A stretch of 64,000 bases of DNA from Macrostomum lignano (Eukaryota). Positions 1 through 64,000 of the stretch are shown one piece after another; the stretch's first letter is position 1, and each line of letters starts with the position of its first letter. The stretch lies in the NCBI GenBank assembly GCA_002269645.1, contig NIVC01000877.1, forward strand, positions 62,001 through 126,000. Reading direction: 5' to 3'. The translations under genes and the position numbers were made by a program. The notes under the pieces were generated by a model. That model made no database searches. It was given only the letters and a program-made list of their open reading frames with translations, and had not been told where the DNA came from.

Positions 1-1236
1 TTGTACTGTTCTCACCTGCCAACCTACGTGACCATCCGCATGATGTTTGTACTGTTCTCACCTGCCAACCTACGTGACCATCCGCATGATGTTTGTACTG
101 TTCTCACCTGCCAGCCTACGTGACCATCCGCATGATGTCTGTACTGTTCTCACCTGCCAACCTACGTGACCATCCGCATGATGTTTGTACTGTTCTCACC
201 TGCCAACCTACGTGACCATCCGCATGATGTTTGTACTGTTCTCACCTGCCAACCTACGTGACCATCCGCATGATGTCTGTACTGTTCTCACCTGCCAGCC
301 TACGTGACCATCCGCATGATGTCTGTACTGTTCTCACCTGCCAGCCTACGTGACCATCCGCATGATGTCTGTACTGTTCTCACCTGCCAGCCTACGTGAC
401 CATCCGCATGATGTCTGTACTGTTCTCACCTGCCAGCCTACGTGACCATCCGCATGATGTCTGTACTGTTCTCACCTGCCAGCCTACGTGACTATTCGCA
501 TGATGTCTGTACTGTTCTCACCTGCCAACCTATGTGACCATCCGCATGATGTCTGTACTGTTCTCACCTGCCAGCCTACGTGACTATTCGCATGATGTAT
601 GTACTGTTCTCACCTGCCAACCTACGTGACTATCCGCATGATGTCTGTACTGTTCTCACCTGCCAGCCTACGTGACCATCCGCATGATGTATGTACTGTT
701 CTCACCTGCCAGCCTACGTGACCATCCGCATGATGTATGTACTGTTCTCACCTGCCAGCCTACGTGACCATCCGCATGATGTCTGTACTGTTCTCACCTG
801 CCAGCCTACGTGACTATTCGCATGATGTCTGTACTGTTCTCACCTGCCAACCTACGTGACCATCCGCATGATGTCTGTACTGTTCTCACCTGCCAACCTA
901 CGTGACCATCCGCATGATGTCTGTACTGTTCTCACCTGCCAACCTACGTGACCATCCGCATGATGTTTGTACTGTTCTCACCTGCCAACCTACGTGACCA
1001 TCCGCATGATGTTTGTACTGTTCTCACCTGCCAACCTACGTGACCATCCGCATGATGTTTGTACTGTTCTCACCTGCCAACCTACGTGACCATCCGCATG
1101 ATGTTTGTACTGTTCTCACCTGCCAGCCTACGTGACCATCCGCATGATGTCTGTACTGTTCTCACCTGCCAACCTACGTGACCATCCGCATGATGTCTGT
1201 ACTGTTCTCACCTGCCAGCCTACGTGACTATCCGTA
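1..1236. repeat. 46-bp tandem minisatellite, about 27 copies, continuing past the window start
   Basis: Unit TGTACTGTTCTCACCTGCCAACCTACGTGACCATCCGCATGATGTT with a period of 46 nt; the minus strand contains the donor-like GGCAG|GTGAGA. Confidence 0.97.
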
Positions 1237-1974
1237 CGCTTCGATGGTTAAATGCGGAAAAAAGTGGTGCAACTTTCAAAGTTGACTCAGGAAACGGCAC
1301 CACCATATACCCTAGCAATCCTAATTAGTAATCCTACCTTGTTTGGTGAGCTCAAATTGAGTTTCAACCCTGACTGTGGCTGGTCATGTGATTTTTGCAA
1401 GAAAACCTTAAAAAACCCAAAATATGTTATTAAAGTACATGGGATTTCAATCGAGCCCCCCATAGGCAACAATAATACTAATAAAGTAAAGCAGATTAAT
1501 AGTTCCCTAACCGAACTTGAGCAGCTGGCAGTCAAAGAAATCAACAGCCCCAGCTGTCTGCATGGCTGGCTGCCGAGGAGGCCCAGGGCGAGCCGGTGCA
1601 CACAGCAGGATAAACTGATTAGCTGCATTAATAAGCCGGCCCCAGGTTTTCTACTTTCATTCTCCCGCCTGGCTGTCTCTGTAGCCAGCCTCCCCCCCCG
1701 AGTCCCGAGACTCGCGTCTTCGATTCTGAAGCCGGAGAGGCCGCTGCACTCGCTCTCAGATTTCCATCCCCAGCAGCAGCCGCCCAACCCCCGATTCAAT
1801 TCAGCCCGCCCGCTCCTCTACCTGCCACGGTAAGGGGGAGGCAAATGATCAAATATAAGAATATTAAATGCATTTCCCAAAATTGAGAACTGCATGAGAA
1901 CAGGAGCCTTGAGCTCTTATTGAGAAAGAACAAGAATACTATATTATTATTGAAAATGAGAGGCATGGGGATTA

Positions 1975-2870
1975 GAGGGAGACGAGAGAGAGAGAGAGGG
2001 AGAGAGAGAGAGAGAGGGAGAGGAGAAGGGAGGAGAGATGGGAGAGGGGAGATAGGAAAGAGGAGAGGGGAGAGGAGAGATGGGAGAGGGGAGAGGAGAG
2101 ATGGGAGAGGGGAGATAGGAAAGAGGAGAGGAGAGATGGGAGAGGGGAGAAGAGAGATAGGAAAGAGGAGAGGGGAGAGGAGAGATGGGAGAGGGGAGAT
2201 AGGAAAGAGGAGAGGGGAGAGGAGAGATGGGAGAGGGGAGAGGAGAGATGGGAGAGGGGAGATAGGAAAGAGGAGAGGAGAGATGGGAGAGGGGAGAAGA
2301 GAGATAGGAAAGAGGAGAGGGGAGAGGAGAGATGGGAGAGGGGAGATAGGAAAGAGGAGAGGGGAGAGGAGAGATGGGAGAGGGGAGATAGGAAAGAGGA
2401 GAGGGGAGAGGAGAGATGGGAGAGGGGAGATAGGAAAGAGGAGAGGAGAGAGGAGAGATGGGAGAGGGGAGATAGAAAAGAGGAGAGGGGAGAGGAGAGA
2501 TGGGAGAGGGGAGATAGGAAAGAGGAGAGGGGAGAGGAGAGATGGGAGAGGGGAGATAGGAAAGAGGAGAGGGGAGAGGAGAGATGGGAGAGGGGAGATA
2601 GGAAAGAGGAGAGGGGAGAGGAGAGATGGGAGAGGGGAGATAGGAAAGAGGAGAGGGGAGAGGAGAGATGGGAGAGGGGAGATAGGAAAGAGGAGAGGGG
2701 AGAGGAGAGATGGGAGAGGGGAGATAGGGAGAGGAGAGGGGAGGAGAGATGGAAGAGAGGAGATGGGAGATGGGAGATGGGGCAAGGGAGAGGGGGGATG
2801 GGAGATGGGAGAGGGGAGATGCGAGGGAGATGGGAGAGGGGAGATGGAGGAGAGAGATGAGAGAACAGAG
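1975..2870. repeat. Purine-rich (GA) degenerate tandem repeat, unit about 42 bp, in a POLG intron
   Basis: Iterated GGAGAGGGGAGATAGGAAAGAGGAGAGGGGAGAGGAGAGATG; the long ORFs across it are low-complexity artefacts. Confidence 0.95.
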
Positions 2871-2942
2871 CAGGACTCCAACCAGTCAGATGAGTTAAGT
2901 TATTCGTACAAGACGGAACAGCCAATGTACCAAAAAACTCAC

Positions 2943-3110
2943 TTCGGCAGTCCGGTCTTGGATTTTCCCACGGACCAGTCGAGATCCCATAGCCAGGGAT
3001 CGAGCTCGTGACCTCCGTTAGCAAATTTTTTAACGGCTTCGTCAGCCAGACGCTGCAGAGTTTGCCGCTGGCCGTCCTGCAGGCGGTCGTAGACGGTCTG
3101 GGACAGCCGC
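2943..3110 (-). CDS. POLG: DNA polymerase gamma catalytic subunit, coding exon 5 (gene continues toward lower coordinates)
   Basis: RLSQTVYDRLQ...DPWLWDLDW matches the POLG DPWLWDLEW motif; acceptor CTGTACAG at 3111, donor GTGAGT at 2942. Confidence 0.9.
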
Positions 3111-3154
3111 CTGTACAGGGACGGAGCAGCGGGTTGGATTAGATTTATCGTACA

Positions 3155-3206
3155 GGGTAAACGGCGGGAGTAACCATGATAGCTTGATGCCTCGTCATAC
3201 ATTTAG
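3155..3206 (+). other. Degenerate 28S rRNA H69-H71 fragment, copy A (11-nt central deletion)
   Basis: GGGTAAACGGCGGGAGTAACCATGA joined to TAGCTTGATGCCTCGTCAT, versus 28S GGGTAAACGGCGGGAGTAACTATGACTCTCTTAAGGTAGCCAAATGCCTCGTCATCTAATTAG. Confidence 0.85.
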
Positions 3207-3423
3207 TAAAGATTGTTTAACAGTAATTGGCGTGAGCCGTGAGTATCTATACCTGAGGTAGTTTATATTAAAATACATGTACTTCGTAATGTAATTAGTA
3301 CGAGATTCAGTTTATTACTCTTGAATAGGGTAAAAAGCAAGTGCATTTTGCCCTGTCTGATACATAATTACATCGTTATCTTCTAATTAGTCTAATTAGT
3401 CTAGATAGTAATAACTTTACAAT

Positions 3424-3488
3424 GGGTAGACAGCGAGAGTAACTATGACTGCTATTATACAACGGATTGCCTCGCCATCTAATTAGTG
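3424..3488 (+). other. Degenerate 28S rRNA H69-H71 fragment, copy B
   Basis: GGGTAGACAGCGAGAGTAACTATGACT...TGCCTCGCCATCTAATTAGTG, abutting the POLG donor site at 3491. Confidence 0.8.
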
Positions 3489-3491
3489 CAC

Positions 3492-3988
3492 CTGTACTTA
3501 TTCCAGCTGGAGTTGGTAGGCAGCAGCACGCTGCCCATCTCCAGCAGGCCGCCGAGAGTCACCGGGCTGGGAAAGTGCTTGTCGAAATCCTTCCACTGGC
3601 GCGCCAGCACCCGGTGGGTCATCCAGACGTCGCGGGCGCAGTAGGCGAGCATCTTGCGCAGTCGGTCTCGAACGTCGGCCAGACTGCCGCTGACGAAATA
3701 ATCTCGCAGCTCGAGTTTCGCGTCGGCCTCGGCGTCCTCGCCGGTGCACAGCGCGAAGACATCGGCCAAGTTGTTCAGCGCCGAGTCGCTAACCCAGGCC
3801 AGGCGGCCGAAGTTGTCCTCGTCAACGGAGTCGGCGCCGCGCTGCTTCCGGTCGCGCTGGTACTCCGCCCAGCGCTTGTTGGCGAAGCGGCCCCGCTTGG
3901 CCATGAGCTTCAGGGTGCGCTGGTTGGACGTCAGGCCGCGCATGCCGATATGTAGCGACATCGTGTCCAGGAACCGACTGCCCGTGCG
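3492..3988 (-). CDS. POLG: POLG coding exon 4 (exonuclease domain, ExoIII region)
   Basis: RFLDTMSLH...YCARDVWMTHRV...PSPVTLGGLLEMGSVLLPTNSSWNKY matches POLG; AG/GT borders and phases agree with neighbouring exons. Confidence 0.95.
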
Positions 3989-4009
3989 CTGCGCGGCCGC
4001 CGGTTTTTA

Positions 4010-4310
4010 GGCGATTTTGAGAGGCGGTTTTAAGGGCGCTTTCAGGTGCGGTTTTAGGGGGCGATTTTAAGAGGCGATTTTAGGGGGCGATTTTAGGGAG
4101 CAATTTTAGGGGCGATTTTAGGGGGCGATTTTAGAGGCGATATTAGGGAGCAATTTTAGGGGCGATTTTAGGGAGCAATTTTAGGGGCGATTTTAGAGGC
4201 GATTTTAGGGGGCGATTTTAGGGGCGATTTAGGGGGCGATTTTAGGTGCGATTTAGGGGGCGATTTTAGGGGCGATTTTAGGGGGGCGATTTTAGAGACG
4301 ATTTAGGGAC
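4010..4310. repeat. About 12-14-bp tandem repeat (TTTTAGGGGCGA) in POLG intron 3
   Basis: Directly visible repeats. Confidence 0.9.
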
Positions 4311-4412
4311 CATAAGTTCGAACAAAATTGGTTGAGCCATTTTTGCTAAAATCGATCACATACCCACATACCTACCTACCTACCGACAGACCATTTTTAG
4401 TATATGGATTTA
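4311..4412 (+). mobile_element. Helentron/DINE-like 3' end fragment
   Basis: AAATTGG...GAGCCATTTTTG...microsatellite (CCTA)n...TTTTTAGTATATGGATT layout typical of such ends. Confidence 0.4.
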
Positions 4413-4652
4413 GTGGGCGATTATAGGGGCCGACTTTAGGGAACGATTTTAGGGAGCGTTTTAAGGGGCAATTTTCTGAAGGGTGATATTCCTAAGAAAA
4501 CAAATTTAAATGATGTTTGCTATTTTTAAACAGCTATTTTAAAAAGGCGATTGTGTGGGTGATTGCCGATTTTAGGCAGCCAAATTTTAGAAGCTCAAGC
4601 TGCCGTGACAAAGGAATTATGAAGGCCTGTCAGTAAGCAATTCGCCCCTCAC

Positions 4653-4830
4653 CTGGAGACTGTACTCCTCCTTGATCTTGGCCCGGTCAAACGCAACAAA
4701 GTGGCCAGCAATGAGGCGCGGCCGGTTTGGATCATCCCCAGGACCGTACATCGGCACCAGGTGCTCCGGAGCGAGTTCATCGTCTGCGACTGGCGGCCCA
4801 CCGAACAGCATCGGCGAGCACCAGCAGTAC
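4653..4830 (-). CDS. POLG: POLG coding exon 3 (ExoII motif)
   Basis: YCWCS...LIAGHFVAFDRAKIKEEYSLQ matches POLG VVGHNVSFDRAHIREQY; acceptor GATCAG, donor GTGAGG. Confidence 0.95.
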
Positions 4831-4837
4831 CTGATCG

Positions 4838-4897
4838 GGGTAAACAGTAGGAGTAACTATAGATGTATCTAGAGTAGTCGAAGCCTCGTCATCTAAT
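4838..4897 (+). other. Degenerate 28S rRNA H69-H71 fragment, copy C; its antisense forms the pyrimidine tract of a POLG acceptor
   Basis: GGGTAAACAGTAGGAGTAACTATA...GCCTCGTCATCTAAT, starting 7 nt from the exon. Confidence 0.75.
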
Positions 4898-5444
4898 AAA
4901 AAATAATTAAAAACTATTAAGTAAAACTATCTACGGTACCAAGACCAAGAAGCGTCTCAGAATGACTTTCGTCGTCCCATAGTCGTTTCTGAGTCGCTTG
5001 CAGGTAACACAGGGGGTAAAATACGACTCTAAACGACGCTAAAACGACGAGTCGATACAAGTCGCAAAAAAGTCGTCAAAGAGTCGCCCAACAGTCAATT
5101 TGAAGCGTTTTATTGTCTGCGACTCTGAAACGCGATCTGGACCGTAGAGTCGTATTTAAAGGCGTGCCAGAGTCGCTGAGTTGTGTTTGAAGCGCATTTG
5201 CGTCGCTTGATGAATTTGAGTTTTACGATTCTTGGACGACTCTTTCGCGACTCTGTTACGATTCTGCAACTCACGTGACGCGCTAGTGATGCAACAGTCG
5301 CCTTTCTGTCACATTCGGAACTCTAATATTCCTAAATTGTGATTTAGCAGCCTCTTTTAAGTCTATAATATAGTTCCTTTAAAGTACATTTAATTAACAG
5401 TACATTTATAGTACATAATTTAGCGCCTGAATCACGTGTCTAGT

Positions 5445-5712
5445 TCTCGCGCACCCCCACCCACCACCCCCGGGCACGGACCAGCCCTCCAGGCCCCAAG
5501 CCATCCCCACCACCCCCGGGCACGGACCAGCCCTCCAGGCCCCAAGCCACCCCCACCACCCCCGGGCACGGACCAGCCCTCCAGGCCGAAAGCCACCCCC
5601 ACCACCCCCGGGCACGGACCAGCCCTCCAGGCCGAAAGCCACCCCCACCACCCCCGGGCACGGACCAGCCCTCCAGGCCCCAAGCCACCCCCACCCCTAG
5701 GGTACGGACCAA
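5445..5712. repeat. 46-bp GC-rich tandem repeat that reiterates the POLG exon 2 end and donor site
   Basis: CGGG anchor at 5471, 5517, 5563, 5609 and 5655; the minus unit contains GGCCTGGAGGGCTG|GTCCGT. Confidence 0.9.
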
Positions 5713-6230
5713 CCCTCCAGGCCGAAAGCCACCGCCATGACGGGCGCCTGGCCCACCGCTAGCACGTTCTCGGTGTCGAACACGAACGCGTCCCCGGCAG
5801 GACAGGTCACGGGTTCGAGTCTCGCAGCGGAAGTGCCGGAGCACAGCAGCCGGTGCCAGCCCGGACCAGGTGGCATCGGCCAGGCGTCCTTGGCCGGCGG
5901 ACCAGACTTCGAGGTCCTCGCGGAGGCTAGAGCGTCAATCAGGCGGCGGTAGGGCGCCACCTGCTCCTCGGCGATGCGCCTGAAGTGCTCCTCGATGCCC
6001 GCCCCGCCCTCCAACGGCGGGAGGGGGCAGCGGATCACCGGGGCGTGGCTGCCGGCGGAGGCAGAGGCCAGGGACTGCTCCAGCGGGATGCCGTGGCGCT
6101 TCAGGTGAGCCACAGCGGCTGCCGGCGGCGGCCGCGCCTGCCGCTTCGAAGCATCGCGCGAGCCGCCGGTGCCTTCCTGGCCTCCGAAGAGGGCGCGTTG
6201 AAGGTCCCGACTGAGTAGCTGGATGCCAAC
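5710..6230 (-). CDS. POLG: POLG coding exon 2 (N-terminal domain and ExoI motif)
   Basis: VGIQLLSRDLQRALFG...LPPLEGGAGIEEHFRRIAEEQVAPY...AFVFDTE...GW matches POLG; phase-2 donor completes a W codon with exon 3. Confidence 0.95.
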
Positions 6231-6244
6231 CTTGAAGCACATGA

Positions 6245-6600
6245 AGGTTTGCAACTTAGTGCACATTGGGGCGGTAGGTTTGGTGTACATTGGACTTATA
6301 GGGTTTGGGTATAGATTAGGCTGTAGGGTTTAGGTGCACATTGGGCTGTAGGGTTTAGGTGTACATTGGGCTGTAGGATTTGGGTGTACATTGGGCTGTA
6401 GGGTTTGGGTGTACATTGGGCTGTAGGGTTTGGGTGTACATTGGGTTGTAGGGTTTGGGTGTACATTGGGCTGTAGGGTTTGGGTGTACATTGGGGCTGT
6501 AGATTAGGTGCATATTGGGGCTGTAGGTTTGGTGTACATTGGGCCGTAGGTTTGGTGTAACATTGGGGGGGGCTGTAGGGTTTAGGTGTACATTAACCTT
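6245..6600. repeat. About 25-bp tandem repeat (TTGGGTGTACATTGGGCTGTAGGGT) in POLG intron 1
   Basis: Directly visible repeats. Confidence 0.9.
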
Positions 6601-7048
6601 AGAATATTTGCAGTTGTTCTACATTCACTGAGTACACAACGGGGCTGGTGAACATGCACAATAATTGAAGCTGTTGTACGTTTGACATGTACTTTGTGTT
6701 GTGTCACATAACACATGGTGTTAAGTTAATGTAGTTTACAGTGGGGCTGGCGTAAAAAGGGATGACATGCATCAGGACTAGTGCACATGTACATTAGGGC
6801 TAGTGCACATTGGAACTTAGGACTAGTGTGTATCGGGACTGGTGAACACTGTGGCAACTCAGGTGTACATTGGGCTCAGTTTACATTCTTACGGCCTGGC
6901 CTACTGCTCGTAAGAATCGAAGTATGTATAAATCAGACGTTTATTATTCCCCACTGGCTTAAAAAGTAATACATGTACAAATCGTATTTAGTCATTAGCC
7001 GACAAAGACAATCACAGAAGTAACCAAATCTGGAGAGCCTCAACGAAC

Positions 7049-7195
7049 CTCATTGAAGGTCGGCGGTTCAAAGTCCGCTGGCGCGGCGGCGTCAGCAGCG
7101 CTTGAAGAAGTCGCTGTCGCAGTTGCCGCAGCTTCAACGCTTTTAAATCGTTTAAGCAACTTCGCTAGAAGGCGCTGGCTCGACAGGAGCTGCAT
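7049..7195 (-). CDS. POLG: POLG coding exon 1 (presequence-like N-terminus)
   Basis: MQLLSSQRLLAKLLKRFKS...PPTFNE joins in phase 0 to VGIQLLS; in-frame stop upstream of the ATG; basic, Leu/Ser-rich N-terminus. Confidence 0.8.
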
Positions 7196-7429
7196 TTGGC
7201 TTTGACCTACTTTGCCGCCGAGTCAGAGCGGATGCTGCTGAGCAAGCTGATGAAGATTGAGCAAGGCGAGCATCAGCATCACTCTGGATGGATGCTGCAA
7301 CAGAAGATTTATGCAAGTACATTCAGTACTTTTTCAAATAATTAATTATGGGTGCTGCGAAGGCCTTTGATTAGAAAATGGTTTCACCGACTGTGATTAC
7401 TGAAATAATGTAACTGACCCACTCCCTGA

Positions 7430-7850
7430 CCTGAGACAAATTTGACCCACTTACAGACTAACGTGACCCCCTCTAACCGACCAATATGTCCCCTCCCAAC
7501 AGACTAATGAGACACCACAAACAGACTAATGTGACCCCCTCTAATAGAGCAATGTGACCCCGGCCCCTCTAACAGAGCAATGTGACCCCCTCAAACAGAG
7601 CAATGTGACCCCCTCAAACAGAGCAATGTGACCCCCTCAAACAGAGCAATGTGACCCCGGCCCCTCTAACAGACCAATGTGACCCCCTCAAACAGAGCAA
7701 TGTGACCACGGCCTCTCTAACAGACCAATGTAACCTCTCACAGACCAATGTGACACCCCCAACGGACTAATGTGACCCCCTCAAACAGACCAATGTGGCC
7801 CCCTAAAACTAATGCGACACCAACAGACCAATATGGAGCCCTCTAACGGT
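7430..7850. repeat. About 23-bp degenerate tandem repeat (AAACAGAGCAATGTGACCCCCTC)
   Basis: Directly visible repeats. Confidence 0.85.
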
Positions 7851-8432
7851 AATCCTGGTGAAGTCCCATCCAACAAATTTCCAACTTAAAAAGTAAGTTT
7901 TAAGTCGAGAAGCTGGAAGCCGAACGCGTGTGCCAGATTCACACTAGGTGTTAAAATGTGATCAAAATTGCACTAAAAAAGCATTTTCAGGCTATGAAAA
8001 TGAAATTAATATCAAGAATTGTATTTAGTAATGAAATTCTAATTAAAAATCACCAAGTTTGTAAAACAATTCTGAAAATCAATATGTACACAGGACACAA
8101 GAAATTTGGCACACAAAGGGGATTTGACGATCATTCTGCAACCAACCATCCTTGAAGGAACCTGGACCGCAAATCAGAATTTAATGCCACCCACTCCGTG
8201 CCTATATTATCCATAAAAATCAATAAATATTAAATGTACAAAAACCGCCCAACTTGGAACCAATATAAGGCGGCAGTCAGGCCAAGAATCTTCTACAAAA
8301 AAGTAAACAACACAAAACAAAGTAAACATTTTGATTTCCTGCAGAACAGAAAGCCTTAGGTCAATAAAATTATTGATTTGATTTTTAAACAACGAAAAAG
8401 GCAATGAAGTTTTCTCAAATTCTATCAAAATA

Positions 8433-8555
8433 TCACTGTTGCGACGTTGAAGATGCGCCTTTTGCACTACTGCCCTGCCGATCTATATAGTAGTATAGAG
8501 AGCAGTAGAGACCGACTAGCAAAAGCAGAAGACCGGCCAGAGGCAGCAGCACGTC
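8433..8555 (-). CDS. Last exon of predicted RING gene; C-terminal transmembrane helix
   Basis: DVLLPLAGLLLLLVGLYCSLYYYIDRQ...SQQ*; acceptor CATCAG, phase 0. Confidence 0.6.
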   Translation of the reverse strand, partial: DVLLPLAGLLLLLVGLYCSLYYYIDRQGSSAKGASSTSQQ

Positions 8556-8639
8556 CTGATGTTGGAGAACGATGGATTTTATTTACACTTTTGTTCAGGA
8601 AATTTTTAACTGATCATCCGGAGCTTTTTTATGACTCAC

Positions 8640-8725
8640 CGAGACAAGCGACCGCGATTTGAGCTGCTCATCAGCTGATCGCTGCTCCTTCATGCTCTTG
8701 CTGGCCCGCTTCTGCTGGCTCTGAC
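8640..8725 (-). CDS. Exon 3 of predicted RING gene
   Basis: QSQQKRASKSMKEQRSADEQLKSRSLVS; acceptor CTGCAG, donor GTGAGT; phases fit neighbours. Confidence 0.6.
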
Positions 8726-8764
8726 CTGCAGTTGACAGGGGGATGACGGCAGGCTTATCAGCTT

Positions 8765-10255
8765 AGTGGGGTCACCGCTACCCCATGGGGCAATGACCCC
8801 CCTGTGTTTAACCGCTACCCCATGGGGTCAAGACCCCCCTGTGTTTCACCGCTACCCCATGGGGTCATGACCCCCCTGTGTTTCACCGCTACCCCATGGG
8901 GCCATGACCCCGTGTTCCACCGCTACCCCATGGGGCCATGACCCCCCCCCCTTAGTGTTCCACCGCTACCCCATGGGGCCATGACCCCCCCTTAGTGTTC
9001 CACCGCTACCCCATGGGGCCATGACCCCCCCCCTTAGTGTTCCACCGCTAACCCATGGGGCCATGACCCCCCCCTTTAGTGTTCCACCGCTACCCCATGG
9101 GGCCATGACCCCCCCTTAGTGTTCCACCGCTACCCCATGGGGCCATGACCTCCCTGTTTTCCACTGCTATCCTATGGAGCCATGACCCCCCCCCCTTAGT
9201 GTTCCACCGCTATCCGATGGGGCCATGACCTCCCTGTTTTCCACTGCTATCCTATGGAGCCATGACCCCCCCCCTTAGTGTTCCACCGCTATCCGATGGG
9301 GCCATGACCCCCCCTTAGTGTTCCACCGCTACCCCATGGGGTCATGACCCCCCCCCCTGTGTTCCACCGCTACCCCATGGGGCCATGACCCCCCTTAGTG
9401 TTCCACCGCTACCCCATGGGGTCATGACCCCCCCCTGTGTTCCACCGCTACCCCATGGGGTCATGACCCCCCCTGTGTTTCACCGCTACCCCATGGGGCC
9501 ATGAACCCCCCCCCCCTTAGTGTTCCACCGCTACCCCATGGGGTCATGACCCCCCCCTGTGTTCCACCGCTACCCCATGGGGCCATGACCACCCTGTGCT
9601 TCACCGCTACCCCATGGGGCCATGACCTCCCTGTTTTCCACTGCTATCCTATGGAGCCATGACCCCCCTGTGCTTCACCGCTACCCCATGGGGCCATGAC
9701 CTCCCTGTTTTCCACTGCTATCCTATGGAGCCATGACCCCCCTGTGCTTCACCGCTACCCCATGGGGCCATGACCTCCCTGTTTTCCACTGCTATCCTAT
9801 GGAGCCATGACCCCCCTGTGCTTCACCGCTACCCCATGGGGCCATGACCTCCCTGTTTTCCACTGCTATCCTATGGAGCCATGACCCCCCTGTGCTTCAC
9901 CGCTACCCCATGGGGCCATGACCTCCCTGTTTTCCACTGCTATCCTATGGAGCCATGACCCCCTGTGCTTCACCGCTACCCCATGGGGCCATGACCTCCC
10001 TGTTTTCCACTGCTATCCTATGGAGCCATGACCCCCCTGTGCTTCACCGCTACCCCATGGGGCCATGACCTCCCTGTTTTCCACTGCTATCCTATGGAGC
10101 CATGACCCCCCTGTGCTTCACCGCTACCCCATGGGGCCATGACCTCCCTGTTTTCCACTGCTATCCTATGGAGCCATGACCCCCCTGTGCTTCACCGCTA
10201 CCCCATGGGGCCATGACCCCCCCCGTGTTCCACCGCTACCCCATGGGGCCATGAC
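8765..10255. repeat. About 37-38-bp minisatellite with a palindromic CCCCATGGGG core; dimeric higher-order repeat in the distal part
   Basis: CACCGCTACCCCATGGGGCCATGACC alternates with CACTGCTATCCTATGGAGCCATGACC from about 9590. Confidence 0.95.
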
Positions 10256-10261
10256 CACCCA

Positions 10262-10590
10262 CCCAGACTGCCCAATGATCATCAGCAGTGACCCGACTGT
10301 CCAATGACCATCAGCAGTGACCCTAGACTGCCCCATGACCATCAGCAGTGACCCCAGACTGCCCCATGACCATCAGCAGTGACCCCAGACTGCCCCATGA
10401 CCATCAGCAGTGGCCCCAGACTGCCCCATGACCATCAGCAGTGGCCCCCGACTGTCCAATGACCATCAGCAGTGACCCTAGACTGCCCCATGACCATCAG
10501 CAGTGACCCCAGACTGCCCCATGACCATCAGCAGTGACCCCAGACTGCCCCATGACCATCAGCAGTGGCCCCAGACTGCCCCATACTACC
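10262..10590. repeat. 31-bp tandem repeat (ATGACCATCAGCAGTGACCCCAGACTGCCCC)
   Basis: Directly visible repeats. Confidence 0.92.
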
Positions 10591-10638
10591 CCATGACACC
10601 CAGTGGCCACCCAGCAGCATAGACATCAAAAGACGCAC

Positions 10639-10722
10639 CGATCTTCTTTCGGTACTGATCCACAGGCAGCTGCGCCGCCATCGCATCCTTCCGGCCCATT
10701 TGCTGCTCCCAGATTTCCTGGT
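10639..10722 (-). CDS. Exon 2 of predicted RING gene
   Basis: QEIWEQQMGRKDAMAAQLPVDQYRKKI; phase 1 in and out; tandem CAGCAG acceptor, donor GTGCGT. Confidence 0.55.
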
Positions 10723-11461
10723 CTGCTGCTTTTGCAAGCCAAAGAATTCCAAATCGATCGGTTTGATTCCTCTAATATATAAATTTTTGAGTTGTAAATT
10801 TGGACTCAGAAAGGGTCATTGTTTGAGATTTGTTCTCGGTCTAAGAGTTGAATTTTTCAAGTTAGACTTCACAAAGGCAGTTTTCAATATTTATACGATT
10901 GTGTCAGCTGATAAAAAGTAAGCTTTGCTTGTTGCTAATATATGAATAAAAAGCCAAAAGAGATGAAATTAACAGATTTATTGCTTTAAATTCGGAGCAT
11001 GCATTATTTATTTATTTCTTCTGTAATTATGCAACAACAGGTACGCGTTATTGTACATTAGTGTATAGCACGGCACACTTTGTATACTGAGCAAGCAAAT
11101 TATTAATAAACATATTTTTTTAAATAAAAAAAATTGATAAGCTAAAAACGCGGCAATTGCACCGGGGAAAACAGCGCTGGCAGGAGGCGGAGATTCTCAG
11201 TATTAAAAATACTCTTTTTAAAACTTTTTAAAATATATTTTTAAAAATTTTACATTAAAAATAAAATGTAAAATTACATATGGAATGTCAATTGTCAATG
11301 CTGATTATAATTGCTTTTTTTTAAATATAATTCTATTTTCGGTAAAACGATAAAAAGTCGGCATAGTTGTCTATCTCAGATTATTTGTCTAATCTGAGAT
11401 ACTGAGATACTGTGCACATTCGCAACAATGCGAGTACTTTATCAGTTCTTGCACTTACTAA

Positions 11462-12905
11462 GGTCACGGGCTAGCCTTGGGTCACTGATGGGTCATGGGC
11501 TAGCCTTGGGTCACTGATGAGTCATGAGTTAGTTTTGGGTCACTGATGGCTCATGGGCTAGCCTTGGGTCACTGATGAGTCATGAGTTAGTTTTGGGTCA
11601 CTGATGGGTCATGGGTTAGTTTTGGGTCACTGATGGCTCATGGGTTAGTTTTGGGTCACTGATGGCTCATGGGCTAGCCTTGGGTCACTGATGAGTCATG
11701 AGTTAGTTTTGGGTCACTGATGGGTCATGGGCTAGCCTTGGGTCACTGATGAGTCATGAGTTAGTTTTGGGTCACTGATGGGTCATGGGTTAGTTTTGGG
11801 TCACTGATGGCTCATGGGCTAGCCTTGGGTCACTGATGAGTCATGAGTTAGTTTTGGGTCACTGATGGGTCATGGGCTAGCCTTGGGGCACTGATGAGTC
11901 ATGAGCTAGTTTTGGGTCACTGATGGGTCATGGGCTAGCCTTGGGTCACTGATGAGTCATGAGTTAGTTTTGGGTCACTGATGGGTCATGGGCTAGCCTT
12001 GGGTCACTGATGAGTCATGAGTTAGTTTTGGGTCACTGATGGCTCATGGGCTAGCCTTGGGTCACTGATGAGTCATGAGTTAGTTTTGGGTCACTGATGG
12101 GTCATGGGTTAGTTTTGGGTCACTGATGGCTCATGGGTTAGTTTTGGGTCACTGATGGCTCATGGGCTAGCCTTGTGTCACTAATGAGTCATGAGTTAGT
12201 TTTGGGTCACTGATGGGTCATGGGCTAGCCTTGGGTCACTGATGAGTCATGAGTTAGTTTTGGGTCACTGATGGGTCATGGGTTAGTTTTGGGTCACTGA
12301 TGGCTCATGGGCTAGCCTTGGGTCACTGATGAGTCATGAGTTAGTTTTGGGTCACTGATGGGTCATGGGTTAGTTTTGGGTCACTGATGGCTCATGGGCT
12401 AGCCTTGGGTCACTGATGAGTCATGAGTTAGTTTTGGGTCACTGATGGGTCATGGGTTAGTTTTGGGTCACTGATGGCTCATGGGTTAGTTTTGGGTCAC
12501 TGATGGCTCATGGGCTAGCCTTGGGTCACTGATGAGTCATGAGTTAGTTTTGGGTCACTGATGGGTCATGGGCTAGCCTTGGGTCACTGATGAGTCATGA
12601 GTTAGTTTTGGGTCACTGATGGGTCATGGGCTAGCCTTGGGTCACTGATGAGTCATGAGTTAGTTTTGGGTCACTGATGAGTCATGAGTTAGTTTTGGGT
12701 CACTGATGGGTCATGGGTTAGTTTTGGGTCACTGATGGGTCATGAGTTAGTTTTGGGTCACTGATGGGTCATGGGTTAGTTTTGGGTCACTGAAGGGTCA
12801 TGGGTTAGCCTTGGGTCACTGATGGGTCATGGGTTAAGCATTGGGTCACTGAAGAGTCATGGGATGGTATTGGGTCACTGATAGGTGAAGAGGTCTTGGG
12901 TCGCT
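11462..12905. repeat. 29-bp minisatellite, about 50 copies, with alternating variants
   Basis: GGGTCACTGATGGGTCATGGGCTAGCCTT and GGGTCACTGATGAGTCATGAGTTAGTTTT. Confidence 0.96.
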
Positions 12906-12980
12906 GAAGGTTCATGGGGTGGGTAGCATGTCGCAAAGAAGCCTTGGACTAATTCTGAGTTTATCAGGCGGCTAGGTCAC

Positions 12981-13383
12981 TGAATTGATCGACAAGGTCG
13001 CACATGCTCAGACAGGCGCTCAGCAGGTGCGCCAGCTCACTGGCACTGTCGATGTGCAGGCGGAACCGACAAGCCGGACAGGCGGCCAGGCCACCGGCTT
13101 GATCAATCTCAGCCAGCAAGTGAACCGCTTGACAACCGTTGCCAGGGCAGCGAACCCAGAGCAGCGGGCGCAGGTCCCGCCACAAGGCTCGATCCTTGCG
13201 CATGGCAACTAGGATTCCCGCAGCGCAGCAGCACTCAGCGCAGACACGCTGGCCGTCTGCGGTCTGGCAAGGCGGCTCAGCAAACAGCTGTGCACACTTG
13301 AAGCAGAAATAGCGTTCCAGGTTGGGTGCAGTGCCTCGCAGCTCCAGATATGGGCGCAAGATAAAACTTAGCATCGGCTTCAT
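12981..13383 (-). CDS. TRAF-like RING/zinc-finger protein, coding exon 1
   Basis: ERYFCFKCAQLFAEPPCQTADGQRVCAEC and KDRALWRDLRPLLWVRCPGNGC resemble the TRAF RING and following zinc finger; if unspliced the ORF stops at 12964. Confidence 0.65.
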
Positions 13384-13433
13384 TGCTTCTGCTTGAACTG
13401 GAATTGAAATATAAATTTAATAAATTTTTACAT

Positions 13434-13727
13434 GGCAGAGGTTTTAGCCTAGTGGTTAGAGCATCGGACTCACGACTGAAAGGTCAGGGGTTCGATTCTC
13501 GACTCACTCGGAACTAATTGTTTTTGAGAAAGACACTTAACATTGCTTCAGTCACTTAGCTGTAAAATGGGTACCCGCATTAGCTGGGGCAATTGAGGGT
13601 GTGTGGCGATCCCCCAGTCTTTGGACTGAACAGCCGTACGCAGCCTTCAGATGCGCCGCGCAATAACTGCGGCTGAGCTGTCGGTTGCACATCTGGTCAT
13701 TAGGGCAGGTGTAATCAATTATTATTA
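13434..13727 (+). mobile_element. tRNA-derived SINE
   Basis: A box TAGCCTAGTGG, B box GGTTCGATTC, central CACTTAAC...CAGTCACTTAGCTGTAAAATGGGTACC segment, (ATT)n tail. Confidence 0.8.
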
Positions 13728-16158
13728 CGAGAGCTGTCCATTAAGTTGTGACACTTTTAATCCCAGAGCAAAAACAGTAGCAGCTGCAAGCACAAATTTG
13801 GTGTCATTTTAAAGCGGCACATCTTTTCTTTCCAATTAATTCAGTCTTGTGAATTTTTGTCATTTCATTCAAAGTTGTGTGAAAAAGCATCACAATGCCA
13901 CTGATAGTCTTACAGTAAAGTTTAAAAATATGAAAAGCGATATTTTGTCCACATAGAAACGAATTCTGGTAATCATCATCATTATCAACCTTCAAGGCAG
14001 CCTTCTCAACGGGGGGCGCTTCATAAGACCTAAATTTCACAACGCCTAAAAATCTGCATGCTCTTACATATCGCGTAAATTTTATTACAACACCTAAAAC
14101 TGAATATGAAGGAGAGAAGCAGAGATTTTAGGCGATATGAAATTTAAGCGTTGTGAAGTATCGTGGTTTTAGGCGTGAAATTTAGTTCATTTGAAAGCGT
14201 CCCTCTCAACGTAGTCTCCACCTGTAGCAACACACTTTTCCCATCGCTTGAGCATTCCATTAATCCGTCAGAATAGCAGTCTTGAAAGACCATGGGAGAG
14301 AATGCGCCGAACCTTGTCTTCCAAATGATCCCTGCTGGACTTAACTTTTCTCTTTTCCCTCTCCTCTCCCCTCCCTTCTCTCCTCCCTTCTCTCCTCTCC
14401 CCTCTCTTCTCTCCTCTCCCCACTCTTCTCTCCTCTCCCCTCCCTTCTCTCCTCTCTTCTCTCCTCTCCCCTCCCTTCTCTCCTCTCCCCTCTCTTCTCT
14501 CCCCTCTTCTCTCCCCTCCCTTCTTTCCTCTCCCCTCTCTTCTCTCCTCTCCTCTCCCCTCCCTTCTCTCCTCTCCCCTCTTCTCTCCCCTCCCTTCTCT
14601 CCTCTCCCCTCTCTTCTCCCTCCCTTCTCTCCTCTCCCCTCCCTTCTCTCCTCTCCCTTCTCTCCTCTCCCCTCTCTTCTCTCCTCCCTTCTCTCCTCTC
14701 CCCTCTCTTCTATCCTCCCTTCTCTCCTCTCCCCTCTCTTCTCTCCTCCCTTCTCTCCTCTCCTCCCTTCTCTCCTCTCCCCTCCCCTCTCCTCTCCCTT
14801 CTCTCCTCTCCCCTCTTCTCTCCCCTCCCTTCTCTCCTCTCCCCTCCCTTCTCTCCTCTCCCCTCTCTTCTCTCCTCTCCCCTCTCTTCTCCCCTCCCTT
14901 CTCTCCTCTCCCCTCTCTTCTCTCCTCTCCCCTCCCTTCTCTCCTCTCCCCTCTCTTCTCTCCTCCCTTCTCTCCTCTCCCCTCTCTTCTCTTCTCCCTT
15001 CTCTCCTCTCCCCTCTTCTCTCCCCTCCCCTCTTCTCTCCCCTCCCTTCTCTCCTCTCCCCTCTCTTCTCTCCTCCCTTCTCTCCTCTCCCCTCTCTTCT
15101 CTCCTCCCTTCTCTCCTCTCCCCTCTCTTCTCTCCTCCCTTCTCTCCTCTCCTCCCTTCTCTCCTCTCCACTCCCTTCTCTCCTCTCCCCTCCCCTCTCC
15201 TCTCCCTTCTCCTCTCCGCTCCCTTCTCTCCTCTCCCCTCTCTTCTCTCCTCTCTTCCCTTCTCTCCTCTCCTCTCCCCTCTTCTCTCCTCTCCCCTCTC
15301 TTCTCTCCTCCCTTCTCTCCTCTCCCCTCCCCTCTCCTCTCCCTTCTCTCCTCTCCCTTCTCTCCTCTCCCCTCCCTTCTCTCCTCTCCCCTCTCTTCTC
15401 TCCTCCCTTCTCTCCTCTCCCCTCTCTTCTCCCCTCCCTTCTCTCCTCTCCCCTCTCTTCTCTCCTCCCTTCTCTCCTCTCCCCTCCCCTCCCTTCTCTC
15501 TCCTCCCTTCTCTCCTCTCCCCTCTTCTCTCCCCTCCCTTCTCTCCTCTCCCCTCCCTTCTCTCCTCTCCCCTCTTCTCTCCCCTCCCTTCTCTCCTCTC
15601 CCCTCTCTTCTCTCCTCTCCCCTCTCTTCTCTCCTTCCTTCTCTCCTCTCCCCTCCCTTCTCTCCTCTCCGCTCCCTTCTCTCCTCTCCCCTCTCTTCTC
15701 TCCTCTCTCCTCTCTCCTCTCTCCTCTCTTCTCTCCTCCCTTCTCTCCTCTCCCCTCCCTTCTCTCCTCTCCCCTCTTCTCTCCCCTCCCTTCTCTCCTC
15801 TCCCCTCTTCTCTCCCCTCCCTTCTCTCCTCTCCCCTCTCTTCTCTCCTCTCCCCTCTCTTCTCTCCTCCCTTCTCTCCTCTCCCCTCCTCTCCCCTCCC
15901 TTCTCTCCTATCCCCACTCCTCTCCTGTCCCCTCCCTTCTCTCCTCTCACCTCCTTTTCTCTCCTTACTGTAAGACTATCAGTGGCATTGCGATGCTTTT
16001 TCACATACAAATTTTGAATGAAATGACCAAAATACACGCGACTGAATTCATTGGAAAGAAGAGATGTGCCGCTTTAAAATGACACCAAATTTGTGCTTGC
16101 AGCTGCTACTGTTTTTGCTCTGGGATTAAAAGTGTCACAACTTTATGGACACCCATCG
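13728..16158. mobile_element. Non-autonomous mariner-type element with about 190-bp TIRs and TA TSD
   Basis: TA|CGAGAGCTGTCCATTAAGTTGTGACAC ... GTGTCACAACTTTATGGACACCCATCG|TA; TIRs about 13728-13918 and 15965-16158. Confidence 0.85.
14350..15962. repeat. Pyrimidine-only (CT) degenerate repeat inside the mariner element
   Basis: Iterated CTCTCCTCTCCCCTCTCTTCT units. Confidence 0.95.
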
Positions 16159-16904
16159 TATTATATCGTGGCAAAAATATATTGCAAGAATCTAATATCA
16201 GTCAATTGTTCCATGCTAAACTTCAACTATGCAGGGGATATGCTAGAAATAGTGATACAGTTTAATGCATTTTATGACATACTTTTAAGCTGTAGGCCTT
16301 ACAAACAGTGAATAAATAGAAATCTGCTAATGTTTGCTATTAGAAACATTTTAAAAAAGGTTCTACCTTAGTAAATAAACTAGAAATGCAAGTATCCACC
16401 AAAATATTTAAGATAAATAGTAAATAATAATGTTTCTTACTACTCAATATAGTTGACTGATAGATAAAAATATAAGCTATTTCCCACTCCAAAATGACTG
16501 TTTTTGTGGGTGATTCAATGTAGAATGACCAAATTTCCCATACAGAAATATGAGCACTGGCCCAAAGAAAAACCTTCCTACCTATATAATTCATTATAGA
16601 ATTGCTATGGTAAAATGCTTTCATGTAAAGGTTCATTAGGAAATTTCTAGGATGTCAAGGCTTGGGAGAATAGATATAATGCTAAGTGATTCCTAGGGAG
16701 AATTATTGAGATATCAAGGCTTACAGGGGAATTACAAAGATACCAATACTCATGAAAGGATTGCTGAAATGCTATGGCTCATAGAAGGGTTGCTAAGATG
16801 CCAAGGGCCAATTGGAAGTTATTATTAGACCCAGCTAAAGATAGATCAAAAAGAGTGGCTATGATGTCAAAGCTCATAGGGACTAGTGAGTACTGATATC
16901 TTTC

Positions 16905-17060
16905 GCCTAGTGGCTAAAATGTCTAATCTTACAACTTGAGGATCTGAGGATCTTGAGGATTTGAGGTTCAATTCCCAATCCTACTAGAACAATTTGTTTC
17001 CTTGAGCAAGATACTTAACTTTACATTGCTTTAGTTCACCCAGCTATAAAATTATAATAA
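16905..17060 (+). mobile_element. Degenerate copy of the tRNA-derived SINE
   Basis: GCCTAGTGG...GGTTCAATTCC...CCTTGAGCAAGATACTTAAC...CACCCAGCTATAAAAT. Confidence 0.55.
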
Positions 17061-17821
17061 AACTATAAATAAAATTAGATTAGATGGCTTTTAAGGCTAA
17101 TGTTTTTTGCCTTAAACATTTTTTCCTTTGTATATATATTAACAAAAACAGATATAAAAGGTTAAAATCTATGCTGTTTATTCTTTTTTCTTGTCTTTAT
17201 TGCTTTCTAAATAAGGGATAGAGATTACTAGCTAGTCCTACCTATACCTATAACTTTTTGAAACCCATCCAATTAGAATTAAAAAACCTGTACCAACAAG
17301 GAATTTTTAATTGTAGAATCTTCTAAAGATTTATTAAACTTTATTCATAACTTTTAGCTATATACATTATTTTTAGTATTTTTATTTAAATAAAAATATT
17401 ATTAAGTAAGTTTAAAACAATTTTAAATGACTACTTTTAGTCTGTACTTGAGTATACACCCCAAAATTATTATAAGATCTCATATATAAAAGGCCCATCT
17501 TCCAAATGGTGTAAAATACATTCCTTTGTTGTAGCATTATTTTGTTTAATTTGGTTTTAATTCTAAGAAATTTAACAAATTTGTCATACTCAAATGTTAG
17601 TCTTATGGATTGGCCAAGTCATTATCATCATATAACAATTATGACCATACCTAGCTAGCAACACATAAAATATTGGATCAAGTATTGGAAATATTAGAGA
17701 AATATACAAAGGAGATTCAGAGAGAGAAGAGCCATGGCCCTCTGATCTAGGTGATGCCCTAAAAACTAGAGAAAAATTACAGGTACCTTAGACTAGTCAG
17801 GCCATACATTAGATGCTACCA

Positions 17822-18612
17822 GGCCCATTCCATATAAGATAGACATATTTGGAAAATAGAAAAAAGTCAATATTTTTGCTTGTCATTGCCTTATCAGCCA
17901 ATTCTTTTTACCAAATCTTTTTTATATGTAATGCATACAATCTAAGAATAAATAAATGATAAAATGTTGGATTAGTATGTTATCAATTGGCAAAAAGTTA
18001 TTTTTGTAAAAAAATTGGACATTTTCTAAGCAAAAGACATCATTAAGTTTTTGTACCTTTTAAAAACAAATAGAAAGCTTTAGAAGGTTAAAACAAACTA
18101 TATATAAAATTATAGTACTTGCATTATCAGATAAAACATTAGCAACCATATAATTTATTATATATTTAATATATTAGTACCTCAAAGTTACTGAATTGAC
18201 AGAAAAAATATGTTACAACCATAATGTTATAACCATAAGGCTGCCTTTTCTTTTGTATCTTTGTTGCCTTTTTGAGTTTATATATTCTAATAAAAGAGTA
18301 TGACTTCTAAAGATGTTCTTAGTCAAATTTAAAAAAAAATTATTGCAAAATATCAAAAATGAAAAATGTTATAAGACTTTTACCTTTTAGTTTCTATATG
18401 TCAAAAATCCTGTTGTTACGACCATAAGTGCCATTCAAGGTTTAATAACATCTATAATAATGATGATATCTATATGAAACTTTATAAACATATTCTTGAT
18501 GAAAATCTTTCATTCAAAATATTGGTTTAGGGTAGTATATTCTATTATTAGATTTCATTTTATAAGTAAAAATAGTCTGTCATGTTACGACCATAATTAT
18601 ATGGAATGGCCC
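17822..18612. mobile_element. MITE-like element with about 16-bp TIRs and 4-bp TSD (Sola-like by TSD length, inferred)
   Basis: ACCA|GGCCCATTCCATATAA ... TTATATGGAATGGCCC|ACCA; internal TGTTACGACCATAA repeats. Confidence 0.55.
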
Positions 18613-19293
18613 ACCAGAATCATACATTCCTCTACTAGCAAACTGATAGTAGACTGCTATTATAATAGACTAACTATTCTGTGGGCTTGTTAATGTGTTA
18701 CAATCATTTTGGCCAAAAGTTATTTCAGTGAAAGTCATTTTGGGGAAATTCATTTTGGCAAAAAGTTTTCACTAAAAAAAGAAGGTCCTATATAGTTATA
18801 GTGTATTACCAGTGTTGGGCAAAGTTCTGGCACTTCTGGCACTTTGAGTACCAGAAGTTACTTTTTTTTAAGCAGCACTTTTTTCTGGTTCTTTTTTTTA
18901 GAATGCCAGACTTTGGTAATGGAAGTTACTTTTTGATAAGTCCAGTCCTCTGGTACTTGAAAATGAAATTTTAGATGCCAAACAGCCAATTTAGCACTAA
19001 ATATTTCCCAACAGCACAAAACTTTTACCAATATACTCATAGTGCAATTATAAAAAGGTAAAAAAGATGATCCTAGATCATGTGGTTTTTACTATAAGTT
19101 TTAAGAGTGCAGTGAATACATACCAACCAATTGCGCACCAAAGCAATCAGTTGTCACTCATGTCACTTTAAAGTTTGCACACTTGTTGCACACAATATTA
19201 CTGAAAAATTCCCCAAATTAACAACATTTGAATTTTATCTGTCACCATTTTACACGCATTAGTAAGCTTTTTGCCAGATTGACTTTTTTAAAT

Positions 19294-20441
19294 ACCTTTG
19301 GGAGCACAGACCTGACGACCAAGTCGAAAGCCTTGAAATCTATGAAGATAACAATCAGGATTGACTGGCATATCCATGCTTCCTTGATGACTCGCCGAAT
19401 AACCAGGATCTGCGTCACTGTGTTGCAATGGGGCCGGAAGCCATTCTGCTCAGGATGCAGGTACAGATCCAGCACAGGCTGCAACCCCGATAACAGCATC
19501 CAGTTGAACAGCCTCGCAGTGCAGGACTGAAGGCAGCAGTGTGACCACCAAAAATTACAAGAAAAAATTAGCGCAGCACAAAAAATAGTGCAGGCAAAAT
19601 CAAACAACAAAAACCATTTGGAAAAACCATTTTGCAGCAAAGTTATAGACCAGCTAGCTGACCAGCATACATAATCAAAATGAGGCATCAATATCAACAT
19701 GAATTCACATCAAGTATTGAGCTGCATTTGAAGCGTTTGGAAGAAATGGGGGGAGACAACCTTTTAGAATGCATATAAGGTAATATAACTCAATGTTTTG
19801 AAGCATTTTTTGGATACTTCATTTTGTATATTTCATTTAAAACAACAAAATTACAGTGTAAAGCAAAAATAGCACAGATACATTAAATAGCGCAGAAAAT
19901 AGAGCAATAGCACAGCCAAGCAAAAATAGTGCAGCTGCGCTAAAATAGCGCAGCGGTGGTGACACTGGAAGGCAGATACCTCAATGTTCCTCAAGCCTCA
20001 TGTGATGCCTCGCCTATGGTGATCAAGACTGTCTTGCTGTACAATGCCAGGACCTGGACACTGACGGAGTTGCTTGAGCAACAAGTTGACATTGCACACA
20101 CTGGCCTGCTGCGCGATAACTTCAAGATCGGCTACAAGTGAGTGACCAATGCGGCTTTGTATTGCCATGCTGGCCTGGGCCATCCAAGCAACCTGTTGCG
20201 CCATCAGCAACTCTAGCTGGCAGGCCACATCATCTGTGCCAAGTCATACTGCCCAGAACCAATGCAGGAGGTGCTGTTGACGCTGCAGGCACCCCACTGG
20301 CAGGGGCAGGTGCACACTTAGCATTTCATCAATTGCCTGCTGGCTGACCTCAGCACCCCAGATTTGGCCAGCAGTGTGGCGTTCATTTGTGACCTGACCT
20401 TGCAAAACACCCTGTGACACAAACTGCATATTCTGTTGTTG
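19294..20441. pseudogene. Decayed RTE-clade retroposon (minus-strand RT fragment plus plus-strand 3' end); older duplicate of 36646-38344
   Basis: LFNWMLLSGLQPVLDLYLHPEQNGFRPH (minus) and VIKTVLLYNARTWTL (plus); same 3' junction GTTGT-TAAGACATGG. Confidence 0.85.
19537..19967. mobile_element. hAT-type MITE, 431 bp, nested in the RTE fragment
   Basis: TIRs CAGTGTGACCACC / GGTGGTGACACTG; perfect 8-bp TSD GAAGGCAG. Confidence 0.9.
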
Positions 20442-20969
20442 TAAGACATGGATTATTGTACTAGCTTAAAAAGGGATGATTGTACTACATGAAGAAAGAA
20501 AATTTGCACTTGTTGAGAAAAGGATTATTGCACTAGCTGAAAAAATTGTTACAATAGCTACTTGCTATTTGGGAGATACTTGCTATTTAGAGAGTTTGCT
20601 ACTATTAGGATACTTAGGGGGATGCAAGCTATTTAAGTAGGGTGCTTGCTATTGAAGGGGGATGCTTGTTCTAAGGGGAGATATCTGAACTGAAGGATGC
20701 TAACATAAATGCGTAACTGCCGGTCAACCTGACTGATCTTGCCATATATACCCGACACCTATCTGACCCAGATGGGTGAAATGGCTGCTAGCTAAGGTAA
20801 GTTGCAAAATCGAAAATGAGAAAAATGAAAAATTGGGGAAAGATAGAAAGGAGAGGAAGAGAGAAGGAAAAGAAAGGAGGGAGAAGAGAGAGGGGGAAAA
20901 GAGGAAAGAAAAAGAGAAAGAGAAGAAAAAGAGAAAAAGGCAAGAAAAGTCATATAGAAAGTAAAAATT

Positions 20970-21185
20970 AAGTTGCAATTGGGGGAACTAAGTTGCAATT
21001 GAGAGGAACTAAGTTGCAATTGAGAGGAAATAAGTTGCTATTGAGAGGAACAAAGTTGCAATTGAGAGGAAATAAGTTGCAATTGAGAGGAACTAAGTTG
21101 CAATCAGGGGAACTAAGTTGCAATTGAGAGGAACTAAGTTGCCATTGGGAGGAACTAAGTCATAATCAGGAGGAACTAGTTGCAA
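20970..21185. repeat. 21-bp tandem repeat (AAGTTGCAATTGAGAGGAACT)
   Basis: About 10 copies visible. Confidence 0.9.
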
Positions 21186-21500
21186 ATCTGGACAAAACTA
21201 AGTCATACTGGACAGGTAAAATTTTGAGGTTGGGCATGCATAGATCCTGCGATCGTAAATTGTGGTAGACCAAGGGTAAATTGCAAAAATATCTACCCAA
21301 AAATATAGATATACTAGCATTTTTACTAGTAGTAGACTATATAATACACTGTTATTACCTTTAAAAAGTAATTTTCCTATATTTCTACTAATAAGTAGAA
21401 TACTTAATAAAAGTTCATTATTATTAACTTTGTGCCTGCAGTACACTATTATTTCTACTGTAAGTAGAGTATTAAGAAAATCCACCCATTTATAATTGCA

Positions 21501-24559
<3,059 letters not shown>

Positions 24560-27178
24560 CAAGCTGTTGAAACCCGCGGATTTTGAACCCGGGGAATTCC
24601 AATACCCAGAACTACTTTTGCATGTATTCTGAAGTCTAAGGCCATACACAAACAAAAACTTGTTAATAGTTAGTAGGATGGAGCACATTCGTGTAAAATT
24701 AGGGTTTGAGACATTGTTGGCTGGGGTACTGCGCAGAATGGCAGGCAATGTCTGTCTGACTCTAAAACATACGACGTATATTGCTAAACTCTGGTCTCTC
24801 CCTGACTCTCCCTACGTCCCTTGGATCCTTTAAAATTTCTATCGTCTCTTTGTTTCCTCTCATCTCTCTCGTCCCTCGTCTCTCCTCTCTCCTCTCTCCC
24901 CTCTTCTCTCGTATCTTCCCTCATCTCTCTTCTCTTTCATCTCTCTTATCTCATCTCTTGTCTCTTTTCTCTCTCCTCTCCTCTCTCCTCTCTACTTTTT
25001 CGTTTTCTCTCTCCTCTCCTCTCTCCTCTCTCTCCCTCTCCTCTCTCCTCTCACCCCCTCTTCTCTCTTATCTTCCTTCTCCTTTCTATTCTTTTCTCTC
25101 TTCTGGCAACTCTCTCCTCTACTCTCTCATCTCTCCCCTCTTCTCTCGTCTCTTCCCTCACTTCTATTCTCTCGTCTTTGCTCTCTCATCTTTCCTTTCT
25201 CTTCTTTTATCTTTTCTCTCTTATCTCTTCTCATTTCTCTCTGCTCCCCCTCTCTCTCTCACTCTCTCTCTCTCTCTCTCTTCTCTGTTATCTCTCCTCC
25301 TCTCTCTACTCTCTCCCCTCTCCATTCTCCTCTTTCCTCTCCTCTCTCCTCACTCACTTCTCTACCTTTGTCTCTCCTCTCTCCTCTCGTCTCTGTAACC
25401 TCTCCTCTGTTCTCTCTACTCTCCCATCTTTTATCTGTTCACTCTCGTCTCTGCTCTCTCATCCACCTCTTTAATCTGGCATCTCTGTCTTATATGTTCT
25501 CTCACCTCTCTCCTCTGTACTCTTTTCTTTCCCCTCTTTTGACTCCTCACTTTCCTTTCTCCTTTCTTCTTTTCTCTTTTCTTCCCTTTTCTATACTCTG
25601 TCTCCCTCTCTTCTCTCACTCCACTCTCCTCTCCGTTATCTCTCATCTCTCATTTCTCATCTCTCCTTCCACCTCTCTCATCTCTTCTTTCACCTGTTTC
25701 CTCTCTGCTCTCCTCTCTGCTGTCTGCTGTCTGCTCTCTCATCTCATCTGCAGCTCTCTGCTCTCTCATCTCTACTCTCTCCTCTCGCTTTTCCTCTCTC
25801 CCCTCTTCCCCCTCTCTCTCATCGTCCTCACCCCTTATCTCTCCTATTATCTTTTATCTTTTCTTTTATCCCCTCTGTCGCCTCTCCTCTCTTCGAATCG
25901 TCTATTCCTTCTTCTTTCCACTTTCATCTGCCCCTCAGCTATGAGCTGGATTCTTTATCTGGCCTTTGAGATAAAAGTCTGCCCATCCCTGCTTGGAAAG
26001 CCAGTTTGTGGGACGTAGTACTCTCATGGCTGTTCTCATGCTTTGATCACGTCATCATTCTTGCCAATTTGCAGCCCTGAAAGGAATTTGTGTATCTTCA
26101 GCTCCACTGCAGTCTGCATCAGTCTAACAACCAAGGAAATATGCATTTCTTAGGAGGCCATTTAATATTTACACAGTACCTTTAAAAGAAACCTAAAAAT
26201 TCCATGGTGTGCCTAATTTAGTAGGGTTGTATTGCATTGCATCGCATCGCCTTTTCATAAATCTTTCGCTTTTACAAACCATGCTGGATTCCCTCGATTT
26301 GCCAATTGCCATCCACTGTTAAACTGCTGCAGAGTTTGCCTATACAGAGGGGAGGGCAGTGGTTAGAATTTCTCACTAAACTGTTATGGCTAAACGTAGC
26401 CTCTCCACTCTCGGGGTGCAGAGAAGGCTATAAATAAAGTTATTCCAAAACACTGTACATTTGCTATGTACATTCAGTCCTATCGCCTGACCCTTCGTCT
26501 GGCTCTGGGGCAATGAGTGAGTGAGTGGCACAAACAACAGAAAAAGCAGACAAACTTCACATGCTTACAGTTTCTTTTTCGGTTGAGTTACAGAGTTGAA
26601 ACTTTAGATTTAGATAGAGAATTGGTCAGTGAAGAATTGTGTCAAGTTTGAAGTCAATCGCTTTACGTGGAGCAAACTTATGGCAGCTGAAAGTTAGTCA
26701 ATTTTGAAACCCTTTTACACATCTGGGCCCAGATCGGGAAAGAGAGGCAGGCGGGCGGAGGTTGGGGTGGCTGCCTCGCTGAAAAAAACAGCCTAACTTT
26801 AAAAGTGCACACAGCCGTTCAGGATTCATTTTGAGACTTGAAATTTTACACGATTGTGCCAAAATAGTTTAAGATTATCTGTGTCAAATTTGAAGAGAAT
26901 CGGTAGAAGTGGAGCGGCGCTATGGAGGATTTAGTGAAAAAATCGCGCATTTTGAGCAGTTTTGTGCACTTTTAGGTAGGAAGACTCAAATTTAGGAAAT
27001 TTAAAGGTAGCCTAAGACATTCTCCGTAGTGAGTTTAGGGTGGGTGTAAAGTTTGGTGTCATTTGGTTGAGCGGTTTGGGAGTCCATAGCGATCAAAATT
27101 GTCCACACACAGACACACACACACACAGACACACACACACACACAGACACACAGAGTTTTGATTTTTATAGTTAGAGA
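24560..27178 (+). mobile_element. Helentron/HINE-like unit 2 (head-to-tail)
   Basis: Same head, CT-rich core and tail as unit 1. Confidence 0.6.
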
Positions 27179-27807
27179 CAAGCTGTTGAAAGCCGCGGAA
27201 TTTGAACCCGGGGAATTCCAACCCCCGGAACTATTTTTGCATGTATTCTGAAATCTAAGGCCATACACAAACAAAAACTTGTTAATAGTTAGTAGGATAG
27301 AGGTAGACATAAAATGGAGCACATTCGTGTAAAATTAGGGTTTGAGACATTGTTGGCTGGGGTACTGCGCAGAATGTCAGGCAATGTCTGTCTGACTCTA
27401 AAGCATATATTGCTAAACTCTGGTCTCTCCCTGACTCTCCCTACTTCCCTTGGATCCTTTAAAATTTCTATCGTCTCTTTGTTTCCTCTCATCTCTCTTG
27501 TCCCTCGTCTCTCCTCTCTCCTCTCTCCCCTCTTCTCTCGTATCTTCCCTCATCTCTCTTCTCTTTCATCTCTCTTATCTCATCTCTTGTCTCTTCGTTT
27601 CTCTCTCCCCTCCTTTCTCCTCTCTACTTTTTCGTTTTCTCTCTCCTCTCCTCTCTCCTCTCTCCCCCTCTCCTCTACTCTCTCATCTCTCCCCTCTTCT
27701 CTCGTCTCTTCCCTCACCTCTTTTCTCTCTCATCTTTGCTCTCTCATCATTCCTTTCTCTTCTTTTATCTTTTATCTCTTATCTCTTCTTATTTCTCTCT
27801 GCTCTGC

Positions 27808-27902
<95 letters not shown>

Positions 27903-28004
27903 TCTCTCTCTTCTCTGTCTTTCTCTCTTATCTCTCCTTCTCTCTCTACTCTCTCCCCTCTCCATTCTCCTCTTTCCTCTCCTCTCTCCTCACTCACTTC
28001 TCTA
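27179..28004 (+). mobile_element. Helentron/HINE-like unit 3, 3'-truncated
   Basis: Same head and CT-rich start; ends abruptly at the duplicated block at 28005. Confidence 0.6.
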
Positions 28005-28795
28005 CCAAAGGGAAAGGACTAGATTGCTAGTTACTTTTAATCAAAAAGTACTATGAATACTTTTAAATGCTATAACCTATTATCTTTGTTATATAATAAA
28101 TGAAATTATGCTATATCTATTATTGAATGGCCCATTCTGATTCATTAATTAAATGAGCTATCCCTAGGCCCCTATTTCCTAAAGGCCTATCTTTGACATA
28201 GCTTTAAAAAACTAGTGCCTAATTTTAGGTTCAGTGCATACGTCTATATTTCTAACATATAATTTGAATTACAGAGCAAAAGTTCAATATTTTTAAAAAC
28301 TAGACAGAATGGACACTGGTTATTGCATAGTTGGTAATGTTGACTACAGTGTTTATATCACAGACAAAAAGTTTGTTAATAAATTTCTGTATACACCAAA
28401 AAACAGTAAACTTCCAGAACTTGTAAGTTTAATTTTCTTGTCTTTCTTGTAAGCTGTATAGTTTATTTAGTGTTATATTTACAATATATTACCTATATAC
28501 AAATTAATACTTTTTTATTTAGGACTGTAAAACTATCTCAAAAGTTCTGGACAACGGGCCCTGCTCATTTAGCGAGGCGAATTCAAAATCAGAACCACTG
28601 CCAGCTGCTATGTCAGTAAGAACTAAAAAATATTTTGAATGAGACATTTAGGACTGCATTCTAACATTTAAATAAAAAAGCTTATGACATGTAAACTATA
28701 TCTATAATACTTATATCATAAGCACAAGAATAGAGTCAAATTCCACTGAAGCATGGGGATAGCTGCTCCCACTGAAGCATCACATGGGAATAGCT
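28005..28795 (+). repeat. About 0.8-kb block duplicated at 39286-40065
   Basis: Collinear, high-identity match starting CCAAAGGGAAAG.ACTAGATTGCTAGTTAC. Confidence 0.92.
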
Positions 28796-29847
28796 GCTTG
28801 CTCCGACTGCACTGAAGCATTATCTTACACAATACATGTATTATACTATTAGTAAGCTTTTTGCCAAATGACTTTTTTTAAATACATTTTGGCAAAAGAC
28901 CTTTCACTGAAATGACTTTTCGCCGAAATGACTGGTACCCTTGTTAATTAGGCCCTACTTGATTTAAGATTCTAGCAATTAACTAAATAGGGCCTAATCT
29001 ATAGGCCTAGGCCTAGTTGTCAATAACTTGATTTATTGATGAACAGATCAACACTAATTATTGCTAACCAATTCAATAAATTATAAATCATAAACAGAAA
29101 ATTATTTATCTAGATAGGTCTACAATATTATAAAATATCTGTGATCGTGTGCGTGTCAGCGTGTGTTCATGTAAATGTATGATTTTTTTAAATTTGCCAA
29201 TGTAAATGGCTGACTTTCGGTATCGGAACCCATTTTCTAACGGCTATGGATCCAGCAGTGCAATTTATTGGTAATATAGCAGAAACATTATACTTTTAAT
29301 GGGTGTTAGATATTGAAATTCAGTTCAAGAATAGGGCCTATAATCCAATCCAGCTAATCACTTCTCATTTTCTCACTTCTCATATAACGCAAAAGGATAT
29401 ATGAATGATGAGATTCGAAACAGTGCTGCTGCTAAAGTTTTCACGGAAAACTAAATTTAACAAGCTTAAGCTAATTTACAAGCTAATAAGCTAGAAAAAA
29501 TGGTTCATTTGCTATAAATTCAAATAGCTACTTTGAAAAATATATGCTAGTCAATTTTGATATCTAAATAATTTACTTCCATATTTTATCTACACAACTA
29601 CAGCTATAAGGCAAGGACGACGCTCAAGTTACATGAGCCCGTGCCATTTCTTCAGCGCTCCACTGTTGCTCCAGTTTCAATTTCAATAATTCAATTATTC
29701 AATTTCTATTATATTATACATGTTATATTATATTAGCCATGTGCAATGCATACAGACCTTAGGCCCTATTAGGCTATTATATTATATTAGGCCCTAGGTA
29801 GGAGAACTTATCTTCTTCTAAATAACTAAATCTAAAAAGTTTCTATG

Positions 29848-30133
29848 TATACATGCATGCGCAACTGCTGGCCGACCTGACCGATCTGGCCACCGTACAT
29901 TGTGGTGGACCAGGGATAAGTCGCAAAAAAGCCCACCCAAAGAATAGACGTATAACTAATTAGATGACGAGGCATTTAGCCCTTATAAGACAGTCATAGT
30001 TACTCCTGCCGTTTACCCAAAATTGCGTTAATGTTGCTCTAGGGTTTCTTTCACAGGTAAGTCGCATTTTTGGTCAAAAAGTAAGTCGTATGGGCCAGTG
30101 TAAATCAGGGGGTTGCGCATGTATGCATGTATA
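29848..30133. mobile_element. 286-bp MITE carrying a 28S rRNA H69-H71 fragment (copy D, about 29955-30018, minus strand)
   Basis: TIRs TATACATGCATGCGCAAC / GTTGCGCATGTATGCATGTATA; interior (minus) GGGTAAACGGCAGGAGTAACTATGACTGTCTTATAAGGGCTAAATGCCTCGTCATCTAATTAG. Confidence 0.8.
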
Positions 30134-30439
30134 GGGCATAGGCCTTTTGGTAATAAATTTTAAAAGAAATTATCCAACCAATTTTTTTCAAACTTGCACA
30201 ATTCTATTCTATCAAATTTTTAAATTGCTAAAGCCAAAAGAATTAAATATTCAAAAAAACATTTTTTTGCTATGCCATACTTAGCAACATGGTGGCCAAT
30301 GCCAGTTCATTGATGCCGATGACTCAGCCCAATGCCAAAGCCAAGCCATATGCAACATAAGCATTGCCAAGCAATTGCATACAAATGCAATGGTAGTATG
30401 CAGCTTAATCTGATGAATTTTGGTGCAAAAAGGTCGGCG

Positions 30440-30640
30440 GGCAAACTTCTAGTGGGCAAACATTGGTAGGCAAACATTGGCAAGCAAACATTGGCAGACA
30501 AACTTCTAGCAGGCAAATGTTGGTAGGCAAACTTTGGCAGGCAAACATTGGTAGGCAAATGTTGGTGGGCAAACATTGGTAGGCAAATGTTGGTGGGCAA
30601 ACATTGGCAAGCAAACTTCTGGCAGGCAAACATGAAACAT
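30440..30640. repeat. Short degenerate repeat (GGCAAACATTGGTA-like)
   Basis: Directly visible. Confidence 0.75.
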
Positions 30641-31140
30641 CAGCAGGCAAACCTCTTGCTCCTCTCTAATAGTGACTAGGTCATACTTATAGACTGGTCG
30701 TGTCACTATAGAGACTTTGGCTGCCATGTCAATAAAACTTGCATAGTGGCTGTTGTTAATATTGAATAGGTTCATACTTAGAGACACAGTGGGTGGCCAT
30801 GTCTATAACATTAGAGCTTATAGGCACAATTGCCATGTATATAATCATTGATATAAAATGCGTGTTCTATAAGGCTCGCTTATAAGCAAATAGTGGCTTA
30901 GTAGATAAGTTAATTGCCATGTGATTGCGTGAAAAGGTTTAAATCCCATGGTCAGAGTTTTTTTTAAATTTAATTTTTTTTTATAAAAAAAAAGACTAAC
31001 ACTAAATCTTAAAGTGCGGCCAAAATTAGATATGTAGCTACTGAAAAAGAAATAATTTTTTTGATACATATTGGCTACATTTTGTCATGAGTTAAACATT
31101 ATATAGCCTATTAAAGCCAGGGATAGATATGAGCTAGATA

Positions 31141-32439
31141 CCCGGTGCGCCACATACCAGGGAACACTAGTAAAAACTGACAAAGCATAGCATACTTCAG
31201 AATATGTTTAAGACAGCAACTTGAAACTGCAGTATATTTGACTTTAGCATATTGCTGTACTTTACTCAAAATATGAACCACCTGCCTCAATCACTTTGCT
31301 CAGGCGACCTCTGAATGCAGCACATGTGTGCTGAACAAAGACTCAGGGCATTGCATGCCACTCCCGCTGAATAGAGCGCCGCAGAGCCGCGACATTCGAA
31401 TGACGCTTAGCACAGGCCCTGGCCTTCAGACGCGGCCATATGCCGTAGTCAAGGGGCGAGAGATCTAGTGAGTGCGCAGGCCACAAATCCTTCGGCCAGA
31501 AGTCAGGGGCCTCTGAGCTCAGGAACTCCTGGGTCAGGTGGGCAGTGTGTGCTGGTGCTCCATCCTGCTGCCAGATCCACGCATCGCCGAACGTTTGCCG
31601 AGCCCACGGGAAGATGTGCTGACGCAGAATGTCCACATACTTGGCAGCATTGAGACATTCTCCACAATCGAGGAAAATTTGAGGAGCAACTTGGCCATCG
31701 CTAGCCACCACACCAAGGAGCTGCAGGCCACCGCAGTACTTGGTCTTTTTGACAGCCTTGATGCTCCAGCTGACCATCTTAGAACTCTTGGCCATGTACC
31801 TGGAGTTCTCCAGGCCCAGGAACTCGTCCAGGTGAAGTGGAGTCTCGTCGCTGAACAACACGACGGTGTCAGGCCTCTTCGACTTCAGACGCGACAGCAA
31901 AGCTCTCGCTCTTCGCTGACGCTCTTCAACAGCTCCTTCTGGAAGGTGGTGACATACCTGCCGCTTGAAGCACTTTGCGCCAATGTCTTCGTGAACGAGT
32001 CGACGCATTGTTGTTGCCAAAACACCACTCTGGGCTGCCAGACTGCAAAGAGATCTTCTTGCATTGGACGCTATCTTCCGCTTCACTGATGTGATCAGCG
32101 TCTTTGTCCTTGCAGTCTTTGTCCGCTTACGGGAAACCTTCACATCGCCAGTTGCTTCCCACAGACGTTTTGTGGCATAAACAGTCTTTCTGGTGACTCC
32201 AAGACACTTTAAGATTTGAGTTGGTGTGCTTCCGCGTTTGAGCAACTCAACTAAAGCACGACGCTTGTGCTCCATTGGGAAATTACAACTGATTAGAGGG
32301 CCACAAGCAAGAGACAAGTGATTTAAAATGAAGCTTAGAAAATTTAGAACATTTAAATATGTTCCTTTTTCGTTTTTCGGTTTCAGTGCGTTAATTACGT
32401 CAGTCTAAAAAAGTGTTCCCTGGTATCTGGCGCACCGGG
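31141..32439 (-). mobile_element. Tc1/mariner superfamily maT (DD37D) transposon
   Basis: 28-bp TIRs CCCGGTGCGCCA(C/G)ATACCAGGGAACACT, TA TSD, transposase ORF inside. Confidence 0.93.
31343..32317 (-). pseudogene. DD37D transposase with one premature TGA near the C-terminus
   Basis: FSDET, WQQDGAPAH, 37 residues, SPLDY; the frame continues after the stop as VFVQHTCAAFRGRLSKVIEAGGSYFE*. Confidence 0.9.
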
Positions 32440-32521
32440 TAGATAGATAGACAGATATAGATACATATAGATAGATAGATAAGAACTATACAATCCTTCT
32501 TTCCTTCCTATATACTAAAAA

Positions 32522-32700
32522 TAAGCTTTTGAAGCCTGCAAGTTTTGAACCTGCAAAAATTCTATCCTGGAACTATTTTTGCATATATTACTAAAATCTA
32601 ATGCTATACTCAAACAAAAATTTATTAATAGCTAGTAGGATAAAGATAAATATAAAATGAAATACAATTCTATAAAATTAGGATTTGAGGCATTTGAGGC
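32522..32700 (+). mobile_element. Diverged head of the Helentron-like family
   Basis: AAGCTTTTGAAGCCTGCAAGTTTTGAACC...CTCAAACAAAAATTTATTAATAG similar to the unit heads at 21501, 24560 and 27179. Confidence 0.6.
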
Positions 32701-33177
32701 ATAGATCTGTTTGTCTGACCGGTATTCCAGTCCACAGCCTGAATGCCTGAACCAATTTTTTTCAAACTTGCTTTATTCAACTCAAAATTCTTGTGAGATT
32801 GTGTGGGTGTAATTGCATTGCAAAATTCGAATGGGAAGTTGGTTAAATATTCAAAAAACTGTATTTTCCCTATCTGATTAGTGTATTTCTCTTGTAGTGA
32901 GAGCTCAATATGTCTATGGCCATAGACTAAACTTCAATTTCTTGTAGCTTGGATGCTAGGAGCTATAAATAATTAAATATTCGACAGCTTTAATATATGA
33001 AAGGGAGATGCTCAGTTACTGTGTTCTGACCCTGGCTGATTGGCAAACTGCATAAAGAATTGCTATTTTTAGATTTCACTCAAATCAAGCTCATTTTCAC
33101 TTCATTGAGCTTGAGTTTTCAACTTTTCAACTTTCAACTTTTCATTTTCAACTCAATTTCACTTCACTCAAGCAAGC

Positions 33178-34150
33178 AATTCCCCAGATCTAGACAGCAA
33201 GCAATCCCCCAGATCTAGACAGCAAGCAATCCCCCAGATCTAGACAGCAAACAATCCCCCAGATCTAGACAGCAAGCAATCCTCCAGATCTAGACAGCAA
33301 GCAATCCCCCAGATCTAGACAGCAAGCAATCCCTCAGATCTAGACAGCAAGCAATCCCCCAGATCTAGATAGCAAGAAATCCTCCAGATCTAGACAGCAA
33401 GCAATCCCCTAGATCTAGACAGCAAGCAATCCCCCAGATCTAGACAGCAAGCAATCCCCCACCCAGATCTAGACAGCAAGCAATCCCCCACCCAGATCTA
33501 GACAGCAAGCAATCCCCCAGATCTAGACAGCAAGCAATCCCCCAGATCTAGACAGCAAGCAATCCCCTAGATCTAGACAGCAAGTAATCCCCCAGATCTA
33601 GACAGCAAGCAATCCCCCAGATGTAGACAGCAAGCAATCCCCCAGATCTAGACAGCAAGCAATCCCCCAGATCTAGACAGCAAGCAATCCCCCAGATCTA
33701 GACAGCAAGCAATCCCCCAGATCTAGACAGCAAGCAATCCCCCAGATCTAGACAGCAAACAATCCCCCAGATCTAGACAGCAAGCAATCCTCCAGATCTA
33801 GACAGCAAGCAATCCCCCAGATCTAGACAGCAAGCAATCCCTCAGATCTAGACAGCAAGCAATCCCCCAGATCTAGACAGCAAGCAATCCCTCAGATCTA
33901 GACAGCAAGCAATCCCCCAGATCTAAACAGCAAGCAATCCCCCAGATCTAGACAGCAAGCAATCCTCCAGATCTAGACAGCAAGCAATCCCCCAGATCTA
34001 GACAGCAAGCAATCGCCCAGATCTAGACAGCAAGCAATCCCTCAGATCTAGACAGCAAGCAATCCTCCAGATCTAGACAGCAAGCAATCCCGCAGATCTA
34101 GACAGCAAGCATCCCCCAGACAGCAAGCATCCCCCAGACAGCAAGCATCC
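33178..34150. repeat. 25-bp minisatellite (AGATCTAGACAGCAAGCAATCCCCC), about 38 copies
   Basis: Directly visible repeats. Confidence 0.96.
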
Positions 34151-35418
34151 AACAGACGTAGCAAGCACCCAAGACCCGGGGCACACACATGCAGACCATT
34201 TCTAGCATCAGCCATATATGCTTTGGCACTGCAGTCAAATACATAGCAGCGATAGGCCGCTCTAAATATCAAGGCTTATTGGAAACTTCTACCAGAACAT
34301 TCTATAGTATTTTTGGCATATTTTCATTTTCATTTTTGTGTTCCCCAAATGGGCTAGATTGCTAGTCAATGTACTAAAAATTCAATTCATTTTATAAAGT
34401 CAATGAGAGCTAGCCTGGAAGTGAATAGACTGATCTTTTAATGCAGTGACCTGGGTTTGAATCTTAGTAGTTAAATGATTTTTATTAAAAGATGATTTTT
34501 ATATGTAGAGATTTTTTAAATAAAGGGTTTGTTGCACTTGATGAGGAAAGGACTATTGCATTGTCTAAAAAATTATTGCACTAGATGAAAAAAAGGATTT
34601 TTTTACTAGGCCTAGATGAGAAAGGGGTTATTGCACTAGCTTAGAAAAGAATAATTGCACTGGCTTAAAACCCCATTGCAGCCAATGGTCATTATTGTGG
34701 ATAATGTGCAACATCCAGCGCAGACTGGCCTTTAGTAGTACAAGCGCAGTCTAGCGTAGTTTGGTGTAAGAAAGGGGGATATCTGGCAAGGTTTAGACCT
34801 TGGCTACAATAGGGGCTCAGAAGTGGATTATTGCACTAGCTAAGACATGGATTATTGTACTACACGAGAAAATGATATACTACATGAGAAAATAATGATG
34901 TAGTAGAGAATGGCTATGATATAGCCATTGTCGGCTGATTTTCCATGAAGGAATGGCATTCTTGCACTCTTTTGCGTGCAGAAATTGATGTCTATGGTAA
35001 AATCTCACTGAAAAAGCATTAGGCGCAAAAATGCATTCCTGCACGGTTTTGTGCATTCCTGCACGGTTTTGTGCATTCCTGCACGATGAATAATCCGACA
35101 ATGGGATTCCTTCACGTTCACTCGTGCGTGAAGGACATCGTGAACTCGTTCGCTAGCGCGCACTCGTGCAGATGTCATTCCCGCACTCGTGACCGTGCAG
35201 GAATCATTCATTCTCCACTGGCATTGTATTATTTTGGGCGCCTATTACCCATAGACATTTGGAGCGTGCAACAATAAAGTAATCTGAGCGTGCAACAATA
35301 CTTCAATGTTGCACGCTCCAAATATGTCTATGGCCCAAAGATCTGGGCAGTTTAGAGCAGTGAAGAGACGGGCCAAGCCAAGCGAGGTCAGCGAGTTTGC
35401 GGCCAAAAAGCTGTCATC

Positions 35419-35697
35419 ATGATTTACGAAGCATCAACGGGCGAGCCTATTGGATTGCTGCATATGTCGCAAGGAGATGTCGTTGGTTTGTCGTCTTCTG
35501 AGATTGGCGAGCGAATCCGGCGGGAGGCGACTATGCAAGGCCTGCTGGACGATCTGGCTCAGTTGGATGTGAATGAAATCGAGGCGCTGTTGGCTGGTCA
35601 AGATCCGCAACAAGACTTGCTCAGGGAGATGGATGTAATGCAACTCGACACTACTTCAACGAGGTGCTTTCAAGCAAGAACTATGCCTGCGAACTGA
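35419..35697 (+). CDS. Small acidic ORF of unknown function (92 aa)
   Basis: ATG-initiated, balanced-composition ORF in a GC-richer island; no family recognised. Confidence 0.35.
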   Translation: MIYEASTGEPIGLLHMSQGDVVGLSSSEIGERIRREATMQGLLDDLAQLDVNEIEALLAGQDPQQDLLREMDVMQLDTTSTRCFQARTMPAN

Positions 35698-35760
35698 ATA
35701 CAGCCGATATCGAACAGTTAGTCACTGGCTTGCGAATCTTCTATGCTTTTGTTCGTGAAC

Positions 35761-36577
35761 TAATATAGCTTTTTGCAGCCCATTTGGGCTTATGCGCATT
35801 TAATTTAATCCAAGATACGTTTGCCAATGTAACGGAGCTTTTGTCTATGGTAGCAAGGCTGGCACAGCGGCATTCAATTTGGTCCAACAAGCATCAATTT
35901 GGTCCAAACGCTCATGAGCCATTCGGCAAACTCTTGCCTTTTCGCAACCGCCTGCAGGTTGTAGCCTACCGCTGGAATTTCAGCGTCTCTACCAACAGTT
36001 TTCAGTCGCTTTTCCAGAGCTCTCTGTAAACCATCTTTTCTTTGAACCATTTGCTGGGCTGTCGAACCATTGGCTTGTGATTTAAGCACTGAACAGAGGT
36101 GAACACCAAAAGGACATTGCAAGGCTGCTGAATGTAAAAGAAAAGATGGTTTACAGCATCCATCAGCGCGTTGAAACCACTGGCGGCAGAGGTCGCCTGC
36201 GAAAGGGTGGCAATCGCCAAGGCAAGTTGCGAGAGCCTCAGGTCCAGTTGAGACGAACCCTTTTTTGACAGTGCAGAAATGCAGCAGAAGTTAAAGGAAC
36301 AGTTCCAGTTGGTTATCAGATTTCGATTATTAGCAGTGCTATGGAAAAGCGACTAAAAATTTTTGATAGACATGCAGACATTCCAGGGGTACGCAACAAC
36401 CTGCAGACGGTTGCGAAAAGGCAAGAGTTTGCCGAATGGCTCACGAGCGTTTGCACCAAATTAAATGCCGCTGTGCCAGCCTTGCTACCATAGACAAAAG
36501 CTCCGTTACGTTGGCAAACGTATCTTGGATTAAATTCAACGCGCGCAAGCCCAAATGGGCTGCAAAAAGCTATATTA
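35761..36577. mobile_element. Foldback-like element with about 200-bp inverted arms derived from coding sequence
   Basis: TAATATAGCTTTTTGCAGCCCATTTGGGC ... GCCCAAATGGGCTGCAAAAAGCTATATTA; both arms translate to LQxVAKRQEFAEWL. Confidence 0.7.
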
Positions 36578-36645
36578 TACTACACTAGATAAAAAAGATT
36601 ATTGCGCTTGATGAAAAAGGGATTATTGCACTAGCTAAGACATGG

Positions 36646-38344
36646 CACGCAGAGCACGACGGTCTTCTGCATGTTGACCACCAGGCCGACACTCGCCGCA
36701 ACAGAAACTAGCTTGTCCAGTTGTCGCTGGGCGCCCTCGACAATTGAGGACAGCAGAGCGAGGTCATCGGCGTAGCCAAGCACACTGAGCCGCCTCTCCA
36801 GTTGACGTTGACCCACGCGTCGCCGCAACAGAAAGCCGTCGTCATTGGTAGGAAGAGCGGTCCGCAGCACCCAGTCATGCACCAGAACGAACAGGAATGG
36901 CGCAAGCGTATCTCCCTGAAGTACCCTGGAGGATGTCTCAAAGAAGTCCGATATGCCGTCCGGTGTTGAAACAGCAGCTTTCGTATCACGGTACATCACC
37001 GTGTTGGCGGAACTCAGCTGCTCTGGCAAGTTGTACGCACGGAGCACCTTTGGGAGCACAGACGTGACGACCGAGTCGAATGCCTTCTTGAAATTTATGA
37101 ATATAACAATTAGGATCGACTGGCGTATCCGTGCTTCCTCGTCGAAGAGCCAGGATCTGCGTCACTGTGCCGCGATGGGGCCGGAAGCCGTTCTGCTCAG
37201 GACGCAGGTACGGATCCAGCACGGGCTGCAATCGCGATAATAGCATCCGGTTGAACAAATTCGCAGCGCAGGACTGAAGGCAGATACCTCGATGCTCCTC
37301 AAGCCTTGTGGTACCCGGCTTCTTAGGAACTGCGATGATGTGCACCGTGTCCATTCGTCACCGAAGATTCATCACTCTGGTGACCTCACTGGCCACACAG
37401 TGGATGCGCAGCGCCTCGATGGGCACCTCGTCTGGACCCAGCGCTTTCCCGCCCGGTGACTGTTAGGCGAGCCTCACAACGTCGGCTGTGCTGACTGGTG
37501 CTAGACTGAAGCTCTCCTCTGCCGGCAACGGCATCTCCGGCGGCAGCGTCAGACTGTCTGGCATCGGGGGTGGCGGCGCGTTGACAATGGTGGCAAATAA
37601 CTCATCCAGCTTGTTCCTGCACTCGTCCGCAGATTCGCCTGCCAGGTTTAGCGGAATGTGCCGCTTTCGCCCCGTCAGAGCATTGATAGACGACAGCAGA
37701 GACCATCGTGCTCTGCGTGCCAGACGACATCGAGGCTGCGATTTTGTGCCAAGGCGCTGATAGACAGGCGACAGAGCTTCCGCATTGTCAGCAGTTTGTC
37801 TACCTCGGGTGGTCTGGTTCCCGGCGTCCGCGAGGATTTGCGGCGTACCGCGGCTTGCCTGGGCTGCCTTTCGTTCTGTGAGGGCAGTCCTACAGTTCGA
37901 GGCCTTACCTGACTGCCAGAGGGCACCGTTGTTCCAGGTGGTGATTGAGACCGTCCTGCTGTACAATGCCGAAACTTGGACGCTGACGGATTCGCTCGAG
38001 CAACAAGTTGACGCGGAGCACGCTGGATTGGCTACGAGTGAGTGACCAACGCGGCTTTGTATCGCTGTGCCAGCCTGATCCGTCCAAGTGACCTGCTGTG
38101 CCATTGGCGACCCCAGCTGGCAGGCCACATCATCTGCGCCAAGTCGTACTGCCCAGAACCAATGCAGGAGGTGCTGCTGACGCTGCAGGCACCCCACCGG
38201 CGGGGGCAGGCGTGCACTTGGCGTTTCGTCGACTGCCTGCTGGCTGACGCCGGCACCTTAGATTCGGCTGGCGGTGTGGCGTTCATTTGCGACCTGGCCT
38301 TGAGGCGCGCCTTGTGACGCAAACTGCATATTATGTTGTTGTTT
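36646..38344. mobile_element. 5'-truncated, 5'-inverted RTE-clade non-LTR retroposon (twin-priming structure), decayed
   Basis: RT motifs (QGDTLAPFLF, YADD) on minus 36646-37700; C-terminal part on plus 37701-38320; (GTT)n tail; 10-bp TSD TAAGACATGG at 36636 and 38345. Confidence 0.9.
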
Positions 38345-38597
38345 TAAGACATGGATTATTGTACTAACTTTAAAAGGGATGATTGTACAACATGAAGAAA
38401 GAAATTTTGCACTTGTTGAGAAAAGGATTATTGCACTAGCTGAAAAAAATTGTTACAATAGCTACTTGCTATTTGAGGGGATAGTTGCTATTTAGAGAAT
38501 GTTTGCTATTGGGATGCTTGCTATTTATGGGGGTGCCTACTTTTGAAGGGGGTGCTTGTTCTCAGGGGAGGTATTTGCTATCTGAACTAAAGGATGC

Positions 38598-38950
38598 TGA
38601 CATAAATGCGAAACTGCTGGCAGACCTGGTTAATCCTGCCATCGTAAAGTGTGATGGATCAGGGGTGAGTTGCAAAAATACCCACCCAAAAATATAGATG
38701 TAATACTAGTTTTTTACAAGACAACCACATGAAATTTAAGAAAATTGATTTTTTATTCTGACAGACGGCATTATTGGCATGATGGCATTATCAGCTAATA
38801 TTAGATGATAAAGTATTTAGCCTTAAAAAGACAGTCATAGTTACTCCTGCCATTTACCCAAAATTGCATCAATTTTTGCTTTAGGTTTATTTCACAGGTA
38901 AGTCGCATGGCTAGTATAAATCAGGGGGTTGTGCATGTATGGATGCTAGC
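38598..38950. mobile_element. Diverged copy of the 28S-fragment MITE (28S copy E, about 38796-38859, minus strand)
   Basis: Homologous to 29848-30133, including the right end GGGGGTTGTGCATGTATG and TAGTTACTCCTGCCATTTACCC. Confidence 0.75.
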
Positions 38951-40022
38951 TATTTAAGGATTCCTGCTATCTAGGGTTGCTTGTTATTTAGGGATACTTG
39001 CTATCTGAGAGATGCTTGCTCTCTGATAGTTGCTATTTGGAGAGATATTTTCTGTCTGGGGGATGCTTTTTATTTAGAGGAATGCCTGCTTTTTGTGAAG
39101 CTTTTATTTTGTTATGTCCTTTTTGTTGATTTTAGAAAATAGAGATTCATAATAAAATTTTTGTTTATGACTATTTATACTTAAATAAGGTGATTTATAA
39201 AACTGAAAAATCAATTGGTACTTAAGAAAATGTGCTTTTTAATGGATTTGCAGAAATAATTTTTGCTCCTTGCTTATTGGCTATCCCAAAGGGAAAGCAC
39301 TAGATTGCTAGTTACTTTTAATCAAAAAGTACTATGAATACTTTTAAATGCTATAACCTATTATCTTTGTTATATAATAAATGAAATTATGCTATATCTA
39401 TTATTGAATGGCCCATTCTGATTCATTAATTAAATGAGCTATCCCTAGGCCCCTATTTCCTAAAGGCCTATCTTTGACATAGCTTTAAAAAACTAGTGCC
39501 TAATTTTAGGTTCAGTGCATACGTCTATATTTCTAACATATAATTTGAATTACTGAGCAAAAGTTCAGTATTTTTGGACACTAAACAGAATGGACACTGG
39601 TTATCGCATAGTTGGTAATGTTGACTACAGTGTTTATATCACAGACAAAAAGTTTGTTAATAAATTTCTGTATACACCAAAAAACAGTAAACTTCCAGAA
39701 CTTGTAAGTTTAATTTTCTTGTCTTTCTTGTAAGCTATATAGTTTATTTAGTGTTATATTTACAATATATTACCTACATACAAATTAATTATTTTTTTTA
39801 ATTAGGACTGTAAAACCATCTCAAAAGTTCTGGACAATGGGCCCTGGTCATCTAGCGAGGCGAATTCAAAATCAGAACCACTGCCAGCTGCCATGCCAGT
39901 AAGAACTATAAATATTTTGAATGAGACATTTAGGACTGCATTCTAACATTTAAATAAAAAAGCTTAATCTAAACTATATCTATAATACTTATATCATAAG
40001 CACAAAAATGGAGTCAAATTCC

Positions 40023-41693
40023 ACTGAAGCATGGGGATAGCTGCTCCCACTGAAGCATCACATGTGGATAGCTGCTCCCACTGAAGCATCACATGTGGAT
40101 AGCTGCTCCCACTGAAGCATCACATGTGGATAGCTGCTCCCACTGAAGCATCACATGTGGATAGCTGCTCCCACTGAAGCATCACATGTGGATAGCTGCT
40201 CCCACTGAAGCATCACATGTGGATAGCTGCTCACACTGAAGCATCACATGTGGATAGCTGCTCCCACTGAAGCATCACATGGGGATAGCTGCTCCCACTG
40301 AAGCATCACATGTGGATAGCTGCTCCCACTGAAGCATCACATGTGGATAGCTGCTCCCACTGAAGCATCAGATAGCCATAGCTGCTCCCACTGAAGCATC
40401 AGATAGCCATAGCTGCTCCCACTGAAGCATCAGATAGCCATAGCTGCTCCCACTGAAGCATCAGATAGCCATAGCTGCTCCCACTGAAGCATCAGATAGC
40501 CATAGCTGCTCCCACTGAAGCATCAGATAGTCATAGCTGCTCCCACTGAAGCATCAGATAGCCATAGCTGCTCCCACTGAAGCATCAGATAGACATAGCT
40601 GCTCCCACTGAAGCATCAGATAGTCATAGCTGCTCCCACTGAAGCATCAGATAGCCATAGCTGCTCCCACTGAAGCATCAGATAGACATAGCTGCTCCCA
40701 CTGAAGCATCAGATAGCCATAGCTGCTCCCACTGAAGCATCAGATAGCCATAGCTGCTCCCACTGAAGCATCAGATAGCCATAGCTGCTCCCACTGAAGC
40801 ATCAGATAGCCATAGCTGCTCCCACTGAAGCATCAGATAGCCATAGCTGCTCCCACTGAAGCATCAGATAGCCATAGCTGCTCCCACTGAAGCATCAGAT
40901 AGCCATAGCTGCTCCCACTGAAGCATCAGATAGCCATAGCTGCTCCCACTGAAGCATCAGATAGCCATAGCTGCTCCCACTGAAGCATCAGATAGCCATA
41001 GCTGCTCCCACTGAAGCATCAGATAGACATAGCTGCTCCCACTGAAGCATCAGATAGCCATAGCTGCTCCCACTGAAGCATCAGATAGCCATAGCTGCTC
41101 CCACTGAAGCATCAGATAGCCATAGCTGCTCCCACTGAAGCATCAGATAGCCATAGCTGCTCCCACTGAAGCATCAGATAGCCATAGCTGCTCCCACTGA
41201 AGCATCAGATAGCCATAGCTGCTCCCACTGAAGCATCAGATAGCCATAGCTGCTCCCACTGAAGCATCAGATAGCCATAGCTGCTCCCACTGAAGCATCA
41301 GATAGCCATAGCTGCTCCCACTGAAGCATCAGATAGCCATAGCTGCTCCCACTGAAGCATCAGATAGCCATAGCTGCTCCCACTGAAGCATCAGATAGCC
41401 ATAGCTGCTCCCACTGAAGCATCAGATAGCCATAGCTGCTCCCACTGAAGCATCAGATAGCCATAGCTGCTCCCACTGAAGCATCAGATAGCCATAGCTG
41501 CTCCCACTGAAGCATCAGATAGCCATAGCTGCTCCCACTGAAGCATCAGATAGCCATAGCTGCTCCCACTGAAGCATCAGATAGCCATAGCTGCTCCCAC
41601 TGAAGCATCAGATAGCCATAGCTGCTCCCACTGAAGCATCAGATAGCCATAGCTGCTCCCACTGAAGCATCAGATAGCCATAGCTGCTCCCAC
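40023..41693. repeat. 31-bp satellite, about 54 copies, in two variant blocks
   Basis: ACTGAAGCATCACATGTGGATAGCTGCTCCC (about 10 copies) then ACTGAAGCATCAGATAGCCATAGCTGCTCCC. Confidence 0.97.
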
Positions 41694-41771
41694 GGCTCCT
41701 ACAGCATCATTTTGCTTTTCCCCTGACTTTTACTTTCTCTGACTTGCTTGCAAACCGCACCGCTGTTTTAG

Positions 41772-44700
41772 TCCGAGAAAAAAGCCAAGAGCACTTTGCC
41801 AGCGATACCGAGCGTGGATCTGAGCGAATCGCAGCCCGGCAGTGGTCAGAATCCCAAAGAGTGGCAGCCTCTTGTAGACGGTCAAGAAGTCGACAGGCTC
41901 AGGGATGCAGTAAGTTTCAGACTGCTGTGCATTTTACTGATTTGGCGTCATGGTTGTTCCGTCATTCCAAGCGAGTTACTTTCCTCGATTGCCACTTTTC
42001 CAGGCCCGTCTTGTGAGGCAGCCTTTAGACAAGACCACTGTTGATGGCGGGCTTCTGTCTGAGGATGACAATGGGCCCTCAATGCCGGTAATGGAAATTG
42101 CATTTAATTATTTATTGCCAACGAACATAGTTATGGTTCCTTGTACTTATCACATTTTACTTGTTGCATTTCAGACTGTAAATGATGTTCAGATTCAAAC
42201 TGAGGTTCCGTCTGCTGGAGTTGCATCATTGGGTCCTGAAACTAACATTCTAGTTTCCAATTTATCGCCTATTCCGAGAAACGATGAGAAGGGGGTGATG
42301 CATTGTTTGGACGCTTTCAATATTCGTTTTGACGAGTTATCCCTCTGCCAGAGCGCAGAAGCCCAGAACAGCAGCCAAGCTCTTACTCATGAGCTTTCAA
42401 GCGAAAATGTGACTGATGGAGATCAGTCTGTACCGGTGAGTGCACAATTTTGCTTCCATCTCATAGTTAGGGCCGCAGATCTTAAAACTAAATCAGCATT
42501 TAGATGGGCCACCCGCTATCTATGCAGTGCCAGCCAACTGGTACAAAACACAAGCTGGTTTCACATGATCCTGGGAAGTCCATGCGAAGAAATCACGTAT
42601 TGTTCGTTTCAAAAAAACAGATTCCTTATATCGCTAGTGCATTTTTTACTGAAAATTCAAAAATTGCTTCAAACTTTGATAATTTATTGAATTTTGCGTC
42701 CCTTGCTACTAGCGGCCCTTACAATAAATAAGCACTGTCAATAGCAAATTATTTGCAAAGTTCTGTATTACTTTGAAGTCACTGTCACTCCAGCCCACAG
42801 TACCTGGTAAGCAGCTGGAAATGCAAGACGTCGAAGAAAATGGAGATCAGCAGACCCCTTCAGCTGAAGCTCCGGTTCCGGTGAGTGCACAATTTCGCTT
42901 CCATCTCATAGTTTGTCGCATATCTAAAAACTAAAACAACTAGAGATGGGCCACCCGCTATCTCTACACAAAAGTGCTCGGACTCGGATCATTGGAAGTC
43001 CAGGAGGGGAAATTACTCTTCAAAATACTGACTTCAAAGGGCCTGTCAACTTAAGCTCATAAAGTGGAGTCCGAGTAACCTATGTACACAATATGTACAC
43101 AAATAATACGTCATTCTACTCACAGTGACACCAGAAAGCTGGGTTTGGAAAAGAGTGACAAAAATGGACCTGGGATAGGAGAGCACAAGCAAGAGGATAA
43201 GTAGAGACTCCACATTATAAGCTTAAGTTTACATAATAGTACCTAATTATCATCTTGCATTACTTTGAAGTCACTGTCACTCCAGCCCGCAGCACCTGGC
43301 AATGGCAAGCAGCCCAGTCTTGTGGCTGCGGATTTGCATGACGCCACTTTCGAGTGCCTCGAGACAGCTGTTGGGGAAATTCGGCGTCTTGGCAAGGAAG
43401 GTAAATCAACTCTGAGCAATATTTACCTGTGATCCTTGATGACCTTTGTCTGTGGCATGCGCACCTGCTTGTCTATCCGTATTAGTCCTTGGTCTGATGC
43501 AAAAATAATCGTTAAACCCTACAGTTTTCAGAGAATCGGAGGGGAATTACCCTTACCTCCACCGGGTCATAGTTTTACTGCTGCTCTGTGACCAGCTGCC
43601 ATCGCTAAAGCGTTGGCTGCCGAATCGGTTGGTTCAGTTCTGCGATTCGGAAAAGCAGCGTTGCGAATATGAGCCAGGGAGTCTGACTGACTCCGAGCCT
43701 GTGCACTTCTGCTTTCTACCAAGGCACACGAAGATTGTTGGCAAGCTGTGGGCTCTGTTGAAGGGAAATAAGACCACGTCATTTAGCGCCGTTACTGACG
43801 CGATTAAGTGAGTTGTATGCCCTGTTGCAATATATAAACAATTTTTCTAATACCCTTCACTTCAAATTAAAAAACAGACTCTAAAGCAATTGGTAAAAGT
43901 TTTTTGAGCAAGCATTTTCTTAGCTTTATTCCTTCTGACTATTCATGAAACTTTATTTATGAATAGACAACCAAAGCACTACTTGGATTCTGAAATTCTT
44001 TAGGAGGCAGGCGTTACCGAAAGAATAAATTACGATATGTTTTGCCTTTCTTATAGGTCTGTTGATAGTCGATGACTATGACTTTATGAATACATTCATT
44101 CCGGGGATTCTCTAACAGGTCGTGCCTGAGCAGCTCATCAAAAAGTAGCGACCCGGCCTTCCAGTCTGTGGAGGCGGCTACCCGTCACAAGAAAAAGCTA
44201 TTGTATCGCCTGGGTCCGAAGGGCTTGAAGGAATTGCGCACCGCCTACGATCACTGTTGTCCCGGGTGAGTGCCCGCCCGGCTGACTGACCGGCTGGCCG
44301 GTGGCTTGTGCAATTCTCGCCCATTTGAGAGCCAACCCCCAAAGCACAGTTGGTGTGCACGAGCTGTACTCCCTGTGTGAGCGTGTGTGTCTGCTCAGGG
44401 ATCAGCGGAATGGGCGTTTCTCTCTGACTGCGTGTTGATTGTCGCCTTTATTTGCCCAAAAACTCCCTCAGACCGGCGGGCCCAGAGAATGACGACAGCT
44501 TTGCCGCCCAGTGCCCGCCTTCAAGAGGAGAGAGAGAAGAAAGAGGAGGGAGAGGAGAGAGAGGAGAGAGAGAAGGGAGAGGAGGGAGAGAAGAGAGAGG
44601 AGGGAGAGAAGAGAGGAGGGAGAGAAGAGAGAGAAGAGGAGAGAGAGGAGAGAGAGGAGGGAGAGGAGAGAGAGGAGAGAGAGAAGGGAGAGGAGGGAGA

Positions 44701-47700
44701 GAAGAGAGAGGAGGGAGAGAAGAGAGGAGGGAGAGAAGAGAGAGAAGAGGAGAGAGAGGAGGGAGAGGAGAGAGAGGAGAGAGAGAAGAGAGAGGAGGGA
44801 GAGAAGAGAGGAGGGAGAGAAGAGAGAGAAGAGGAGAGAGAGGAGGGAGAGGAGAGAGAGGAGAGAGAGGAGGGAGAGGAGAGAGAGAAGGGAGAGGAGG
44901 GAGAGAAGAGAGAGGAGGGAGAGAAGAGAGGAGGGAGAGAAGAGAGAGAAGAGAAGGGAGAGGAGAGAGAGGAGGGAGAGGAGAGAGAGAAGAGAGAGGA
45001 GAGAGAGAAGGGAGAGGAGGGAGAGGAGAGAGAGGAGGGAGAGGAGAGAGAGAAGAGAAGGGAGAGGAGAGAGAGGAGGGAGAGGAGAGAGAGAAGAGAG
45101 AGGAGAGAGAGAAGGGAGAGGAGGGAGAGAAGAGAGAGGAGGGAGAGAAGAGAGAGGAGGGAGAGAAGAGAGGAGGAAGAGGAGGCAAGAATCGACAAAA
45201 GCGAAAGCGAGCCCCGTCGCAAATGTCGTGCGACTCTGTCTCAGGCGACGTGGACATGAGGGACGTAGAAAATGGAGATGGACTGACCTCTTCTGCTGGA
45301 GCTGCAGTAAAGGTAAGTGGCATAAGTGGACAATTTTTGCTTCTATCTCATAGGGCCGCAGATCTTAAAATTAAAACAGCATTTAGATGGGCCACCCGCT
45401 ATCTATGCAGTGCCAGCCAGCAGGTGCCAAACACAACCTGGTTTCACCTGATCCTGGGAACAGATTCCTTATGTCGTTAATGGATTTTAAATTTTGCGTC
45501 TCTTACTACTAGCGTTACAGAATCATTCAGAATCATTCAAACATTATAAAAACTTCTTGACACTAAATTTTAAACACAAAAAGGATAAAAACAAAAGCTT
45601 TACCTTAATAAACGCCTATATACCCCCACTGTCTTCAAAATATTATGAAGAAGAAAATTGGGAACAGTTAACAATTCTCCTGGATGCTTACCACTCCGAA
45701 GAAAACATCTTCCTTATTGGAGACTTCAATGCTCATATATACAATACCTCGTACATAGATTTAAATTCAATATATACCACCAGAGCAAAAAACATCTCAC
45801 TTACTAGACAAAGCCAAGACAAGAAAACCTGCAAAAATGGTAGACTACTTAACCAGATTGCTGACTCATACAACCTGCATCTAATCAATGGTAGATCATT
45901 ATCAGACACAAATGGTGAATTCACCTTTCTCTCAAAATCTGGTTCCTCTGTTATAGATCTCTGTTTCGTCTCTACCAGCTTACTCCAACACCTTGAAGAC
46001 TTTAAAGTAAAGAACCACACCTACTTTAGCGACCACAACCAAATAGTGCTCTCCCTATCAAGTGAATTCACAGAGGAAATCACAGAAACTAAACAAGCAA
46101 CCAATAACTCGAAAACGAGATACAGAGTCCTAAAAAAGTCACATAAACCCAACCTGCAACAAGAAAAACATATCAATAACTTCGCAAATGACCTGAAAAA
46201 CATGAATGACAAAATCACAAATCTAGACATACAAAACCCAGCTTTTATAAATGAATTAAGTAGAAAAGTTAGACAAATTCAAAACAACATCACAGTAGAG
46301 ATAAAGAACCCACTATGCTCAACACTGCCTCGCTTCCTTAAAGATTTAAGAAACGCTGCTAGACATGCCTGCAGAAGATATAAAACCTTCCCTACTCCCA
46401 ACAACCTCTCAAGCAAAGTACAACTCAAAAAAAGCATACGAAAAAAAGCTCACTTCATGGAAATTTGAAACAACTCTCTGTGCAGACAACATGATCAACC
46501 AAGCCTTTATTCAAAACGATACAAAACAACTTTGGAACTTATTAAAAACACCAAATCCCTCAAACAACAGAGTAACAATTGATGAAAAATTTATCATACA
46601 CTTTCAAAATCTTGTAACTGAACAAGACAGCAGCATTAGACTTTCATACAATCTTCACCTTGACAACCCTATTCTGGCTGATTTAGAGGATTTCAATGCC
46701 CCATTCACCAAAGAAGAAGTTATAAAACATATTAAAAAGCTCAAAACTGACAAAGCACCTGGGCACGATAAAGTATATGTAGAAACACTCAAATACCTCG
46801 AGAACGAACTTGCTGACCTCCTATGCTCACTTTTCAACGAAGCACTCAAACAAGGAACCTTCCCAACTAGTTGGATAACAAATACACTTCATCCGATTTA
46901 TAAAAACAAAGGCAGCAGTGCCGACCCCAACAATTACAGAGGAATCTGCATTCAACCAATTCTTGGCAAGCTCTTTTGCCAAATTATTAAATCCAGACTC
47001 GAAAACCTAGCATACGCAAACAATCTTATATCAAAATACCAATACGGTTTCAAGCCCAATCACAGCACAATCGACCAATGTTTTAATCTTTACAACATTA
47101 TAAACCAATCCATCTACAACAAAGAAGAACTCTTTATTGGATTTGTTGACTATGAAAAAGCCTTCGATAGCTTAAATCAACCGACCCTCTGGCACAAAAC
47201 GGATAACCAGGGTATTAAAGGTCAAATGACGGAACTTATCAAGAACATGCATAAAAATGCCTGCTTCATTCTAAAAAATGATGATGATGATGATGAAACC
47301 CAGCCAATCCCAATATCAAAAGCTGTTCTTCAAGGCAACCCTCTCTCTACCATCCTTTTTGAACTATATATTGACGACATTGTTGAATATCTTGAACTCT
47401 CTAGCGCTAGGCGCTCTCTTACGAGATCTGCTTTCCCACTCATCCTACTCTTTGCAGACGATCAAGCCATTCTAGCTAAAAACAAAGACGAACTTCAAGA
47501 CACATTTACGACTATGGAAAATTACTGCAAACAAAATTACTTGAAAGTAAATGCAAGCAAAACAAAGTTCATGCAGGGCAATACCAGACAAAAAAACGAC
47601 GCAGAAAGCATTGCTACAAAAATATACTACGACAACCAAGAAATAGAGGAAGTAAATGAATTTAAATACCTGGGAATTATTTTTGAACCAAAAAACAGCT

Positions 47701-50214
47701 TTAAAAAATGTATTGAACACCAAACTAAGCAGGGATATACAGCCATGTTTTCCCTACTCCATAGGGTAAAGAATACGTCCCTAGACATCACACTCATTCG
47801 CAGACTATTTGACGCGCTTGTTACCCCCGTTATCACTTACGGTTGTGAGCTCTGGGGCCCTCTGGCTACCATGTCTGATACAAAAGCTATTGATAATATT
47901 CAGCTGAAGTTCTACAAATATCTCCTCAATCTACTAAAATTTGCTAGCAACAGTGTGATATCATCAGAACTTGAGCTTACTCCAATCTCTCAACGAATCG
48001 CTAAAACCTACCTTATCTACTGGCTGAAGATTAGACACAAAAAACTCTGCCAAACGACTCTAGAAATTTTCTACTCAAACACCAGCCAAAAAAATCCATG
48101 GAAAACAAATGTACTAAAGAAACTGGAAAGTATAGACTTAAAAGCACTAACTGAAGATAAACTTTCCCAAAGCTTTAATAACGAGAAATACCTAGTGAAA
48201 AAGCACCTCAAGATACACAGAGAAAGAGAACTTAGCCAAAAGCTAGAGAATCAGCAACATATTAAACTCTACAAAAACGCCTATCTCTACAAAAAAATCT
48301 GCAGGCCCGACCTTTCAGATTACTTTCCATGCACTTTTAGAAACAAAAAATTCTTAACAACCCTCCTAAAACTGAAATGCGAAATTACACCCAACATTTT
48401 CTCTCATGAAGCATGTAGACTGTGTGGAGCGAGAAATGGTTCCGATATCCTACACTACTTGACCGAATGTCCTCAAACTGAAAAGATCAGAAAAAAATAC
48501 TTCTGTCAGTACCTCTTAAATGACAAGCAAGTACACAAGTTAGGATATGCTACAAATGAAAAAAGAGTCAGAAAAGAGCTCACTGGTGTAGCTAAAATAT
48601 ATGAAGTCATGAATAGCTAAAACAGTTATGCAAACTGAAACAGACATATCAGCAGTGAAATAAATCCGCTTTTCTTTTGTTTATTCATTTACTGCCTTTT
48701 TAATTTCCTATTTAATTAGCATTTAATTAATATTTAATTAGTTTCCTATCTAATACCTATTTAAATCGTCGCTATTCGTTTAACGTAAATTTCTTTCGAA
48801 GTTCGTTTTTGTTCATTTTTCGTTCGTTTTTCACGCTTTGAAATATTGCGCGCTTGCAAAATACTATATCTTTTTACAAAAAACGCTCTTTCAAATACCT
48901 TAATAATTTTACAAATATCGTAACTCGCATCGTAACTCGTGTAAAAATTTAACCTTTTGAACAAATTTAACCTTTTGAACTTAATCGTAATTAAACAACT
49001 AATGCTAAAATAACTTAAATACACAGAAATATACTGGCCAAACAGGCTTCTTGCCTGAGCCAACTTACTACTACTACTACTTAGCGGCCCTTGCAATAAA
49101 TAATAAATAAGTCAGTGGCTCGTAATAGCAAATTATTTGCACAGTGCTTTTATCACTTTGAAGTCACTGTCACTCCAGCCCGCAGCGCCTGGCGAGCAGC
49201 AGCAAGCTGTGCTCAGTGTTGTGACTGCGCATTTGCCTGTCGCCGCTTTCAAGCACACCGAGAGAGCTGTTGAGATTCAGCGTCCTGACGATGATCTCTT
49301 CCGTCACGGGTGAGTGCCCGCCTGACTGACAGGCTTACGCTTAACAGCTATCGCGTCTGAAACTTCAACCAACCCCCAAGGCACAGTTTGTGTGCATGCC
49401 TGACAATAAGAAAGCCGGGACTGCTGTGCACCCTGTGTGAGCATGTGCCTGCCTGCTCAGGGGACAGCGGAATGTGCCTGCCTGCTCAGGGGACAGCGGA
49501 ATGTGCCTGCCTGCTCAGGGGACAGCGGAATGTGCCTGCCTGCTCAGGGGACAGCGGAATGTGCCTGCCTGCTCAGGGGACAGCGGAATGTGCCTGCCTG
49601 CTCAGGGGACAGCGGAATGTGCCTGCCTGCTCAGGGGACAGCGGAATGTGCCTGCCTGCTCAGGGGACAGCGGAATGTGCCTGACTGCTCAGGGGACAGC
49701 GGAATGTGCCTGCCTGCTCAGGGGACAGCGGAATGTGCCTGCCTGCTCAGGGGACAGCGGAATGTGCCTGCCTGCTCAGGGGACAGCGGAATGTGCCTGC
49801 CTGCTCAGGACAGCGGAATGTGCCTGCCTGCTCAGGGGACAGCGGAATGTGCCTGCCTGCTCAGGGGACAGCGGAATGTGCCTGCCTGCTCAGGGGACAG
49901 CGGAATGTGCCTGCCTGCTCAGGACAGCGGAATGTGCCTGACTGCTCAGGGGACAGCGGAATGTGCCTGCCTGCCTGCTCAGGACAGCGGAATGTGCCTG
50001 CCTGCTCAGGGGACAGCGGAATGTGCCTGACTGCTCAGGGGACAGCGGAATGTGCCTGCCTGCTCAGGGGACAGCGGAATGTGCCTGCCTGCTCAGGACA
50101 GCGGAATGTGCCTGCCTGCTCAGGGGACAGCGGAATGTGCCTGACTGCTCAGGGGACAGCGGAATGGGCCTGCCTGCTCGCTTCCTCTCTAGCTGCGGGA
50201 CTCCTGCAAACTAA
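41772..50214 (+). CDS. Multi-exon orphan gene, 5' end not located. Predicted exons 41772-41909, 42004-42087, 42175-42435, 42779-42880, 43271-43400, 43525-43807, 44119-44265, 44472-45312, 49164-49309, 50193-50214
   Basis: Ten AG/GT-bounded exons chain in a consistent phase to a TAA at 50212; repeated SLSLQP and D.ENGD modules; no recognisable family. Confidence 0.6.
44527..45180. repeat. Purine-only (GA) repeat lying inside predicted exon 44472-45312
   Basis: No T residues, so no stops or GT donors; frame open from acceptor to donor. Confidence 0.9.
45515..46433 (+). CDS. LINE ORF2, N-terminal part (C-terminal half of the APE endonuclease)
   Basis: INAYIPP, LIGDFNAH, NGRLL, SVIDLCFVS, SDHNQI motifs; +1 shift in the A7 run at 46427-46433. 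Confidence 0.88.
46434..48620 (+). CDS. LINE ORF2 reverse transcriptase with C-terminal CCHC zinc knuckle
   Basis: KAPGHD, NYRGICI, QYGFKP, FVDYEKAFD, QGNPLS, LFADD, YLG, CRLCG...HYLTEC. Confidence 0.95.
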   Translation, partial: AYEKKLTSWKFETTLCADNMINQAFIQNDTKQLWNLLKTPNPSNNRVTIDEKFIIHFQNLVTEQDSSIRLSYNLHLDNPILADLEDFNAPFTKEEVIKHIKKLKTDKAPGHDKVYVETLKYLENELADLLCSLFNEALKQGTFPTSWITNTLHPIYKNKGSSADPNNYRGICIQPILGKLFCQIIKSRLENLAYANNLISKYQYGFKPNHSTIDQCFNLYNIINQSIYNKEELFIGFVDYEKAFDSLNQPTLWHKTDNQGIKGQMTELIKNMHKNACFILKNDDDDDETQPIPISKAVLQGNPLSTILFELYIDDIVEYLELSSARRSLTRSAFPLILLFADDQAILAKNKDELQDTFTTMENYCKQNYLKVNASKTKFMQGNTRQKNDAESIATKIYYDNQEIEEVNEFKYLGIIFEPKNSFKKCIEHQTKQGYTAMFSLLHRVKNTSLDITLIRRLFDALVTPVITYGCELWGPLATMSDTKAIDNIQLKFYKYLLNLLKFASNSVISSELELTPISQRIAKTYLIYWLKIRHKKLCQTTLEIFYSNTSQKNPWKTNVLKKLESIDLKALTEDKLSQSFNNEKYLVKKHLKIHRERELSQKLENQQHIKLYKNAYLYKKICRPDLSDYFPCTFRNKKFLTTLLKLKCEITPNIFSHEACRLCGARNGSDILHYLTECPQTEKIRKKYFCQYLLNDKQVHKLGYATNEKRVRKELTGVAKIYEVMNS
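49443..50170. repeat. 29-bp minisatellite (TGTGCCTGCCTGCTCAGGGGACAGCGGAA) in the last intron
   Basis: About 25 copies; single-copy homologue at about 44387-44414. Confidence 0.95.
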
Positions 50215-50637
50215 CTATGGAATGGTGCCAGTTATTAACGAATTAATGACCTCGATATTTTATTAGACACAAGTTAAAAAACGGCAAGTTAAAAGCATAA
50301 AGATCCACGAAAATGAAATAAGGGATTAAGAGTGCCGGGCCCCGGCCTTGGATTGCGACAATTTAGGAATAGAACTGGGGCTTTTGTGCCAATCTTAGTG
50401 TCTAAGAGAAAAGAAAAAAACTGTTTAACAGAAAAGTGGGCCTTTATCAAAGGGAAAGAGACGAAAACTAAAACCAACTGATTCATTACGCCAGACCCGA
50501 GAACGAAGCGCTACTGCTGCCGCCTCCTGTCAAGAAGCTAAAATCTGGCGCCGTGAATACGGTCTCGGACCGGCCGGGCACCTGAAGTGATTCATTTTGG
50601 CCCTGAAAGCTTCAATCCAGTTTGAATGTATTTCCAA

Positions 50638-50748
50638 CCAATGAACGCGCTCCAACTAGCAAAAGTTGAGGACACGACCTCAACCTCAACCAATGAAAAG
50701 TAGTTATGTACCACCCAATGCGATCAAGACCGAAAAGTACTATAAAAA
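50638..50748 (+). promoter_or_regulatory. Candidate Pol II promoter or LTR U3: three CCAAT boxes plus TATAAAAA
   Basis: CCAAT at 50638, 50691 and 50715; TATAAAAA at 50741, followed by a pyrimidine-rich leader. Confidence 0.35.
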
Positions 50749-51765
50749 CCTATGTCAACCAAGCAAGAAGCTCGCTCCCTCTCTTTGCCTCCCTTCGCCT
50801 CCTTTTTTGCCCTCTTTTTGCCTGTCTCGCCTTCGCCTCTATTAGCTTCTGTCAGCTATCTAAGAATTACTTTTGATTGAAACAGTTTGGGTCTCAACCC
50901 AAATACCAAAGCTAATAACTTGACCCACTGAAATTGAATTGACAAACAACCCTTTCTCCACAATAGACTGAACCTTCGGTTCACCCAAACAACCAGAACC
51001 CACTATAACTTGAATTGAACGAGCTCCTTGTTTGGAATACCATCTGTAGACATTAAGGTCGTACTATAAAGCTGTCGTAGCGTAAGTTCGATCGTATGTC
51101 GGAACTTTTACACTGCGGAGATAGGATCTGAGAACGATCTTATCTTACGATGGCTTTATAGAACGGGCCCATTATATTTTGTAAGATAACATCTCGAGAT
51201 TGTGACCATCAACTACGAGCGTACAACGGTCTGTAAGTTACCATCAAGTGTTTGCCTCATCAGGAAAACTCAGTTGAATCCGCCGCCTCAGTTATTTGGC
51301 TCTCACATTGATACTCGAAGTAGACATAGAGCCACAGTGAGAGTGAGAGTGAGAGACCACACAAACAACAGCATATATTTGAAATAATTCACACCCGACC
51401 GTTGTAATCAGTTGCAGACTGTCTTTCTGCTTTTTAGTGTAAGGGCATTTGACATTTTGATAACAAAATATTCTCGTTTGATTGTTTGCTGACATTTCCC
51501 CAAAATCTAAGAGTTTTATGAAGTTTTTAAACTAAAAAAAAACTGGCAAGGCGAAGGCCAGCAGCCTTTCTAAAATTGTTACTAAAATTGTTCTGTCAGT
51601 TGTTACTTAAGAGTATTTGATATTAGATAAAATGTGATTGAATTGTAAAAAAAAATTGTAAAATTTTTGTCAAATCCTCCATCACAGTTTGAGGGCATTT
51701 ATTGAATTTTTTTATTAGAGGACTAGTGATCTCTGTTGGTGTTATAATAGAGGATTATTGGTCTA

Positions 51766-52623
51766 TGTGATGTAACCGCCCTTGTCGCCTGTCCGCTCCG
51801 TAGAGAGACGAACGCATGACTAGAGGGGGCAATGACCGTAGGCTGCCTATGACCGGGCAATGGCCTGACGTACCTCCAGCACCAGACTGTCCCGCCCACA
51901 TGATTGATAGCTTTGGTAGCGCTTTGTGACCAGAGGGCCAAGGGCCCACATGGACCCCATCTGTAGCCAAGGTGCAATAGTTGGTCACTCGGTCATAGTA
52001 TGACCGAGTGGCTGCCACCACTCTATGTGACCTGGCGCACCTGGATCTTTCTACCAGACCTCTCGAGGCTAGAGCCCCGCCTGGGATCGTTACCAGGAGA
52101 TTTAGGCTAACAGGGGAGACACATGCAGCCGAGTACAGGGACTCTGCTTGGGGCATGATCGGGAACTCTGGGCTCAATCTGGAGGATTTCTCAGCAGGGG
52201 ATCCTTTGTGGCTGTGAGCGAGGCTAACTTGCGACTTTGATTACTAAGAGTAGTATGAGACGAACATGTACTGTCTATAGGTTAGATTGCTCAGGGCGAA
52301 GGGACGCGTCAGCATGGGGTTGCAACCTTCCTACTGCCATTCTGTGCCAAGACTCGCTAATCCCCTCTACTGCCCGCACACACGGCCCCGCAGCACGCAC
52401 TCACAGGCGGGCTGTGCACGGGGAGAGGCCATTAGCTTACCCAACTTCCTTATGCTTTGCCACCCCGGGAGAAAGGCTTAGCAAGCCATGAGTGAAATGA
52501 TGGTGAAAGAGTGAATAATGATGGGGTTAGTTAATAGTTAATATTTAGGCCCTTAGGCAAAGAATCAGGCAATTAGGCGGCTTCACTATTGAATAAAATA
52601 CAGCAGAAAGTTACGGTATCACA
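51766..52623 (+). mobile_element. Candidate solo LTR
   Basis: TGTGAT...ATCACA inverted ends, AATAAA at 52592, GC-richer than the flanks; no TSD found. Confidence 0.35.
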
Positions 52624-53120
52624 ATTGACTCAGCTCTCTAATCAGACAATGGAAAATAGGCAAACCCCGGATAAGCAAAGGCAATTAGAGCACAAATTAG
52701 TAATAGGAACTTACCGGCAGCTGCACAGAGAGAGAGAGAGAGACGGGGTGACCGAGGGCGGCTGTAGGCTGCAGTCAGGCAGAAATAGTATACGTTTTTT
52801 TGACACAAAGCCGATTTCCTTATGGCGAAATACATAGTAAGTACAGGCCCAAAAAATGGCAGAGTCTGAAATTTGCCGTGCACGCAAACTAGCTTTTACG
52901 CAATGAATTAACCAATTAGCTGAATCACTTTTACGCAAACACCTGTCTATCCACCTAAATTCTATCCGCAATGAATGCTGCTAATTACAAGCCCAACCAA
53001 AATTCAATTTGACACAAAGCTTATTTCGCGTATAACTTAACGCATTTAAATTCTTCTTTTCAAGCAGTATTGTATATTTCAACTAGATACAAACACAATT
53101 TGACGCACAAATTAGCGAGT

Positions 53121-53684
53121 CTACAAATATTGAGGCAGCACTCGTAAAACAAAATTGCGTAATTTACCATACAAGTATCGAAACGAACCAGTGCGAATTA
53201 TATTCCGTTTAAAAACGCTTCTAATAAAACACTCTAGGTTTCCTCTGGTAGTCAACTTATGAAAAATATAAAAAATTACCCAAAATCCACAACTTCCACT
53301 CTGTGGGTCTTGGATAGCAAAGCGACTATAACACCAATTTTTCGAATTTTCACATTCTTTTCCTAGCCATTTTGCTATTCTTGGCAATGGTAGTAGACCA
53401 AGAGAATCAAAATATTCACCAAGTCGTTTGCTACCGCGACCTGCTCGATGACCATAAACCCAAACGCATACCCAATGTTTTCCGGGCAGGTTGGAGACGT
53501 CAGTATTAACGATAAAAAAATAGTCTTTACCGTCTAAAGGTAAGCGTCTAAGTCCACCAACAAAGTTTTGAGGAAAAACACCAAGAAATACAACATTTAA
53601 AAAATGTGCGCACAATTTCGATACAACATTGCGAAGGAAGCGATCTGTTACACCACGATCTAGGATAGAATCAATTACTTCCAT
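53121..53684 (-). CDS. Adenain-like (Ulp1 family) capsid maturation cysteine protease
   Basis: NTD...PGKHW (His), EYFDSLG (Asp), IQDPQSGSCGFW (Gln/Cys). Confidence 0.92.
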   Translation of the reverse strand: MEVIDSILDRGVTDRFLRNVVSKLCAHFLNVVFLGVFPQNFVGGLRRLPLDGKDYFFIVNTDVSNLPGKHWVCVWVYGHRAGRGSKRLGEYFDSLGLLPLPRIAKWLGKECENSKNWCYSRFAIQDPQSGSCGFWVIFYIFHKLTTRGNLECFIRSVFKRNIIRTGSFRYLYGKLRNFVLRVLPQYL

Positions 53685-54996
53685 ACTGTGCCAGGAACAA
53701 TGTCGCGAAGTTCAGTCAGTTGCAGTTGCTTGTCAAATATACCTCCAAATATGACGTTGTACACGGTACTAGTTGCAGCATTGAAGCGTAACTCTAGTTT
53801 TACATTTCCTTCCTTATACAGTTGCACTCCCCGTCCGACACCAGGTTCACTTCCAAGACTGAATGCAAAAATTGAGTAACCATTGGCGTAATCCAGCATA
53901 TTAAATCCAATATCTCGTCCCTGTAGATAGATTCCAAGCTGTTGTAGCAAAAAATTATACTCTGTCACACAATCATCTCCAAAGTTTGTCTGCAGCGGAC
54001 GCGATGGTACCGAGTCTCCATTCACAAACACACCAATGCTGCTCACATTTGCATGCTCAAAGTTGAACGGATTTGTGTCCATGCTTCCATTGAATGCCTT
54101 GTTGCTTACGATTGCCATCAATAAAAGCCGTGGTACCCCACTAGGAAACAAATTTTCATGCGTATGGCTAGACGATCCTCGGGTATAGTAAACGTACCAA
54201 GGCTTAGACTTCGGTGCGGATATAATGCATTGTGACTTTTAAGTCCATGAGCATGTGCACTGATAACACTCGGCGAGGGTTGAACAAACCGCAATCGTAG
54301 TTCTGCACGCAAAAACTTGATCTCATAGTCTTTTAAAACCGCACCAGCTTCTAATGTTGACCCGCTCAGGACAAATTTACTTTTTGCCGGTATGAGCTTG
54401 ATCCGTAGTGGTGTCTTTGATAGTAGATACCGAGGCTGACGAAACAAATCCAAGAATAACGGCCCCGATACAGTGCACCGCCTATTGTTAGCAATGAGCG
54501 CCTGCCTCTTTGTTCGTCCATCGTTTTCACTTGTTGCATTCATTTTACCAGCTGTATCCTTGTAAAACCCCCACGGCAGTAAACCAGCCTTCTGAGCTGT
54601 ATGTCCATATTCCAGTAATGTAAGAAGCATAGCCTTGTATGGATACATAAAACTACCACCTTCAACTACAGTATCGCCAATAGTAAATTGAACGTCCTCA
54701 AACAATGTTCCAATAACCAAATTATTCAAACAAACAAAATTTTTCGTTGCATCTATAGGTTCACCTTCACTATCACTAACGCTGAAGCATACCGTGAGCA
54801 CAGTTTCTTGTAGATCCAAATACAAATCGCCTGCAGGCACAACTTCAAATTCGATAGGTGATCCTTTTGTAATACCATGTTGCGGTTGAATGTTAGTATA
54901 TCGATTATCCAAAACACTAAACTGAACAGGACTTTGATCAAATAGCGACAATTCACTTTTAAGAGCAGCAATATCAGGTCCAAGCAAATGGTTCAT
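53675..54996 (-). pseudogene. Major capsid protein, duplicate copy with a 1-nt deletion (GGG vs GGGG at 54181)
   Basis: Appears otherwise identical to 55508-56830; split into ORFs 54118-55008 and 53675-54151. Confidence 0.9.
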
Positions 54997-54997
54997 G

Positions 54998-55456
54998 CTA
55001 CTTTTCAAACAGACTAAAAAGTTTCTTGCTTGCAGTAGCAGTTCGACGTTTTCCTATACCACCGGTCTTCTTGCGTTTTCTTTTGTTCACGCGTCCCTTT
55101 CCACACTGTCTTGTTCGTCGTTTCTTTTGCCGTTTCTTCTTTCCTAAGCTTATAGCCACTCCACTGGTTCTTTTCCTTCGCTTTGGTCTCGAAACTGCAG
55201 TTGTATTAAACATCTCTTCGCTCGATTCTGTGTCCAAGTGACGCTTCCGACCCATACCAATTTTTGCTGTCGCACTTTTCAAATACTCCAGACCACGATC
55301 CAAGAAATCTTTCTTTGCGTTGCGTAGTACAGGATACACCAATCTGTCCGCCAAATTTGACAAAAAACCGTAACCTTCGTAAACAGGAATGCCATATCCA
55401 CCTCCACCTTCAGCAGATCTATTCGGACCAGAATAAAAAGCAAAAATAGGATCCAT
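54998..55456 (-). CDS. Basic core-like (pVII-type) protein, duplicate copy
   Basis: Identical translation to 56832-57290. Confidence 0.7.
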   Translation of the reverse strand: MDPIFAFYSGPNRSAEGGGGYGIPVYEGYGFLSNLADRLVYPVLRNAKKDFLDRGLEYLKSATAKIGMGRKRHLDTESSEEMFNTTAVSRPKRRKRTSGVAISLGKKKRQKKRRTRQCGKGRVNKRKRKKTGGIGKRRTATASKKLFSLFEK

Positions 55457-55507
55457 TTCAACAGTCTTCTCTTCGTCATGTTACACCACGATCTAGGATA
55501 GAATCAA

Positions 55508-56830
55508 TTACTTCCATACTGTGCCAGGAACAATGTCGCGAAGTTCAGTCAGTTGCAGTTGCTTGTCAAATATACCTCCAAATATGACGTTGTACACGGT
55601 ACTAGTTGCAGCATTGAAGCGTAACTCTAGTTTTACATTTCCTTCCTTATACAGTTGCACTCCCCGTCCGACACCAGGTTCACTTCCAAGACTGAATGCA
55701 AAAATTGAGTAACCATTGGCGTAATCCAGCATATTAAATCCAATATCTCGTCCCTGTAGATAGATTCCAAGCTGTTGTAGCAAAAAATTATACTCTGTCA
55801 CACAATCATCTCCAAAGTTTGTCTGCAGCGGACGCGATGGTACCGAGTCTCCATTCACAAACACACCAATGCTGCTCACATTTGCATGCTCAAAGTTGAA
55901 CGGATTTGTGTCCATGCTTCCATTGAATGCCTTGTTGCTTACGATTGCCATCAATAAAAGCCGTGGTACCCCACTAGGAAACAAATTTTCATGCGTATGG
56001 CTAGACGATCCTCGGGGTATAGTAAACGTACCAAGGCTTAGACTTCGGTGCGGATATAATGCATTGTGACTTTTAAGTCCATGAGCATGTGCACTGATAA
56101 CACTCGGCGAGGGTTGAACAAACCGCAATCGTAGTTCTGCACGCAAAAACTTGATCTCATAGTCTTTTAAAACCGCACCAGCTTCTAATGTTGACCCGCT
56201 CAGGACAAATTTACTTTTTGCCGGTATGAGCTTGATCCGTAGTGGTGTCTTTGATAGTAGATACCGAGGCTGACGAAACAAATCCAAGAATAACGGCCCC
56301 GATACAGTGCACCGCCTATTGTTAGCAATGAGCGCCTGCCTCTTTGTTCGTCCATCGTTTTCACTTGTTGCATTCATTTTACCAGCTGTATCCTTGTAAA
56401 ACCCCCACGGCAGTAAACCAGCCTTCTGAGCTGTATGTCCATATTCCAGTAATGTAAGAAGCATAGCCTTGTATGGATACATAAAACTACCACCTTCAAC
56501 TACAGTATCGCCAATAGTAAATTGAACGTCCTCAAACAATGTTCCAATAACCAAATTATTCAAACAAACAAAATTTTTCGTTGCATCTATAGGTTCACCT
56601 TCACTATCACTAACGCTGAAGCATACCGTGAGCACAGTTTCTTGTAGATCCAAATACAAATCGCCTGCAGGCACAACTTCAAATTCGATAGGTGATCCTT
56701 TTGTAATACCATGTTGCGGTTGAATGTTAGTATATCGATTATCCAAAACACTAAACTGAACAGGACTTTGATCAAATAGCGACAATTCACTTTTAAGAGC
56801 AGCAATATCAGGTCCAAGCAAATGGTTCAT
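55508..56830 (-). CDS. Double jelly-roll major capsid protein (Polinton PY/hexon-like)
   Basis: KSELSLFDQSPVQ, SPIEFEV, YPYKAMLLTLLEY, NPFNFEH, GNVKLELRF motifs; ATG at 56830 (ORF track uses an upstream TTG). Confidence 0.92.
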   Translation of the reverse strand: MNHLLGPDIAALKSELSLFDQSPVQFSVLDNRYTNIQPQHGITKGSPIEFEVVPAGDLYLDLQETVLTVCFSVSDSEGEPIDATKNFVCLNNLVIGTLFEDVQFTIGDTVVEGGSFMYPYKAMLLTLLEYGHTAQKAGLLPWGFYKDTAGKMNATSENDGRTKRQALIANNRRCTVSGPLFLDLFRQPRYLLSKTPLRIKLIPAKSKFVLSGSTLEAGAVLKDYEIKFLRAELRLRFVQPSPSVISAHAHGLKSHNALYPHRSLSLGTFTIPRGSSSHTHENLFPSGVPRLLLMAIVSNKAFNGSMDTNPFNFEHANVSSIGVFVNGDSVPSRPLQTNFGDDCVTEYNFLLQQLGIYLQGRDIGFNMLDYANGYSIFAFSLGSEPGVGRGVQLYKEGNVKLELRFNAATSTVYNVIFGGIFDKQLQLTELRDIVPGTVWK

Positions 56831-56831
56831 G

Positions 56832-57290
56832 CTACTTTTCAAACAGACTAAAAAGTTTCTTGCTTGCAGTAGCAGTTCGACGTTTTCCTATACCACCGGT
56901 CTTCTTGCGTTTTCTTTTGTTCACGCGTCCCTTTCCACACTGTCTTGTTCGTCGTTTCTTTTGCCGTTTCTTCTTTCCTAAGCTTATAGCCACTCCACTG
57001 GTTCTTTTCCTTCGCTTTGGTCTCGAAACTGCAGTTGTATTAAACATCTCTTCGCTCGATTCTGTGTCCAAGTGACGCTTCCGACCCATACCAATTTTTG
57101 CTGTCGCACTTTTCAAATACTCCAGACCACGATCCAAGAAATCTTTCTTTGCGTTGCGTAGTACAGGATACACCAATCTGTCCGCCAAATTTGACAAAAA
57201 ACCGTAACCTTCGTAAACAGGAATGCCATATCCACCTCCACCTTCAGCAGATCTATTCGGACCAGAATAAAAAGCAAAAATAGGATCCAT
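56832..57290 (-). CDS. Basic core-like (pVII-type) DNA-condensing protein
   Basis: GYGIPVYEGYGFLSNL N-terminal motif and K/R-rich C-terminus; located immediately before the MCP. Confidence 0.65.
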   Translation of the reverse strand: MDPIFAFYSGPNRSAEGGGGYGIPVYEGYGFLSNLADRLVYPVLRNAKKDFLDRGLEYLKSATAKIGMGRKRHLDTESSEEMFNTTAVSRPKRRKRTSGVAISLGKKKRQKKRRTRQCGKGRVNKRKRKKTGGIGKRRTATASKKLFSLFEK

Positions 57291-57331
57291 TTCAACAGTC
57301 TTCTCTTCGTCATGCAATCCCAATTCATGTG

Positions 57332-58492
57332 TTACTTATACACTTTAGAAAATAGTTTAGCAGTCTTTGCGTCAAGATCATTTTCGTTTAACCACTGACT
57401 TCTTGAGATTGGCATACCTTTCCATTTTACTAGATACAGACGACTTCCATTTTTCGCTCGATCAGTTTCAATAACTTTTTCAATTTCATTAGGTGTTTCA
57501 TCTGTCTCGTTTACCAACATTAGTTCCGCTTGGTTAAACCTTCCTTTCAGCACTTCAAATCCATCTTCAGGGTCCACTAATTCGTACATTGGCGGGTCTG
57601 TCAAGTGTACACGATGAATGCGATATTTTGAATTACTCCAAGTCGTAGTGTATCCTTTTTCAAATGTTCCTCGACGTCGTGTAATTCTAACCCAATCACC
57701 AACTTTAAATTTATTCTCATTCTTTTTAGTGTACGACTTCGCAAACATTTTGTCCCACAAAATTCCTTGTAAATGCGGGTCTGTCTCTACCCGTTTTGGT
57801 GTTTCTCCACTCAAGGATCGATGAGGACTAGAGTTGAAATTATCTTCCAATTGCGGTAAAATGTCAAACCATCGAGGTAAATTTTTTGCTCGAAAGTATC
57901 GTAATAGACGTTCCTTTAACGAGCGGATAAATCGTTCAGCCATGCTTGCCTTGTAATTGCTTTGGCTAACAAAAAATCGAACTCCTTCCTGTTTCAGCAT
58001 TTGACGTGTAGCTCTTCCGAGAAACTCCATACCAGCATCACCTTGTAAATAAACAGGCTTAAAACCACTTCGAAAAATCTCTAGTAATACTTGACTAACT
58101 TCTGAAGGCTTCTTTGTACGCAATGGTCTTAGTCGTACAACTCTAGTAAAACAGTCGATAAGAACAAGTATGTAACGATAACCTCGATTTTCCGTCTTGT
58201 ATTGAGGTAAATCTGCCAAATCGATTTGAAACTGAAACTTTGCAACTGGTGGCACACTAATTTTTGGAGTTGGAAAGTTTCGTCGTGTTTTTCGAAATAA
58301 ATGATGCTCATTTGTTGATCGCACCCAATTATCAACTTCGCGCTTTGCAACTTTGTTCGTAATCTGTGGAAACTTTTTACGTACTTCACGAACAAGTATA
58401 GTCTTGTTACCACTAAATGAAGTAGGCCTGTTCAAGTTAAAAAAAGCATCCGTCAAAAATTCTTCAATTTCCTTACGCACTCGCTTCATCAT
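57332..58492 (-). CDS. Retroviral-like (rve) integrase with C-terminal chromodomain
   Basis: QIDLAD, LIDCFTR, QGDAGMEF, ASMAERFIRSLK (D,D,E); C-terminal IEKVI...YLVKWKG...SQW. Confidence 0.95.
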   Translation of the reverse strand: MMKRVRKEIEEFLTDAFFNLNRPTSFSGNKTILVREVRKKFPQITNKVAKREVDNWVRSTNEHHLFRKTRRNFPTPKISVPPVAKFQFQIDLADLPQYKTENRGYRYILVLIDCFTRVVRLRPLRTKKPSEVSQVLLEIFRSGFKPVYLQGDAGMEFLGRATRQMLKQEGVRFFVSQSNYKASMAERFIRSLKERLLRYFRAKNLPRWFDILPQLEDNFNSSPHRSLSGETPKRVETDPHLQGILWDKMFAKSYTKKNENKFKVGDWVRITRRRGTFEKGYTTTWSNSKYRIHRVHLTDPPMYELVDPEDGFEVLKGRFNQAELMLVNETDETPNEIEKVIETDRAKNGSRLYLVKWKGMPISRSQWLNENDLDAKTAKLFSKVYK

Positions 58493-58661
58493 CAGTTAGA
58501 TTGATGCTAGTCGTTTGACAGTTGCAACAAAAGAACGAAGCCTCGATCGAATCTCCGTCAGTATCCTCGTTGTGCTCCTTTCCCAGAAACGGCACACATT
58601 CAGATTTTATGCAAAAAAACTCACAGAGACGAATCAAAAGTTTTTGGAAGATAGATGACAT
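58473..58661 (-). CDS. Small hypothetical Polinton ORF (62 aa)
   Basis: ATG start, overlaps the integrase start, fits the packed gene order. Confidence 0.4.
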   Translation of the reverse strand: MSSIFQKLLIRLCEFFCIKSECVPFLGKEHNEDTDGDSIEASFFCCNCQTTSINLTDDEASA

Positions 58662-58773
58662 GGTTTGTCTTATTAAACTATATATTTTTCATAAACAAAA
58701 AATTAACCTTTTTAAAAAGCTTATAGTGCTCGAATCAATTTTGTTAAAACGTAATCTGTAATTTTAAAACAAC

Positions 58774-59463
58774 TTAATTCAGTGTTTGATAATTTTCAAA
58801 CAGACTAAGATCCTCCTTTGCAACAGTTTTTGGAGCAGACATTAGCTCGTTTCGTACATGACGCCCGATTTGGTTTGCTGCGATTCCACGTTTTCGAAGA
58901 AAGTCTAAAAATGTTTTTAGTCCACTAGGCGGTTGAGTCTCGTGTCGCTTAAGCGGTCTGTCTCGAACAACATATTCCATGAGATCTTGTATCTCGGCAT
59001 CAGTCAAATTAGCCAGCATTGGTTCTGCATTCTTGTCCATGTCCGAAAATAGGTTTTGAGCGAGAGCTTCGAAACGTGGTAAAAAAACTTTAGGAATTTC
59101 CCTTGATTCGCTGGCATATGAACTTCTTACAGTAGTCCCTTTGCGAACAAGTGACAGATTGTCCTCGTCTCCAGTGCGATAGACTTTGCGCAATTTTAAA
59201 AGTTTGTCTTCCAATCTGCTTCGTTTCAATTGAGCTGTGTAATTTGGCTCCTTTTCCATTTCCTTGTCCAAGTTATCCATTTGGTCTCTCATTTCCACCA
59301 TATTTTTTGCCAGAGCATCTTGCGGTGCGTCTAAAACTTCAGTTTTTCGAGGTGTCTCAGCAGTTGGTGACGATCCTTGCTCTGCACCTTGACATGCAGA
59401 TTGATACACAGATTCAGGTACTAGATACATTCGTTGAAAACTACTACTCTCGTTAGTTCGCAT
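58774..59463 (-). CDS. Hypothetical Polinton protein (up to 229 aa; possible start at MYLVPE)
   Basis: Long ORF co-oriented within the viral gene block. Confidence 0.7.
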   Translation of the reverse strand: MRTNESSSFQRMYLVPESVYQSACQGAEQGSSPTAETPRKTEVLDAPQDALAKNMVEMRDQMDNLDKEMEKEPNYTAQLKRSRLEDKLLKLRKVYRTGDEDNLSLVRKGTTVRSSYASESREIPKVFLPRFEALAQNLFSDMDKNAEPMLANLTDAEIQDLMEYVVRDRPLKRHETQPPSGLKTFLDFLRKRGIAANQIGRHVRNELMSAPKTVAKEDLSLFENYQTLN

Positions 59464-59473
59464 TATATTCCTA

Positions 59474-59902
59474 CTACTTTCGTTGAATTGATCGTATTAA
59501 ATTCGCTGCTCCCGCGGCGGTACCAACTACTCCAGACGTTATCCCAAGCGCAGTGCTTATAGCAGGTAGAGCGGCAATAATTGGAGCCAAAAAAGGTAAA
59601 AATCCTCCGTGTTGGACAAGTATTTTCCTTTTTGCAGTAATTGGAGTCTTCTGTTCCAAAAGCTGGCGTATATATCTGCGATGCTTCTCAAGTCGTCTTT
59701 TGTTACAGTTACTAATTTTAATACGTCCACTAATAATATTAAACAGAAAGTCTACTAGACATCGTATCTCCGACTCTGAAAGTGTTTGTAAAAAACTTTT
59801 TCTCTGCTTTGGATGCTTTAGCCGATAAACAATTTGTAGTAAAAAAGCACACTGACACAATGAGCGAGCATTTTGTTTTCCTTTTTCTGTTAGTTCGCTC
59901 AT
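59474..59902 (-). CDS. Basic protein with an adenovirus pX-like GGFLP hydrophobic tail
   Basis: QHGGFLPFLAPIIAALPAI resembles adenovirus pX GGFLPALIPIIAAAI. Confidence 0.7.
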   Translation of the reverse strand: MSELTEKGKQNARSLCQCAFLLQIVYRLKHPKQRKSFLQTLSESEIRCLVDFLFNIISGRIKISNCNKRRLEKHRRYIRQLLEQKTPITAKRKILVQHGGFLPFLAPIIAALPAISTALGITSGVVGTAAGAANLIRSIQRK

Positions 59903-59958
59903 TCTTACAAAACAAATTCACAAAATTTTCTATTACACAATTAATCTTTGCTTATAAA

Positions 59959-60948
59959 TTAGTCCGACCTATGTTTAAAATGCAGTACGACAACAACGTG
60001 TGCTCCCGGATCAAAATTAAACGGTTTTCCGCGCTGGTCCGATAGTCGAATCGAAATCTCGTGAATTTGTTGTCGATTTGTTTTCAAGTAGTAGGGTGTT
60101 TGCAATGCACTGCTATCGCGTATAAGTTCTCCGTTTTTCTTTTGTTGGAGTTCCACAACTCGAAGCAACGGTACTGATGTACTTCCCACTGCTTGATACT
60201 CGATTATATCTGTGTAACAGTACATGTAAACCGTTTTACTAGGCATCGGAGAAGGTAGCACAGCATCCAAGTAGGTTTTGTTAATGCGCCAAACACGATT
60301 TCTCAACCAATATTGGTGTACTTTGATGTACACTTCTCCTTCCGTTTTTCGAAGATAGTCTCCATGCGAAACAAGTCGTATAGCTTCACCAGGCGATAGA
60401 ACACAATAAAAAACATAATAGTTCTCAGGTACTAGCGCTAGAGTATTGTCGAGACTTTTTATCAAATCCAAGTATGAACCATCCGGTGGTTGTACACTAC
60501 CAGCGGCAGGTTTTGATAATTTTTCCGAGACAAGTCCAGAAAGTTTCTTCCAAGAGTCAAATTTGAAAGCGTCCATAAATGTAACTGGTAGTTCTAATCC
60601 AATAGTTTTTTCGCCTGAATTTCGTAAAAGCCAGGCAAATTTTTCATCTGTACCAGACGGTTGCCAGGAAACGTAAGCATCCAAGTCTGCCTCTGCCCAA
60701 ACACGACCCCAATAGTTTTTCTTTAATCGTATTATTGAGTCAATGTCCGCAAAATATGGAACTTCAAATCGACGCTCACGATGAGCATTTGGCGTCGTAA
60801 TTGCTCCATGGCACAGTAATTCAACTAGTGCAACCTCGAAGAATCCGTTCAATAAATTTATTGGTTCAGTTAGTCGCACTCGAAATTCATTAGGCGAGTT
60901 GGTTTCGTAACTGATATCGTTTGACGGCAAAAAAACGTAAAAACTCAT
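59959..60948 (-). CDS. Minor capsid protein (penton-like single jelly-roll)
   Basis: FYVFLPSN...FEVALVEL N-terminus; YCYTDIIEYQAVG..VPLLRVV...ISIRLSDQRG...LHFK C-terminus. Confidence 0.88.
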   Translation of the reverse strand: MSFYVFLPSNDISYETNSPNEFRVRLTEPINLLNGFFEVALVELLCHGAITTPNAHRERRFEVPYFADIDSIIRLKKNYWGRVWAEADLDAYVSWQPSGTDEKFAWLLRNSGEKTIGLELPVTFMDAFKFDSWKKLSGLVSEKLSKPAAGSVQPPDGSYLDLIKSLDNTLALVPENYYVFYCVLSPGEAIRLVSHGDYLRKTEGEVYIKVHQYWLRNRVWRINKTYLDAVLPSPMPSKTVYMYCYTDIIEYQAVGSTSVPLLRVVELQQKKNGELIRDSSALQTPYYLKTNRQQIHEISIRLSDQRGKPFNFDPGAHVVVVLHFKHRSD

Positions 60949-60983
60949 TTTGAAATAAAACACAAACTAATATTGACAACAGT

Positions 60984-61694
60984 TTATAATTTGCTTATAA
61001 TAATATTACACAAACTTTGCATCACATTCACGAGTATAGACAACTTGTTCATCACCAGAAATATTCCTGTTCTCAATCGTAAAAAATCTGGTGTCACTTG
61101 CCGCAGGTCAATGAATAAATATGAAAAAGGTTTGTTATTTGTTGCGTCTTCATACACATTCACTAGAAACCTACTATTACGCGGATACATTTGTCGACCG
61201 AGATGTTCAACTGTGGTTCGATCGCGCACACTACGAGTTAGACAAATATAACTAGCTGATAAACTTCGCATGCGTGCTTCTGGATCAGACTTGTTAAAAA
61301 GACCTTGACAAAGGTACAGACAAGTCAAAGGGATATGATGCGCATGCTTTGTAAACATACTAGTAAATTCTGGCAACTTAGCAATCTCGCTTTGCAAGTC
61401 GTCAACAACAACCAAATCGTGTGGTAAAAAACGATTAATCATCTGTGGTGTGAATTCGGGTACAAAAACAATAGGGTCAAGACCGCTTTTTTGCCAGCAT
61501 GTTCTAATTCGTTGTTGATCGTCTGGTTTCAAACTTGATCCATGGCACCAAACAAGACGGCACGGTTTTTTATCAAATAATTCTTTTCGTTCAGTCAACA
61601 AACGCAACGTCCATTCAGTTTTACCCGAGTTTGAAGGTCCAGCAATAATAAATGTAGAATCGTGAGCTAGTTGCATATTGTATGGCTGCTGCAT
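60984..61694 (-). CDS. A32-like (FtsK-HerA) genome packaging ATPase
   Basis: Walker A GPSNSGKT, Walker B VVVDDL, MRSLSASY; the C-terminus is probably frameshifted near 61058. Confidence 0.93.
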   Translation of the reverse strand: MQQPYNMQLAHDSTFIIAGPSNSGKTEWTLRLLTERKELFDKKPCRLVWCHGSSLKPDDQQRIRTCWQKSGLDPIVFVPEFTPQMINRFLPHDLVVVDDLQSEIAKLPEFTSMFTKHAHHIPLTCLYLCQGLFNKSDPEARMRSLSASYICLTRSVRDRTTVEHLGRQMYPRNSRFLVNVYEDATNNKPFSYLFIDLRQVTPDFLRLRTGIFLVMNKLSILVNVMQSLCNIIISKL

Positions 61695-61696
61695 TT

Positions 61697-62140
61697 TCAA
61701 GCACCAAAGCGTTGCTTAACTTGCATAACCTTGGTAACCAACTTCGCAGCTAGTTTTTCTTTCCAACCAGTAGACGGATCGTGGGCAATCTCTCGTGCAC
61801 CAGATTCTAATAGCTTATCAGCTTTTAACCTCTCTTGCACGTCAGAATTTTTATCATAGGCCACGTCGTGAAGCATGCACAAATTGTCAAGCCGATTAAT
61901 TCCTCGTTGTCCTTTTGCTAGCCTAGCTTGCAGTTGCGTACCTGGACCACAAAACTGATATCCGCCGGGTAAATGTGCTTCAAATGGTAAATGATTAATT
62001 AACCAATTTACGACACCATAACCTTGTTGCTTTTTATTAATCTTTCTAATAGATTTCTTCTTTTTACGAATGCTCTTCTTTTTCTTTTTAAAACCTCGAT
62101 CTTTCGCTGGAGACATTTTTACAACATATATTTTAGGCAT
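61697..62140 (-). CDS. Parvovirus VP1u-like phospholipase A2 domain protein with basic N-terminus
   Basis: HLPGGYQFCGPGT calcium-loop-like motif, HDVAY catalytic motif, RLKADKLL. Confidence 0.88.
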   Translation of the reverse strand: MPKIYVVKMSPAKDRGFKKKKKSIRKKKKSIRKINKKQQGYGVVNWLINHLPFEAHLPGGYQFCGPGTQLQARLAKGQRGINRLDNLCMLHDVAYDKNSDVQERLKADKLLESGAREIAHDPSTGWKEKLAAKLVTKVMQVKQRFGA

Positions 62141-62231
62141 AAATTTTTAAAATTGCTTATAGTATTTACAAAGCTCTCGCATAGTGCACCAATCACCAAA
62201 GAAAAAAATCAGTTTATTATTATTATTATAC

Positions 62232-62714
62232 TTATTGGCCAGTGCTGCCAAAGCCGCCAAAGCCGCGCCGCTTGGTCGGCGGCTCAATCATCCGAATCGA
62301 ATTGTCTGCTTCAGTCACATAGACTGAAGCAAGCACGGCCTGCTCCAGAACCAGTTGTGCAATACTGAGCCCGGCATAGTACTCAAAGTCTTCCGGACTG
62401 TAATTAAACAAGACTATACAGATTTCACCAGTATAGTCGGGGTCGATTACGCCACCGCCAACAAATAAGCTGTGCAGAGCCATGCTGGAACGTCCCGCTA
62501 TCCTGCCATAGGTACCAGGCGGTAAGCGAATTTTGAGTCCGGTTCGCACACTCCGGGACTCGTAGGCCGGAATGGTACCATCGACGCCAGCGCAAAGATC
62601 ATACCCGATCGACCCGACAGTTTTTCGGGTCGGAATCGTTGCCGAATCGTATAGACGTTCAACTAAAAGCTTACGATCAGTTAGTTGTTGTTGCTGCTGC
62701 TGCTCGGGATTCAT
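62232..62714 (-). CDS. dut: Trimeric dUTPase
   Basis: All five motifs: GYDL, GRIAGRSSMA, GGVIDPDYTGEI, SIAQLV, RRGFGGFGSTG; likely ATG at 62714. Confidence 0.95.
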   Translation of the reverse strand: MNPEQQQQQQLTDRKLLVERLYDSATIPTRKTVGSIGYDLCAGVDGTIPAYESRSVRTGLKIRLPPGTYGRIAGRSSMALHSLFVGGGVIDPDYTGEICIVLFNYSPEDFEYYAGLSIAQLVLEQAVLASVYVTEADNSIRMIEPPTKRRGFGGFGSTGQ

Positions 62715-63006
62715 GTCGATTCTTGTAGCTGAAAGTTTAAAAAAAAGTTTTTTTTCTTGAAACATGAACGATAGCACTACATTTACGTCTACTACAAACA
62801 CAAGCTTAGTCTTGAGAATCTAACTATAAAAAATATACTTTTTCAAATAATTAAACACAAAAAAGTGCTAAAATTATAATTTAAACGAATGCCGGTATCA
62901 TTTATTTATTGTAAATAATGATCAATGAAAAAATTAATGATGGGTTACAGTCTTCTATAGCATGCTATTACTTTGTACAACAAAAGAGATCAGAGCATAT
63001 TGTTAA

Positions 63007-63337
63007 TTAATTAGCCAAGTGCCAGTGTCCAAAGGGTAGCGAATTAATTGAACTTGTCCAGGATCGCTTCGTATCGAAGAAGCTTAGTGCAAGTTTTCTT
63101 TGTTGCATCAAAAAAAACTTTCTGTTTTCGAGAACGAATGGACTGCATGCGCGAAAACACAAGTTGTCGCTTGTGTAAGACTCTTAAATAGTCTTGATGC
63201 TTTAAACTGCTCTGTGCGGCTTTAGAAGCAGTACTGCTCCAGCTTTGCGACCGATTGAGACTGGAACTTTAAACGATTGCTGCTTAACCAGACCGGACCG
63301 GACTGGACCGGACCGGACTGGACCGGACTCCCCGCGC

Positions 63338-63369
<32 letters not shown>

Positions 63370-64000
63370 ACCACCACCGCCGCCACCACCACCACCACCA
63401 CCGCCGCCACCACCACCACTGCCGCCGCCCGCCCCCACACCACCGTGGGACGTATTTGTTGACAGTGTGCTTGCATGGCTTTTGCGATAAACGCAGAGCA
63501 TCAAGTCTAGCTGCTCGATTGCTCTATATTGCCAATTACTACCTCGAGATTGAAAATTGTCAATTTTTATTAACAACTGATTAATAACGCGTGCGAACCA
63601 GTCATTGTAGGCCTCGGGAGATAACAGCATGTCACTGTTTGCAATCGTCTCATCAAATGATATTGTCGCAATGTTGGTATTAAAATAGACCGAAATGATC
63701 TCTTCGCTGCTCGAGCCATCGTTGTCGTCTGCTGCTGTTTTCGGTCGAAATAGTGTCACTTTCAAGTGAAAGCAGACTCTTATTAATAAACTGGGTGAGC
63801 CAATTTTTTCCAATATTTTAAATATTGGTTCTCTTAAAGACGCAATCAACTCGCCAGGAAGTAACTCGCCAGAGCTGTTGCCTTGTTGTTCAAGAGTGGG
63901 AGTAAATTCGACAAAATTTACCCGACCACGATGAGCTGACTCGCGCAAAGCGATGGACCACCCATCTGGTGGGTTTTCGATCAGGTTTTGCAGCGATCCG
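63007..64000 (-). pseudogene. Protein-primed DNA polymerase B remnant: N-terminal region fused to the extreme C-terminus, catalytic core missing
   Basis: N-terminal IDNFQSRGSNW.Y..IE.LDL...Y and SFKVPVSIGRKA; then LKHQDYL...MQSIRSRKQKVF and LSFFDTKR...NSLPFGHW* in other frames. Confidence 0.75.
63290..63440. repeat. (GGACC)n and (CCG/CCA)n microsatellites, in frame as poly-Gly in the pPolB N-terminus
   Basis: Directly visible. Confidence 0.9.

Follow-up and report, generated by a model that had tools for sequence, protein, structure and literature searches.

The window analysed here, a stretch of 64,000 nucleotides likely from Macrostomum, appears to contain near its right end an internally deleted Polinton/adintovirus copy in which about 3.2 kb of the gene for pPolB, the family B DNA polymerase that uses a protein primer, is gone at position 63208 and a frame for a predicted terminal (primer) protein is kept. 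The deletion is probably real. What is new here is that the retained part of pPolB is predicted to fold like a Polinton terminal protein (TP), with the predicted priming serine still in place and a stop just past the break.

The pPolB motifs quoted in a preliminary description of this DNA are all present in the window on the minus strand. A first frame carries NFQSRGSNW and SFKVPVSIGRKA and terminates with ...LLLKPHRAV at 63202, a second frame follows with LKHQDYL...IRSRKQKVF from 63205, and the first frame is regained with QQRKLALSFFDTKR...SLPFGHW after a shift within the A-run 63110-63117, which is where the one-base shift described earlier for the C-terminal tail is located. The second frame starts about 35 nt past ...IGRKA, where the preliminary description gives approximately 40 nt. 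Because the out-of-frame join stops two codons after 63208, the N-terminal part forms a stand-alone frame for the predicted TP. The remnant consists of the following features:

63202 to 64000, minus strand: what is left of the pPolB gene on its 5' side (predicted TP/D1 plus linker), with its stop two codons past the break and open at the window end
63484 to 63960, minus strand: TP/D1-like domain, predicted to have five strands and two main helices, with the Ser of GSNW at codon 63538-63540
63287 to 63444, minus strand: Gly-rich/CCGGA low-complexity linker, native to the pPolB family of the sister proteins P0029 and P0007
63208, no strand: site of the deletion, which removes about 1,054-1,059 codons (some 3.2 kb); out-of-frame join, one base common to both sides
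63007 to 63208, minus strand: orphan C-terminal part of about 65 pPolB codons, divided between two frames at the A-run 63110-63117

The assignment of the motifs to pPolB was borne out by a check against P0029, a natural pPolB of 1422 amino acids from Macrostomum lignano, to which both parts align. Its residues 47-298 align with 63978-63208 (36%, E 2e-40), residues 1352-1395 with 63226-63095 and residues 1386-1421 with 63123-63016, and nothing between them aligns. Another protein from Macrostomum lignano, P0007, shows 89% identity over 46 amino acids at 63345-63208 and then continues for 1,038 amino acids more, with what we take to be the predicted Cys/His of a vOTU protease, an endonuclease VII-like motif, Exo I-III and the polymerase motifs A-C. 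Judged by these motifs, the lost segment is that of the vOTU protease, the endonuclease VII-like domain, the exonuclease and polymerase motifs A-C, and the break lies a few codons ahead of the predicted vOTU catalytic Cys. The earlier claim that the polymerase core has been lost therefore holds, since about 1,055 codons are missing and none of the six frames of the 64-kb window contains any of four longer pPolB core patterns; three 4-letter core-motif matches all lie outside the Polinton element. The breakpoint itself, formerly placed near 63215-63250, has to be moved just outside this range, as both the alignment and the contig ends described below put it at 63208.

A protein search with the N-region gave four proteins at E <= 0.001, one of which (P0002) was rejected as a repeat-driven false match. 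P0003 carries the pPolB C-terminus, and the search with that part yielded 20 long relatives among 842 candidates; Endonuclease_7 was found in all six and DNA_pol_B_2 in four of the six that were scanned, and both matches fall in the part that the window copy has lost. Compared with the window, 18 of the 20 long relatives match the tail, P0007 (a partial record) matches the N-side and one matches nothing, and none of the 20 matches the window through its core region. A complete protein-primed family B polymerase is lacking in the window copy and is found in the sisters P0007 and P0029. All of the nearest relatives with a species name come from Macrostomum lignano, which points to this flatworm or a close relative as the likely host. 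The sister pPolBs match PF03175 and have an N-terminal OTU-type region, in which the Cys/His are putative motif assignments. No family in Pfam or NCBIfam was found for the N-region of the window or for either tail piece, and a PDB sequence search with the N-terminal ORF as query returned matches to the Gly linker only. In addition, an ESM Atlas match of the N-region to Imm44 (0.87, recognition 965) was rejected because it lies under the thresholds of the tool. The Gly-rich tract, which is about 80 nt away from the break, was rejected as a deletion scar because P0029 and P0007 carry one natively. The junction pattern had no match in metagenome and viral contigs, where the pPolB family itself is absent; this null is uninformative because no P0007 relative was confirmed among 21 candidate stretches.

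Three further gene models were observed in these searches. P0003 (NCBI PAA86599.1), a 271-aa model from a diverged sister family, has its TP-like region joined directly to motif C, which might reflect either an intron in the prediction or an internal deletion of independent origin. P0027, whose accession is the next after that of P0003 and whose contig is equally long, is a different pPolB fragment. P0001, from another copy or assembly, has three exons identical to the window within 58858-63729 and continues into two tandem gypsy-type gag-pol units, none of which occurs in the window. P0001 leaves out the pPolB core but was rejected as proof of a second deleted locus, since its model likewise omits two ORFs, of 243 and 335 codons, that are open at this place in the window.

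For the retained part, a structure model of 63445-63999 was folded with 14 of the 29 collected proteins, those likely to include the N-region. The model (pLDDT 84, pTM 0.79) has five strands and two main helices. Ser154 follows Gly153 in the loop 152-156, between the helix 128-151 and the strand 157-172, and a Ser at the predicted priming position is found in all 15 alignment rows, two of which are near-duplicates. In a structure search against 48,161 chains, the top eight rows were Y-family polymerases (Z 5.6-7.4), which also make up nine of the twelve chains with Z >= 5 (e.g. 4IR1 with Z 6.6, rmsd 2.9 and 97 aligned residues); the best Z of 7.4 is a middling score. The best viral match of the TP region is an adintovirus protein (E 1e-07). 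According to the available text of PMC11161782, Polinton pPolBs have the layout TP-vOTU-exonuclease-palm, the TP is related to the LF/PAD domain of Y-family polymerases, its priming Ser or Tyr lies in the loop that connects helix 2 to the last strand, with a Gly or Pro nearby, and the TP/vOTU boundary is a natural cleavage and split point. The model likewise shows the sheet of four to five strands with two helices akin to LF/PAD that marks a PRD1-like TP (D1), and the Ser in the expected loop. We therefore predict from the model that the retained part of pPolB is the terminal protein, that the Ser of GSNW is the priming residue and that the retained TP may function as a primer. Its frame starts beyond the window end, as P0029 residue 47 already aligns at 63978.

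The element extends past 64000, and a contig of the public run X5 reaches 1,321 nt further, so that a second pPolB or another replicase past the window end might keep the element autonomous. We regard this as highly improbable, because the window ends within the 5' part of the same pPolB gene, an unduplicated copy with the missing 3.2 kb would already measure about 12.6 kb, and a second replicase is absent from the Polinton architecture as described in the available text of PMC8097293.

The other genes of the element, which like pPolB all lie on the minus strand, and two further features are:

62232 to 62819, minus strand: dUTPase, open (Pfam PF00692, E 2e-29, and motifs)
61697 to 62146, minus strand: parvovirus-type phospholipase A2-like (PF08398, E 3.6e-09)
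60984 to 61715, minus strand: packaging-ATPase-like ORF with Walker A and B, no match in Pfam or NCBIfam
59959 to 60966, minus strand: open ORF of 335 codons, probably for the minor capsid (penton) protein, no family match in Pfam or NCBIfam
59474 to 59917, minus strand: ORF with an adenovirus protein X-like segment (PF05829, E 2.5e-06)
58774 to 59496, minus strand: ORF of unknown family, 240 codons
57332 to 58495, minus strand: RVE integrase, open frame of 387 codons, with a chromodomain at the C-terminus and a DDE triad (PF00665, PF00385 and motifs)
56832 to 57335, minus strand: small basic ORF
55508 to 56887, minus strand: major capsid protein (double jelly roll-like), open (ESM Atlas 0.98)
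53646 to 55480, no strand: second copy of 55479-57314 in tandem, 1836 bp, with one indel between the copies and a joint that overlaps by 2 bp
53121 to 53711, minus strand: Adenain/Ulp1-like maturation protease (phmmer to ASFV pS273R, E 0.005)
52780 to 53120, no strand: presumed left terminal region, from sequence only

The name packaging ATPase is presumed from motifs and position, and the penton identity from an N-terminal motif that we take to be typical. All four runs described below differ from the window by a one-base indel at 61057-61058 in the tail of the ATPase-like ORF, which is probably a residual assembly error; such errors thus exist, and the last approximately 20 codons of this ORF are uncertain. 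For the major capsid protein, 234 of 256 ESM Atlas features are shared and PF21738 is found on 14-30% of the members of the matched clusters; its recognition of 2287 is just below the 2300 mark of the tool, and there is no Pfam match at 0.01. The match of the protease to ASFV pS273R is weak, with the GKHW (His) motif aligned, and the gene follows the capsid gene, as would be expected.

Taken together, this gene set appears to fit that of Alpha-type adintoviruses. With the Polintons/Mavericks (Polintoviricetes) and the Alpha adintoviruses, as far as covered by the available text of Starrett et al. 2021 (PMC8502044), the window element has in common the RVE integrase with chromodomain, the capsid, the adenain-like protease and the presumed ATPase-like, the PLA2 and the protein X-like genes. 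In contrast to these elements, the window copy lacks the vOTU, endonuclease VII-like, exonuclease and polymerase domains, its PLA2 and protein X-like segments are on separate ORFs, a dUTPase is present and the capsid region is duplicated.

No long inverted repeat was found within 50200-64000; the right end of the element lies beyond the window. Adjoining the left end of the Polinton is a segment of about 1 kb (51771-52773) that starts with TG and ends with CA and is possibly a solo LTR. Further to the left, a LINE-type element on the plus strand (45491-48620) has an endonuclease ORF (PF14529) overlapping a reverse-transcriptase ORF (PF00078, E 9e-31). On the minus strand, an open frame of 353 codons (31343-32404) looks like what we take to be a Tc1/mariner-type transposase, and a frame at 5697-6329 presumably resembles an exon of the mitochondrial DNA polymerase gamma. 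The region 1-50200 is dense in minisatellites (periods 23-58) and GA/CT microsatellites (periods 2-19), which amount to 85 rows.

To what extent public data contain the same arrangement was assessed with sequencing runs, of which 17 of the 20 listed, from six studies, contain all or part of the stretch. Four runs from four studies (X4, X5, X12 and X16) were compared with the window over 55400-64000 as assembled contigs, not reads; X6-X11 and X18-X20, with small word shares, were left out of this comparison. On either side, contigs of X4, X12 and X16 part from the window precisely at 63208 (64 letters on the tail side, at least 255 on the N side), from which it follows that non-deleted, near-identical sister copies exist. 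Among the 32 pieces listed for the four runs (413 further pieces) no contig bridges 63208. In X5, however, five partly aligned records give five listed loose ends, none of them at 63208, and 30 of 30 bins are covered; by elimination, contigs of this run probably cross the junction, and X5 is possibly the source of the window.

These observations bear on the possibility that deletion and duplication are both assembly artefacts, produced by a chimeric long read or a misjoin of near-identical copies, and that the true locus has a full pPolB. The departures at 63208 in three of four runs and the lack of a listed bridge would be expected in this case, and residual indels occur at 61057-61058 and between the two duplicate copies. 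On the other hand, the join overlaps by just one base, the flanks of the break show no substitutions relative to the longest contigs listed for X4, X12 and X16, and X5, besides lacking a listed loose end at 63208, bears a duplication signature.

The duplication can be followed in the same data. Contigs of all four runs enter other sequence left of 55479, so that the unduplicated form is common. The depth inside relative to outside the duplication is 1.38 in X5, with little or no excess in X4 (1.02), X12 (1.00) and X16 (1.05), which again could speak for an artefact. Signs of the joint are indirect and were seen in X5 alone, where a contig begins exactly at 55479, one record fits two places and the first-bin depth of 66,154 is within 2% of the 64,831 expected with the joint; the 58,445 expected without it falls 12% short. 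Considering all this, we hold an artefact to be very unlikely. The capsid copy within the duplicate is frameshifted, so that the earlier statement that integrase and capsid genes are intact stands for the open integrase and for one whole capsid copy but fails for the tandem capsid copy.

The A-run puts the last approximately 33 pPolB codons out of frame. The frameshifted A-run form of the window at 63110 accounts for 81, 64, 77 and 100% of the depth in the four runs and the other A-run length is a minority in three of them, and therefore most copies appear to share the broken polymerase tail. If the majority copies are full-length, the U-rich A-run could be a slippage site. Relative to a diverged sister contig, the depth of the family is 12.4x in X4, 10.3x in X12 and 9.8x in X16, although contig depth does not equal copy number and is inflated by the hidden tetraploidy of Macrostomum lignano, whose 2n is 8 to 10 (according to the available text of PMC5704211, PMC5519732 and PMC12869490). 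X12 is identical to the window across 4,261 nt.

On balance, we slightly favour the view that the deletion is real, goes back to a single event and has been passively carried along from then on rather than having spread as a satellite. The break is fixed independently by the P0007 and P0029 proteins and by loose ends in three of four runs from three studies, and the joined sites, which lie 3.2 kb from each other and overlap by a single base, would offer an overlap assembler no repeat to collapse. In X5, contigs probably cross 63208, and traces of the duplication are found there as well. The frameshifted tail looks like decay, as does the second rearrangement, and most Mavericks are defective, with 96% in vertebrates (available text of PMC8097293). 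Yet the frameshifted tail is the majority in every run, the family is about 10-12x the rarest sister in three runs, all other tested frames are open, and none of the listed contigs bridges the break. The majority tail, the depth and the identity to X12 are better matched by a polymerase-defective lineage that multiplied recently than by one lone fossil.

Such a lineage would be a satellite or defective-interfering form that brings its own TP, integrase and capsid, relies for pPolB on full-length sisters, themselves a minority, and is by now the most frequent form in the family, which we consider possible but doubtful. The window-type tail with 64-100% of the depth, and the excess of the family over its rarest sister, point in this direction. 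In X5, the window-type tail (96) is greater than the duplication-bearing share (about 58-64), a hint that some deleted copies lack the duplication. P0001 points to a copy with a different downstream neighbour, mobile Polintons without polB have a precedent in the available text of 10.1101/2025.02.07.637071, and the break lies between TP and vOTU, at the natural cleavage or split point (PMC11161782, available text), with a stop two codons on. However, chance could also place a random 3.2-kb deletion that spares the neighbouring genes near the TP boundary, and the linkage between majority tail and deletion is presumed; full-length copies with a broken tail might instead make up the majority, hidden tetraploidy inflates the depth, no second junction, end or target site was seen, and a near-length protein search found no gene model ending at the junction among 1,050 candidates. 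A more elaborate version, in which a TP-only satellite lineage with an intact integrase and capsid module originated at the natural cleavage boundary, overtook its helpers to reach roughly two thirds to four fifths of the family, or more, and later came back towards packaging length through the duplication, in the manner of defective-interfering viruses, seems unlikely to us.

Returning to the passively carried copy, deletion and duplication likely arose by template jumps or end-joining, as suggested by the overlaps of one base and two bases, respectively, during replication of the element or after its integration. The deletion would then persist at one or a few loci or along with chromosome copies. 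An element without the replicase core is likely unable to copy itself and would depend on the pPolB of a full-length sister; it could in principle supply primer protein, integrase and capsid, and mobilisation of the deleted copy in trans is possible. The preliminary description of a replication-defective element that needs a helper is consistent with the missing replicase core, the open integrase, capsid, protease and ATPase-like frames and the existence of full-length sisters; its comparison to a satellite remains as doubtful as stated above. The predicted TP identity of the retained part and the tandem duplication in the same copy go beyond that description.

Internal deletion and reiteration, with replication functions needed in trans, are well known from defective-interfering genomes and helper-dependent derivatives of the adenovirus type. 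Deletion and duplication are common to these genomes and the window copy, which differs in being integrated and known from sequence alone. Non-autonomous Polintons were reportedly described by Kapitonov and Jurka in 2006. In the available text of the Pannagram preprint (10.1101/2025.02.07.637071), polintons lacking polB are presented from insects (Pieris mannii and a second group), with mobility inferred by its authors, who ask for the mechanism. As in the window copy, Polinton genes are kept, polB is lost and full-length relatives exist in the same species; unlike it, the insect elements have LINE or LTR cargo and insertion polymorphisms flanked by TIRs, whereas the window copy has a clean, cargo-free deletion with the TP kept. 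A likeness in gene layout is found in polintons and adenovirids with a stand-alone TP, such as the Stylophora polinton (available text of PMC11161782), where the TP likewise has its own frame, split at the TP/vOTU boundary. Those elements are autonomous with a full vOTU-exonuclease-polymerase gene adjoining, which the window copy lacks. Among the matches listed, a scope outside of which most subscription papers lie, no paper concerned a TP-retaining pPolB deletion or Macrostomum Polintons, and the TP-retaining configuration is not described in the available parts of 10.1101/2024.01.15.575659, PMC6431247, PMC3014272 and PMC4028283. Polymerase-less Polintons are thus already known, and what stands out here is a remnant that is cleanly reduced to the TP, along with hints of a family in which the defective form predominates.

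To our knowledge, the replication of Polintons has never been directly demonstrated. If the window holds a single decayed copy, it would be an ordinary case, since most Mavericks in animal genomes are broken. If, however, a lineage has dropped its polymerase yet keeps the predicted TP, this would mean that pPolB can act in trans and that the TP is worth keeping in cis.
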